Assembly (NCBI GenBank): GCA_964035545.1
Contig: OZ037771.1
Span: 8,859,408 to 8,923,407 of the forward strand
Reading direction: 5' to 3'
DNA: 64,000 nucleotides
Source: Bugula neritina
Lineage: Eukaryota; Animalia; Bryozoa
Below the pieces are notes generated by a model that ran no database searches, was not told where the DNA came from, and was given only the letters and a program-made list of their open reading frames with translations. This document shows positions 1 through 64,000 of this stretch, piece after piece (within the stretch, counting starts at the first letter, position 1; each line of letters starts with the position of its first letter). The translations under genes and the position numbers were made by a program.

Positions 1-1040
1 CTAGGGTCCCGGAGCATCTTGCTTACCATATTCCAACTCCCGAATTTCCCGTACACGAATATGTGAAGAAGCTGGTCGAGACCATGAGGAAAGCCCATGA
101 CGCATTGAGAGAGAAACAGTGGACAGTGCGGACAGAGGACTCTGAGGAGCCTCCCTTATACCGAGAAGGGGACTGGGTGTGGATGGTCAGCTACCGTAGG
201 CGGCGTGGACAATCGGCTAAATTACAGCCTATGTTCGTCGGCCCCTACTGCGTGGTAGAGGTTTTACCTAACCATACATATCGTGTGGAGCGCTCAGGAC
301 AAATATCCGTCCAGAACGAGCAACGGTTAAAACCCTACTACGGGAGCCCAGAGGCTGCAGGACAAGCACCGCCGTTGCTGGAGCCAGCACGTCAACCCAT
401 ATTCCGTGGGAGAAGAAATCGACCCAGGGACTGGGAAATATTCGTTCGGGATCCCGAAGAAGCCAGCAATGCCTTAGAGCCGCAGCCTCGGAATTCACCA
501 CCAAACGCTCCCCTTCCAGATCCACCCTCAACTCCTTTCATTCCGGATCCACCACCCCAACCACAGCTAGAGGATCGGCCAATCCTGAGCTTGACCCCGG
601 TGGCCCCTATGACAGAGGCACTCCCTCACCAGCAAGAAGTCAGAATGAAGCCCCTCCAAGTGACGAGCCCCACAGACAGTCCGATACATCAGTATCCGAC
701 ACCCTGGGAAGAAGTAAAAGAGATAGAAGAGCCCCAAAATATTTAGCAGATTACCACGTGGGATGCTTAACCGACTCTGGGCCATTGAGTTGTTCACCCA
801 GTACGGGTAAAGACTCCAAGCCTCGGATGCAGAGTAGCCCTGAAAGTGCAGGACAACTCCAGGTACAGCAACTCGCAAACCAGCCCAGACACGTAGTAAA
901 CGGCCACCTACCTAGTTTTGACCTAAGTGGGCAACGGTGCCCTAGACCTGCCGACGACCTTGACCTCATCCAGGGAAGTGACTTAGACGGAAGGATCCAG
1001 CCTTATCCTGCCACCTCGATCAATGCACAAGGGAGATAGA
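1..1040 (+). mobile_element. pol: 3' part of a Gypsy pol (integrase C-terminal GPY/F region and Pro-rich tail); element truncated
   Basis: ORF 63-746 has 'KLQPMFVGPYCVVEVLPNHTYRVERSGQ', homologous to the integrase C-terminus of element C (42797-43700). No 3' LTR is seen before unrelated sequence starts at about 1090. Confidence 0.85.
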
Positions 1041-1089
1041 GAGCCTGATATCATAAATCATAAAAACAAAACTAAGAACTAAAGAAAGG

Positions 1090-1960
1090 TAACTCTAGGG
1101 GGTGTCACTGATATTTTCGGTTTTTATCATATTTTATTATTATTGTAAATTATTATTTAATACTACTGTCATTTGGGGTGAAACAGTTATAATATATTTT
1201 GTGAACATTTTTTTGTTAGTATTGCTCTCAGTATTTTTACTAGTTTAAAGTATATGGTTCATTAATCAGTATGTCTAGAAACTGAAAAATAACCATGAAA
1301 TTAAATTAAAATATATGTATTGAACTTTTCGCGACACCCCCTAGTTTTTGACCCCAAGGGTTTTTACAATGACTTTAATCTTATTTATCTTATGAGGCAG
1401 TTTCGTAGCTTTTTAATTAGCTAAGTTAGTGTGAAAATGCGAAAGCAGTTTAATGATGTCAAGTGTAAAATTATATCTATCATCAATGCTAAATACAAAT
1501 AAAAAAATCTTGTGACACCCATTTTAGTCATTCTGGACTATAATGGGTGTCGCGAATATTTTTAGTTTTATTTTCACATTTTGTAGACATTTTTGTTTGG
1601 TAATATTGCTCAAAACGTTTTTAATAATTTAAAGTCTATGTTTCATAAGTTAGCATGTCTATGATCATAACGATAACAGTAAAATTAAGTGAAAATTGAG
1701 TTTTTGATGAGGAAAGATAACTCTCGATAAGTTTGTTTTTTGTTGAAATTAATTTAATTTAATCATTATTTATTCATGTTTTTGGTTTAAACGATTGTGA
1801 AATGTTCATTATTCGCTGAAGCTTTATTTAACAATAATCTTAACAGTCACAGCTGTCTAAAAATCTGAAAATAAAACGAAATGTGTTCGCGACACCCATT
1901 TTAGTCAAAACCTCCCCTTATGACTAAAATGGGTGGCCACCCATTTTAGGCAGACCCGTA
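1090..1960. mobile_element. Non-autonomous DNA transposon fragment with internal inverted/subterminal repeats
   Basis: Repeated motif (cgc)gacacccattttagtca and its reverse complement tgactaaaatgggtg at about 1513, 1536-1555, 1888-1950. ctagggggtgtc/gacaccccctag inverted pair at about 1096/1333. Ends in ...gacccgTA. The left terminus is not identified. Confidence 0.5.
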
Positions 1961-2725
1961 TTATAATAGATTCACATCTTTCTTGGCAACAACATTGCAG
2001 CAAACTTTGTCAAAACCTAAGGCCCTTAGTAGGCTTGATAAGTAAATGTTCCCATCACCTACCTAAAAAAATTCTAATACAAATATATAGCTCTTTTGTA
2101 AATTCTAAATTAACATATTGCCTAGAATCGTGGGGTAATGCAGCAAACATTTATCTTGAACCATTACATTTACTACAAAAGAAAATACTGAGAATTATAT
2201 ATAAAAAGCATTACCTTTCCCCATCTAAACCACTGTTTCTTAGTTCTTCAATCATGCCTATTCAAACTCTACACAAATTCAAACTAATACTGCTCTCACA
2301 TAAATTTTACTATTCTCAACTAACACGTCTCACACATAACTATCCCACAAGATTTTCAGAGTTCAGCCTACAAACTCCTCCATCATCAACTGCTGCAGGT
2401 CAACAAAGAGTGGAATTCCAATGTTCGTCGCTATGGAAGAAATTGCCTAGTTCTATTCGTGCTGTGGAGAGGGAGGCTGGTTTCAAACTTGCCCTGAGAG
2501 ACCACCTAATGGCATATTTTCAGATAAAAAAATAATACTTTTTGAGTTGCTAAAACTTTCCAAAAATTTAAACAAAAATCTTATATAACTGTCAACCATT
2601 CATGGCTCGGTGCCTCGACTAGCTACAGTGCTATTGCGCCATAGGCCCTGTCATTTTGTTTATTTTTTCTCAATTAATTTTTTTCCCGACTACGACAAAA
2701 TAAAAACAAACAAACAAACAAAAAC
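1961..2725 (+). mobile_element. 5'-truncated CR1/L2-like LINE (RT C-terminal fragment plus 3' UTR)
   Basis: ORF 'IIDSHLSWQQH...IYSSFVNSKLTYCLESWG...LHLLQKKILRII' is typical of the post-RT region of non-LTR elements. Ends in AATAAA followed by an (AAAC)n tail at about 2698-2725. Confidence 0.85.
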
Positions 2726-3212
2726 ATAGATTCAAGAAATAACATCATTTACATTGAAGCTACAGTGTAAATTGTATCAAAAGAAAAGAAATTGAATACA
2801 ATAAAATACAATATAAAAAAACTACCTTGTGAGTCTATGCCTTGCTGATTACTAATTGTAGGTATTCGCCATCTGCTTGTTATACGAGGAAGAACATTGC
2901 ATAGCTATATGTTTACATAAATAACTTAAAATAAATTAAAGAGTGTTCTTGTATGCAGCAGCTTAATATCTAACAATACACAATAAAATAGCCTGCTATA
3001 CAGCTAAGTTTAGGCCGAGGCATTTTAGTTTTACAATTGAACTAGCAATATGAACTAATAGTAGACCGACTACAAACCTTGACCAAAATAAAGTGTAGTG
3101 CAAACAACTGTATAGTTCTTATTTGTTGAAATGTACAATGTAAAATATCGCCGATGCTTTTTGTAGTATTATAGCCTTCATATAATAATTATATGTGCAA
3201 TATTTCTTTTAG

Positions 3213-3483
3213 GAGACTTGTATATTTACCATATCGACAGAAACAGTATTAGACAGTCTAAGAGAAATTTTTTTATATGCAATTGTGCTGTTGGACATCA
3301 GTCTACAGATTTGGACCAATATCATATTTCGGTTTCTACTTCAACAACGAATGAGCCAGACTTCTTCTCCCTTGTACCTCCTCCAGAAGACATAGTGACA
3401 CGCAATGGGAAGAAGATTGCAACAAAAGAGACGCACTGTATTGAAAGTCTACCTTGCAACATTGACTGTGTGTTTGGAGGAAG
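3213..3483 (+). CDS. IgSF receptor exon (phase 1 to 2)
   Basis: ttttag|GA...GGAAG|gtaagt; encodes GDLYIYHI...CVFGG. Confidence 0.8.
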
Positions 3484-6400
3484 GTAAGTCATTAACCGTG
3501 AACATGTTACGCAATATGCTCTATCAAGCAAATAGAAGAATATAATCAAAAAATGGTAATGGTTAAAATATTTATTATTAAGTTACAGATTAGTAATTTT
3601 GTTAGAAATAAAATATAATTGAAATTTTTTTTTTACTGTTGTATTTATATTTTACTTATTTATTAACAAAAAGCACATGCAAGTTTATAGTCGCTATTCC
3701 TGTGAAAAATCCACTGATGGGAGGGGTTTTTGTTAAATCGGGCTAAGGATTTATTCACATAGGGCACAGAAGAAATTATGACTGAATGTTTTTTCTAACA
3801 TCAGCAATGGCTATACTCAGGCCCAAACCCATGATTTCATACTTACTAGGCAAATGCTCTAACTCCTAGACCATGGCTGCACCCTATATATTGTAAGAAG
3901 TTCTGTAATAGCATATATTAAACAGGCAACTCCCTAGTATTCCACGTATACTAGAGGCAATGTATCTAGCCTAATACAGCGTCTACTAACCCTCGGGTCC
4001 CAGCTGGATAGTTCATGATACAACTAGGACTAATTATCTAGTTGATCGACAGCGCACTTGTATAACACGCAGTTGGATAGCAGCAGTGGATTAGTTAAGT
4101 TGTGTTTCTGCTATTGGATAATTATGTAACGTTTGTTTTTGTGTGTAGTAGTTAGAAACTTGTGTATTATTCGCATACACAGGATAGTTAAGGGCAACCT
4201 TTTAGCTGCAACTGCCTTGCTGAGGTTTGCATTGTAATCATATAAGAATTCAGTACCAGTAAAATAAAATCTCACCTAATTGTGCTAGAGTCAAAATTTA
4301 AAAACTATGTTGTAGATCTTTTTTTTCCCCAGTGCAACTTTTTGGAAATTTCAATTTTCATTTTTTTTGCAAAGTTATAGACAAAAAACTGCCCAATTTT
4401 GGCCAATTTTGCCTGAAAAGCTGACTTTTCAGTACCAGTGAAATATCTCAGCAGCAAAACATGATATCTGAATAAAAATTGCACTGCTGGAATCCTGAAA
4501 TATTTCTCCAGTGTAATTTTTTTCTTTTTCCAATAACTCTTCTAGATTGCCCATAAATTGGTGATTTATGCACTGAAAATGCCATATTTTTTCGTAGTAA
4601 ATTAGCAGCGCGCAGTGCTTCACGCTTCAATGAGCACGTAGGGGTGTGAAGATATTGGCGCGTACATGCTAATTACAGGCTTGCTAGCTGGCAGGCTATA
4701 ATGAATAGCTTGCTTTGTACTTTGTCTATGTAGCGCCTATAATGGAATGTTGATAGATAACGCAGCCCTAATGAAGGTTGCTGCTTATTGGTTGTAGTTT
4801 GATCTTAGGCTAAACAATTGCAAGTAGGCAACACGCATGCCACCCGCAGAGTAGTATTATTCAAGAACCTAAACTCCATTTTGAGAGAAATTTATGATAT
4901 TCTTAGTGAGAGTGCCCTTAACCTGTGTTTGTCGTGTCAACTTCGGCTACTAGCAAATGCCTTTTTAAGTCGATGTTGTTGACAGGTTGGAGAAAGGCTT
5001 CTAGTGCCAAACTCTGTTGTCCTTCTGCAGGCAAGTCGCCATAAGCAACTTGTGCCAGCCATTCCACCACAGTTGCTTGTTCTCGCAAGCAAGTCTTAGG
5101 AACTCTCCTAAGCCCTTGAAGTTGGACACGCGCATCTCCAGCGGTGAGCCCAAACCTGGCTCTCAACGCATCAAAGACGTCGCCGACATCCTGGCCAATA
5201 CCATAAGGTTCGGCCGCTCCCATCAGGCACAATCGCAGCTGGATTAGAGTGATTCATGCAGGTCATTCTCAAATAGCTGCCACGTCGCTGAATTCAGCGA
5301 TAAATTGTTCTACATCTGCTTCTCCTGAGAAGATAGGAGCCCGCAAATGGTACTTGTTCATAGGCAGCGCTGGGCTGCCTATGACATTCTTTACAGCTGC
5401 TGGTCCAATCTGCTCCAGACAGAGGATGTCTCCTTTGTCGTTGCTGGTTATACTCTTTATTGCCTGGCCAAGAGCATTAGCTTCAAACTATTTTTCCACT
5501 GCTGCAACTATTGTTGTGAATTTATGCTTTCACTTAATTGTGGATAATTGAAGCTGAATGAATGTTGGCAACCTGGAATAAAAATCTAATTTATTTGCAT
5601 GAAAGATATAAAAACTACAAACTAGTGAAAACACACAAGTATTACATAATTGGACAAGAGTATAACATGACTTGATTATCCTGCTACTACTAGCCAACTG
5701 CTGGGCTGATGTAATCCGCATATGATTGTATGATCATTAGCTCACTTCTAGTTCGTTGATCCCTTTTTTGTTCAGAGCGTTCATTGGTAGTGTAGTAATG
5801 CATACATTGTTAGGCCGAGTGTACTAAAGATGCTACACATTAGGGTAACAGAATGAGAGCGAGGGAGTTGCCTTTCGGATACATATATCTATTGAAATTC
5901 TCCACATTACTAGATTTCACTAAAGGCCGAAATAGCCTATTAAAAATTTTTTTCCTTACTGGGATTCGAATCCAAGACCTCCGGCTTGCAAGCAAGTGTG
6001 CAAACCATTACACTATTGGGACCAACTGAGTAATTGCAACACTACAAAAATGATAGTATGAGTACAAACAATGAACTTGTTGTGTCAGCAAAAACATCTC
6101 TAACAAATTACAACTTGAAAAAATGAGCAATTATAACCACTATAGTACTGCTAAAATATCTAAAATACTAAATCCAACAACATTAAACTTTTTTATTTTA
6201 CATTGTTGTTAGTTCTCCCATTGTTTTTAACGCTTTTAGATCTGGATATGAGGGAAGGATCCGCGGCCGAAAAGAAAACGACAGGACAAAAGTAATAGAC
6301 TCCAACTCATCAATTGGTTTTATCTACACTCCAGAGGAATCTCATGAGCTGGAAAAGTGGATATGTGAACTCTATGAGCCGGCGACTCACAAAACACTCA

Positions 6401-9400
6401 GCCAAGTTACACTAAAGGTAGCTTTACATGCTATACTTTTCCAGTTCGCTAATTTAGCTGTATAGTTGTGTCATGTGTATACAAGGCACAGAAAAATGAT
6501 GAAGCTTGATGTTTAGGCTATATTATTTTCAATAATTTTAATGTTAGTTCTTATTGTGGGGCATAAGTGCTGGCATGATATATTTGCACTGTAAAAGCTC
6601 ACTTATACTCTCTGTTTATGGACTGCAAGACTAATGTGGGAATACTAATTGTGTTGTACTGCTATTATATGGTAAATTGTTACATAATGTACTCACTACA
6701 ACATTACGCTTTTGTTAGGTCAAGGCCACCTTCAGTTTTACAAAGCTATCTCCATCTTAAAAATACTATACTTGCTTGTATTCATTTTCTAACAAAATAT
6801 AATCTACTGCATCCACAATCATAATATTACACGGTGTTAGTATGTCACATGTTAAAATTGCCTTTTTTAGCTATACCGCGCGGAATATTTTAAAGCATGT
6901 TTATTATCTTAATGCAATTGAGATGTTTAAAAATGTAACAGCAAAGTGAGAAAAAATAGATTGACTGGCAAAACCCTCTGCAAAAATATTTTCAATTAAA
7001 TAAAAGCATTTTTTGAGCAATTGGTGATTTATTAATTTATTTTATTGTCACAAATCTTAAAAACATATACTGTTGGTACAATATTTTTTGACTTCTTAAG
7101 ACATCTTTAACATTGTCAAGTAAGTTTTGAATTAAATTGTATGCAAGTAATTTTTTTCAATTCTGTTAATAATGTTGTGAAATTCTAGGTACACCAAGTG
7201 TGGGTGGTTGAGACTAGTGTGTGTACTTACAATGCGAGTGGTGGTGCTGATTATCCAGAGTTTAGCGGTTTGAGTGCAACGATTATATAATGTTTATTGC
7301 ACGCTGAATAATACAAGAGTAAGAAACGATACAAGATAAAGATGTTACACAATTACAATTATTTAATAAAACATAAGCTACTAAACTAAGCTGGCTTCAC
7401 TGCTAGACAACATGGGGCTGGCGCAAGGTAGTCTTTTTACATACGCGCAGCTGATGTAGTATAAAGCATGATCAAGTAATCATTTGCCAATCCAATGAAG
7501 GGTAGCGTGGCGCATCACTGTGAGTGTCAGTGTAGTTACGCTAATGTGGTGATGTATAGCCTTCGGGTAGTGTAGCATATGATTGCCCGACACATTATTA
7601 TACCCCCACCTATCGGTAGGGACAAACTTTACCTCTGGCTGCAACAACGTACACTTAGAGGATTTAGGCATTAATTAAACCGGCGACTCAAAGTCTATTG
7701 AACATCTCCCTGAGCCGACTGACATGACTGTTAAAGTCAGAGAGATGACAATGAAATCAAAGAAGTAGACGAGCAGAGTTTTCCAATGTAACCCACAAAA
7801 AAACTGCTTGATGAGTTGTTGAAAGGTGGCCAGAGCGGATGTAAGTCTAAACGGCAACACCTTCAATTCTCAGAGCCCATCTCGTGTTATAAACACAGCT
7901 TTGTACTGTGCATCAAAACATAGGGGCACTTGCCAGTACCCGCTCAGCAAACCTAACATACTGAAAAACTAGCTACTAGCTAAGGCAGCCAGCAACTCAT
8001 CAATTCACAGAAGAGGGTACACATTTTAGATGGTAACGCAGTTCAGCTTGGGATAATTCACACAAAACCTTCAGCTCCTATTTTTTTTCTGAATCAGGGC
8101 AACCGGAGAGCTCTTAGCACTATGGGCTGACTCAATCAGGTTTCGGCTCAAATAGTCTTGCATCTGATGGCTCACTTCTTTTTCCCTCTCAGGACCTGAC
8201 CGGCAGGTCGGCTGCTGAATCGACCCCCTCTCCGCAGCCAGAGGTATCTCATGACAGACAGACAGACTCATGTCATGGTCACTATGACGAACACATCCTT
8301 GAACTCAAAGAGTAATTGCGCAACCACCCAGCACCCCCTGTTACTCTCACAGCTATCACAGGCATTCTTGTACAAATTTACAATGTGTTTATGCACTGGT
8401 CCCTTGCCGTTCGTAGTGGGTACTTCTCAGTCAGGGCAGGCCTTGCATTTTTATTTTTACGTGTGGAATTTTTCTACCAACAAACTTACCGGCAACTCCA
8501 TCGACCCGGTAAAAGGGTTATTGCACTGTACCAGGAACTCGCCACGCTCATCCAGCTGTTTCAGACTGTTTGAGAGCTGGACACTCCCAAGTGCCTCTTC
8601 CACCACTCGTAACTCGGAGATTTTTCTACAATTCACTCTGCAGCAAACTGTGGTGCGGGAGCGCCTAGGAATGATACAACGCTGTACTACTTGCACTCCT
8701 CTCACCAAGGGCCTGCCAAACAAGTCAACACAAGCAAGCTTGCACTCTGCCATCATCACCACAGACTTGTTAAAGTCGATGTGGCACTTGCGAATTTTTT
8801 AGAAAGACATCCCTAGGATGGCATTCAACTTCAGCTGACTGACGATGAAAGTGCTGCTGATCATCTAATCACAGACTTGTCCTGTCAGCTCAACTATGCC
8901 ATAGAATGAAATTCCCCTTTGTATGGCTCCAGGTTAGCCCTGTGTCATGCACCTAGCGTGTCGAAGAGACACTGCTCAGAAGGTTGGTATATCACTCAGT
9001 GTCTAACAGTAATGCTACAGCTTTGCCGGCAAGCTTGCTTGACCGAAAATAACTGTTTTCATGTGGCTGGGTGCACCTAGAGCGGCTAGTCTCTAGAAGC
9101 AACACTTTGTGTGTATTGAGTTTGGGATGCACCTGGCTTTCTATTTGCAAGGGGGCCGCCGTGGGCAGCCAAGAGAAATCATGATCCTGCTCACACGCCC
9201 CATAAATACCTTCCTCTTGCAATCTGGCAGTTTTCTAAATTTTCTGTAAACTTGCCACTCTGACAATAGTGGCCTCCTTAACCTACTAAGCCTGGGCCTC
9301 TGCCTCGGTACCGGAAGTGTTAACCAAGGCCTACGGTTGGTGGACTCTACTATGAGCCCGGTCCTCCTTACATGAGGACATCTCCTGCAAAGATGTTTTT

Positions 9401-12400
9401 TACTTCCACATCCCCAACAGGTAGGAGAGCATCTGTTGGCAGTAGATGTCTGCAGCCATGCAGCCGTTCGGCTACTGGTTGCTGTTCCTGATACCTAATT
9501 TCAGCCACCAGCTGATAATGTCATGACCACATAAACGGCTGCAGCAGCCTTAGACAGTAGCGGCCCCTCTTTGGCCTCTACTTGCTGCACATTCACTCCA
9601 GGGGGACATGCGCTATTGGCGTAGAAATATGCTTTCTCAAGCCAAAGAGCCATTCATCTCTAGTCAACTTCGGCTGTCAGCAGGTGCCTTTTCAGGCCAA
9701 TGTTGTTGATGGATCGGAGAAACGCCTCTAGAGCAAGATTCCTCCGGTCTTTCACTGGCAACTCATTATAAGCAATTAGCGCTAGCCATTCAACTACAGT
9801 GGTACATTACTGCCTAAGCCCTTGCAGCTAAACATACGTATTTTGAGCGGTGAGCCTAAACCGGGCTCTCAGCGCTTCAAAGATACTGCTAACGTCTGAG
9901 CTAATACTATATATAATATTACTGTCCTTGTCAAGCATAACCGTAGCTGTATCAGAATTACTCTGGCAGGCCATCTGCAGATGGCTGCCTTATTGCTGAA
10001 CTCAGCGGTAATTTGCTCTACATCTTTTTCTCTGAAGAGAGTAAAAGCCTTCAAATTATACTTGTTCATAAGCAGTGATGACATCTTCTACAGCCATGGG
10101 TACATCCTCAATCCGATTTAGACAGGAGACCTCTCTCTCGTCGTCACTTGCCATACTTTTCTACTGCTTGGCCTGGAGCATTGCCATCAATTCTATTCCA
10201 CTGCTGCCACCACTCCTGTGAATCTATAGGGTTCACAATGTGTGGGTTATTGAGACTGGCGTGTGTATTTGCAGTGCGAGTGCTGGTGTTAACTATCCAG
10301 AGTAACAGTCGCAATGCAAAGATTGTATAATGTTTATTGGATGCCGAATAATACAAGAGTAAGAAATGATACAAGATAAAAGATGCTACATGATTAAACT
10401 AGACTAATAAAACATAAGCTACTAAACTAAGCCGGCTCCACTGCTAGACAACGTGGGTCTGGCGCAAGATTTTGTTTAAAATTGAATTTTTTTTATTTTT
10501 AATTAGTGTTGGTTCAAACCTCCTGAGAAGCGTTTATTGAATTTATTAATGCACATCTTCAGACAGGTTTCTTTGTTGAATTTAATAGGTGAGAGTGCTA
10601 AACTTGCCAAAATTTGTTGACGAGAGTTTCTTCCCCAGTGTGAAGTATGTTAGTGCAGGAAAGCCAGCTGTTTTCATTTGTAAAATTCAAAATGTTGACC
10701 TATCAAACATCACTTTGTATTACAATGGCAGAAAAGTTACCCGAGGTAAGCTCTAGTGTGCTATGTGATTAATAACTAGGGATATTCTAGTCTAGATGAA
10801 TTAGAGATAAATGTATGTCTTGTAAAGAAACTCATACAAGTTTATAGTTGCCTTCTCTGTGAGAAACCCCTGATGAAAAAGTTCTTTGTTAAATCGGCTA
10901 AGGACTTATTTATATGGGTGACTAGTCAATATTTCGAAGGCCCATTGCTCTGAAGATCCATTATTCCAAAGGTGCATTGGCCCCAAGGTGCATTATTCCA
11001 AAGGTGCATTAGTCCGAAGACTAGTAATATCACTGAGAATATCATAAATTTCACTCACAATCTTGCTATATTATTGCTAGCTGTGGGTGGCATGCGTGTG
11101 GCCTACTTGTAAATTTTTAGCCCAAGATTACGCGATGATGCTGCCTCAATTAAGGGCTGCATCATCTATCAACATTTCATTGTGCCTGCTCCATAAACTA
11201 AGTACACAGCAAGCTATTCACTAGCCTGTCACCTAGCAAGCCTGTAATTAGTAATCTATTCATAAGTATCTCCTCATCTCCAAGTGTTCACTGAAGTATG
11301 AAGTGTGGTGCTAGGGTGATACAATAAGTATTTTTATTTCACAGTTTATATAAAAATGACAGCTATAGGCAATAAACTCAAAATATCTAGTTCAGTGGCT
11401 ATAGTGACTAATATTATATTGTAGTGGAGCACACAATACGCGCGTCCACGTGCCCCCAGCCAATCAGAGATGCGTCAGGTGACAACCCCCAGCGATGCGT
11501 AACGAGAGAGTTGTAATAGAGAGAGCGTACTAGTAACTAGGAAGATGTAATATTTTTAATCTGTGTGCTTCTTGTATAATTTTATTAGTATGTAATTGTA
11601 AATAAATCTCTTTTAATCTTATCACAAGCCCTATATTGCTGTGGATAACCAAGTCATAATAACAAGCTAGGAACCACGCATTAACATTGTGTAAATTACA
11701 ACAGTGGTGGCAGCGGTGGGATCTTGCGTATAACAGTCATGACAGAAGACGGTACGGAGCTACCCATTCCACTGAATGAAGGTGAGGAAGATAATGTTGA
11801 TATACCTGTGAAACCAGTAGTGTTAGAAGAAGTGAAAATTTCTAGAGAGCCCTGTGAGGATAGATACCGGCTGAAGGCGCCCACCTTCACAGGCGAGGAA
11901 GCCGTAGAGCAATTTATCCAGGAATTCCAAGATGTGATGAAAGTTGCGCGGTGGCCACCAAGCTCAGGATGGCACTGACGGACAAGGCTAAGCCATACGA
12001 AGCGGGACCTGACATAGACGGGATCTTTGCTTCTCTGCGGGCCCGTTTTGGTATCCCCGCCATAGATGCGCGGGCCCGCCTACAAAGGCTGCGGAGTTAT
12101 CCTCACACGCCGCTGCAGAAGCACGCTACCACGGTGATGACGCTGGCGCAGATCGCGTTTCGCGATCTGCCTCAAGCGAACCGTGAGAGGTATACTTACG
12201 ATGCCTTCGTGCAGTCCATCAAAGACTTAGGGCTCCACCATCAGTTCCAAGCGAGGGGAGTCGCTACGGTCGAGGATGCACTCGCGGTGGGAGAAGCCTA
12301 CCTCTTAGCGACTCACATGCACCGCAACCGCGTGGCCTCCCGCCAGATGGCCACGGAACACACTACTGCTCATACTGAACCAAATGCAGAACCCTCCGCG

Positions 12401-15400
12401 GTAGCTAATGTGACCCAGATGTCGGTAGCATTGAAAGTCGCACAGATGACTGACATGCTAGCCAAACTGGTCGCTACATTAGCTCCCCCAAGCCAGGTAG
12501 ATACCGCCCGTGAGCCTTGCGGGCCGCAGGTACAATCACCAGGCACGGGGCATAACTTCTGCTGGGGATGTGGGAGGCCAGGACATTTCCAGAAGAACTG
12601 CCCTTAACTCCAACAAGGGTTAAACTACCACGGCCCACAGATGTTCCCACCTCTTGCGGGCCGCCGGTAAATCACCAAGGGAGGACAACGCGTCTACCGC
12701 CTCGCTGGGCGCCACGCGAAGATGCTGTGAAGTGGCAACCCCCACGGCAAGTAGGCTGTTCAAGCCACTTGTCACCTGGGTCCTCTATGCCACTCCAACA
12801 CGGATCCGGCGGACGTTCGACCTCAGAGCCTGCGAGGGAAACGGTACAGGCGCCGCAAGGCATACCGCTTCAACCTCGGCAGCTGGTCAATAGTCGTCGC
12901 CAACCGTGGACCCCTCGACCCACAGCGAGGGAGGTGCAACCACGGCACACACAGATGCAGCCACACGGAAGTAGCTACTTTCTGCCAGGAAAGCAAGCTG
13001 GCAAGCCTGCCAATTTCTTTCTGGACTTGGGCTGCACCACCAACCTCCTTAGCCGTCAGTTCTTTGACACCCTCAGCGCTAAGGTCAGGGACAGTCTGGC
13101 ACCGTATGAAGGGGATCATGGCACCCTGGCAGACGGGTCGTGCATTCCCTTCTACAGCATTATTGAGCTGACTAGGTACGTCCGTAACCAGGCCATCCAG
13201 GAGACGTTTATCGTCGGACAGCTCAATGAGGATGCTATCCTCGGGATGCCATTCTTACAACGACACTGATGTTGCATCGATTTCAGTAAATCTGCGATTA
13301 TCATGGGCAACAGGGAGCTCACCTGTGTCGATAAGTTTGGTCGTCCTCTAGCAGGAGGAGTGCAGGTAGTACGGAGCTGTACGATACCAGGCCACTCCCG
13401 GGCTACCGCCCGCTGCAAAGTAGACCGTGGCCAGACCTCTAGGTTGGGAGTTGGCGAAAGTACACACTCAAAAATCCAACTTGCCTGTTGCTTTAGCCGG
13501 CTCACGGGACAAGGAGAGATCTCAGTGCAGTGCGTCAACCCCTCCTCAGAGACGGTAGACCTACCACTCAGGTCCATACTGGACAGCTTCCATCCTGTCC
13601 AGGAGAAAGCCATTGGGCCGTCGTTGGGAGCTACGACGGAAGGTCCTCAGCAGAGCCCGTCTCAAGAGCGGAGGACCGTCCCAACCCACGCCTCCCATCC
13701 TCCAGGAACGCGTGGCTATACAGGCAACGGAAAGCGCCATGCTATGGCCAAGTTGCCACACAGGTACAGTGAGGCACCTCGCCACACAGACCATGGCGCC
13801 CGCCTAAATAGAGCGGTCTGTCGTGAGGTACCACGGGCGACGGCGACCACCCCTACAAGAGGAGGTGAGACCCGAAGAAGAAGAGCGGAGCTCCCCCACA
13901 GTCCCCGTTGCCAACGCGGAACCCGGGCCAGCCCCAACAAAGGGCTGACACGCCCCCAGAGGCCGTCCAGAGCCTCCGCGCCAAACTTGTATGGGCTGGT
14001 AACGTTAGGGAGCTGCCGAAACTCCAGAGCAAATTTTTTGAAATGTTCAATAAACAATTTTAATTCTAATAATGATTCTACTAATTTTCGGACTAATGCA
14101 CCTTCGGACTAATGCACCTTCGAACTAATGCACCTTCGGAGCGAAGCACCTACGGAGTATTGCTCTGTCCCCATTCATATGTGACACAAAAGTAATCATA
14201 ACTAAGTGCTCTTCCTAGCACCACCAATGGTCTTTAATACATTGGGCTTGAACCCATGACTTTGTGTTTACTAAGCCAAACACCCAAACCCTTAGACTAC
14301 GGCTGTCCCAAATGTATGTTGCGTAATGAATACCATGTTATTATAGAATTTAGTCCGAACTCACTTTAATTCTACATAAAGCATTTGAGTACAACCAATG
14401 CCAAATGATGAGGAAGAATTAAAAACTTTCAATTAAAAAAGAAACAAAGTTTTAATCCTCGTTAATAGTCTTGTGTGCTTTTGCTATATACTCTACAATT
14501 TTAGGTAAAACTGGTACAGGGACAATTGGCCCGGTAATAATGGCACAAATGAAAATGTAGGTAAAAATGGGGCACGGATAATAAATTTTTCAAAATCCCA
14601 AACCCAAGCATCCAACCCTTAAACCCATATCCCAAACTCAAACTCCCATCCTCAAACTTAAACTCCTATTCTAAACCTCAACCACCACCCCAAACCATAA
14701 TATTAAAAATATGTTTTTTTGTCTGTGCCATTTTTAACGGACCCCATGCTTTACATAATTACTATACAATGTATAACTTAATTTTTCAACTAGTGTTATT
14801 CATGCAGTCGCCTGTCTAGTGCATCTACAGCTTTAGATGGTAGAATTTAAAATAATGCAGTGGTTTATTGTTTTTGAACACTTAGAATAATGTATGCTAT
14901 TTTGGGAGCTGCAAATTCCTCTCAATGTGCTCACAGATTACCCTCCATTTGGCAAATATGATCCAACGATACCGTCTTTCACAATTGATTCTATGAAGTC
15001 AGAGTACAATGCCAGTGTCATGTGTGAAGGATTCAACATTGCTGGTTATGTGCACCGGACGTCGGCTCTTATTTTAGGTGGTTAGTATACTTGTTTATTG
15101 GCTTACTAGACAATTAGCTAACATTCAAGTTGTATATTCAACTTATAATGTATGCAAATTAAAACGAGCTAACAAACACATTGTTCCCACTTCTCACTGT
15201 AACAGTTTCAATATTTGCTGGTTTAAGGATGTAATAGATTTGGGAATCTAATAATGCCTTAATTATTTTATTTGCATTGTTTTTATAGGTAATATCTTGG
15301 TGTAGTTTTCTTAATGCCTTGATTGTGGTTATTATAGATAAACTGTTGGCCTAGTTTATTTGTTTATTTTACTTTGTTCACTTACACTTAAATTCTTTTG

Positions 15401-16092
15401 AGTGCCAACTTCTAGAGTATAAAAGGGCAAGCTCACGGGCGCATATAGATAGAGTTTACTGCTGGAGCTCAGAGAAGACACCTCTTATACATAGACTACT
15501 GCAACTTTTTCTTGGAAGATATCCCAATAAAGCTACTCTACATCTATAATTGTCTTCTCTTTCTTTTACAAGGGGATATGTTTGCCAGTTGATATTTTGC
15601 CAACCCACAATATTATCACAATGCAAACATTGTATAAATGTGGTTTTTAAAATTTCAATAATTGCATAACCAAGAGTAAATGCATATATGCTTTATAAGA
15701 AGTAAGCTAAGTTGAGTTTACACACATGCACCATATACGTCTGTTGCAGATCAACTTCCTGTAGTAGCCTATGAGCCTAAGAATGAATGGGTAGCTATAA
15801 TGCTGTCCATCGGAGCTCTCCTGGTAATTAGTCTTTACTTTTATATTATAAATAAATGAATTACTCAACAGTGTAAAATAACAGTAACTTTCTGGGTAAT
15901 TAAACCAACTCCCCTTATGTCTTTTGCACTAATGACTGGGCCATAGCTGGTTCTACCAAACGTTTAAAATTTCGTTTTCCCTATGTTTTATGATTATAAC
16001 TACGCACTTTTAAATGCCAATTTCATGTAAATATTGCTGTTAACTGCAATTTGCAAATAATTAACACCTATGAAGAAAAGATGTTAGTTACA

Positions 16093-16123
<31 letters not shown>

Positions 16124-16485
16124 CATACACACCATACACACCATACACGCAGCACAAGTATTATGTTAAACTGCAACTCGCCTACTTGTAGATGTGTGTC
16201 ACAGTATTCTCCATAATGTATTGGAAGAGAGTTCTTTGTTTCAAAAGAAGGCGGCACAGGAGAGGAAAAAAATCTAGACGTCATAATCAGCCAGAGGTAG
16301 AGATTGAAGAAGAGGTTGGAGCTATTTACAGGGTTGAAGATAATATGTACAGTGCTATGTACCAGACTGCCCCTGCAGATATCCCACAATTTATTTCAGG
16401 AAACCAATTTACCGTTGACGATGATGAACCAGAAAAATTCAAAGTTCGTAAATCAAAATTGAAATCTACTAAAGTTGGTGATTAG
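3213..16485 (+). CDS. Single-pass type I Ig-superfamily receptor, 3' part (5' exons not identified); at least 2.5 Ig-like domains, TM helix, Tyr-containing tail
   Basis: Phase-consistent GT-AG exons 3213-3483, 6213-6417, 10589-10745, 14937-15080, 15750-15823, 16192-16485. They join into 'GDLYIYHI..FICNC...CNIDCVFGGSSP...WICELYE..VTLKVRVLNLPKF...AVFICKI...FTIDSMKSEYNASVMCEGFNIAG...WVAIMLSIGALLMCVTVFSIMYW-KR'. AATAAA at 16596. Confidence 0.8.
3674..3882 (-). mobile_element. tRNA-derived SINE, family 1
   Basis: Reverse complement of the SINE at 23641-23860. Confidence 0.75.
4610..4860 (-). repeat. Dispersed repeat (other copies at about 11070-11310 and 62275-62380)
   Basis: Shared motif ctctgygggyggcatgcgt..tgcctacttg in three places, plus the shared flank motif agcaagctattca/agcaagcctgtaattag. 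Confidence 0.6.
4918..5480 (-). pseudogene. gag: Degraded Gypsy gag fragment of the B-F lineage
   Basis: 'APIFSGEADVEQFIAEFSDV', 'LRARFGLTAGDARVQLQGLRR', with in-frame stops. Confidence 0.8.
5955..6022 (-). mobile_element. tRNA-like SINE head or tRNA pseudogene (family 2)
   Basis: Minus strand has A-box TAGTGTAATGG and B-box GATTCGAATCC; stems are imperfect. Confidence 0.55.
6213..6417 (+). CDS. IgSF receptor exon (phase 2 to 0)
   Basis: ttgttag|T...AAG|gtagct; encodes SPIVFNAF...WICELYEPATHKTLSQVTLK. Confidence 0.75.
7199..10466 (-). mobile_element. Old degraded Gypsy element (gag-PR-RT remnants) with diverged ~227 bp LTRs
   Basis: Direct repeats TG..CA at 7199-7425 and 10241-10466. tRNA-Leu-type PBS at about 10198-10212. 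Broken gag 9600-10150, PR ('LLLDTE'), RT ('KVLPFRLTSALATFQQL', 'SKCTLLQPEVK'). RNase H/IN missing. Confidence 0.8.
10589..10745 (+). CDS. IgSF receptor exon (phase 0 to 1)
   Basis: aatag|GTG...CGAG|gtaagc; encodes VRVLNLPKF...AVFICKIQN...YYNGRKVTR. Confidence 0.8.
10916..14172. mobile_element. Non-autonomous TIR DNA transposon with 8-bp TSD and 17-bp subterminal tandem repeats; contains nested element F
   Basis: Termini GGGTGACTAGTCAATA / reverse complement GGGGACAGAGCAATA. TSD ATTTATAT/ATTCATAT. (ccgaaggtgcattagt)-like arrays at about 10935-11020 and inverted at about 14087-14160. Confidence 0.7.
11420..14030 (+). mobile_element. Element F: 3'-truncated non-autonomous Gypsy (5' LTR, gag, PR, no RT)
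   Basis: LTR 11420-11703 (TG..CA) preceded by ATAT. PBS TGGTGGCAGCGGTGGGAT at 11705-11722. gag broken by a small deletion near 11957 and a TAA at 12605. PR has a TGA at 13267. Internal region closely resembles B/E. Confidence 0.9.
14503..14745. mobile_element. Probable small MITE with (ctaaaccc)-like internal repeats
   Basis: ggtaataatggcaca ... tgtgccatttttaacgg inverted pair around an aaaccc-rich core. Confidence 0.4.
14937..15080 (+). CDS. IgSF receptor exon (phase 1 to 1)
   Basis: tcacag|AT...G|gttagt (alternative donor 3 nt earlier); encodes the Ig E-F-G strands FTIDSM..YNASVMCEGFNIAGY. Confidence 0.8.
15750..15823 (+). CDS. IgSF receptor exon, start of TM helix
   Basis: ttgcag|AT...CTG|gtaatt; encodes DQLPVVAYEPKNEWVAIMLSIGALL. 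Confidence 0.8.
16090..16150. repeat. (CA)n / (CACCATACA)n microsatellite
   Basis: Direct reading. Confidence 0.9.
16192..16485 (+). CDS. IgSF receptor last exon (end of TM, cytoplasmic tail)
   Basis: ttgtag|ATG TGT...; MCVTVFSIMYWKR, a basic stop-transfer segment, stop TAG, then a polyA signal. Confidence 0.8.
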   Translation: MCVTVFSIMYWKRVLCFKRRRHRRGKKSRRHNQPEVEIEEEVGAIYRVEDNMYSAMYQTAPADIPQFISGNQFTVDDDEPEKFKVRKSKLKSTKVGD

Positions 16486-16939
16486 TTGTTAGTGTGGCGC
16501 AAAAGTTCATTACTTTTACAGACATTGTTCAAAATTATTTGTTGTATTTTGTGTCTATGTTTACCTGTAGTAACAATTTCTCCTTTTCTTAAGTCAATAA
16601 AGTATTCAAATTGTTGTGTTTATGTCAGCTTTTCAACTTCTCTGTTGAATATTATAATAATTTAGTTTTGAGATATCCAAATCACAAAGAATAAAAAATA
16701 ACCTTCTTTTGTGTGAACTGTAAACTGCATACTTAATCCAATTCTATTTTTATTTGATAGGATAATTAGTTAATCATAACACAACTTGTTACTGAAAAAG
16801 TTTCATTTGAAAATGCAAATCTCCAATGAATAATCCAGACATCAAGCAGTCTGTGCTAGGATCGAGCAGTTCATTTAATATGTTGCAGTTTTTTGAACAA
16901 AATGTTTAACTCTTTTTCAATAATTAACTTAGAAGTTTA

Positions 16940-19214
16940 GCTTTCGCTTGCCGATCATCATGCATGCTGTATGTAATGCAACTTTTCCAGAAGTTATATT
17001 AAATATTTTAGTGCTGTGAAGTTCTAACTGTATCGAGGGTTTTAGGGTTAAAATCAATAGAATATAGAAACGGCATGACTAGCATGGAGACGGCATGACT
17101 GGGTGTTGTCATTCCTGGTCGTAAACTATTGCATTATGTTTAGCAGGAGACCCTGGGGGTTATATTTCTGCTGGCCATTACGCTACCCAACGTGTGTTCT
17201 ATGTGCTTCAAAAATCTCAATGTCAATGAAAAAGAAAAACAGATAGGAGATTGTAATTTATGCGAATAATAAACTAAAATATAAACACATATTACGACAG
17301 GATGTCAGGATTTATGTATAATCAACACTACTGTGCACACCTATATATGCAGCTAAAGTCGTTGAAATGCTTAATACAGAGAGCTACGAGTTGCTTTGGG
17401 GAGGCTGTAGTAAATACGTTTGTAGCAGTAGCTGGCAGCATGTTTACATGCACACTGTGTGTATGCGTGTTTCATAGTCCATCATCATAGTATATTCATA
17501 GCTCCTAAACAAAACAATGAATTCCTACAACTGCGCAGCAAAAACCACAACTACTGAATCAAGTGCATTGCAAAAGTCTAAGACAACAAATCTGCCGGAA
17601 CATTTCTGTTCCCTTATTTGGAATTACTTGGGACTGGTGGTGCAATCTGGGTGACCAATAGGATCTGGAACACATCATTTTTGTTTATTTGTTTTTTGTG
17701 TATTATTCTGCTGCTGTTGGAAAGCATTGGTTATCCTGATCAGTTGCAATTAGTAGAGCCAAAGATCAAGTTATACTACTTATAATTTTACATTAAACAA
17801 GATACATATTACTAACTATTGAAACCTAAGAGCAGAAGCTGTATTATCAAGTTATCAGAGAAGTGCTAAAGGTTTGTCTGCTATTAATTTTTTTATCATT
17901 TATTGTCTTAATGCCTTAATATCGATACATTTAACTTATATTATATGAAATGGTTTATAGCTGACATTATTTTTAATGAATTATTATGCAGTAATATTTT
18001 GCTTACTTTAATAATTTTTATGTGTGTTATTTCCTTACAGTTCTTATTTTCTTGTACTTTATTTAGCCTTATATTGTGTGTATTTTATTTAGATTTCACG
18101 GTGTAGCTTTGTGAGCAAAAGTGTTATAAGTTGGAATAAAATACTAATAACTACACTCACAAGACATCAGTTTAATTCCTAAACCTACTCTGATAAGCTT
18201 GCGGTTGCTAGCAGACCTAACAAAACTGCTACAACGTTGGTAACTGGAAATAAATGTTTAGTTGCAAAGAAGTTAGTAAGCAACATTCAGATTCTTCTAG
18301 AGATGGACATTAAATGAAATGTTCAGGTGATGCATGCAATGTCTCCCGGATAGGAATGTAAATGGTTTGGGATAAAGGAGTTGTGCAATCAGTGTGATTA
18401 TAGAGGAGAGTTGTTAACTCAGTTGAGTAAAACTGACGCAGAAGAAAATGATTTTAAACCTTATTTCAATGGTGAGAGGTGGGTTATTCAGAGTAACTGG
18501 AGAAACCAAGACCCGCCTTAATTAGATGACTAACGTGCTGGATATTCTGTCCTACTAAACAGTGAACAAAGGATGGTGAGATAGTAGAGCATGATCACAG
18601 AGTGCATGGAGATGCATCAGGTTAAGCAACCCAACAAACTCAAAACTGTGCGCTCAGTGATGTATTATAAAGAATGAACTAATCATATGTCAGAAGCAAT
18701 CCAGGTATAGATATTGCAGTAATTGTTGTATGTTAGCTTATATGAAGAGCCAAGAGCATGATGAATAAGAAGTTAAGCAAGTGGGCATGTGCTAGTATAT
18801 TGCAGCCATTGTGTTCTTTCAAAGTTTGCTAGTTTTCAATACTATATAATTATATATAATATATCCCATTATAGGTTTTATTACATGAAACTACTATCAG
18901 ATGAGTTAAGCACATAATACTTTTAATTGTACCTAAAATATAATACACAGATATGTCGAAGGTAACAAATAGAGAACTACTTCAAATGATGCTTGTAAAG
19001 GTTTTAGGAGTTGGTGCTTTACTGATATTTAATAACCAATGAAATTTCAGCAATGACTACTGTAGCACAGCCTGCATACACAACATGAACTCAAGTACAA
19101 TCACCTATTCCATAAATTGACATCAATGAGTACAAAAAATACTATCATTATCAACAAGAGTACTGGGTAGGGCTGGTTATTCAGAATCTATCATTGCCTA
19201 TAGTAGCCATTAAT
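16940..19214 (+). repeat. 2.3 kb duplicated segment, copy 1
   Basis: Near-identical to 53663-54071 plus 59345-61216. Confidence 0.95.
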
Positions 19215-19903
19215 TGGTCTCACTGTGCTAAATACCAATAGAAATAGAAATCATGGGGATATCACGTTTTTTTATGTTTTTATTATTCGTTACTTTTCAC
19301 CTTGTGTTAAAAAGACAGAACTAAGATTTATATGTTCAGGACTTCTTTTGAAAGAATATATAATGAAATAGAAAGTAGACAACTCTGCCGTAAAACTGAG
19401 CTAATAAAATAAAATATTATTTCAAGAAATATGCGTAATCAAGTGACAGCAGGAAGTTCCCTTACAGCAGACTCTCTGTGAGTTAGCAATAAAAGACCTT
19501 ATCTGCACAAGGAATTACTGTTAGATAACACAAATACTTTAGATTTAGCAAATATCTAAGAATGTGAGATTAATTATTACAAACAGTTGCACAACTTATC
19601 TGAATAGATATATACTCTATTATATATACATCACACATGTACATTACAAATTATCGCAATCAGAAAATAAAAGCTCCTCAAAATCAGCATAATTTATAAT
19701 TTAGTAGATTTATAAAATGAAAATCATTTTGGTGAATCTACTGGTACATTATATACTTCAAGAATAAATATAATTTTGCAAGTTCATCTGCATGCAAATC
19801 ATACAACAATTAAAAGTCTAGCAATAGGCACCCCAAAGATAAAATATAAAATGGATAACCCAGAATACCATACTTGACCTGCTAGTTAGGAGTACTGCTC
19901 TGT

Positions 19904-20155
19904 TCAGACTATAATATTATTGGAAATAAGTGGTGCTCTGTCACCTTCAACCAGCTGTGGCTGAAACACTGAGTCATCGGTAGCATCTACCTCCCCATGC
20001 GTAGCTGCTGACGGCACATCAGCAGATGGTTGTGAAATAGCGGGCAGTGGTAATGTATCGGAAGAACTTAGCATTAGATCGGTTGTCCGGCTGTGGGGAT
20101 ACGGGTTTAGGGAATGTCCTGCATCATGGCGCTCTTGAGGACAGTTCCTGGAAAC
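19904..20155 (-). CDS. RNF13: RNF13-like last coding exon
   Basis: ctttaag|VSRNCPQ...EGDRAPLISNNIIV*; second [DE]xxxL[LI] motif. Confidence 0.7.
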   Translation of the reverse strand, partial: VSRNCPQERHDAGHSLNPYPHSRTTDLMLSSSDTLPLPAISQPSADVPSAATHGEVDATDDSVFQPQLVEGDRAPLISNNIIV

Positions 20156-23100
20156 CTTAAAGACAACAAGAAACTTTAAAAAGTCAAGTTAACTGACAGT
20201 ATTCGTCATTCCACCTTCATTTCAGCTTCTCTCACTCAGTTAAATCATGCATTGACTGTTTAGGTTTATTTCATTTTGAAAACACAGCTAAACAACGCCA
20301 TGATATTAGCTGATTCAAAGACATGCAAAGTCATATCATGTGTGTAAGTGAGCCATTATTATGAATTAATTCAACACAAGTAAGTACAAAACTTATAATT
20401 AAACCAATATGCTTGTGCACTACCCTGAAGTTGTATTTAGCTGATAGTCAAGATATATATCAATAATTCAATGCTGCATAAATGTAACGTGCCAGGATTT
20501 TTTCAAATTTGATTTTTATTTATACATAATATTTGTCACAACTACTAGCTATTAGTGTTACGGTAGAAGTCCCATGATACACACCTGTACCAAAATATTG
20601 GGCCGCAAATCATTTTCAGTATCAGACACCTCATCACTGGAAGAAGCAAATGGGTTTTCTTCATACCCCAACCTCCTATGAGATGACCTTTGATCAGCTC
20701 TGTTAGTATAAGCAGAGTTTGATGTGTGTCCTTCTGCAAATCACACCTGATTTTTAGCCATAGTTTTTACAAACTAATAAGACAAGTATGCCAGGTTATT
20801 TAGTGTGACACTTGGTTTGTAAGACTGAAGCAGACGCACCTGTTGCACCATACGGTCTGCCACCACCGACGGCACCCAGACCCTCGGAAGGCGGTACTCT
20901 ACTGGCACCAGCAGGAGGAGGAAGTAGTGGCGTCCTCTCAGAGGAAACTGGGTCACCAGAACCTTCATCTGAGTCAGAGGAGTTGGAGGAACGCCTGCGC
21001 CCCCTGCGAGCTGCTCTGGGTATGACTCTCCTCTTGCACACTGGGCACGTCTTCTTGTTCTTCAAGAGCCAGGGGTCAATGCACTTCTGGTGGTAAGCTA
21101 GAATCACAATGCAAAAGAACATGGCATGATAATCTTCAACAGACTACAGACATGTGAGTCTGAAGCTTTCAGACGAATATTATTCACTTATTACAGGGAG
21201 AAGACTTGGCAGTTGGAAAATATGACCTGTTTTCTTTATAATTCTAAATGAAAAAATGGATAAAGTTATTAAGAAAAGACAAGACTTGTAATTGAAACAA
21301 ACCTATGCTATTTACGATCAAGTTTTACAAGTTGCCAGCGCAGATTCAGTGAAAATACAACTACAAAAATAGACAAGCGACAAGTACACAGTAGACAGTT
21401 GTGTTGTGCAGCATTTTACTGAGTATCAGGGAGCAGCTCAACATCTTATGAAATCTATAGAGTTGCTGCTCGAACCAACCACCACTTCGTGGTGAAAACA
21501 GTTTACAAGACTTACATAAAAAATCTCTTCGACTAGTCTAATTGATTCTGAGAATACAATACCACTAACAGTGAGCACTGAGATACTAGCTGTAAGCACT
21601 GTTGTTTTCAATTTATTGCTTCTAATAGTAAATCTAGAAAGAAAAAGAATAACAATCTTGAGCTAAGCTAAGGAAAAAAATTAGTACAAAAAGAAGCAAA
21701 GGGGTACTGTCCGATAGCTTGAAGCTAGTAAGGAGACAGCCCGGCTTTCTATAGAATACGAAAAACCCCTGCCCAATCAATGCAGCAAGAAGGCCCTATT
21801 CGTACCAGCAGCACCATACTCCGCCCATAGACGGTCTGCTAACCTTGACTTCACCATCTCAGAAGTCATGCTCTCAAAATCATATAAATATTTATTAAAT
21901 AACTTGGCAGCTTCAAATAACATAGACCTTTGCCCTTTGTTTTAAATTTAATAGTTTTAATTGCATTGCTGAATTTCAATCTTGTCTCATAATTATGATC
22001 TATGGACAGCCCTGAGTTACTAACTGTGAGTACTGAGATACTAACTGTAAGTACTGAGTTACTAAGTGTAAGTACTGAGATACTAACTGTAAGTATCGAG
22101 ATATTAACTGTAAGTACTGAGTTACTAACTGTGGGTACCGAGTTACTAACTGTGAGTACTGAGATACTAACTGTAAGTACTGAGATACTAACTGTAAGTA
22201 CTGAGTTACTAACTGTAAGTACTGAGATACTAACTGTAAGTACTGAGTTACTAACTGTGAGTACTGAGATACTAACTGTAAGTACTGAGATACTAACTGT
22301 AAGTACTGAGATACTAACTGTAAGTTCTGAGTTACTAAGTGTAAGTACTGAGATACTAACTGTAAGTAATGAGTTACTAAGTGTAAGTACTGATATACTA
22401 ACTGTAAGTACTGAGTTACTAACTGTGAGTACTGAGATACTAACTGTGAGGACTGAGATACTAACTGTAAGTACTGAGTTACTAACTGTGGGTACTGAGA
22501 TAGTAACTGTAAGTACTGAGTTACTAACTGCGATTACTGAGTTACTAACTGTAAGTACTGACTTACTAAGTGTAAGTACCGAGATACTAAGTGTAAGTAC
22601 TGAGTTACTAAGTGTAAGTACTGAGATACTAACTGTAAGTACTGAGTTACTAACTGTGGGTACCAAGTTACTAACTGTGAGTACTGAGATACTAACTGTA
22701 AGTACTGAGATACTAACTGTAAGTACTGAGTTACTAACTGTGGGTACCGAGTTACTAACTGTGAGTACTGAGATACTAACTGTAAGTAATGAGTTACTAA
22801 GTGTAAGTACTGAGATACTAACTGTAAGTACTGAGTTACTAACTGTAAGTACTGAGTTACTAACTGTAAGTACTGAGTTACTAACTGTGAGTACTGAGAT
22901 ACTAACTGTGAGGACTGAGATACTAACTGTAAGTACTGAGTTACTAACTGTGGGTACTGAGATAGTAACTGTAAGTACTGAGTTACTAACTGCGATTACT
23001 GAGTTACTAAGTGTAAGTACTGAGTTACTAAGTGTAAGTACTGAGATACTAAGTGTAAGTACTGAGTTATTAAGTGTAAGTACTGAGTTACTAACTGCGA

Positions 23101-24411
23101 TTACTGAGATACTAACTGTAAGTACTGAGATACTAAGTGTAAGTACTGAGATACTAAGTGTAAGTACTGAGTTATTAAGTGTAAGTACTGAGTTACTAAC
23201 TGCGATTACTGAGATACTAACTGTAAGTACTGAGATACTAACTGTAAGTACTGAGTTACTAACTGTGAGTACTGAAATACTAACTGTGATTGCAAGGAAG
23301 TAAGCGTATCTTTTCTCCCACTTCATAATCCCCTAAGCATATTGCGCAGCAATCATATTGGTCATCAGCCTTGTATTTAACCAGTGGCAACTTCTTCAGC
23401 TGCTTCTTTGATATCCCTGACCTTTGCTTTCTACGTATAGCCTGACACCACCAAACAACCTGTCATTAAATATCAAAGACTGCATCTAAATGAAGCATTT
23501 ATATTTTAAAAGTAGAGCCACCACCAACTGCATTAAGAGAGGATCCAGCTTTGTTAGCAAGTTTAACTCATCAGCGAGATCTGACTCACTTGCCTGCGCA
23601 GTGGAAGTTGATGCCGGTTATATACATGTTATGCATTCGAGAGCAGCCGTGGTCTAGGGGTTAGAGCGTTTGCCTAGTAAGCATGAAGTCATGGGTTCGA
23701 GCCCCGACATAGGCCATTGGTGATGCTAGGAACAGCATCCATTCATAATTGCTCCTGTGCCCCATCTGAATAAGTCCTTAGCCCAAATTTAACAAAAAAA
23801 ACCTTTCCCCCAGAGGTTCTCACATAATAGTGACTATAAGCTTGTGTGAGTTTTTATATACATGTTATGGATTCAACAGAATATCTGTTACAGCACACAA
23901 ATGAGCTGATGAATATTCAATCATAGTGATACTAGACCCTCAGGTGTCAAGCTCAATAACGGCCAACTTACTATTTACACCTAATTCGTTCACCAGCTAC
24001 ACAGCTAGTTCTGTCACTGGTGAGAAGGGGGGGGGGGGGGTGAACATGCCTAGAATGATGAAACCAGTCTAAGAAAAAACTCTAAACTCTAAATTACTTA
24101 TTTATATCATGTATACAATTTTTATTCCTATATAAATATTTTAGTGACATAGCATCAACAGCTGCTGTTTATATATTCACACTTGTTTGATGGAAGTGGA
24201 CACAGTATACTGAATATTGTGTGTAGCTCACTTAGCATCAGTTGGTAAGAAGGGAATTGGGACTTACCATCAGCACAATGACTATCAGTAGTACCAAACC
24301 AAAGATGAGAGCCATGGTTATGAGGAACGCGTATCGGTGAAGGTTATCCACTCCCGGTGGTTGAATCTCGGCTGATGTGCTGCAGAGATATAATACATAT
24401 ATACAATACAT

Positions 24412-24473
<62 letters not shown>

Positions 24474-27400
24474 TACAATACACCTATATAATACATGTAT
24501 ACAATAACATATACAATACATATATACAATACACAATATACACACATATGACGTACATACACACATATGACATACACACATATCATGTACATACACACAT
24601 ATAACATACACACATATCATGTACATACACACATATAACATACACACATATCACATACATACACACATATAACATACACACATATCACGTACATACACAC
24701 ATATAACATACACACATATCATGTACAGACGTATTAATAGCCAGATATTTACAGTTAGGGTGTAGAAACTTACATCTCATGCACCTGATTAGGATAGCTG
24801 TGTTGGCACAGGGCATGGCCGTCACTATGAGTAACAAACACAGCGGGGATATTAATCAACTTCGATGCTGATTCTAAATGGAAAATAAAAGACAATTATA
24901 CTATAACTGCATAGCTTCGGCCTAAAAGCATTACACATGGTTGAAGCGAATCTCCCAGATTCACTAACTGTAACACTAAACATGAGATAGACGAGTAGAG
25001 AGATTACTAGTTGAAATGTAAAACATGTGTTGTTTAAAGAATTCATTTCTTCTATTATGTTTCTGTATGCTACTGTAATACAAGCGCAGTGCAATTATAA
25101 TAATGGCATAGTGCAAGTATAGTACAGGTATAGTGCAAGTATAGTACAGGTATAGTGCAAGTATAGTACAGGTATAGTGCAAGTACAGCACAGGTATAGT
25201 GCAAGTATAGTACAGGTATAGTGCAAGTATAGTACAGGTATAGTGCAAGAACAAAGATAGTGTAAGTACAATACAAATGCACTGTAAGCATATCGTTATT
25301 ATACTGTAATCTAGCATATATTTGCACCATATGTAATACTTACTGCTGGTACATGTACAATACACACAGTGTAAGTAAAATGTACACGTACTCAACTTAC
25401 CGTTATCTGAATTCATATGCAGCAAACTGTCTTCATAATTGAATACGATAACGGCACTATAGCCACTTCTCTGTGCATTTAACACCTAGAAATAAAAAGC
25501 AATGATATATGGGTATAATAAGCAAGGGTGACAACCCTTCACTTATAGGGTATGTGTGTTGGGGAATGGTATGTGTGTGTTGGGGGATGGTATGTGTGTT
25601 GGGGGATGGTATGTGTGTGTTGGGGGATGATATGTGTTAGGGATGGGATATGCATATTATAATGCAGTGAGAGGTGAGAGCTCTGGTGTTTACAAGGTTG
25701 AGCTAATGGCACATATATTTAATATAATATGGTTATTGGCTGAAGGAGCTGCAGCAGGGGAATGCTGTACTGGTTGATCTTTGGACTGATGGGAGATAAA
25801 GATAAAGATAAAGACATGGATGAGTAAAGTGTTAGACGTGGGCAGGTGTAATACAATGCATGACCAAGTAATTCTTACTACTTTACTTTTCCCACCAATT
25901 CTTGTATATTATTAGAAATTGTTAGAAACTCAGGGTAATAATATGAGAGTCTACATTCCTGCTTCCTGATCAACAGTGAGTGTGTAGTAAAACAGTGAGT
26001 GAGTAGTAAAACAGTGAGTGAGTAGTATAACAGTGATTGTGTAGTATAACTGTGAGTGTGTAGTATAACTGTGAGTGTGTAGTATAACAGTGAGTGTGTA
26101 GTATAACTTTGAGTGAGTAGTATAACTGTGAGTGTGTAGTATAACTGTGAGTGTGTAGTATAACTGTGAGTGTGTAGTATAACAGTGAGTGTGTAGTATA
26201 ACTGTGAGTGTGTAGTATAACTGTGAGTGTGTAGTATAACTGTGAGTGTGTAGTATTACAGTGAGTGTGTAGTATTACAGTGAGTGAGTAGTATAACACT
26301 GAATCAGTTTCATAGATAATATGATAACCTAATGATCTAATAATATACATTCAGTCCACAGCCCGCGACACATGAGTACATGCACCATTAGAGTGAGATA
26401 TAAAAATTGACATCTTATTCACACAAACTGAAACTCTCATACTTCTGGCTTTATAACAAGTTTAATATGTACTGCATCATATAGCACTAAGACACACTGC
26501 ACAATATGGAGGAAAGTATTGCAGTTATCATAATTTAAAATTCCTAGCAGTCACAGAGGTTCAACTATGCCAACTTAGTTCTGAAAACAAAACAGAAAAA
26601 AGTGGGAAGGTTAGCAAAGCTTTCATTAACACCAAAACCGTAGGCTATTTTCTATACTAAACAGAGTATTTATTGCGGAGTGGGGCAACTCCCCACCGAA
26701 TCTTCCAGCTAGTTAGCCTGGCAACACTCACCTTAGTGACAAAACTACAACTTGTTCGATAACTGGTTAATCCTTTGGTTGATCTTTTGACTATAGCAAT
26801 CCATGGGAGATTTTGTGGAGAGTAAACGGCTGGAGATGGTGGTGGAGAGATGGTGGAACATGCGTCCAGGGGTTCAGCTTGGTGCAGCAAACCCTGTATG
26901 AGATTAGAATCAGTTCTGTAGAATACCTTTACAGTTCACTTATATTCTTGAAATAATTAGCAGTCATTGGCCGCTGTACATTTCATGCTTTTATAATTAA
27001 TCAACATTTTACTCCTATTTCAGAATAAAGAATTTGATTGGATCCCGAAATAGTGGGCGTATGCAAGATATTTTTAAATTATAGTTAATATTAAAATAGT
27101 AAATTCATGCCAGCCATTTTACATTACATCCTCCCGCTACTCGAACAGGACAAAGCGGAGATAGGTGAGACATTTTACATTACATTACGCTGAGTTATTA
27201 CTTTGCTGAACTGAGTCAAGTGATATTTTTCAGTGTAAAAAAGTGTTTTGGTGAAAACAATTGGAGAAAAAAACAAATATGTGAATCTGCATGAAAAAAA
27301 TCACCTGAGAACAAAATGTGTAATTCTAGAGCAAAGAAACCGTGTCATTTGAATACTAGCACAATTACAAGATGGCTACTAGAGTAGTTACTGTGAGGTA

Positions 27401-28200
27401 TACTAGTCTATGCAACTGATCACTGCACAGTGAATATCATGTATCAGAAAGCAAACAGAAGTGAACAACTTTCTTATTTTGTAAGCATAGCCTTTCCCTC
27501 AAGATTTATGTAAACATATTCCAATTCAGCAAAAAAAATAGATGCAAGTATTTGAGCACTTGTACTATAAAAATTATTTTTACAACAGGTTGACGAGTTG
27601 GCATTAGACAGGTAATCAAGACTACCAGGTGAAGGTAATCGATAAGTAATAGTGCATATTATATGAATGATAATCAAGAAGATTGAAGTTACCCAGCACC
27701 TGTTGTCACTATATTCTCAACAAAAAATAAACTTACCTTAAAATACGGCTTATTTGGTAGTTCACCTCCAAACCTAGCTGCAGCATAACTATAACTGGCC
27801 TCAATTGTACTTCGATTTAAATTTGTCTGCAATGATACCAATACAAAAAAAACCTGAACAAATGAATTTTATAAAAGTTAACTTACTGAATCTAACCATA
27901 AGAAGCAAGCCCAGTACACCAATTTAATCATGATTGACTATTTAGAGCACTTTGAGGAAACAAATGGATTTATTACTGAAGTGTGCTGTAACATAAAAAA
28001 TTGAAAGTATAATAACCATCATCAAAAGAAAGCAGATGCTTTTCAGCTGAGCAGCTGGTAAAGTGTAAAAACTAAAGGCTACATGTAAAAGTACAAACCA
28101 GGGTAATATCACCATCCCAGCCGCGACCCTTATAAGACAGTGTATTGCCAACATAACAGCTTAGTGAGAGCAGAAAGCAGGAGACACGAATCCAGCTCAT
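19904..28200 (-). CDS. RNF13: PA-TM-RING E3 ubiquitin ligase of the RNF13/RNF167 (Godzilla) family, about 494 aa
   Basis: Coding exons 28200-28099, 27826-27737, 26893-26732, 25485-25401, 24873-24774, 24379-24268, 23459-23285, 21097-20840, 20733-20585, 20155-19904; all GT-AG, phases consistent, 1485 nt. Signal peptide; PA domain (AARFGGELP..GLL..AEPLDAC..CSFVTKVLNAQRSGYSAVIVFN..IPAVFV); TM; RING-H2 (CAICLGDY..LLPCNHTYHQKCIDPWL..TCPVC); dileucine ERTPLL. RNF13 versus RNF167 orthology is not resolvable. Confidence 0.92.
20585..20733 (-). CDS. RNF13: RNF13-like exon (Ser/acidic tail)
   Basis: ttgcag|..GHTSNS...SSSDEVSDTENDLRPNILVQ|gtgtgt; this frame bridges the neighbouring phases. Confidence 0.7.
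20840..21097 (-). CDS. RNF13: RNF13-like exon (RING C-half, ERTPLL)
   Basis: YHQKCIDPWLLKNKKTCPVCKRRV...SERTPLL...|gtgcgt. Confidence 0.9.
22011..23290. repeat. 21-bp minisatellite, about 61 units (GAGWTACTAACTGTRAGTACT)
   Basis: Direct reading; begins at the RING exon donor site. Confidence 0.97.
23285..23459 (-). CDS. RNF13: RNF13-like exon (RING N-half)
   Basis: KKQLKKLPLVKY..YDCCAICLGDYEVGEKIRLLPCNH|gttagt. Confidence 0.92.
23641..23860 (+). mobile_element. tRNA-derived SINE, family 1
   Basis: A-box TGGTCTAGGGG, B-box GGTTCGAGCCC, non-tRNA body; two further copies in the window. Confidence 0.8.
24268..24379 (-). CDS. RNF13: RNF13-like exon (TM helix)
   Basis: YAFLITMALIFGLVLLIVIVLM|gtaagt. 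Confidence 0.9.
24415..24722. repeat. (TA)n microsatellite followed by a CATACACACATAT-based minisatellite
   Basis: Direct reading. Confidence 0.9.
24774..24873 (-). CDS. RNF13: RNF13-like exon
   Basis: SASKLINIPAVFVTHSDG...|gtaagt. Confidence 0.85.
25105..25265. repeat. 22-bp minisatellite (GTATAGTGCAA GTATAGTACAG)
   Basis: Direct reading. Confidence 0.9.
25401..25485 (-). CDS. RNF13: RNF13-like exon (PA domain)
   Basis: VLNAQRSGYSAVIVFNYEDSLLHMNSDN|gtaagt. Confidence 0.9.
25550..25650. repeat. ~20-bp minisatellite (GGTATGTGTGTTGGGGGAT)
   Basis: Direct reading. Confidence 0.85.
25972..26300. repeat. 19-bp minisatellite (GTGAGTGTGTAGTATAACW)
   Basis: Direct reading, about 17 units. Confidence 0.92.
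26732..26893 (-). CDS. RNF13: RNF13-like exon (PA domain)
   Basis: GLLHQAEPLDAC...CSFVTK|gtgagt. Confidence 0.9.
27737..27826 (-). CDS. RNF13: RNF13-like exon
   Basis: TNLNRSTIEASYSYAAARFGGELPNKPYFK|gtaagt. Confidence 0.85.
28099..28200 (-). CDS. RNF13: RNF13-like first coding exon (signal peptide)
   Basis: MSWIRVSCFLLSLSCYVGNTLS..GDITL|gtttgt; an acceptor at 28234 implies an upstream 5' UTR exon. Confidence 0.7.
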
Positions 28201-29609
28201 TGCAGAGGAATTCCGCCAGTCATTTGCAGATAACTGTAAATGTCAAACAATACCAATTTCAAAAGAGTATAGACAATGGCAGCTAAATGGAATTTGTACA
28301 AAAGCCTAATCCTATGTACTTGATACAAAAATTTCTTGATATATTTTGAACTTGTTACTTATTGCTAATAATATGTTTAAGCCTAGGTATTTAATTTTTG
28401 AAAAATAATCATTATATGAACATTTATTATGGACTGGTATACTTATTAGTAATTATCTTTAATGACATTATTGATTATTCAAAATTCCAATTATTATCAA
28501 ACAGTTATAAGAATACTATTATTATACAGTTTAGACTGCATAGTTTTAAGTTCAGGTAATTACTATGATAATCACAATGAAATATGAATATAATATCAGT
28601 CATATTACTTTTACTAATATAAACAATAAATATTATGTCTAGCAGGAATAATAACATAATATTATTTAGTATATTAATAGCAATAGTATTTGTTATACAG
28701 ACCAATATTAGTGTTAATAGTTATACAGGTATATGCTATAGTTAGTGTTATTCCTTACAAATTGAACCACTGTTATACTTACATTATAGCCCATAGGCTA
28801 TAGTTATATAGTAATAGTATCACTTTACTATAAGTATAATTTATACTCATACCTATGCTGTTGTCTGTTAGTGTTATACTACTTATAGTAATATTAATAG
28901 TTATAGGTATAACTAATAACTAGAAATAAAAATATTAGTAAATGCTATACGATTAATATCGTTGTTACATTTTGTGAGTTTCCAATAGACAAATACAATA
29001 GTTATACTCATAGTAAACTCAGACTATAATAAAGTATTCCATCCAGTTTTACTGTGACTACGAGCATAAGAAGTCGTGAACAACTATTAGCATTACTAAT
29101 ACTATATTGTTATTGCTGTATAGAAAGAGTGATACTTATATTAACAGTAACACTAATAGTAATTATTAAATTAACAAATTGTTACCTGCAAGTGCAAATT
29201 AATATGAGAGTCAAACTCAAAACAAATAACGGAGACTAGCAGTAACTTATAATAATGATTATAATAATAATTATAATACGAATAATAATATATCGACAGC
29301 CCCAAGCTGTCACCGTGACCTCCAAACCACCCCTTAGTCACCCCAATCTCCACCCGTGATCTGCCCAGCAAATCACCGTATTCGCCCAGAATACAATGAC
29401 TAGAAACTTGAATTTGCTAAACTCTCTAATAGATATAAACGTTCTCAGTCGAACACTGTCACACGATTGATAGAGGCTTTTGTTTTGCAGCGCAGCACGA
29501 GGAGAAGTCCTTGACCCCCTGCTGTGTACCTAAGCACTCTATCTTGCTGCGCCGCTAACGGCATCGGCATACTTACAGCCCACATCTCCCCTAGCTTCTT
29601 ACAAAGCTA

Positions 29610-32600
29610 CTAGGGAGACGCCACGACCTCTGGCCAATCAACATAATCAGCCAAGTACGCAGGTCGCAGCCGCACACGTTGCGGCCGTCCATGATGGAGC
29701 AGCGGCACATCTGCATTCTCGCTCTCCTCAGCATCAACTCCAACCTGTTCGGTGGGGCGTTCTGGACACCTTACACCATTCACATCAGCATCGGGTTGGG
29801 CTGGGTCTTCCCGAATAGCATACTGACCCGCATTGGCCTCCTCGCCATGCTCCTCGCTCAACGCTAACAGCAGATCCCCTGGAGGCCCAGCATAGGGTAT
29901 ATGCTGATCATCAACACGAGCAGAGAGACAACCCTGATGGCGCCTTCCACCGTGCTGAGCAAGCTCTCCACCATGGCGACGCTTTCGCACGTCTTTAACA
30001 TGCCGTGGTACCCCATTCACACACACTGTGTGTCTTGATACAACCCCGGTGACCTCACTGAGTGCCCACTGCCTGGTGCACGAGGGTGTTGGTGGCTTCA
30101 GCCAGACTTCATCGCCAATGGCGAAGTTACAGTCACCACAAACGCCAGCTTCTGTGGTATTAATATCAAATGGTACCCGCCAAGGGTATCGAAAGAGCAC
30201 GTTAGAAGGCACCGAACCTTCATCTGCGTCCTTCCTGGGTGTCACATTATACCAGAATGTGGCTTCTTCGGGAGAAATCCCCCCTCTCTCCGCAATCCTT
30301 TTGATTGTCCGGTGGTTTCTCTCTACAATCCCGTTGCCGCTCGGGGCGTAAGCGGCTCTGAATCGAAGAGATATTCCCCACTCGTCAGCAAACTCCTCAA
30401 CAGATGCTGACCTGAATGCCATGGAGTTGTCCAAGAGCAACTCTTCACATGGCCCTCGCTCAACCACAACGCTGCGCAATTGAGCAACAATTTTTTCTGC
30501 AGACTCACTCTGAAGACGTCGCCAGATGGCCAGTCGCGACGGACCACAGTCGACCATCGACAGAAACAGTCTGCCATCGTAGTGGGTTACATCAATCGCA
30601 ACTCTCTGCCAATTTCCTTCTACTGACAAGCTTCCTGTCGGGACAATGTTCTCAGACCTTAAGGCGGGGTCGACCCTCTGGCATGTCTCACACCCAGCCA
30701 ACTCACGCTTCACTTGCTCTCTGGACAGATCTCTACGAATTTGTCGAGCAAGGTAAAGCGTCCGATCAACGCCTAAATGATGAGGCAGGTGCGCCGCCCA
30801 AATGGCATCTTCCACACTTTCCCCTGTTGAAAGTGCTGCAGTCACCTGCATGTCGGTGCTGCCAAGTCCACGGCTCCCAAGCCACTGCTTAGCCACCCTA
30901 GTCATGCAATCAGCTTTGTTTTCTGCCGTCGGCACAAAACGAACTGATATTTCAAGGTCGAACTCGGTGATCGTGTCTCGGATTACACCCAAACGACGCT
31001 TTATGAGCATCTCTGCAGCACTCTTTGTTCTTACGCGACTACGAGCGTCAACAGTGTTTCCCATCCAGTTGACGACCGTGAGCGAGTCGATTGCTAGCGT
31101 GAAGGTTTTAAATCCCCACGTGACCGCCAGGTTGATTCCTCTAGCCACAACCTCCAACTCGGCAACATTGATATGGGAATGAACGGACTCCTTCCGTAGC
31201 CATGACGCATCCTCTACAACATTGCCATCTACCTCCAGGACCACGCCTATCCCTATGGAGCTAGCATCTGTCCACACTGTAACAGATCCCCCTGGATTCA
31301 TTCGCCAGCACCCCCGCACAGGGTCCTCTCGCTTAGCTCTGTTCAGCAACTCTGCAGCCAGATTGCTGACAGCATTTCCAACAGGAGCATCCCAACCCCC
31401 ACCACATCCTAATCGTTTGAGGAAGCTGCAGTGCATGCGGAGCCATCCAGCCACCGGATAGTGACCGACCAACCGACCACAAAGGGAGAAGAGGCCACGC
31501 TTTGTGAGGCTTTTTGGCTTCAAGTGGATCTCTGAGAGGGCTGTTGCCCTCATCATTCGTAGTTCTCCGCGACTGTCGCTTTTAAGGGCAATTCCCAACA
31601 GTCGACCTCCATCAAGACTTTCCGGCTCTTTAGTCTCGAGCCCATACTTGGCTAGATGCTTTCGTACTTCCTCAGCACCGACAACAGGCTCCTGCACCAC
31701 TATGTCATCAATGTAGTGGTCCGTTGCCCGACGAACCCGGTCGTCCATCGACAGTACTTTACCAAGAATCGAAGTCATAATTCTGGGAGCGCACGACAGT
31801 CCAAAACCGAGCCGAGTCAGGGCGTAGTGCACCCCCTTATGTCTAACGACCTGGTACTTCCACAGATCTTTGGCTATGTGAATCTGAAAATAGGCTGACT
31901 TCAGATCCACAACTCGGAGGTTACCTTTCAACTGTCTCCACTTTCTAATCTTTTCACTACACACCGCAACCTTGTCATCGCCAGTGTGAGATTCCACGTA
32001 GTTGTTCAGCTCACGGTAGTTCATGACCGGTCGCACCTTGTCCTTAGTTGGCTGGAACACTGCAAGCAAAGGGATAACCCCTTCAACTGGGCCATCCCAT
32101 CGCTTTAACCAACCCTTGGAGATCCAGCTCTCCAGCTCTGCGCAGTAGCGTTCATGAATCTGAGGCGCCTGAGTACACCTGTACTCTGACACACGAGTTT
32201 GGAGCTTTGATGGAGACTCCCCGGTCCACCGCCAACTGACGGTCCATCGACTATTGTCGAAATTGGCCACGAAATCGGGATCCTCCACTCGCAGCGCCCC
32301 CAAGTCACTGCTACGACTATCATTGACAGCTGTCGTAGCCTCACAGGCCAGGCCTGGGCTGGAAACTTTCTGACGAGGAAAGTCACAGCAGCCAGCTGAA
32401 TTCTGCTTTCCCCAGACAACTGAGTATCGCGAGTCAGAGCCTCTCCTGACAGTCACACCTCCCATATGGTCGATGGCATCACCACCAATGAAGCAATCAA
32501 CGCCAAGGTTCCCCAACTCGCTCATGACAGGAGCCGAGACACTGAAGCAGTGTCCCTGCAGTCCAACGGTAACTCGGCAAGTGCCCTCCACGTGAGAGGC

Positions 32601-32927
32601 ACTGCCATCAGCCGTTAATAACGGCCGGCCTGCTTTGAGCCGTTTCCCACCAACCACCCGCGGACTTACCAGAGTCCGCTCGCTTCCAGTGTCGACAAGA
32701 CACGAGAAACAACAGCCGTTCAGCACTGCCTGAATGACGGGCATACGGCTACTTGTGGTAGTCCTACTAATTGCCCCAGATAGCGCCAAGCTATCCCGCG
32801 GTACGCATGCACCGCTCAGAACCTCGCTCATCGATAAAGAGCAAGGCCCTCGGCGGTTAACGCCTAAACTGTGGTATCCATGTTGGAGGATGCGGCGCCC
32901 CGAGTTGCATCCTCCGCCTGAAAACCC
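29610..32927 (-). CDS. pol: Element A Pol (PR, RT, RNase H, IN), reached by -1 frameshift
   Basis: LVDTGS, YIDD, WTDAS, H-H-C-C (HLPHHLG..CETC), DDE (IDVT/LLDNS/VERNH). The -1 frame is open from the slippery site at 32921-32927 to the listed ORF start. Confidence 0.95.
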   Translation of the reverse strand, partial: GFSGGGCNSGRRILQHGYHSLGVNRRGPCSLSMSEVLSGACVPRDSLALSGAISRTTTSSRMPVIQAVLNGCCFSCLVDTGSERTLVSPRVVGGKRLKAGRPLLTADGSASHVEGTCRVTVGLQGHCFSVSAPVMSELGNLGVDCFIGGDAIDHMGGVTVRRGSDSRYSVVWGKQNSAGCCDFPRQKVSSPGLACEATTAVNDSRSSDLGALRVEDPDFVANFDNSRWTVSWRWTGESPSKLQTRVSEYRCTQAPQIHERYCAELESWISKGWLKRWDGPVEGVIPLLAVFQPTKDKVRPVMNYRELNNYVESHTGDDKVAVCSEKIRKWRQLKGNLRVVDLKSAYFQIHIAKDLWKYQVVRHKGVHYALTRLGFGLSCAPRIMTSILGKVLSMDDRVRRATDHYIDDIVVQEPVVGAEEVRKHLAKYGLETKEPESLDGGRLLGIALKSDSRGELRMMRATALSEIHLKPKSLTKRGLFSLCGRLVGHYPVAGWLRMHCSFLKRLGCGGGWDAPVGNAVSNLAAELLNRAKREDPVRGCWRMNPGGSVTVWTDASSIGIGVVLEVDGNVVEDASWLRKESVHSHINVAELEVVARGINLAVTWGFKTFTLAIDSLTVVNWMGNTVDARSRVRTKSAAEMLIKRRLGVIRDTITEFDLEISVRFVPTAENKADCMTRVAKQWLGSRGLGSTDMQVTAALSTGESVEDAIWAAHLPHHLGVDRTLYLARQIRRDLSREQVKRELAGCETCQRVDPALRSENIVPTGSLSVEGNWQRVAIDVTHYDGRLFLSMVDCGPSRLAIWRRLQSESAEKIVAQLRSVVVERGPCEELLLDNSMAFRSASVEEFADEWGISLRFRAAYAPSGNGIVERNHRTIKRIAERGGISPEEATFWYNVTPRKDADEGSVPSNVLFRYPWRVPFDINTTEAGVCGDCNFAIGDEVWLKPPTPSCTRQWALSEVTGVVSRHTVCVNGVPRHVKDVRKRRHGGELAQHGGRRHQGCLSARVDDQHIPYAGPPGDLLLALSEEHGEEANAGQYAIREDPAQPDADVNGVRCPERPTEQVGVDAEESENADVPLLHHGRPQRVRLRPAYLADYVDWPEVVASP

Positions 32928-33868
32928 GGCTGGTTACCTTCCTGCCCTGCAGCTACTGCAGGCGGTTTCGGGCAGTCCCGAACCCAGTGGTCGATGCCTC
33001 CGCACCGGAAGCATCCAGCTCTCTTCCCAGAAGAGTTTCTCACGGGCCGCTTGTTGAATGAAGCCCGCCTGCTCTCGGTGCAATCCTTTACCTGGTGTGC
33101 ACCGCCACACCGATAGCAGGAACTGGCACCTGACTGCTGCTGCGCTCTTCCAGAAGCAGCAGCGACTTCCCCCGACTGTTGCCCAGTTCTAGAACGGCGT
33201 GCAACAGCCCTGCGCGAGACCACTCTTTCTCGCACACGTGCCAAAACTGACCCAAAGTCGGCCTTGTAGGCACTTTCGAGGGTTACTGCCCACTCGTAGA
33301 CAGAGGCCGGCAAGCCTTCATAAAACTGAGCTCGAAAACTCAGATCATTGCAGGTCATGCCGACTCGCCCACCGAACCGCTCCAAGCGGTCCAGGTACAC
33401 GTCAATCGTGTCTCCGTCTTCCATGCGGCAGGTAATGAACCTACGCCATGCTTCCTGCATAGGCATGGCGTACTCGGCCACCAAGGCCGCTTTTACTACA
33501 TCCCATTGGGATGCTTCAGCCACACGCATCCTGCTGTAGACACGAGCAGCATTGCCACCCAACATGTAGATGAGGATTTCCGTTGGGGCAATCTGTTCTA
33601 CCTCGCAGAGTCCCTCAAACTCCCTGATCAACGCAGTGACATCTACACTGCCATCGCCAGTAAACTGGGGCGTGGCTTGTCGAATTCTCGACAGAATCGG
33701 GCCCTTTGCCTGATTGAGGATGCTAGCCAAGACCCTCGCATCCAACAGAACTGGAGCTGCAAGCCCAGTGCCCGCAGATGATGGCCCGCCAAGGTCGGAA
33801 GCGCCACCAACTGCCGAACTCTCCCCAGGAGAGTCCTCGCCTTCAATTTTCTCTCCTTTCCGTGACAT
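32864..33868 (-). CDS. gag: Element A Gag with two CCHC zinc knuckles
   Basis: CYRCGGAHQVKDC and CFRCGGIDHWVRDC; first ATG at 33868. Confidence 0.92.
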   Translation of the reverse strand: MSRKGEKIEGEDSPGESSAVGGASDLGGPSSAGTGLAAPVLLDARVLASILNQAKGPILSRIRQATPQFTGDGSVDVTALIREFEGLCEVEQIAPTEILIYMLGGNAARVYSRMRVAEASQWDVVKAALVAEYAMPMQEAWRRFITCRMEDGDTIDVYLDRLERFGGRVGMTCNDLSFRAQFYEGLPASVYEWAVTLESAYKADFGSVLARVRERVVSRRAVARRSRTGQQSGEVAAASGRAQQQSGASSCYRCGGAHQVKDCTESRRASFNKRPVRNSSGKRAGCFRCGGIDHWVRDCPKPPAVAAGQEGNQPGFQAEDATRGAASSNMDTTV

Positions 33869-34055
33869 TCCGTTCTCCACAGTCAACAAGTATGAGTAAT
33901 AAACTATTTGACTGAGAACCAGAATGCACAAGCTTACTAACTACGTTTAAGTAGTAGTAAGAAACAGCAGTAATATTATGATTATATCACGTTGTTACCA
34001 ACCATAAAGTAATAATAGTAATAATAGTAATAATAGCAATAATAATGATAATGCT

Positions 34056-34067
34056 GCCGAAATAGCT
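34056..34067 (-). promoter_or_regulatory. Element A non-canonical PBS, complementary to the 5' 12 nt of tRNA-Phe
   Basis: Abuts the 5' LTR; the plus strand reads GCCGAAATAGCT; no TGG-starting PBS next to the LTR. Confidence 0.75.
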
Positions 34068-35215
34068 TGTTACCTGCAAGTGCAAATTAATATGAGAGTC
34101 AAACTCAAAACAAATAACGGAGACTAGCAGTAACTTATAATAATGATTATAATAATAATTATAATACGAATAATAATATATCGACAGCCGCAAGCTGTCA
34201 CCGTGACCTCCAAACCACCCCTTAGTCACCCCAATCTCCACCCGTGATCTGCCCAGCAAATCACCGTATTCGCCCAGAATACAATGACCAGAAACTTGAA
34301 TTTGCTAAACTCTCTAATAGATATAAACGTTCTCAGTCGAACACTGTCACACGATTGATAGAGGCTTTTGTTTTGCAGCGCAGCACGAGAAGTCCTTGAC
34401 CCCCTGCTGTGTACCTAAGCACTCTATCTTGCTGCGCCGCTAACGGCATCGGCATACTTACAGCCCACACAAATATAATTATATAAATGCATTAAATTGT
34501 TAATATTAGTATTATTATTTAATTTTAAAATCGGAACTACTTTACTATTAAGTTATAGTTATACCTATTGTAGTAATTTGTGCAATTACTGAGCGCGAGT
34601 TATTTACTTGCGTATAGTTAGCTGGTTATTCTGCTAGCAATTACTAGGGTAGCTGTCGAGTAATTATATTTATTATCCACAATAAAGCATAAAACAAACA
34701 TCACATCAAATTATCCTATACATCAGTCAACTACTAACACATGTTACTACTTCAAGCCTCCGCTTACAACAACGTGATATAATGTTAATAACCCGGGAAG
34801 TGTCACGTGAATCGGAAGCATATCTTCCGGAGCTGCTAATTGGTTGCTACATAAGGGTCTAAGTATTCCAAGAGTAGAGAGAGGGCGATTCCCGTATTTG
34901 TACTTTGCACTACTCACTACACCGCCCCCCCCAGCAGAAAGCCCTACTTTCTGATAACACAATAAAAAAGACACATAATGAAAAACTATACAATAATCCA
35001 AAAAGAAAAACATACATAAGTAAACCCACAAAGAGTAAGAAGAGAAATAGTTGAGCACGACAACATTTACATTAGAAGACAACAGGGTGATCGATCACAC
35101 ACATCTAGTCAGCTATTAAGAGAGAGGGTGCTTACCAGCACGCGGGCCAATGTCGGAGCACTCGTCACTTTCCAAATGAGTTACAGCTCAACGAAGGTGC
35201 CTACCCCAGGCATTC

Positions 35216-36273
35216 TCATTGGGTGGACTCTGATTCTTGTAGCGATCGTGCTCTGTGTCGAGCCTGTCGGGCATGTGGCCGCCTCTTCAGTCGCCCCACT
35301 GAGTCCTTCAACTGGTATAGACCTGTCGTCGTATCCAGCAGGTCAGGGGCAAGTTGTGTGAACTCGGCTTGTAGTCTTACAAGCCGCTCTTCTACATTAG
35401 CCAGCTGGCTAGGCCTTGGTGGGGTTGTAGTAGTCTCCGTTAGAGGGGGTATTGTTGTTTCTTCTACTTCTGGGGTGTTGCTAGGGTTGACGGGGGTAGG
35501 AGGCGGGCCCTGAACCATAGGGGACTTATGGCGGGCGGATAGCAGCAGTACGTGGAACCCTGACGCTAGTGCGGCCAGGGTGATAGCCTTCCTGATGACT
35601 GGCTTGATGGCATCCAGGTATAGGGGGAAACTGTCTTCATCAACAGTGTGGTTTTCTCCGGCGAAGCAGCTCAGCTTATGTACTGTCACGGGATACGGGT
35701 AGACGTCGTGGAACCCGCAGGGACAGAAGTGGAGTAGGAAATGGGCGTCTACATGTAAACGCAGGGAGCGGTGTGACGGGCACTCCTCAAAGCAGACCTG
35801 GCAGGTTCGGTGGGGTCCACTGGGTCCCCAGGCTTCTTCAATTCTCCTTTCCGTCGTGGGTGACACCCAACGGTGTCGTCGACGGAGCACCACGGGTATG
35901 CCATTCTCCATTACAGGCTCTTCTTCCATAGGCAGAGAGGTTGGCTGGTCCCGTGACCGGGAGGTGGTCACTCGAGTGTGATCTGAAAGAGTAGCAGTGT
36001 TAAAGATTATACACTGAGGTACCGTCGGCGTGTACAGCCTGACCGGTACTCTGTTCAGTTACACTCGTGAGATTCAGGCTAATGAATAGTTGATGGAGAA
36101 CACACTCGCTATGACAGATTATTTAAAATCAAAGTCGACGTGTATTCCCACCACTGTTTATCATTATCGAATCTCCAGCTCGCTAGCTATCGTAGCTAAA
36201 GCTGACTGATGCAGTCTAGTTATCGTACCAAAAACATAATTAACTCACCCTTCGATCCAGAATAGTAAGACAT
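35216..36273 (-). CDS. Element B spliced accessory gene: C2H2-like zinc finger plus coiled coil, 263 aa
   Basis: Exon 1 36273-36249 (MSYYSGSK+G|gtgagt), intron 36248-35983, exon 2 35982-35216 (ctttcag|AT CAC ACT CGA). Confidence 0.8.
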
Positions 36274-38510
36274 TTTGGAATGAGAGCGGTAAATGATTAC
36301 TGTTTACGGGCACGTCTACTCTCGACTGCATCAACATAGGAAAAGACCGGACAGCGTGGTTGTGAAACGTGACTAGGGCTTTTAACTTCTAGCGGATGAA
36401 TCTCGTGTGAGATTCCGCCGAGGCAAAAGTTAAGATTTTCGTGGTGATCACAACTCCCACGGCTCTTTGCCTGTTTTCCCATGCGAGGCCTCTCTAGACT
36501 TTCGTTACTGCCGCTTATACCGCGGTCACGTACACAGTCTCTGAGACACGCTGGAAGTTGCCTAGTGTGTGGTCCTGATCCTACGTTGGTATCTCCTTGC
36601 GGAGCCCCTCCCACGAGGGGTTTTTGCACTTCCGGACCTGTTTCTGGTTCCGGAAGTGGTGATGATGGCAGGCTTGACGTTGGGGGCGGTGGGCGCACTT
36701 TCAAGGACGGAAGTGGCCTTTCTCGCCTCGCCAAGTCTTCCTGACGTGTCATGGAGGTGTTTCCGGCCAGGTTGACAGTCTCCGCCTGCCGAGACCTTCT
36801 CGCACAATGCGTCTGCCGCCCCGCTTCACCAGGGAGACGGCTATGCTTGTTGGTCTGGCAGACTTTGCACCGTCTCACTCTGCGTCGGATATCCCGTTCC
36901 ATGTTGGGCCAGTACCACCGGAGTTGTAGCTTGGTGACCACCCCTTGGACTCCTCCGTGAGTCTCCTCGTGGGTGTCTTGTATCAACTTCCGGCGGATGG
37001 CAGCTGGGCAGACAACCCTCTTCCTGGCTGGCTGTCTGCTGTTGGCGGCCAAGGTCATGGTCAGCAGACCATCTGGCCCGACCCGCAGAGAGCTCCAACG
37101 TTGACAGTACACAGTACAGCCGTAACTCGGCGCATCCCTGTCGCCGTTGTGTACTGCTGGGTCGTCGCCCTTCCTGTTTCGCTCGGTACACGTCGGCTAC
37201 CACCCCAGGAAGGCATTCCTGGAGCTTCGGCAGCTCCCTAACGTTACCAGCCCATACAGGTTTGGCGCGGAGGCTCTGGACAGCCTCCGGGGGCGTGTCA
37301 GCCCTCTGTTGGAGTAGCTGAGCAGGGGCGGTCCTCGCCGCCCGTGGTACCTCACGACAGCCTGCTCTATTTAGGCGGGCTCCGTGGTCTGTGTGGCGGA
37401 ACGCCTCACTGTACCCATGTGGCAACCTAGCCATAGACTGGCGCTTCCCGTTGCCTGTGCAGCCACGCGTCCCTGGAGGAGGGGAGGCGTGGGTTGGGAT
37501 GGTCCTCCGCCCTCGAGACGGGCTCTGCTGACGACCTTCCGTCGTAGCTCCCGACGACGGCCCAATGGCTTCCTCCTGGACAGGATGGAAGCGACCCAGC
37601 ATGGATCTGGGTGGTAGGTCTACTGTCTCTGAGAAGGGGTTGACACACTGCACTGAGATCTCTCCTTGTCCCGTAAGCCGGCTAAAGCTATGGGCAAGTT
37701 GGACTCTCGAGTGCGTACTTTCGACAACTCCCAACTTAGAGGTTTGGCCACCGTCTACCTTGCAGCGGACAGTAGCCCGGGAGTGGCCTGGTATAGTACA
37801 GCTCCGTACTACCTGCACTGCTCCCGCTAGAGGACGACCAAACTTATCGACACAAGCGAGCTCCTTGCCGCCCATGATCATCGCAGATTTACTGAAATCG
37901 ATGCGACATCAGTGTCGTTGTAAGAATGGCATCCCGAGGATAGCATCCTCGTTGAGCTGCCCGACGATAAACGTCTCTTGGATGGCCTGGTTACGGACGT
38001 AACCAGTTAGCTCAATAATGCCGTAGAAGGGAATGCACGACCCGTCTGCCAGGGTGCCATGATCCCCCTCATACGGTGCCAACCCGTCCTTGACCTTAGC
38101 GCTGAGGGTGTCAAAGAACTGACGGCTAAGGAGGTTGGTGGTGCAGCCTGAGTCCAGGAGGAAGTTGGCATGCTTGCCGGCTAGCTTTCCTGGCAGGAAG
38201 TAGCTACTTCCGTGTGGCTGCAGTTGTGTGTGCCGTGGTTGCACCTCCCTCGCTGTGGGTCGAGGGGTCCACGGTTGGCGGCGACTATTGACCAGCTGCC
38301 GAGGTTGGGGCGGTACGCCTTGTGGCGCCTGTACTGTTTCCCTCGCAGGCTCTGTGGTCAACCGTCTGCCGGCTCCGTGTTGGTGCTGGAGTGGCGTAGA
38401 GGACCCAGGCGGCGAGTGGCTTGAGCCTACTTGCCGCGGGGGTCGCCACTTCACAGCATCTCCGCGCGGCGCCCAGCGGGGCGACAGACGCGCGGGCCTC
38501 CCTGGGTGAT

Positions 38511-39461
38511 TCACAGACGGCCCGCAGGAGGTGGGAACATCCGCGAGCCGTGGTAGTTTAACCCTTGTGGGAGCTGAGGGCAGTTCCTCTGGAAATGTCC
38601 TGGCCTTCCGCATTCCCAGCAGAAGTGGTGCCCCATGCCTGGTGATTGTACCTGCGGCCCGCAAGGCTCACGGGCAGTATCTACCTGGCTTGGGGAAGCT
38701 AATGTGGTGACCAGTTTATCTAGCATGTCAGTCATCTGTGCGATTTTTGACGCTAGTGACATCTGGTTCACATTAGCCACCGCGGAGGGTTCCGCGTTTG
38801 GTTCGGCGTGAGCAGTAGTGTGCTCCGTGGTCACCTGGCGGGAGGCCACGCGGTTGCGGTGCATATGAGTCGCCAAGAGGTAGGCTTCTCCCACCGCAAG
38901 TGCATCTTCGACCGTGGTGACTCCCCTCGCTTGGAGTTGATGGTGGAGCCACAAGTCGTTGATGGACTGCACGAAGGCATCATAAGTATACCTCTCACGG
39001 TGTACTGGAGGCAGATCGCGGAACGCGATCTGCGCTAGTGGGTACACCGTGGCAGCGTGCTCTTCTAGCGACGTGTGAGGATCACGCCGCATCCTTTGTA
39101 GACGGGCCCGCGCATCTATGGGAGAGATGCCAAACCGGGCCCGCAGAGAAGCAAAGATTCCGTCTATGTCAGGTCCCGCTCCGTACGGCTTAGCTTTGCC
39201 CGTCAGCGCCATCCTGAGCTTGAGCAACGCCACCCTTGGTGGCCACTCTGAAATCTCCATCACATCTTGGAATTCTTGGATAAACTGCTCCACCGCTTCT
39301 TCGCCTGTGAAGGTGGGCGCCTTCAGCCGGTATCTGTCTTCACCATGCTCTCTAAGAATTCTCACTTCTTCATCTAACACCACTGGTTCCACAGGTATAT
39401 CAACATTATCTCTCTCACCTTCATTCAGTGGAATGGGTAGCTCCGTGCCGTCTTCTGCCAT
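38511..39461 (-). CDS. gag: Element B Gag (single CCHC knuckle)
   Basis: LKAPTFTGEE..; CWECGRPGHFQRNC. Confidence 0.92.
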   Translation of the reverse strand: MAEDGTELPIPLNEGERDNVDIPVEPVVLDEEVRILREHGEDRYRLKAPTFTGEEAVEQFIQEFQDVMEISEWPPRVALLKLRMALTGKAKPYGAGPDIDGIFASLRARFGISPIDARARLQRMRRDPHTSLEEHAATVYPLAQIAFRDLPPVHRERYTYDAFVQSINDLWLHHQLQARGVTTVEDALAVGEAYLLATHMHRNRVASRQVTTEHTTAHAEPNAEPSAVANVNQMSLASKIAQMTDMLDKLVTTLASPSQVDTAREPCGPQVQSPGMGHHFCWECGRPGHFQRNCPQLPQGLNYHGSRMFPPPAGRL

Positions 39462-41694
39462 GACTGCTATACGCAAGATCCCACCGCTGCCACCACTGTA
39501 GTAATTTGTGCAATTACTGAGCGTGAGTTATTTACTTGCGTATAGTTAGCTGGTTATTCTGCTAGCAATTACTAGGGTAGCTGTCGAGTAATTATATTTA
39601 TTATCCACAATAAAGCATAAAACAAACATCACATCAAATTATCCTATACATCAGTCAACTACTAACACATGTTACTACTTCAAGCCTCCGCTTACAACAA
39701 CGTGATATAATGTTAATAACCGGGGAAGTGTCACGTGAATCGGAAGCATATCTTCCGGAGCTGCTAATTGGTTGCTACATAAGGGTCTGAGTATTCCAAG
39801 AGTAGAGAGAGGGCGATTCCCGTATTTGTACTTTGCACTACTCACTACACTATTCCTAGAGTAAAAGTTAATCTTATATTTATACTTATACAGTTTCAGT
39901 TTGACTTTAGTCTGCGAGTTTTGGTTTGTTGATTACAGATTGAAGTAGAGATTAAGAGCTTAAGTTTACTGTCTAGCTTTACTAGCACTACTACTAGTAG
40001 TAATAGTACTACTAGTAACACTAACAATAACTGTGTCCGCTACTGTTAGTGTTTAGAAGTTTACCATAAAATTCAACTATTAGTATTACATTTACAATTA
40101 CTGATTAGTATTAGTACTATTAGTATTACTAATACTAATACTAATAGTAATAGTAATACTATCAGTATCACAGTATCAGTATGGGTATCATTATGAACTT
40201 AAAGCAATTGTAAAAGTTGAAGTGTAACTGTAAGACTAAGTCTAAAATTAGGGTTAGAATAATAAATTATTTACCTTTTTAAAATATGAATATGATGAAT
40301 TATAAATATGAATAAGTTATAGGTAATAAGTTAGTTAATAAGTATAACTAAACCCAATCCAATGTGAATATCAATATGACTATGAATATTGATATTCATA
40401 TTAAATATCAATTATCAAATTGAATGAATATGAATTCAATTTATAAATGAGGTAAACTACAAATAACTAATAACTAATAAGTATAACTGAATAAGTATAA
40501 TAATAAAGTATAGCTATAACTATAACTCAGTATAAGTGAGTACTATTAGTCTAACTCAATAAGTATAAATTAATAAATAATTATAAGACTAAAAGTATAA
40601 GTTATTAGGTATACGTATAACTAAAGTATAACCTAAATTTAAAGTTAAACTAAAACAGTAAACTACAAGTATAGCATTAACAGTATGAGTATAACTAATA
40701 CTATTACTATTAGTATTAGTATTACTATCACTATGAGTATGAGTATGGCTAAAAACTATAAGTATAAGCCATAACTATAAGTATAAGTATTAGTATAACT
40801 ATAAACAACTATAAACTTATATAAGTATAACATATTATTATAATAATAATATTAATATGTTATATGTATCAGTATTACATAAATACATTAATATAAGTCT
40901 AAGACTCTTAGTCTTACTTTTAGTAAGAGTAAGTGTAACTCACTAACTCACTAAGTGACTAACACTAACACTAACAGTAACTGTAAGTGTAAGCCTAAGC
41001 CCTAAGCCTAAGGTCTAAGGACAAGGTCCTAAACGACTAAACCAAAATTGATCAGCTTCCCAATTAAAACTCAACTATACTAACACAGCATAGTAGAGTA
41101 ATATATTGTTATGTTTTTCAGATTTAGGGTTGATATGCTATCCAGAGAGTCTAATTACTTGCTACAGAACTGCACCAGGATAAGTCGAGTGAACGAGTAT
41201 ATATTTTACACACAATAATACATTATAAAACGATACAATACATCTGACAATTTACACATCTAATCTATTCAGCACTCTAACTTCGACTGAGTTAGCAGCG
41301 GGAAACTATAATTGCTGCTAACTATCAAATACGCTAATTGGCTATCCATTGTTCCGGGTCAATTACGCGACCCTACATGTTGTGCTGCTGGTAGTTTCAC
41401 GAACCACCACACCGCCCCCACCAGCAGAAAGCCCTCTTTCTGATATAAAAAAAACGTTCATTGTTAACCGCATACATCAGTAGACCAAAATAATACATAA
41501 CACACAGGAAGATACATAATAATAGACAGAGTCATTATAACAGTCCGTTACCTACAATTGACCGGCTATAGAGGAGGAATACCGGCTAGCTGTGGTATTG
41601 GACAAGGAATAGGCCTGTCGAGCAGTCAAGCATTTACATGACATCTTGGTTTCTCCCAAGAGGGCGAAGTTGCAGATTATTCCGGGTAGCAGAA

Positions 41695-42772
41695 CTAGAG
41701 TCCTTGTTGGGCACGCCGGTGCTTGGCTTGGCATGTACGCAGTTTCCGTTTCATCCGGCATACGGATCCTTTTAGTTGGAAGAGCCCTGTTGTAGTATTA
41801 AGTAGATCCGGTGCCAACTGGGTGAATTCTTCTTGTAATCACAGGAGGCGTTCCTCTACTGTGGCCAGGCGAACTGGGTCTGGGGACGGTGTCCGTCTGC
41901 GGCGCAAAGGGGGACTGGGGGACCTGGTTCGTCTCTTCGTCGGGGTAGGAGAGATCTCTCCTTCTTCTGGATAGGCAAACTCTTCGGGGGTGTACGTAAT
42001 CTGAGGGCGGTCAGATACCAACGGGGATTGTTGTCTGGCGTTGTCTAATACACGTTGGAACCCCGATGTCAGGACGGCTAACAGCATTGCCTTCTTCACT
42101 AGGGGTCGTATAAGGGTGAGGAACTCCGGGTAGAGCTTAGCGTCGACCACGTAGTTCTCTCCAGAGAAACAGCCCGTCGCTCGATGTCTGGTGACGGGGT
42201 AGGGATAAACATCGTTGTATCCGCAGGGGCAGAATGTGAGTAGGAGATGAGCATTGACATGTAACTTCAAGGAGGGGTGAGAGGCACATTCTTCACCACA
42301 ATTCTGGCATCTCGTCCGTCCTCTGGACCCCCAGGCCGTTTCTATTTCTTCCTCTGTTTCTGGAGACACCCACCGCCAACGGCGGCGTAGTGACTCAGGC
42401 CGGTCGCCACTAGCATACTCCTCAGGATGCGGAGCGGGAAGTGCTCTATCCCGTACCCTGGTTGTAGCGGGTCGAGTGTAATCTGAAAAAGTTTCAACAG
42501 TGTTAATACAGTGCACTGCCGTGTTGTCAGCTTGAATAGCTTGGCAACTCCTAATTCAGTTACCTCGTAGAGATTTATGGTAGCGAATAGTCAGATAGAA
42601 CACGTATTGCAATGAGATTATAAAAATCTCCAAGTCAAACTGAGTTCTTACTACGGTATTTCACTAACCTATCTCCAGCTCGATTGACTCAGTGAGTCAG
42701 AGCTGAGCGATGCAATCTAGTTTCGCGTTAAGTTATAGTTAACTCACCCCACGATCTGTTGTCGTAAGACAT
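41695..42772 (-). CDS. Element C spliced accessory ZnF/coiled-coil gene with an internal TGA
   Basis: Exon 1 42772-42748 (MSYDNRSW+G|gtgagt), intron 42747-42483, exon 2 from 42482. TGA at 41841-41839 where B/E have CGA/AGA Arg; homology continues to TAG at 41695. Confidence 0.78.
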
Positions 42773-42796
42773 ACTGAATGTGTGAAATGGTTTGAA

Positions 42797-45700
42797 CTAC
42801 TGCTTAGGAACACGTCTACTCCTGACTGCATCAGCGTATGAAAAGATCGAGCAACAGGGTTGGGGTGCGTGATTAAGACTTTGTGCACTCGGCGGATGAA
42901 TTTTGTTTCTATTTCCGCCGATACAAAAGTTGATATTTCCGTGGTGTTGACAACTCCCACATTTGCTCGATACTTTTCTCGTACGGTTTTCCCCTGGACT
43001 TTCATACACGCCGCTTTTAACGCAGTCGCATATGAAGTCTTTCAAGTATGCGGGGGGTTGTCTCGTACGCTGTCCCCTTTTTAGGGGGGGTGACACGCTT
43101 GCCGGTTCGTTAGTAGGGGCCTCTAATGGCGTCTCTACTTCACCGTTAGCGGTCACCTCTTCTTGTTCTCCGGACGGAGCCCCTCCCTCCGTGGGGGTTT
43201 GCACTTCCGGAACCGGTTCGGTTTCTGGAAGTGATGGAATTAGACTTGGCGGTGGCAGACACGCTTCCGTTGGCAAAAGCTGCCGTTCCTCTCTCACCAA
43301 GTTTTCCTCCTGCGGTATGACCACTTCGTATTCAGGTCCATGCCGCCGTCGCCCGCGCGTTGTTGTCTGCCTTCTGGGCTCCAACAACGGGGGGGCTTCT
43401 CCCACTGCGTCGGGGCTAGCCCAATACGGTTTCAAGCGAGACTCATTCTGGATAGACACCTGTCCTGAGCGCTCAATCTTGTACGTATGATTGGGCATAG
43501 CCATTGACGATCACGTAGGGTCCTACGAACTTAGGCTTTAGTTTATCAGCCTGTCCGCGACGCCTACGGTAATTGACCATCCACACCTTATCTCCCGTTT
43601 GGTAGAGAGGTGGTTCATCGGAATCTTCGTGCCGCACCTTCCACTGCTGTTCGCGCAGCATATCGTGTGCGGCCTTCATCCGTTCCACTAGTTCACTGGC
43701 ATACTCGTGAACCGAGTTGTCTTGCTCTGGAACGTGGTAGGTGAGATGGTCAGGGACACGAGTCTCTCTCCCGAGCATCAAGAGGTTTGGGGTCTCACCA
43801 GTACTGGTGTGTGTGGTGCTACGGTATGCACGCATGACTTGCGGCAGCACCGTATCCCATTCCTCTTGGCCTCGTCCAAGGAGGAGACTCCGGAGCGCAT
43901 CACCTAGCATCCGGTTGTTGCGCTCCACCACCCCGTTACCTTGAGGGTGGTAGGGGGTGGTCCGGCTCTGATTTACTCCCCAGAGGTGGCAAAGGTCGCT
44001 CATCAGTTGAGACTGAAATTGAGCGCCTTGATCAGAGTGTATCTGTTCGGGAAGCCCAAAATAACAGAATACATGTTGGTCTAGTGCCCTGGCCACTGTT
44101 GGGGCTGACGCATCTGGGATAGCCAGAGCATCCGCCCACCTAGTAAAGTGGTCGGTTAGTACTAGGATCCAATTATTGCCTCTGGGGGTCAGGGGCATTG
44201 GTCCGACCAGGTCTACAGCGACTACTTGCCAGGGCCTACCAGCATATAGCCTCCGCCGTCCTGCTTCACCAGGGGGGCGGCTATGCTTACTGGCCTGGCA
44301 GATCTCACACTGTTTGACTCTGAGTCGGACGTCACGCTCCATTTGTGGCCAATACCACCGGAGTCGTAATTCGGATATCACTCTCTTGACCCCTGCGTGG
44401 GCCTGTTTGTGAGTATCCCAAATCAACTCACGGCGGATGGCCGTGGGGCAGACTACCCTCTTCCTCTCCGGGTGTCTGCCGCTGGCGGCTAGGGAGATGG
44501 TTAGTAACCCATCCTGCCCGATCCGTAGCGAGTCCCAACGCTGACAGTATAGCCGGAACTCGGCGCATCCCTGTCGTATGCGTTCCTCGCTGGGTCGTCG
44601 CCCTTCCCTTTTGGCCCGATATATGTCTGCCACGACTCCAGGCAGCTCTTCTTGGAGCTTCTTCAGCTCTCGAACATTACCGGCCAGTACAGGGTTGGCG
44701 CGGAGGTTTTGTACACCCTCCGGGGACTCATCAACTCCCTGCCTGAGTTGACCCTGGTCCCAGTCAAACGGTGCTCCGTGGTGAGCCAGCGTCTCCAACT
44801 CGCATCGCGGGGGACCTCCATCCCTCCTCTCGATGTTGAGACACTGTTTGCAACCTCCGTCAGGTCGGCGACTCAACCCATCCGCATTGCTGTGTCTCTT
44901 GCCCGGTCGATGTTCGATCCGGTATGAGAATTCAGCTAGGATTTCGAGCCACCGGGCGACCTGACTAGAGGGCTCTGCTCTCTTGCACAACCAGATCAGC
45001 GAGGCATGATCCGTACGCAGCCGGAACTTCCTGCCATATAGGTATGGTCTGAAGTGCTTCACTGACTTGATTACTGCCAGCAGCTCCTTGCGGGTAGTGC
45101 AGTAGTTTCGTTCAGTGGGTGAGAGAGACTTGCTGTAGTAGGCTACTACTACTTCTCGGCCTTCCTGCACTTGCGACAGCACAGCGCCAACATTTTGGTC
45201 ACTGGCGTCAGTGTCGAGGATGTACTCCAGAGTGGGGTCTGGGTAGGCCAAGATGGGCGCCGTTAGTAGGCAGCCCTTGAGGCGGTCGAACGCTCCTTGT
45301 TCGACTGGGGTCCACTGCCACGTCACTCCCTTTGCGGTGAGCCGGTTTAACGGCTGTGCTATGCCCGCAAAGTCTGGTATGTATTGTCTGTAATACCCTA
45401 CCAGCCCCAAGAAAACCCGGAGTCCGGTCAAGTCTTGGGGGGTGACCCAGTCTTCAATTGCCCGGACCTTCTCGGGATCCGTTGCCACGCCGTTTCGACC
45501 GACAACGTGCCCCAGGTACTTAACCTCTGGCTGCAATAGAGCGCACTTAGAAGGTTTGAGCTTAAGACCGGCACCTCGGAGTCTCTCAAAGACCTCCTGC
45601 AGACGACTGACATGTGTCTCGAAGTCTGGGGAGATCACGATGACATCATCGAGGTAGATCAGCAGTGTCTTCCAATGGAGCCCGCTGAGGACTTGCTCCA

Positions 45701-47311
45701 TCAGCCTCTGGAAGGTGGCTGGGGCGGAGGTCAACCCGAAAGGCAGCACCTTCCACTTCCACAAACCGTCCCGTGTGATAAACGCCGCTTTCTCCTGGGC
45801 GTCGGGACTCAGAGGAACTTGCCAATAGCCGCTTAGCAAGTCTAACGTACTGAAGTACTTGCTGCCGGCTAGGGCGTCCAATGACTCGTCAATACGAGGT
45901 AGAGGGTAGGCGTCCTGTATGGTTACGCTATTGAGTTTGCGGTAATCCACACAGAACCGCCAACTGCCGTCTTTCTTCCGGACCAGTACGACTGGCGAGC
46001 TCCACGCACTATGGGCGGACTCTATCAGTCCCCGGTCCAGAAGATCCCGTACTTGTCGGTTAACCTCCTTCTCTTTCTCCGGCCCCAGCCTGCGTGTGGG
46101 CTGCCGAACAGGGACTGTCCCTGCAGTCAGCGGTATTTCGTGTCTGACAATTCCAGTCAGTCCCACGTCATGCTCTCCGCTGCTGAACACATCACCGTAG
46201 TCGCGTAGTAACTTAGCCATAACTTGGCGTTCTTTGTTACTCGCGCAGCCGCTACAGGCTGTGTCATATAACTCCCGGAGATGTGCTGGGACTGCCCCTC
46301 GCCCTTGAGTAGGGCACTGAGGGAGTGCCTCTGTCGCATCACCCAGCGACGGGCCTACGTCCTCCTCCTGAACAGAGTGAAAACGGCCCAGCATCGACCC
46401 AGCCGGAAGCTTGACAGACTCGGTAAAGGGGTTGACACACTGCACTAAGATCTCTCCTTGTTCAGTCAGCTGATTCAGACTGCTGGCAAGTTGGATCTTT
46501 TTGTGCGCGCCTTCAACTACCCCGAGTCCAGAGATCCAGCTATTGTTCACCCTGCAGTGAATGGTAGCCCGGGAGCGGCCTGGTATAGTACGGTTGCGTA
46601 CCACTTGCACACCTCCCACTAAAGGGCGGCCGAACTTGTCGACGCAGGCGAGTTCCCGCCCGGATATCATCATCGCAGATTTGCTAAAATCGATGTGACA
46701 TCCGTGCCGTTTTAGGAATGGCATCCCGAGCTGACTGACGATGAACGTCTCTTGGATCGTTTGATCACGGACTCGTCCCGTCAGCTCAATTATACCATAG
46801 AAGGGAAAGCACGACCCGTCAGCTAGGGTGCCGTACTCCCCTTCGTATGAGTCCATCTCGCCCCTGACCCTAGCACTGAGGGTGTCGAAGAGTTGGCGGC
46901 TCAAGAGGTTCGTGGTACAGCCCGAATCAATGAGGAAAGTAACAGCTTTGCCTTCCAGTTTACCGGGAAAGAAATAGCTGTTCCCATGGGGCTGCACCTG
47001 AACTCTCCCTTCAGGCCTTACTCTCGCAGGGAGTACCTCCCTCGCTTTGGGTCGCGAAGGAGGTCTCTTGGGGCGGTGGTAAGTAGGCCTCGGGGGTGCC
47101 GAGGCTAGATTCCCGGCTACCTTTGTGGGCTCCCATCCAGATTCTTGGGCTTGTAGCCCTGCGAATCTGTTGTGAAGGGGCATGGAAAAGTTAGCCACGG
47201 TTGGTTACCAGTACGCGGTACCCGTCTGGGTGACCTGCGTTTCTTCTTCCCTGGAGGTTTCATCATCGGCCCGCAGGAGGTGGGAACATCTGCAGGCCGC
47301 GGTAGTTTAAC
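42797..47311 (-). pseudogene. pol: Element C pol (PR-RT-RH-IN), frameshifted
   Basis: FLIDSGC, WRFCVDYRKLN, YLDD, DTDAS, HKQAH..CEIC, VDLVGP/HSDQG/VERNN, GPY; split over ORFs 47117-47371, 43473-47198 and 42797-43504. Confidence 0.93.
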
Positions 47312-48213
47312 CCCTGATTTAGGAAGGGACAGTATCGGCGGAAATGTCCTTGATTTCCGCATTCCCAGCAAAAACTGACTGTTTCTCCCTGTGGCGGCGC
47401 CGGTGGCCGTACGGGCTCAGTGGCGGTACCTACTGGGGTTTGGGGTGTCAGTGTTGCTATCAGTTTGACCAGCATGTCTGTCAGTTGAGTGACTTTCGAT
47501 GCCGTCGCCAGCTGGGACACGGCAGCCGCGGCGGGGGTTTCCTCCCCTTGTCCCGCGGCCGTGTCCGCGCGGTCTACCTCCACTTGACGGGAGCTCCCGC
47601 GACTTTTATGCATTTGATTAGCTAGGAGGTAAGCTTCCCCCTCAGTCGGAGCATCTTCAACGGTGGTGACTCCCCTAGCTAGAAACTGGTGGTGGAGACC
47701 CAAATCGTCGACAGATGCTATGAAAGCGTCGAGGGTATATCTCTCGCGGTTGACTGGGGGCAAGTCGCTGTACGCGATCTGTGCCAGCTTCATGACCGCG
47801 GCGGCGTGCTCCCGCAGCAGGGTGCGGGGATCACGCCGCAACCTCTGCAATCGGGCCCTGGCATCTGTAGCAGAGAGGCCGATGCGGGCCCGCAGAGAAG
47901 CAAAGATATTATCAATGTCTACGCCCAGCCCATAAGGCTTGGCTTTGTCCATCAATGCCATTCTAAGCTTCAGCAGGGCCACCCTAGGGGGCCACTGGGC
48001 GACGTCCATTACGTCGCTAAACTCTTGGATAAATTGTTCCGTCTCCTCTTCGCCCGTGAAGGTGGGCGCCTTTAACCGGTAGCGGTCTTCAGTTAGTTCT
48101 CGCGGAACCCTTCGCTCTTCTACTATATGGTTAACAGGCATTGTCTCTACAGCATTGTCTCTACGCTCACCTTCTACTGCCGGTGGTTGCGTTCCAGCAT
48201 TTTCAGTCTCCAT
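47263..48213 (-). CDS. gag: Element C Gag
   Basis: 316 aa; CWECGNQGHFRRYC. Confidence 0.92.
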   Translation of the reverse strand: METENAGTQPPAVEGERRDNAVETMPVNHIVEERRVPRELTEDRYRLKAPTFTGEEETEQFIQEFSDVMDVAQWPPRVALLKLRMALMDKAKPYGLGVDIDNIFASLRARIGLSATDARARLQRLRRDPRTLLREHAAAVMKLAQIAYSDLPPVNRERYTLDAFIASVDDLGLHHQFLARGVTTVEDAPTEGEAYLLANQMHKSRGSSRQVEVDRADTAAGQGEETPAAAAVSQLATASKVTQLTDMLVKLIATLTPQTPVGTATEPVRPPAPPQGETVSFCWECGNQGHFRRYCPFLNQGLNYRGLQMFPPPAGR

Positions 48214-48744
48214 CTTGGATGCACCATCCCACCGCTGCCACCACTGTTATGATTTTCAGATTTAGGGTTGATATGCTATCCAGAGAGTCTAATTACTTGC
48301 TATAGAACTGCACCAGGATAAGTCGAGTGAACGAGTATATATTTCCCACACAATAATACATTATAAAAATGATACAAATACATCTAACAATTTACACATC
48401 TAGTCTATTCAGCACTCTAACTTCGACTGAGTTAGCAGCGGGAAACTATAATTGCTGCTAACTATTAAACACCCTAATTGGCTATCCATTGTTCCGGGTC
48501 AATTACGCGACCCTACATGTTGTGCTGCTGGTAGCTCCACGAGCCACCACAATAGTTCTCAGCAATAGTAAATTAAAATGTTACTATTGGGCATTGATCA
48601 CGTTTTATATAGTCCGTGAAACAACTTTATAAATAACAGTCCGAGTAATACACGGTAGCTAAATCGAATGTGTAGCGCCGTGTATATCATACAAAATATC
48701 ATTTTATTATTTCGAGCTATGACTTCGCATGACACTCGACCTAC

Positions 48745-49201
48745 CTTGTAATTGACGCAAAGTAATAGTTAAGGACGAACGGGAAATCTAGTTTGATTAT
48801 CGTTTTACTCATTTCAGTTTTTATTTCAAACGTTCACATAGTGAGATTGCCCATTCGGTATCCTTTTGCTGGTCTGTAACATGGATTTTTAATGAGGGTT
48901 ACTTCGGATTTGAATATATAGTATTTACAGATACAATCAGTAAATTTCACGTTGATGTTGAAAATAAATTTGATGCTTCAACTTTAACTTAGGTTTAAAC
49001 TTAAAGTTTAAGCTTAATTTTCCTCGATCTCTGAGTCTTTTTTTCAATCTGTAAAACTAAAACTAACTTAAAGTTAAAGACTAAAGATAACTATAAGTTA
49101 TACGTGTCATATAAGTTGAAGTACTCAGTACATGCCAGTAATATATAAATATATATCTTAAACTAGACTAGCAGTAGCACTAGCTAAGCATCAACATCAA
49201 A
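48745..49201. promoter_or_regulatory. Putative bidirectional promoter / 5' UTR region of the RNF13-like and ATP1B genes
   Basis: CpG-containing unique sequence upstream of the ATP1B ATG. A minus-strand donor AAG|GTAGGT at 48745/48744 could be the missing RNF 5' UTR exon (inference). Confidence 0.4.
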
Positions 49202-49307
49202 ATGTCGGCCGCCGACAAACCCCAAAGCTCTGTATTTGAATCATTTAGTAAATTTGTTTGGAATAGCTCTGATCAATCGTTTTGTGGTCGTACAGGATTG
49301 AGCTGGT
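49202..49307 (+). CDS. ATP1B: Na+/K+-ATPase beta subunit, exon 1 (later exons not found in the window)
   Basis: MSAADKPQSSVFESFSKFVWNSSDQSFCGRTGLSW matches the family motif F..F.WN.....F.GRT..SW; aaaATG context; phase-1 donor T|gtaagt. Confidence 0.88.
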
Positions 49308-49603
49308 GTAAGTATTAGTATCACTATATTAAATTTAATATCATTAAATATAAAAATTCAAATGTTCAATAATTATAATATAAATATAACTTATAGTTAT
49401 ACTTATGGTATTATAATACTAATAGTATAACAATAACTATAATTATAAATATATGTTTTTATTTTACTCGTACTTATAGTAGAATTAAAAGTAAAGTAAA
49501 ATCATATACTTATAATTACAGTTATTGTTATACTATCAGTATTTGGTCTATTACTATTAGTATTACTATTACTATTAGTATTATTATTACTATAAGTTTA
49601 TAT

Positions 49604-52600
49604 TGTTATGTTTTTCAGATTTAGGGTTGATATGCTATCCAGAGAGTCTAATTACTTGCTATAGAACTGCACCAGGATAAGTCGAGTGAACGAGTATATA
49701 TTTTACACACAATAATACATTATAAAACGATACAATACATCTGACAATTTACACATCTAATCTATTCAGCACTCTAACTTCGACTGAGTTAGCAGCGGGA
49801 AACTATAATTGCTGCTAACTATCAAATACGCTAATTGGCTATCCATTGTTCCGGGTCAATTACGCGACCCTACATGTTGTGCTGCTGGTAGTTCCACGAA
49901 CCACCACACCGCCCCCACCAGCAGAAAGCCCTCTTTCTGATATAAAAAAAACGTTCATTGTTAACCGCATACATCAGTAGACCAAAATAATACATAACAC
50001 ACAGGAAGATACATAATAATAGACAGAGTCATTATAACAGTCCGTTACCTACAATTGACCGGCTATAGAGGAGGAATACCGGCTAGCTGTGGTATTAGAC
50101 AAGGAATAGGCCTGTCGAGCAGTCAAGCATTTACATGACATCTTGGTTTCTCCCAAGAGGGCGAAGTTGCAGATTATTCCGGGTAGCAGAACTAGAGTCC
50201 TTGTTGGGCACGCCGGTGCTTGGCTTGGCATGTACGCAGTTTCCGTTTCATCCGGCATACGGATCCTTTTAGTTGGAAGAGCCCTGTTGTAGTATTAAGT
50301 AGATCCGGTGCCAACTGGGTGAATTCTTCTTGTAATCACAGGAGGCGTTCCTCTACTGTGGCCAGGCGAACTGGGTCTGGGGACGGTGTCCGTCTGCGGC
50401 GCAAAGGGGGACTGGGGGACCTGGTTCGTCTCTTCGTCGGGGTAGGAGAGATCTCTCCTTCTTCTGGATAGGCAAACTCTTCGGGGGTGTACGTAATCTG
50501 AGGGCGGTCAGATACCAACGGGGATTGTTGTCTGGCGTTGTCTAATACACGTTGGAACCCCGATGTCAGGACGGTTAACAGCATTGCCTTCTTCACTAGG
50601 GGTCGTATAAGGGTGAGGAACTCCGGGTAGAGCTTAGCGTCGACCACGTAGTTCTCTCCAGAGAAACAGCCCGTCGCTCGATGTCTGGTGACGAGGTAGG
50701 GATAAACATCGTTGTATCCGCAGGGGCAGAATGTGAGTAGGAGATGAGCATTGACATGTAGCTTCAAGGAGCGGTGAGAGGCACATTCTTCACCACAATT
50801 CTGGCATCTCGTCCGTCCTCTGGACCCCCAGGCCGTTTCTATTTCTTCCTCTGTTTCTGGAGACACCCACCGCCAACGGCGGCGTAGTGACTCAGGCCGG
50901 TCGCCACTAGCATACTCCTCCGGATGCGGAGCGGGAAGTGCTCTATCCCGTACTCTGGTTGTAGCGGGTCGAGTGTAATCTGAAAAAGTTTCAAAAGTGT
51001 TAATACAGTGCACTGCCGTGTTGTCAGCTTGAATAGCTTGGCAACTCCTAATTCAGTTACCTCGTAGAGATTTATGGTAGCGAATAGTCAGATAGAACAC
51101 GTATTGCAATGAGATTATAAAAATCTCCAAGTCAAACTGAGTTCTTACTACGGTATTTCACTAACCTATCTCCAGCTCGATTGACTCACTGAGTCGGAGC
51201 TGAGCGATGCAATCTAGTTTCACATTAAGAAACAGACTCGGTAAAGGGGTTGACACACTGCACTAAGATCTCTCCTTGTTCAGTCAGCTGATTCAGACTG
51301 CTGGCAAGTTGGATCTTTTTGTGCGCGCCTTCAACTACCCCGAGTCCAGAGATCCGGCTATTATTCACCCTGCAGTGAATGGTAGCCCGGGAGCGGCCTG
51401 GTATGGTACGGTTGCGTACCACTTGCACACCTCCCACTAAAGGGCGGCCGAACTTGTCGACGCAGGCGAGTTCTCGCCCGGACATCATCGCAGATTTGCT
51501 AAAATCTATGTGACATCCGTGCCGTTTTAGGAATGGCATCCCGAGGATGGCGTCCTCCTTGAGCTGACTGACGATGAACGTCTCTTGGATCGTCTGATCA
51601 CGGACTCGTCCCGTCAGCTCAATTATACCATAGAAGGGAAGGCACGACCCGTCCGCTAGGGTGCCGTACTCCCCTTCGTATGACTCCATCTCGCCCCTGA
51701 CCCTAGCACTGAGGGTGTCGAAGAGTTGGCGGCTCAAGAGGTTCGTGGTACAGCCCGAATCAATGAGGAATGTAACAGCTTTGCCTTCTAGTTTACCGGG
51801 CAAGAAATAGCTGTTCCCATGGGGCTGCACCTGAAGTCTCTCTTCGGGCCTGACTCTCGCAGGGAGTACCTCCCTCGCTTTGGGTCGCGAAGGAGGTTTC
51901 TTGGGGCGGTGGTAAGTAGGCCTCGGCGGTGCCGAGGCTAGATTCCCGGCTACCTTTGTGGGCTCCCATCCAGATTCTTGGGCTTGTAGCCCTGCGAATC
52001 TGTTATGAAGGGGCATGGAAAAGGTAGCGGCGGGGCGGAGCCCCTTGCTGGTCTGTCGCGGCTGTTGCCACGGTTGGTTACTAGTACGCGGTACCCGTCT
52101 GGGTGACCTGCGTTTCTTCTTCCCTAGAGGTTTCATCGTCGGCCCGCAGGAGGTGGGAACATCTGCGGGCCGCGGTAGTTTAACCCCTGATTTAGGAAGG
52201 GACAGTACCGGCGGAAATGTCCTTGATTTCCGCACTCCCAGCAGAAACTGACTGTTTCTCCCTGTGGCGGCGCCGGTGGCCGCAAGGGCTCAGTGGCGGT
52301 ACTCACTGGGGTTTGGGGTGTCAGTGTTGCTATCAGTTTGGCCAGCATGTCTGTCAGTTGAGTGACTTTCGATGCCGTCGCCAACTGGGACACGGCAGCC
52401 GCGGCGGGGGTTTCCTCTCCCTGTCCCGCGGCCGTGTCCACGCGGTCTATCTCCACTTGACGGGAGCTCCCGCGACTTTTATGCATTTGATTAGCTAGGA
52501 GGTAAGCTTCCCCCTCAGTCAGAGCATCTTCAACGGTGGTGACTCCCCTAGCTAGAAACTGGTGGTGGAGACCCAGATCGTCGACAGATGCTATGAAAGC

Positions 52601-53423
52601 GTCGAGGGTATACCTCTCGCGGTTGACTGGGGGCAAGTCGCTGTACGCGATCTGTGCCAGCTTCATGACCGCGGCGGCGTGCTCCCGCAGCAGGGTGCGG
52701 GGATCACGCCGCAACCTCTGCAATCGGGCCCTGGCATCTGTAGCAGAGAGGCCGAAGCGGGCCCGCAGAGAAGCAAAGATATTATCAATGTCTACGTCCA
52801 GCCCATAAGGCTTGGCTTTGTCCATCAATGCCATTCTAAGCTTCAGCAAGGCCACCCTAGGGGGCCACTGGGCGACGTCCATTACGTCGCTAAACTCTTG
52901 GATAAATTGTTCCACCTCCTCTTCGCCCGTGAAGGTGGGCGCCTTTAACCGGTAGCGGTCTTCAGTTAGTTCTCGCGGAACCCTTCGCTCTTCTACTACA
53001 TGGTTAACAGGCATTGTCTCTACAGCATTGTCTCTACGCTCACCTTCTACTGCCGGTGGTTGAGTTCCAGCATTTTCAGTCTCCATCTTGGATGCACTAT
53101 CCCACTGCTGCCACCACTGTTATGTTTTTCAGATTTAGGGTTGATATGCTATCCAGAGAGTCTAATTACTTGCTATAGAACTGTACCAGGATAAGTCGAG
53201 TGAACGAGTATATATTTCACACACAATAATACATTATAAAAACGATACAATACATCTGACAATTTACACATCCAATCTATTCAGCACTCTAACTTCGACT
53301 GAGTTAGCAGCGGGAAACTATAATTGCTGCTAACTATCAAATACGCTAATTGGCTATCCATTGTTCCGGGTCAATTACGCGACCCTACATGTTGTGCTGC
53401 TGGTAGTTCCACGAACCACCACA
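49604..53423 (-). mobile_element. Element D: internally deleted copy of family C
   Basis: LTRs 49604-49908 and 53118-53423 (about 4 differences). TSD ATAT. Intact gag 52133-53086 and PR. A deletion of about 3.7 kb at about 51230 removes RT-RH-IN and exon 1 of the accessory gene. Confidence 0.95.
52133..53086 (-). CDS. gag: Element D Gag
   Basis: 317 aa, near-identical to the element C Gag. Confidence 0.92.
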   Translation of the reverse strand: METENAGTQPPAVEGERRDNAVETMPVNHVVEERRVPRELTEDRYRLKAPTFTGEEEVEQFIQEFSDVMDVAQWPPRVALLKLRMALMDKAKPYGLDVDIDNIFASLRARFGLSATDARARLQRLRRDPRTLLREHAAAVMKLAQIAYSDLPPVNRERYTLDAFIASVDDLGLHHQFLARGVTTVEDALTEGEAYLLANQMHKSRGSSRQVEIDRVDTAAGQGEETPAAAAVSQLATASKVTQLTDMLAKLIATLTPQTPVSTATEPLRPPAPPQGETVSFCWECGNQGHFRRYCPFLNQGLNYRGPQMFPPPAGRR

Positions 53424-54719
53424 ATATTACACTTTGATTATAAACTTAAAATGTATTAGTTTTTGAAATTGACTTTGATTATACCTATAACTATAAGTAT
53501 GTAAACTTGATGCTACAAAAATCTGTTTGATCCATAAGTTTCTAGCAACTAACTAGGTATGTTGACTTTGATGTAACACTGTAAACTATAACTTAGACTG
53601 TTACTAACAGTCTAAGTTATAGTTTACTTCTTTTTAAATATTTGTTACAGGCATATTTGTATGCTTTCGCTTGCCGATCATCATGCATGCTGTATGTAAT
53701 GCAACTTTTCCAGAAGTTATATTAAATATTTTAGTGCTGTGAAGTTCTAACTGTATCGAGGGTTTTAGGGTTAAAATCAATAGAATATAGAAACGGCATG
53801 ACCAGCATGGAGACGGCATGACTGGGTGTTGTCATTCCTGGCCGTAAACTATTGCATTATGTTTAGCAGGAGACACTGGGGGTTATATTTCCGCTGGCCA
53901 TTACGCTACCCAATGTGTGTTCTATGTGTTTCAAAAATCTCAATGTCAATGAAAAAGAAAAACAGATAGGAGATTGTAATTTATGCAAATAATAAACTAA
54001 AATATAAACACATATTACGACAGGATGTCAGGATTTATGTATAATCAACACTACTGTGCACACCTATATATTGTAGTAATTTGTGCAATTACTGAGCGTG
54101 AGTTATTTACTTGCGTATAGTTAGCTGGTTATTCTGCTATCAATTACTAGGGTAGCTGTCGAGTAATTATATTTATTATCCACAATAAAGCATAAAACAA
54201 ACATCACATCAAATTATCCTATACAAGAGTCAACTACTAACACATGTTACTACTACAAGCCTCCGCTTACAACAACGTGATATAATGTTAATAACCCGGG
54301 AAGTGTCACGTGAATCGGAAGCATATCTTCCGGAGCTGCTAATTGGTTGCTACATAAGAGTCTAAGTATTCCAAGAGTAGGGAGAGGGCGATTCCTGTAT
54401 TTGTACTTTGCACTACTCACTACACTGTCCCCCCCAGCAGAAAGCCCTACTTTCTGATAACACAATAAAAAAAAACACATAATGAAAAACTATACAATAA
54501 TCCAAAAAGAAAAACATACATAAGTAAACCCACAAAGAGTAAGAAAAGGAACAGTTGAGCACGACAAAATTTACATTGGAAGACAACAGGGTGATCGATC
54601 ACACACATCTAGTCAGCTATTAAGAGAGAGGGTGCTTACCAGCACACGGGCCAATGTCGGGGCGCTCGTCACATTCCAAACGAGTTACAGCTCAACGAAG
54701 GTGCCTACCCCAGGCATTC

Positions 54720-55776
54720 TCATTGGTTGGACTCTGATTCTTGTAGCGACCGTGCTCTGTGTCGAGCCTGTCGGGCCCGTAGCCGCCTCTTCAGTCGCCC
54801 CACTGAGTCCTTCAACTGGTATAGACCTGTCGTCGTATCCAGCAGGTCAGGGGCAAGTTGTGTGAACTCGGCTTGTAGTCTTATAAGCCGCTCTTCTACG
54901 TTAGCCAGCTGGCTAGGCCTTGGTGGGGTTGTAGTGGTCTCCGTTAGAGGGGATATTGTTGTTTCTTCTGCTTCTGGGGTGTTGCTAGGGTTGACGGGGG
55001 TAGGAGGTGGGCCCTGAACCATAGGGGACTTATGGCGGGCGGATAGTAGCAGTACGTGAAACCCTGACGTTAGTGCGGCCAGGGTGATAGCCTTCCTGAT
55101 GACTGGCTTGATGGCATCCAGGTATAGGGGGAAACTGTCTTCATCAACAGTGTGGTTCTCTCCGGCGAAGCAGCTTAGCTTATGTACTGTCACGGGATAC
55201 GGGTAGACGTCGTGGAACCCGCAGGGACAGAAGTGGAGTAGGAAATGGGCGTCTACATGTAAACGCAGGGAGCGGTGTGACGGGCACTCCTCAAAGCAGA
55301 CCTGGCAGGTTCGGTGTGGTCCACTGGGTCCCCAGGCTTCTTCAATTCTCCTCTCTGTCGTGGGTGACACCCAACGGTGTCGTCGGCGGAGCACTACGGG
55401 TATGCCATTCTCCATTACAGGTTCTTCTTCCATAGACAGAGAGGTTGGCTGGTCTCGTGACCGGGAGGTGGTCACTCGAGTGTGATCTGAAAGAGTAGCA
55501 GTGTTGAAGATTATACACTGAGGCACCGTCGGCGTGTACAGCCTGACCGGTACTCTGTTCAGTTACACTCGTGAGATTCAGGCTAATGAATAGTTGATGG
55601 AGAACACACTCGCTATGACAGATTATTTAAAATCAAAGTCGACGTGTATTCCCACCACTGTTTATCATTATCGAATCTCCAGCTCGCTAGCTAGTGTAGC
55701 TAAGCTGACTGATGCAGTCTAGTTATCGTACCAAAAACATAATTAACTCACCCTTCGATCCAGAATAGTAAGACAT
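54720..55776 (-). CDS. Element E spliced accessory ZnF/coiled-coil gene, 263 aa, intact
   Basis: Exon 1 55776-55752, intron 55751-55487, exon 2 55486-54720. Confidence 0.8.
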
Positions 55777-56083
55777 TTTGGAATGAGAGTGGTAAGTGAT
55801 TACTGTTTACTGGCACGTCTACTCTCGACTGCATCAACATGGGAAAAGACCGGACAGCGTGGTTGTGAAACGTGACTAGGGCTTTTCACTTCCAGCGGAT
55901 GAATCTCGTGTGAGATTCCGCCGAGGCAAAAGTTGAGATTTTCGTGGTGATCACAACGCCCACGGCTCTTTGCCTGTTTTCCCATGCGAGGCCTCTCTAG
56001 ACTTTCGTTACTGCCGCTTATACCGCGGTCACGTACACAGTCTCTGAGACACCCTGGAAGTTGCCTAGTGTGTGGTCCTGGTC

Positions 56084-58057
56084 CTATGTTGGTATCTCCT
56101 TGCAGAGCCCCTCCCACGGGGGTTTTTGCACTTCCGGACCTGTTTCTGGTTCCGGAAGTGGTGATGATGGCAGGCTTGACGTTGGGGGCGGTGGGCGCAC
56201 TTTCAAGGACGGAAGTGGCCTTTCTCGCCTCGCCAAGTCTTCCTGACGTGTCATGGAGGTGTTTCCGGCCAGGTTGACAGTCTCCGCCTGCCGAGACCTT
56301 CTCGCACAATGCGTCTGCCGCCCCGCTTCACCAGGGAGACGGCTATGCTTGTTGGTCTGGCAGACTTTGCACCGTCTCACTCTGCGTCGGATATCTTGTT
56401 CCATGTTAGGCCAGTACCACCGGAGTTGTAGCTTGGTGACCACCCCTTGGACTCCTCCGTGAGTCTCCTCGCGGGTGTCTTGTATCAACTTCCGGCGGAT
56501 GGCAACTGGGCAGACAACCCTCTTCCTGGCTGGCTGTCTGCTGTTGGCGGCCAAGGTCATGGTCAGCAGACCATCTGGCCCGACCCGCAGAGAGCTCCAA
56601 CGTTGACAGTACAGCCGTAACTCGGCGCATCCCTGTCGCCGTTGTGTACTACTGGGTCGTCGCCCTTCCTGTTTCGCTCGGTACACGTCGGCTACCACCC
56701 CAGGAAGACATTCCTGGAGCTTCGGCAGCTCCCTAACGTTACCAGCCCATACAGGTTTGGCGCGGAGGCTCTGGGCAGCCTCCGGGGGCGTGTCAGCCCT
56801 CTGTTGGAGTAGCTGAGCAGGGGCGGTCCTCGCCGCCCGTGGTACCTCACGGCAGCCTGCTCTATTTAGGCGGGCTCCGTGGTCTGTGTGGCTGAACGCC
56901 TCACTGTACCCATGTGGCAACCTAGCCATAGCCTGGCGCTTCCCGTTGCCTGTGCAGCCACGCGTCCCTGGAGGAGGGAAGGCGTGGGTTGGGACGGTCC
57001 TCCGCCCTCGAGACGGGCTCTGCTGAGGACCTTCCGTCGTAGCTCCCGACAACGGCCCAATGGCTTCCTCCTGGACAGGATGGAAGCGACCCAGCATGGA
57101 TCTGGGTGGTAGGTCTACTGTCTCTGAGAAGGGGTTGACACACTGCACTGAGATCTCTCCTTGCCCCGTGAGCCGGCTAAAACTACGGGCAAGTTGGACT
57201 CTCGAGTGCGTACTTTCGACAACTCCCAACTTAGAGGTTTGGCCACCGTCTACCTTGCAGCGGACGGTAGCCCGGGAGTGGCCTGGTATAGTACAGCTCC
57301 GTACTACCTGCACTGCTCCCGCTAGAGGACGACCAAACTTATCGACACAAGCGAGCTCCTTGTCGCCCATGATCATCGCAGATTTACTGAAATCGATGCG
57401 ACAACCGTGTCGTTGTAAGAATGGCATCCCGAGGATAGCATCCTCGTTGAGCTGCCCGACGATAAACGTCTCTTGGATGGCCTGGTTACGGACGTAACCA
57501 GTTAGCTCAATAATGCCGTAGAAGGGAATGCACGACCCGTCTGCCAGGGTGCCATGATCCCCCTCATACGGTGCCAACCCGTCCTTGACCTTAGCGCTGA
57601 GGGTGTCAAAGAACTGACGGCTAAGGAGGTTGGTGGTGCAGCCGGAGTCCAGGAGGAAGTTGGCAGGCTTGCCGGCTAGCTTCCCTGGTAGGAAGTAGCT
57701 ACTTCCGTGCGGCTGCAATTGTGTGTGCCGTGGTTGCACCTCCCTCGCTGTGGGTCGAGGGGTCCACGGTTGGCGGCGACTATTGACCAGCTGCCGAGGT
57801 TGGGGCGGTACGCCTTGCGGCGTCTGTACTGTTTCCCTCGCAGGCTCTGTGGTCAACCGTCTGCCGGCTCCGTGTTGGTGCTGGAGTGGCGTAGAGGACC
57901 CAGGCGGCGAGTGGCTTGAGCCTACTTGCCGCGGGGGTCGCCACTTCACAGCATCTCCGCGCGGCGCCCAGCGGGGCGACAGACGCGCGGGCCTCCCTGG
58001 GTGATTCACAGACGGCCCGCAGGAGGTGGGAACATCTGCGGGCCGGGGTAGTTTAAC
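56084..58057 (-). CDS. pol: Element E shortened Pol: PR, linker, IN zinc-finger region and Pro-rich tail in one frame
   Basis: FLLDSGC protease; no YLDD, RNase H or DDE motifs; retains THGG..CKVC; open across both deletion junctions. Confidence 0.88.
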   Translation of the reverse strand, partial: VKLPRPADVPTSCGPSVNHPGRPARLSPRWAPRGDAVKWRPPRQVGSSHSPPGSSTPLQHQHGAGRRLTTEPARETVQTPQGVPPQPRQLVNSRRQPWTPRPTAREVQPRHTQLQPHGSSYFLPGKLAGKPANFLLDSGCTTNLLSRQFFDTLSAKVKDGLAPYEGDHGTLADGSCIPFYGIIELTGYVRNQAIQETFIVGQLNEDAILGMPFLQRHGCRIDFSKSAMIMGDKELACVDKFGRPLAGAVQVVRSCTIPGHSRATVRCKVDGGQTSKLGVVESTHSRVQLARSFSRLTGQGEISVQCVNPFSETVDLPPRSMLGRFHPVQEEAIGPLSGATTEGPQQSPSRGRRTVPTHAFPPPGTRGCTGNGKRQAMARLPHGYSEAFSHTDHGARLNRAGCREVPRAARTAPAQLLQQRADTPPEAAQSLRAKPVWAGNVRELPKLQECLPGVVADVYRAKQEGRRPSSTQRRQGCAELRLYCQRWSSLRVGPDGLLTMTLAANSRQPARKRVVCPVAIRRKLIQDTREETHGGVQGVVTKLQLRWYWPNMEQDIRRRVRRCKVCQTNKHSRLPGEAGRQTHCARRSRQAETVNLAGNTSMTRQEDLARRERPLPSLKVRPPPPTSSLPSSPLPEPETGPEVQKPPWEGLCKEIPT

Positions 58058-58956
58058 CCTGGTGGGAGCTGAGGGCAGTTTCTCTGGAAATGTCCTGGCC
58101 TTCCGCATTCCCAGCAGAAGTGGTGCCCCATGCCTGGTGATTGTACCTGCGGCCCGCAAGGCTCACGGGCAGTATCTACCTGGCTTGGGGAAGCTAATGT
58201 GGTGACCAGTTTATCTAGCATGTCAGTCATCTGTGAGATTTTTGACGCTAGTGACATCTGGTTCACATTAGCCACCGCGGAGGGTTCCGCGTTTAATTCG
58301 GTGTGAGCAGTAGAGTGCTCCGTGGTCACCTGGCGGGAGGCCACGCGGTTGCGGTGCATATGAGTCGCCAAGAGGTAGGCTTCTCCCACCGCAAGTGCAT
58401 CTTCGACTGTGGTGACTCCCCTCGCTTGGAGTTGATGGTGGAGCCCCAAGTCGTTGATGGACTGCACGAAGGCATCATAGGTATACCTCTCACGATGTAC
58501 CGGAGGCAGATCGCGGAATGCGATCTGCGCTAATGGGTACACCGTGGCAGCGTGCTCTTCTAGTGACGTGTGAGGATCACGCCGCATCCTCTGTAGACGG
58601 GCCCGCGCATCTATGGGAGAGATGCCAAAACGGGCCCGCAGGGAAGCAGAGATTCCGTCTATGTCAGGTCCCGCTCCGTACGGCTTAGCTTTGCCCGTCA
58701 GCGCCATCCTGAGCTTTAGCAACGCCACCCTTGGCGGCCATTCTGCAATCTCCATCACATCCTGGAATTCTTGGATGAACTGCTCCACTGCTTCTTCGCC
58801 GGTGAAGGTGGGCGCCTTCAGCCGGTATCTATCTTCACCATGCTCTCTAAGAATTCTCACTTCTTCATCTAACACCACTGGTTCCACAGGTATATCAACA
58901 TTATCTCTCTCGCCTTCATTCAGTGGAATGGGTAGCTCCGTGCCGTCTTCTGCCAT
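58006..58956 (-). CDS. gag: Element E Gag
   Basis: CWECGRPGHFQRNC. Confidence 0.92.
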   Translation of the reverse strand: MAEDGTELPIPLNEGERDNVDIPVEPVVLDEEVRILREHGEDRYRLKAPTFTGEEAVEQFIQEFQDVMEIAEWPPRVALLKLRMALTGKAKPYGAGPDIDGISASLRARFGISPIDARARLQRMRRDPHTSLEEHAATVYPLAQIAFRDLPPVHRERYTYDAFVQSINDLGLHHQLQARGVTTVEDALAVGEAYLLATHMHRNRVASRQVTTEHSTAHTELNAEPSAVANVNQMSLASKISQMTDMLDKLVTTLASPSQVDTAREPCGPQVQSPGMGHHFCWECGRPGHFQRNCPQLPPGLNYPGPQMFPPPAGRL

Positions 58957-61249
58957 GACTGCTATACGCAAGATCCCACCGCTGCCACCACTGTAGTAAT
59001 TTGTGCAATTACTGAGCGTGAGTTATTTACTTGCGTATAGTTAGCTGGTTATTCTGCTATCAATTACTAGGGTAGCTGTCGAGTAATTATATTTATTATC
59101 CACAATAAAGCATAAAACAAACATCACATCAAATTATCCTATACAAGAGTCAACTACTAACACATGTTACTACTACAAGCCTCCGCTTACAACAACGTGA
59201 TATAATGTTAATAACCCGGGAAGTGTCACGTGAATCGGAAGCATATCTTCCGGAGCTGCTAATTGGTTGCTACATAAGAGTCTAAGTATTCCAAGAGTAG
59301 GGAGAGGGCGATTCCTGTATTTGTACTTTGCACTACTCACTACAATATACAGCTGAAGTCGTTGAAATGCTTAATACAGAGAGCTACGAGTTGCTTTGGG
59401 GAGGCTGTAGTAAATACGTTTGTAGCAGTAGCTGGCAGCATGTTTACATGCACACTGTGTGTATGTGTGTTTCATAGTCCATCATCATAGTATATTCATA
59501 GCTCCTAAACAAAACAATGAATTCCTACAACTGCGCAGCAAAAACCACAACTACTGAATCAAGTGCATTGCAAAAGTCTAAGACAACAAATCTGCCAGAA
59601 CATTTCTGTTCCCTTATTTGGAATTACTTGGGACTGGTGGTGCAATCTGGGTGACCAATAGGATCTGGAACACATCATTTTTGTTTGTTTGTTTTTTGTG
59701 TATTATTCTGCTGCTGTTGGAAAGCATTGGTTATCCTGATCAGTTGCAATTAGTAGAGCCAAAGATCAAGTTATACTACTTATAATTTTACATTAAACAA
59801 GATACATATTACTAACTATTGAAACCTAAGAGCAGAAGCTGTATTATCAAGTTATCAGAGAAGTGCTAAAGGTTTGTCCGCTATTAATTTTTCTATCATT
59901 TATTGTCTTAATGCCTTAATATCGATACATTTAGCTTATATTATATGAAATGGTTTATAGCTGACATTATTTTTAATGAATTATTATGCAGTAATATTTT
60001 GCTTACTTTAATAATTTTTATGTGTGTTATTTCCTTACAGTTCTTATTTTCTTGTACTTTATTTAGCCTTATATTGTGTGTATTTTATTTAGATTTCACG
60101 GTGTAGCTTTGTGAGCAAAAGTGTTATAAGTTGGAATAAAATACTAATAACTACACTCACAAGACATCAGTTTAATTCCTAAACCTACTCTGATAAGCTT
60201 GCGGTTGCTAGCAGACCTAACAAAAACTGCTACAACGTTGGTAACTGGAAATAAATGTTTAGTTGCAAAGAAGTTAGTAAGCAACATTCAGATTCTTCTA
60301 GAGATGGACATTAAATGAAATGTTCAGGTGATGCATGCAATGTCTCCCGGATAGGAATTTAAATGGTTTGGGATAAAGGAGTTGTGCAATCAGTGTGATT
60401 ATAGAGGAGAGCTGTTAACTCAGTTGAGTAAAACTGACGCAGAAGAAAATGATTTTAAACCTTATTTCAATGGTGAGAGGTGGGTTATTCAGAGTAACTG
60501 GAGAAACCAAGACCCGCCTTAATTAGATGACTAACGTGCTGGATATTCTGTCCTACTAAACAGTGAACAAAGGATGGTGAGATAGTAGAGCATGATCACA
60601 GAGTGCATGGAGATGCATCAGGTTAAGCAACCCAACAAACTCAAAACTGTGCGCTCAGTGATGTATTATAAAGAATGAACTAATCATATGTCAGAAGCAA
60701 TCCAGGTATAGATATTGCAGTAATTGTAGTATGTTAGCTTATATGAAGAGCCAAGAGCATGATGAATAAGAAGTTAAAGCAAGTGGGCCTGTGCTAGTAT
60801 ATTGCAGCCATTGTGTTCTTTCAAAGTTTGCTAGTTTTCAATACTATATAATTATATATAATATATCCCATTATAGGTTTTATTACATGAAACTACAATC
60901 AGATGAGTTAAGCACATAATACTTTTAATTGTACCAAAAATATAATACACAGATATGTCAAAGGCAACAAATAGAGAACTACTTCAAATGATGCTTGTAA
61001 AGGTTTTAGGAGTTGGTGCTTTACTGATATTTAATAACCAATGAAATTTCAGCAATGACTACTGTAGCACAGCCTGCATACACAACATGAACTCAAGTAC
61101 AATCACCTATTCCATAAATTGACATCAATGAGTACAAAAAATACTATCATTATCAACAAGAGTACTGGGTAGGGCTGGTTATTCAGAATCTATCATTGCC
61201 TATAGTAGCCATTAATAGACCATGTAAGATTGGTACATTTAGTACCTTG

Positions 61250-61716
61250 AACCAATTCTAGATACTCACCACTATAACTTATATAAACTTCTGCAAGTTC
61301 AAATGCAAAATGCATACTTCTAGGAAATAGCTGTGCAACTTTTATTACATGCATTATTTTATTTCATATCTTAAATTTATGAATCATGAGTTCATTTTTC
61401 AAAATGTTTAAATTAAGTGCTTAAAAAATGCATTTAAAGAATGTATTCCTGAAAAATTACCCTGGAGCAGTTTGACCACAACCCCAGCTGTTTTGGCAAA
61501 ACACATTTAATGACATTTTCATCGACATAGTGGTAAATTGGTTGGTTGTTTTTGGCAGATGAGTAGCACGCTGGCTGGCTGCAACTTTATACAATTCTGA
61601 TTGGCTGGACTCTACATGACCAGCTAATGATTGTATCTGATTGGCCTAATAATTCATTTGCATTTGAAAATGTAGAGTTTTATATAAGTTATAGTGGTGA
61701 TATTTTAGAGTTGGTA
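61250..61716. mobile_element. MITE with ~60-bp imperfect terminal inverted repeats
   Basis: tcaccactataacttatataaa..ttcaaatgcaaa (about 61266-61310) versus tttgcatttgaa..tttatataagttatagtggtga (about 61657-61700). Confidence 0.7.
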
Positions 61717-63779
61717 CACACCCCTTTTTTGGTTGAGTTTTATAATCTGATCACGCTGTAGTCATCTACAACACTTCAGTGTATGGGGAAATTATTAGTA
61801 TTGCGAAATCTGTTTTGGCTTATATTGCTATGCCAGTTTTCTGACTTGGTTTGTAATAAACCATAGGCAGCTATATAACTTAGGTGATTTCATCGAAGGT
61901 AGACATTACTTAGACCTTAGAACATCAAATCAACCAGTGCTGTTACTTGGTTTTATTGCAAAGCAGTAGTGAGAGCATAGCACACTTGCACAGTCACCTA
62001 GCTGCAATGGCAGTGGCCACACTAAACTCACCAGTTTTATTAAAATATCTTATGTAAGGCACTTAAATACACTAGCTTAGTCTGTTAGTATGTAGAGCAG
62101 TAACACAGTTACAGCAGTCACATCACCCCTCTCTATCTTGTCTACCAAGTACAGAGGTTGCAAAAATGATAATCATTTCATGATTTAGTTTTAAATCAAT
62201 GCATATTACTGAATACCACAGCATAGTTAAGGTCATCCCCAGTGAAATATCATCTTATAATCTAGTCTCAGTTCCTAGTTGCTATTGCTCTGTGGGCGGC
62301 ATGCGTATTGCCTACTTGTCATAATTTAGCATGAGATATAACAATTGCCAACAGACCATGAAATTAGCTAGGGCTGCACCTGTTCGTATTACAACCATCG
62401 CTACAATCTATTGAGCAAGTATGTGGTCATGGCAAGCCTCAGCATCACCTCATTATTATTATTACAAGAGACCAGTGGTTTGTTTCATGTGCAATGTACT
62501 TGATGTACAAAGGAAGATAATTTTTGTAACTTCTTTTTCAACTAACTATGTAAAACTCTTTCAGATTCTGGAAGCAAGCTAAATGCTAAAGCTAATTCAA
62601 TATTTATCCATTTGCCTAGTCTAATAAAGTTGTTAATAATTACAGGCTTGACTACAACTTGACAAATAATTTAGAGATGCTCTTCTCTCAAAGCATACTG
62701 TTTTTAGGTTTGACTAATAATCTATCTGTTCACTACCATTGACTAACTTGAAGTCAAAATTACCTTCATCATTAAAATTCTCTTCTAGTTGCAAAAACAC
62801 TTCTCATTGCTAAACTATTACAATCAGTTACAGACTCTGCACAATAGCTTAGAATAGTAAAGAGACTTGCATATAGGTCAGATAGTCATGTGTGAGATTT
62901 TGTTGGTAGCTGTAATGATCAGATTTGCAGAATTTTGTGTGGCCACTTTGAGTTTAGATGGTTTTGGTAAAGGATTTGATTGCTGCAAGTTTCTAATATA
63001 GCTAGTAGGTACTTTTGTGGTCCCATTGTACATTATTATAAGCATTAATCAACACTTATTGAAGTGAGTTGGAACTTGGAACTATATAAAAGGTTAGACT
63101 GTGAGCCTGTGCTTTAAATATATTATATTTGCTCTCTGTTGTATACAGTCTAAACTTTAAAAGGTCCAATCAACCTTAAATTGCTTCTAGCTAAATGTCT
63201 AAAAATTGGCTATGAGCTGTATCTTGTTGCCTTGCACTGAGAAATAAATTTGAGGCCAGCAAACAACTGGGCTCCTTTTGTACACCTGGCAGCTACTATC
63301 AATAGTTGGTTATCATAGCTGCGCAGTGTTCACTCAAGCATGATATCATTGGCTTGCTGTATACCAACTCAGAGCCAAGATTATCAACTATTTTATGTTT
63401 CTAAATTTAGCATCTAATAGAAAAAGCTGCGTCTAGTTAGACTGACTGACGCTATGCTTGCCTGAGTGAAACACCCAAGATGAACAGTTTTAATCTTAGC
63501 TAGGCAAGAATTGAGAATTTGAAGAGAAAACCTCCTTAAAATAAAAGAAGATGTCCAGTGAATTCAGTTTTGTTTCTGGCCGATAGGTGTCAGTTAATCA
63601 GCTCAGATATAACTAGCAATGCATTTTCCATTATTCTGATGCTGCAGTTATAATATTCCATAACAAGAATTGACTTAATAATTTAGGAATATGCAACAAA
63701 TCAACCAGTTTTATTCAAGTTAACACCAGATAGCCATTGCTAAAGATCAAAACCAAAATCAGTGTGGATTTTCAAACAT

Positions 63780-63780
63780 A

Positions 63781-63823
<43 letters not shown>
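63780..63823. repeat. (TA)n microsatellite
   Basis: Direct reading. Confidence 0.95.
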
Positions 63824-63827
<4 letters not shown>

Positions 63828-64000
63828 GTATGATCAGGCATAGAAGTAGCAAGTTCAATAAATAATGCAAACATGCAGAAGGTGTAACAGCTAGCTGTGT
63901 ACTTTTGTGAAGGAATAAGTCGGGGCTTTTTTATAGCAATACATCCTATAAGTATCTTACAAACATGGGGGAAATAATATGTTAGTTCTCTAATTACTTT

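Follow-up and report, generated by a model that had tools for sequence, protein, structure and literature searches.

To our knowledge, there are very few LTR elements without env for which it is known how their unspliced genomic RNA passes the host's control of splicing and export; CERV is the clear Gypsy case. CERV belongs to Cer1, a Gypsy/Ty3 element of C. elegans, and is a spliced non-env ORF required for the export of genomic RNA; the accessible text of its description gives a protein of 517 aa encoded by 5 exons, with H, M (C4-type loop) and G-protein-like domains, and reports no homology outside nematodes (PMC10309623). ORF3s are typically spliced (PMC5408684), and non-env accessory ORFs have been described in rotifers, with GDSL, DEDDy and coiled-coil products (PMC5408684), in MDG1 (sORF1 and sORF2, 10.1101/2025.03.14.642691) and in the plant Retand elements (3ʹ ORFs, PMC11963269). 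Some of these products are nuclear or proposed regulators (PMC5408684, 10.1101/2025.03.14.642691, PMC11963269). As far as the accessible parts of these papers go, the domains, positions or expression routes of the rotifer, MDG1 and Retand ORFs differ from those of the ORF3 described here. The word 'zinc' had no match in the accessible text of PMC5408684, PMC11963269 and 10.1101/2025.03.14.642691, and nothing on zinc or C2H2 appeared in that of PMC13524379, PMC8220671, PMC8556966, PMC11963269 and 10.1101/2025.03.14.642691. An earlier sequence-only reading of the locus had started from the premise that Gypsy third ORFs are usually env-like, which misses both CERV (PMC10309623) and the rotifer non-env ORF3s (PMC5408684).

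Here we analysed a group of Gypsy elements from the bryozoan Bugula neritina, and the evidence supports a real, selected, spliced, non-env ORF3 that encodes a zinc-finger/coiled-coil protein. As in CERV, the non-env ORF lies after pol and before the 3ʹ LTR (PMC10309623). CERV forms the C-terminal part of a spliced protein with its 5ʹ exons in the gag frame, and a relative of the present protein, P0012, is built alike; the leucine zipper, basic signal, Cys-rich finger and lack of membrane features given for CERV (PMC10309623) also have their counterparts in the ORF3 protein. Judged by the accessible description of CERV, the ORF3 protein is set apart by its length of about 263–269 aa, its C2H2 + C2HC fingers, its C-terminal coil and an N-terminus made of either 14 Gag residues or a private mini-exon. 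ORF3 looks like an independent protein in a CERV-like layout. The sequence-only reading had not recognised the protein from described families. The concept of a spliced non-env Gypsy ORF was already known from CERV (PMC10309623, accessible text); what is added here is an accessory gene, spliced and under selection, whose domain family is unclassified. No description of the ORF3 protein was found in the published papers searched; an annotation may already exist in Repbase, Dfam or GyDB.

The window, which is the whole stretch of 64,000 nt analysed here, has a GC background of 33–35% and contains satellites and a cluster of LTR elements. Four Gypsy copies (B, C, D and E), all on the minus strand, carry the non-env ORF3 after pol and before the 3ʹ LTR. 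B (34569–39850) and E (54072–59344) are 97% identical over 5.3 kb, and both have lost RT/RNase H and the integrase core; C (41102–48551) has the full Gypsy domain order, with PF13650, PF00078, PF17917, PF17921 and PF00665 in pol, and D (49599–53423) is a deleted relative of C. The LTR pairs are 95–100% identical, the primer-binding site (PBS) and polypurine tract (PPT) can be read directly in the sequence, and the PBS is common to B, C, D and E. With their LTRs, PBS and PPT, a CCHC gag and the order protease-RT-RNase H-integrase, these elements are Ty3/Gypsy LTR retrotransposons. In E, the 5ʹ LTR (58992–59344) is 100% identical over 353 nt to the 3ʹ LTR (54072–54424), which is preceded by a PPT, and this identity indicates a very recent insertion. 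Between the two LTRs lie gag with its CCHC knuckle (58009–58956; PF00098, E=5e-05) and the pol remnants (55800–57757), which retain the protease and the integrase zinc finger without RT/RNase H and the integrase core and end at a pol-tail stop at 55800–55802.

Several other features of the window were recorded. Copies of the flanks of E, 98–99% identical, lie 42 kb away with no element between them (17345–19214 and 59345–61216; 16940–17348 and 53663–54071), which places an empty site inside the window. The 3ʹ LTR of C is 98–99% identical to the LTRs of D and 95% identical to its own 5ʹ LTR (41107–41411, 48245–48551, 49604–49908 and 53118–53423), and the ORF3 regions of C and D are 99% shared, a pattern that suggests a chimeric or converted element. 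The pol of C has a frame break in the C-terminal part of integrase (43473–43510), and its tail reads on to 42797 in another frame. At 29179–34469 lies an unrelated Gypsy element that has 98.8% identical LTRs, DUF7047 in pol and no ORF3 match; more fragments of the B/C/D/E lineage, copy A among them and none with an ORF3 match, lie at 11693–14112 (plus strand), 3–1039 (plus strand), 4933–5367 and 7621–10075, and satellite arrays with units of 21, 34, 11/22 and 19 nt were found at 21865–23330 and 24500–26360.

Consistent with the sequence-only reading, ORF3 starts with a 25-nt mini-exon on the minus strand, with its ATG at 55776 (E), 36273 (B) and 42772 (C) and a phase-1 donor, G|GTGAGT. A GT-AG intron of 265, 266 and 265 nt in E, B and C separates it from the acceptor TTTCAG|AT at 55486, 35982 and 42482 (also found at 50979 in D), and the phase matches. 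In E, the mini-exon (55752–55776), the intron (55487–55751) and exon 2 (54720–55486, 254 codons past the junction) give the 263-aa product that had been predicted. The mini-exon shows no difference between E and B and is identical at 17 of 25 positions between E and C, the intron contains stops in all three frames in both E and C, and upstream of the acceptor just the last two residues are common to the E and C translations, which bears out the claim that protein similarity starts at the acceptor. B (35216–36273) has a mini-exon at 36249–36273, the 266-nt intron and an intact exon 2 with 97% protein identity to E, and C (41695–42772) has a mini-exon at 42748–42772, the 265-nt intron and exon 2; in D, most of the intron, the acceptor and exon 2 remain (50213–51229), and a deletion has removed the mini-exon and its donor. 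ORF3 had been described as kept intact, which is right for B and E but not for C and D, where an in-frame stop (41839–41841 and 50336–50338, respectively) precedes the coiled coil. Of 136 close relatives examined, 33 match across the acceptor. In 32 of these 33, which are related sequences and not independent events, Asp is preceded by F/L-S or L-L, the residues expected from a pyrimidine-YAG acceptor; the odd one is P0012.

The exact joint predicted for E, 55486->55752, was present in run X1 (one contig, depth 843, short side of 29 letters). The 265 nt left out are bounded by CT..AC on the plus strand, corresponding to GT..AG on the coding strand, and the joint was the only one of the 15 listed joints (of 20) in X1 with ends of this type. 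X1 also contained the empty-site joint across the whole of element E, and 11 of the 15 listed joints had depths of 80–143, which is DNA-like at roughly 110–120 per copy; X1 is probably a DNA run. In that case about seven copies would lack exactly the intron, a state that would call for splicing and then reverse transcription; if X1 is RNA, the joint is direct splicing. Whether X1 is DNA or RNA, the predicted mini-exon junction exists in one contig of this one run, which may be related to the source of the window.

The inventory of donors in the sequence-only reading was incomplete, because a second conserved donor in gag had been overlooked. This phase-1 donor, which matches that of the mini-exon in phase, lies 43 nt into gag and has been preserved in both families; it reads AAG|GTGAG after the first 43 nt of gag in B (39419–39461), C (48171–48213) and D (53044–53086), all on the minus strand. 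In E the sequence is AAG|GCGAG, and the 43 nt before it (58914–58956) are a candidate first exon. A fifth copy, A, keeps the gag donor as well, and at 58913–58912 E has GC in place of the GT of A, B, C and D. Of the G|GTRAG sites, three in B and four in C, the two copies share just those of gag and of the mini-exon. Among the 120 of 134 relatives listed, P0012 carries 14 Gag-like residues (12/14 identical to the B/E Gag start) and then D-H-T-R into exon 2, which is exactly the phase-1 join of the gag donor to the ORF3 acceptor. The gag donor of the window copies, in matching phase, would explain this fusion; P0012 comes from one 5,320-nt JGI/IMG contig, the contiguity of which is inferred. With the gag donor and the join to the ORF3 acceptor in P0012, expression need not rely on an internal promoter.

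A candidate upstream acceptor, consisting of a pyrimidine tract and TGCAG, was also found at 55829–55854 on the minus strand of E, 52 nt before the mini-exon ATG. It is kept 52 nt before this ATG in B and 53 nt before it in C, and it also codes for pol-tail residues. This site could make the mini-exon an internal exon. Joining the gag donor to it would leave a short upstream ORF that the pol-tail stop closes 23–24 nt before the mini-exon ATG, so that reinitiation would be possible without an internal promoter. Considering the gag donor, P0012 and this candidate acceptor, the separate subgenomic RNA starting near the mini-exon that had been postulated earlier is not needed. Each splice form is documented by one record, the X1 contig for the mini-exon and P0012 for the Gag start.

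Exon 2 of E encodes a double zinc-finger domain (55011–55427), a Pro/Thr linker, a seven-heptad coil from residue 193 and a basic tail. The 139-residue domain was modelled by AlphaFold2 with a pLDDT of 94.2 and a pTM of 0.87, and the ORF3 core is confidently predicted to be a C2H2 + C2HC domain. Of the two metal clusters proposed earlier, finger 1 stood as C-x2-C-x12-H-x3-H, and the second reads C-x-C-G-x11-H-x3-C, not CxxC. Over 74 aligned sequences the spacing of finger 1 was C-x2-C-x11/12-H-x3-H, and the ligands were retained at C60 in 71, C63 in 72, H76 in 73 and H80 in 73 for finger 1, and at C86 in 74, C88 in 74, H101 in 69 and C105 in 58 for the second finger; W, T and I before the fingers and V-D plus helices after them were conserved as well. 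A C-terminal heptad segment was detected in 13 of 61 distant relatives, compared to 0.34 in shuffles.

No Pfam family reached its cut-off in the ORF3 protein of E or C. For PF00096, C scored 12.5 bits against a gathering cut-off of 25.2 and E gave no match; one of 51 distant relatives passed a C2H2 cut-off (P0181, PF13894). A first structure model had a pLDDT of 55.6, and its fold search was uninformative. With the 139-residue domain model, neither PDB nor BFVD yielded a Foldseek match at E<=0.001, VIA-align found none of 48,161 chains at Z>=5, and a PDB sequence search with the domain returned one match at E=1.4, null results that do not establish a new fold. The best structural neighbours of the two-finger core were DNA-bound C2H2 arrays, namely Kaiso (Z 3.9, rmsd 3.5, 59/139 residues) and SALL4 (Z 3.5), and in the ESM Atlas the top three clusters were unnamed (0.95–0.96) and followed by C2H2-type clusters, which are leads only. 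The spacing of finger 1 is like that of classical C2H2 arrays (PF00096; Kaiso, SALL4) and the structural match is weak, whereas the second finger, after a 5-residue linker and within a larger conserved fold, is unlike them. The absence of a membrane segment, claimed earlier, was confirmed by a top 19-residue hydropathy of 1.43 (E) and 1.51 (C), with a third recorded maximum of 0.88; both candidate N-termini are polar by eye. ORF3 resembles the env-type ORF3s of errantiviruses and other Metaviridae in its position after pol and in its probable expression by splicing from the element's 5ʹ end, but differs from them in having no transmembrane segment by hydropathy, 0–1 N-glycosylation sequons, about 260 aa and zinc fingers. 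Its model shows zinc fingers and a charged coil, with neither a transmembrane anchor nor a glycosylated ectodomain, and it is not env-type.

The dN/dS of ORF3 between E and B was 0.19 (bootstrap CI 0.07–0.45), indicating purifying selection, and that between E and C was about 0.12, with dS near saturation. The value for gag between E and B, 0.17–0.20, was like that of ORF3. A simpler count for E vs B, based on small numbers, gave 0.22 for ORF3, 0.20 for gag, 0.30 for the protease region, 0.57 for the integrase remnant and 0.71 for the pol tail, and the C vs D value of 0.37, with an interval reaching 1.9, was uninformative. The low dN/dS of ORF3 in B and E indicates that selection went on in the RT-less lineage. 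Further, dN of the coil codons past the C/D stop was still low (0.17), and therefore the truncation is recent.

Contrary to the claim that the intron sequence has diverged, the introns of E and C are identical in 184 of 274 columns (67%), compared to 52% for the LTR and the 3ʹ UTR and 48% for shuffles. The intron is thus better conserved between E and C than the synonymous sites, the LTR or the 3ʹ UTR, as fourfold sites are identical at 23 of 57 positions in ORF3 and 41 of 96 in gag (fourfold range 40–55%). Between B and E, 4 of 265 intron sites differ vs 15 of 202 synonymous ORF3 sites; the integrase remnant is equally uniform (8/561), and recombination may therefore contribute. Given 67% vs 52% identity, the candidate for a conserved non-coding target is the intron and not the LTR, and from this conservation the intron likely holds a cis element, acting as RNA or DNA. 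The intron folds better than shuffles (z −3.6 and −2.75), as do its antisense strand (−2.65 and −2.04) and most of gag-pol; its 150-nt windows are unremarkable, and in a consensus fold from the two lineages compared, 8 of 48 pairs are changed on both sides.

Some further observations concern RNA folding and the intron. Between the gag donor and the acceptor (55487–58914 and 42483–48171), sense RNA folds better than shuffles, with mean z of −1.6 and −1.4, whereas exon 2 and the 3ʹ UTR do not (−0.4 and +0.1). RNA order was considered as a family mark of the retained region (E, p=0.028; C, p=0.003), but was dropped with p=0.40 in the distant relative L062. Some 70 nt ahead of the acceptor (approximately 55552–55560 and 42556–42564) there is an invariant 9-mer that includes CTGAA, similar to a branch point; a conserved hairpin lies between this 9-mer and the acceptor, and the consensus fold pairs the 9-mer with the acceptor itself.

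A profile search for the domain gave 129 representatives at 50% clustering. Pattern matches gave no relatives in metagenome contigs (0/79) or in viral contigs (0/3 and 0/40, with no RT match), and a motif scan of genome contigs gave none. The motif scans covered 100 loci (8 viral, 92 metagenome) and contained one strong relative, L062, and two weak fragments, L065 and L088, without retroelement context; the remaining loci were treated as chance because the pattern itself had selected them. In L062, the domain (E=8e-26) lies in an ORF ending at a PPT, which is followed by a TG..CA LTR, and after the LTR come the same PBS, a gag 36% identical to that of C (E=2e-27) and the start of a protease. 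We interpret L062 as a tandem or circularly permuted element in which the ORF comes last. It falls on the far side of the domain tree, which has few columns and many open forks, and by eye it has no clear gag-start donor; the genomic context of distant relatives covers this one locus. Longer fused forms were not found at 374–2000 aa or 1044–2980 aa, which is weak evidence.

We tentatively favour, at somewhat less than an even chance, the reading that the ORF3 protein is a Rev/CERV-like regulator of the element's own RNA. RNA started in the LTR would be spliced by default, either from the gag donor to give a Gag14-ORF3 protein or through the mini-exon. The protein would then enter the nucleus, oligomerise via its coil and attach to the conserved intron region of unspliced RNA. 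This would let genomic RNA that retains the intron avoid splicing or be exported, to serve for Gag/Pol translation and packaging. Such a loop fits the combination of strong donors in a genome that must stay unspliced, a splice-only regulator, a constrained intron and the retention of ORF3 in copies with Gag only; B and E would keep ORF3 without RT because Gag mRNA and a packageable genome are still needed. Like HIV-1 Rev, Rex and Rec, the ORF3 protein would be a small regulator made from spliced RNA only, with a basic segment and a likely oligomeric state, and its candidate cis element lies inside the retained intron. HIV-1 Rev itself is not known to have zinc fingers.

The protein may instead act on DNA, as a transactivator or anti-silencing factor in which the coiled coil forms a dimer of finger pairs, a possibility that we rank not far below the RNA reading though still as unlikely, as we do the accompanying internal promoter near the mini-exon and a target in the conserved intron/pol-tail DNA or the LTR. 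The logic would be that of foamy-virus Tas, a transactivator expressed from an internal promoter. DNA binding is favoured a little by the DNA-bound C2H2 arrays with which the two-finger core aligned best, if weakly (Z 3.9); distant relatives have on average 2.9 basic residues among the 9 that precede the first His, the mini-exon's own ATG is conserved in two families, and the intron constraint would fit an enhancer equally well, as folding is not strand-specific. However, the two families share a well-preserved finger region but LTRs of just 52% identity, the Gag-start donor together with P0012 shows a route that begins in the LTR, and X1, if DNA, would imply splicing of an LTR-started packageable RNA. 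We consider it quite improbable that ORF3 is a particle or integration cofactor, recruited via the Gag14 fusion or the coil, with fingers that would read chromatin, histones or host proteins and so direct insertion or entry into the nucleus. Fingers of the C2H2 type are also established mediators of protein contacts, the Gag-start fusion exists in P0012, and ORF3 is kept in RT-less copies that still encode Gag; yet the 14 Gag residues are low-complexity and differ between the families (4/14), the mini-exon form has no Gag residues at all, a targeting factor in cis would be of little use to integrase-less copies, and the intron constraint would be left unexplained.

The role of the mini-exon was weighed in the same way. 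It might be a side route, with the Gag-donor splice as the working mRNA and the mini-exon junction as a cryptic one fixed in few retro-copies, which we think doubtful. D has lost the mini-exon yet retains the gag donor and acceptor, the mini-exon peptide occurs in none of 256 stored proteins and the Gag start in one, and there is no promoter evidence, but the absence among proteins weighs little because prokaryotic gene callers cannot join exons. Moreover, the ATG, 25-nt length, phase and donor of the mini-exon are kept between families near synonymous saturation, and the junction in X1 is the mini-exon one, with no Gag-donor joint among the 15 listed (of 20). Finally, ORF3 could be a captured host zinc-finger fragment that is carried passively, with the junction as a chance deletion. 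One relative is annotated as a bryozoan gene (XP_067940964.1), X1 has many other deletions, and C and D are truncated; against this, dN/dS between copies is about 0.2 and equal to that of gag, the deletion matches exactly a junction predicted beforehand, and L062 shows the same pre-PPT position in a lineage across the domain tree, which makes passive carriage highly improbable.

If the Rev/CERV-like reading is true, Gypsy elements would have acquired 'complex' regulation on more than one occasion. The candidate target is a small constrained intron with defined splice sites, which would allow a compact reporter test; the zinc-finger domain is well folded and, with 129 cluster representatives, has no Pfam family, and the accessory gene stays under selection in RT-less copies. 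We speculate, and think it unlikely to hold as a whole, that a widespread undescribed lophotrochozoan Gypsy lineage carries a complex-retrovirus-like circuit independent of Cer1, in which a new double-zinc-finger/coiled-coil protein with two splice forms, Gag-start and mini-exon, would bind a conserved response element of its own 265-nt intron and switch RNA between spliced message and packageable genome, and that hosts, bryozoans for example, would have domesticated the domain. Of the 10 distant clusters looked up, one is named, as XP_067940964.1 of the bryozoan Watersipora subatra. This protein (P0137/P0249, with XP_067940963.1) is an annotated gene with two domain copies and a C-terminal coil, and a domestication of the domain is possible for XP_067940964.1 and XP_067940963.1. 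Two domain copies also occur in P0181. In a sister clade (P0154, P0166, P0167 and P0205), a conserved N-terminal extension of about 100 residues is in frame with the domain, which suggests a different exon layout.
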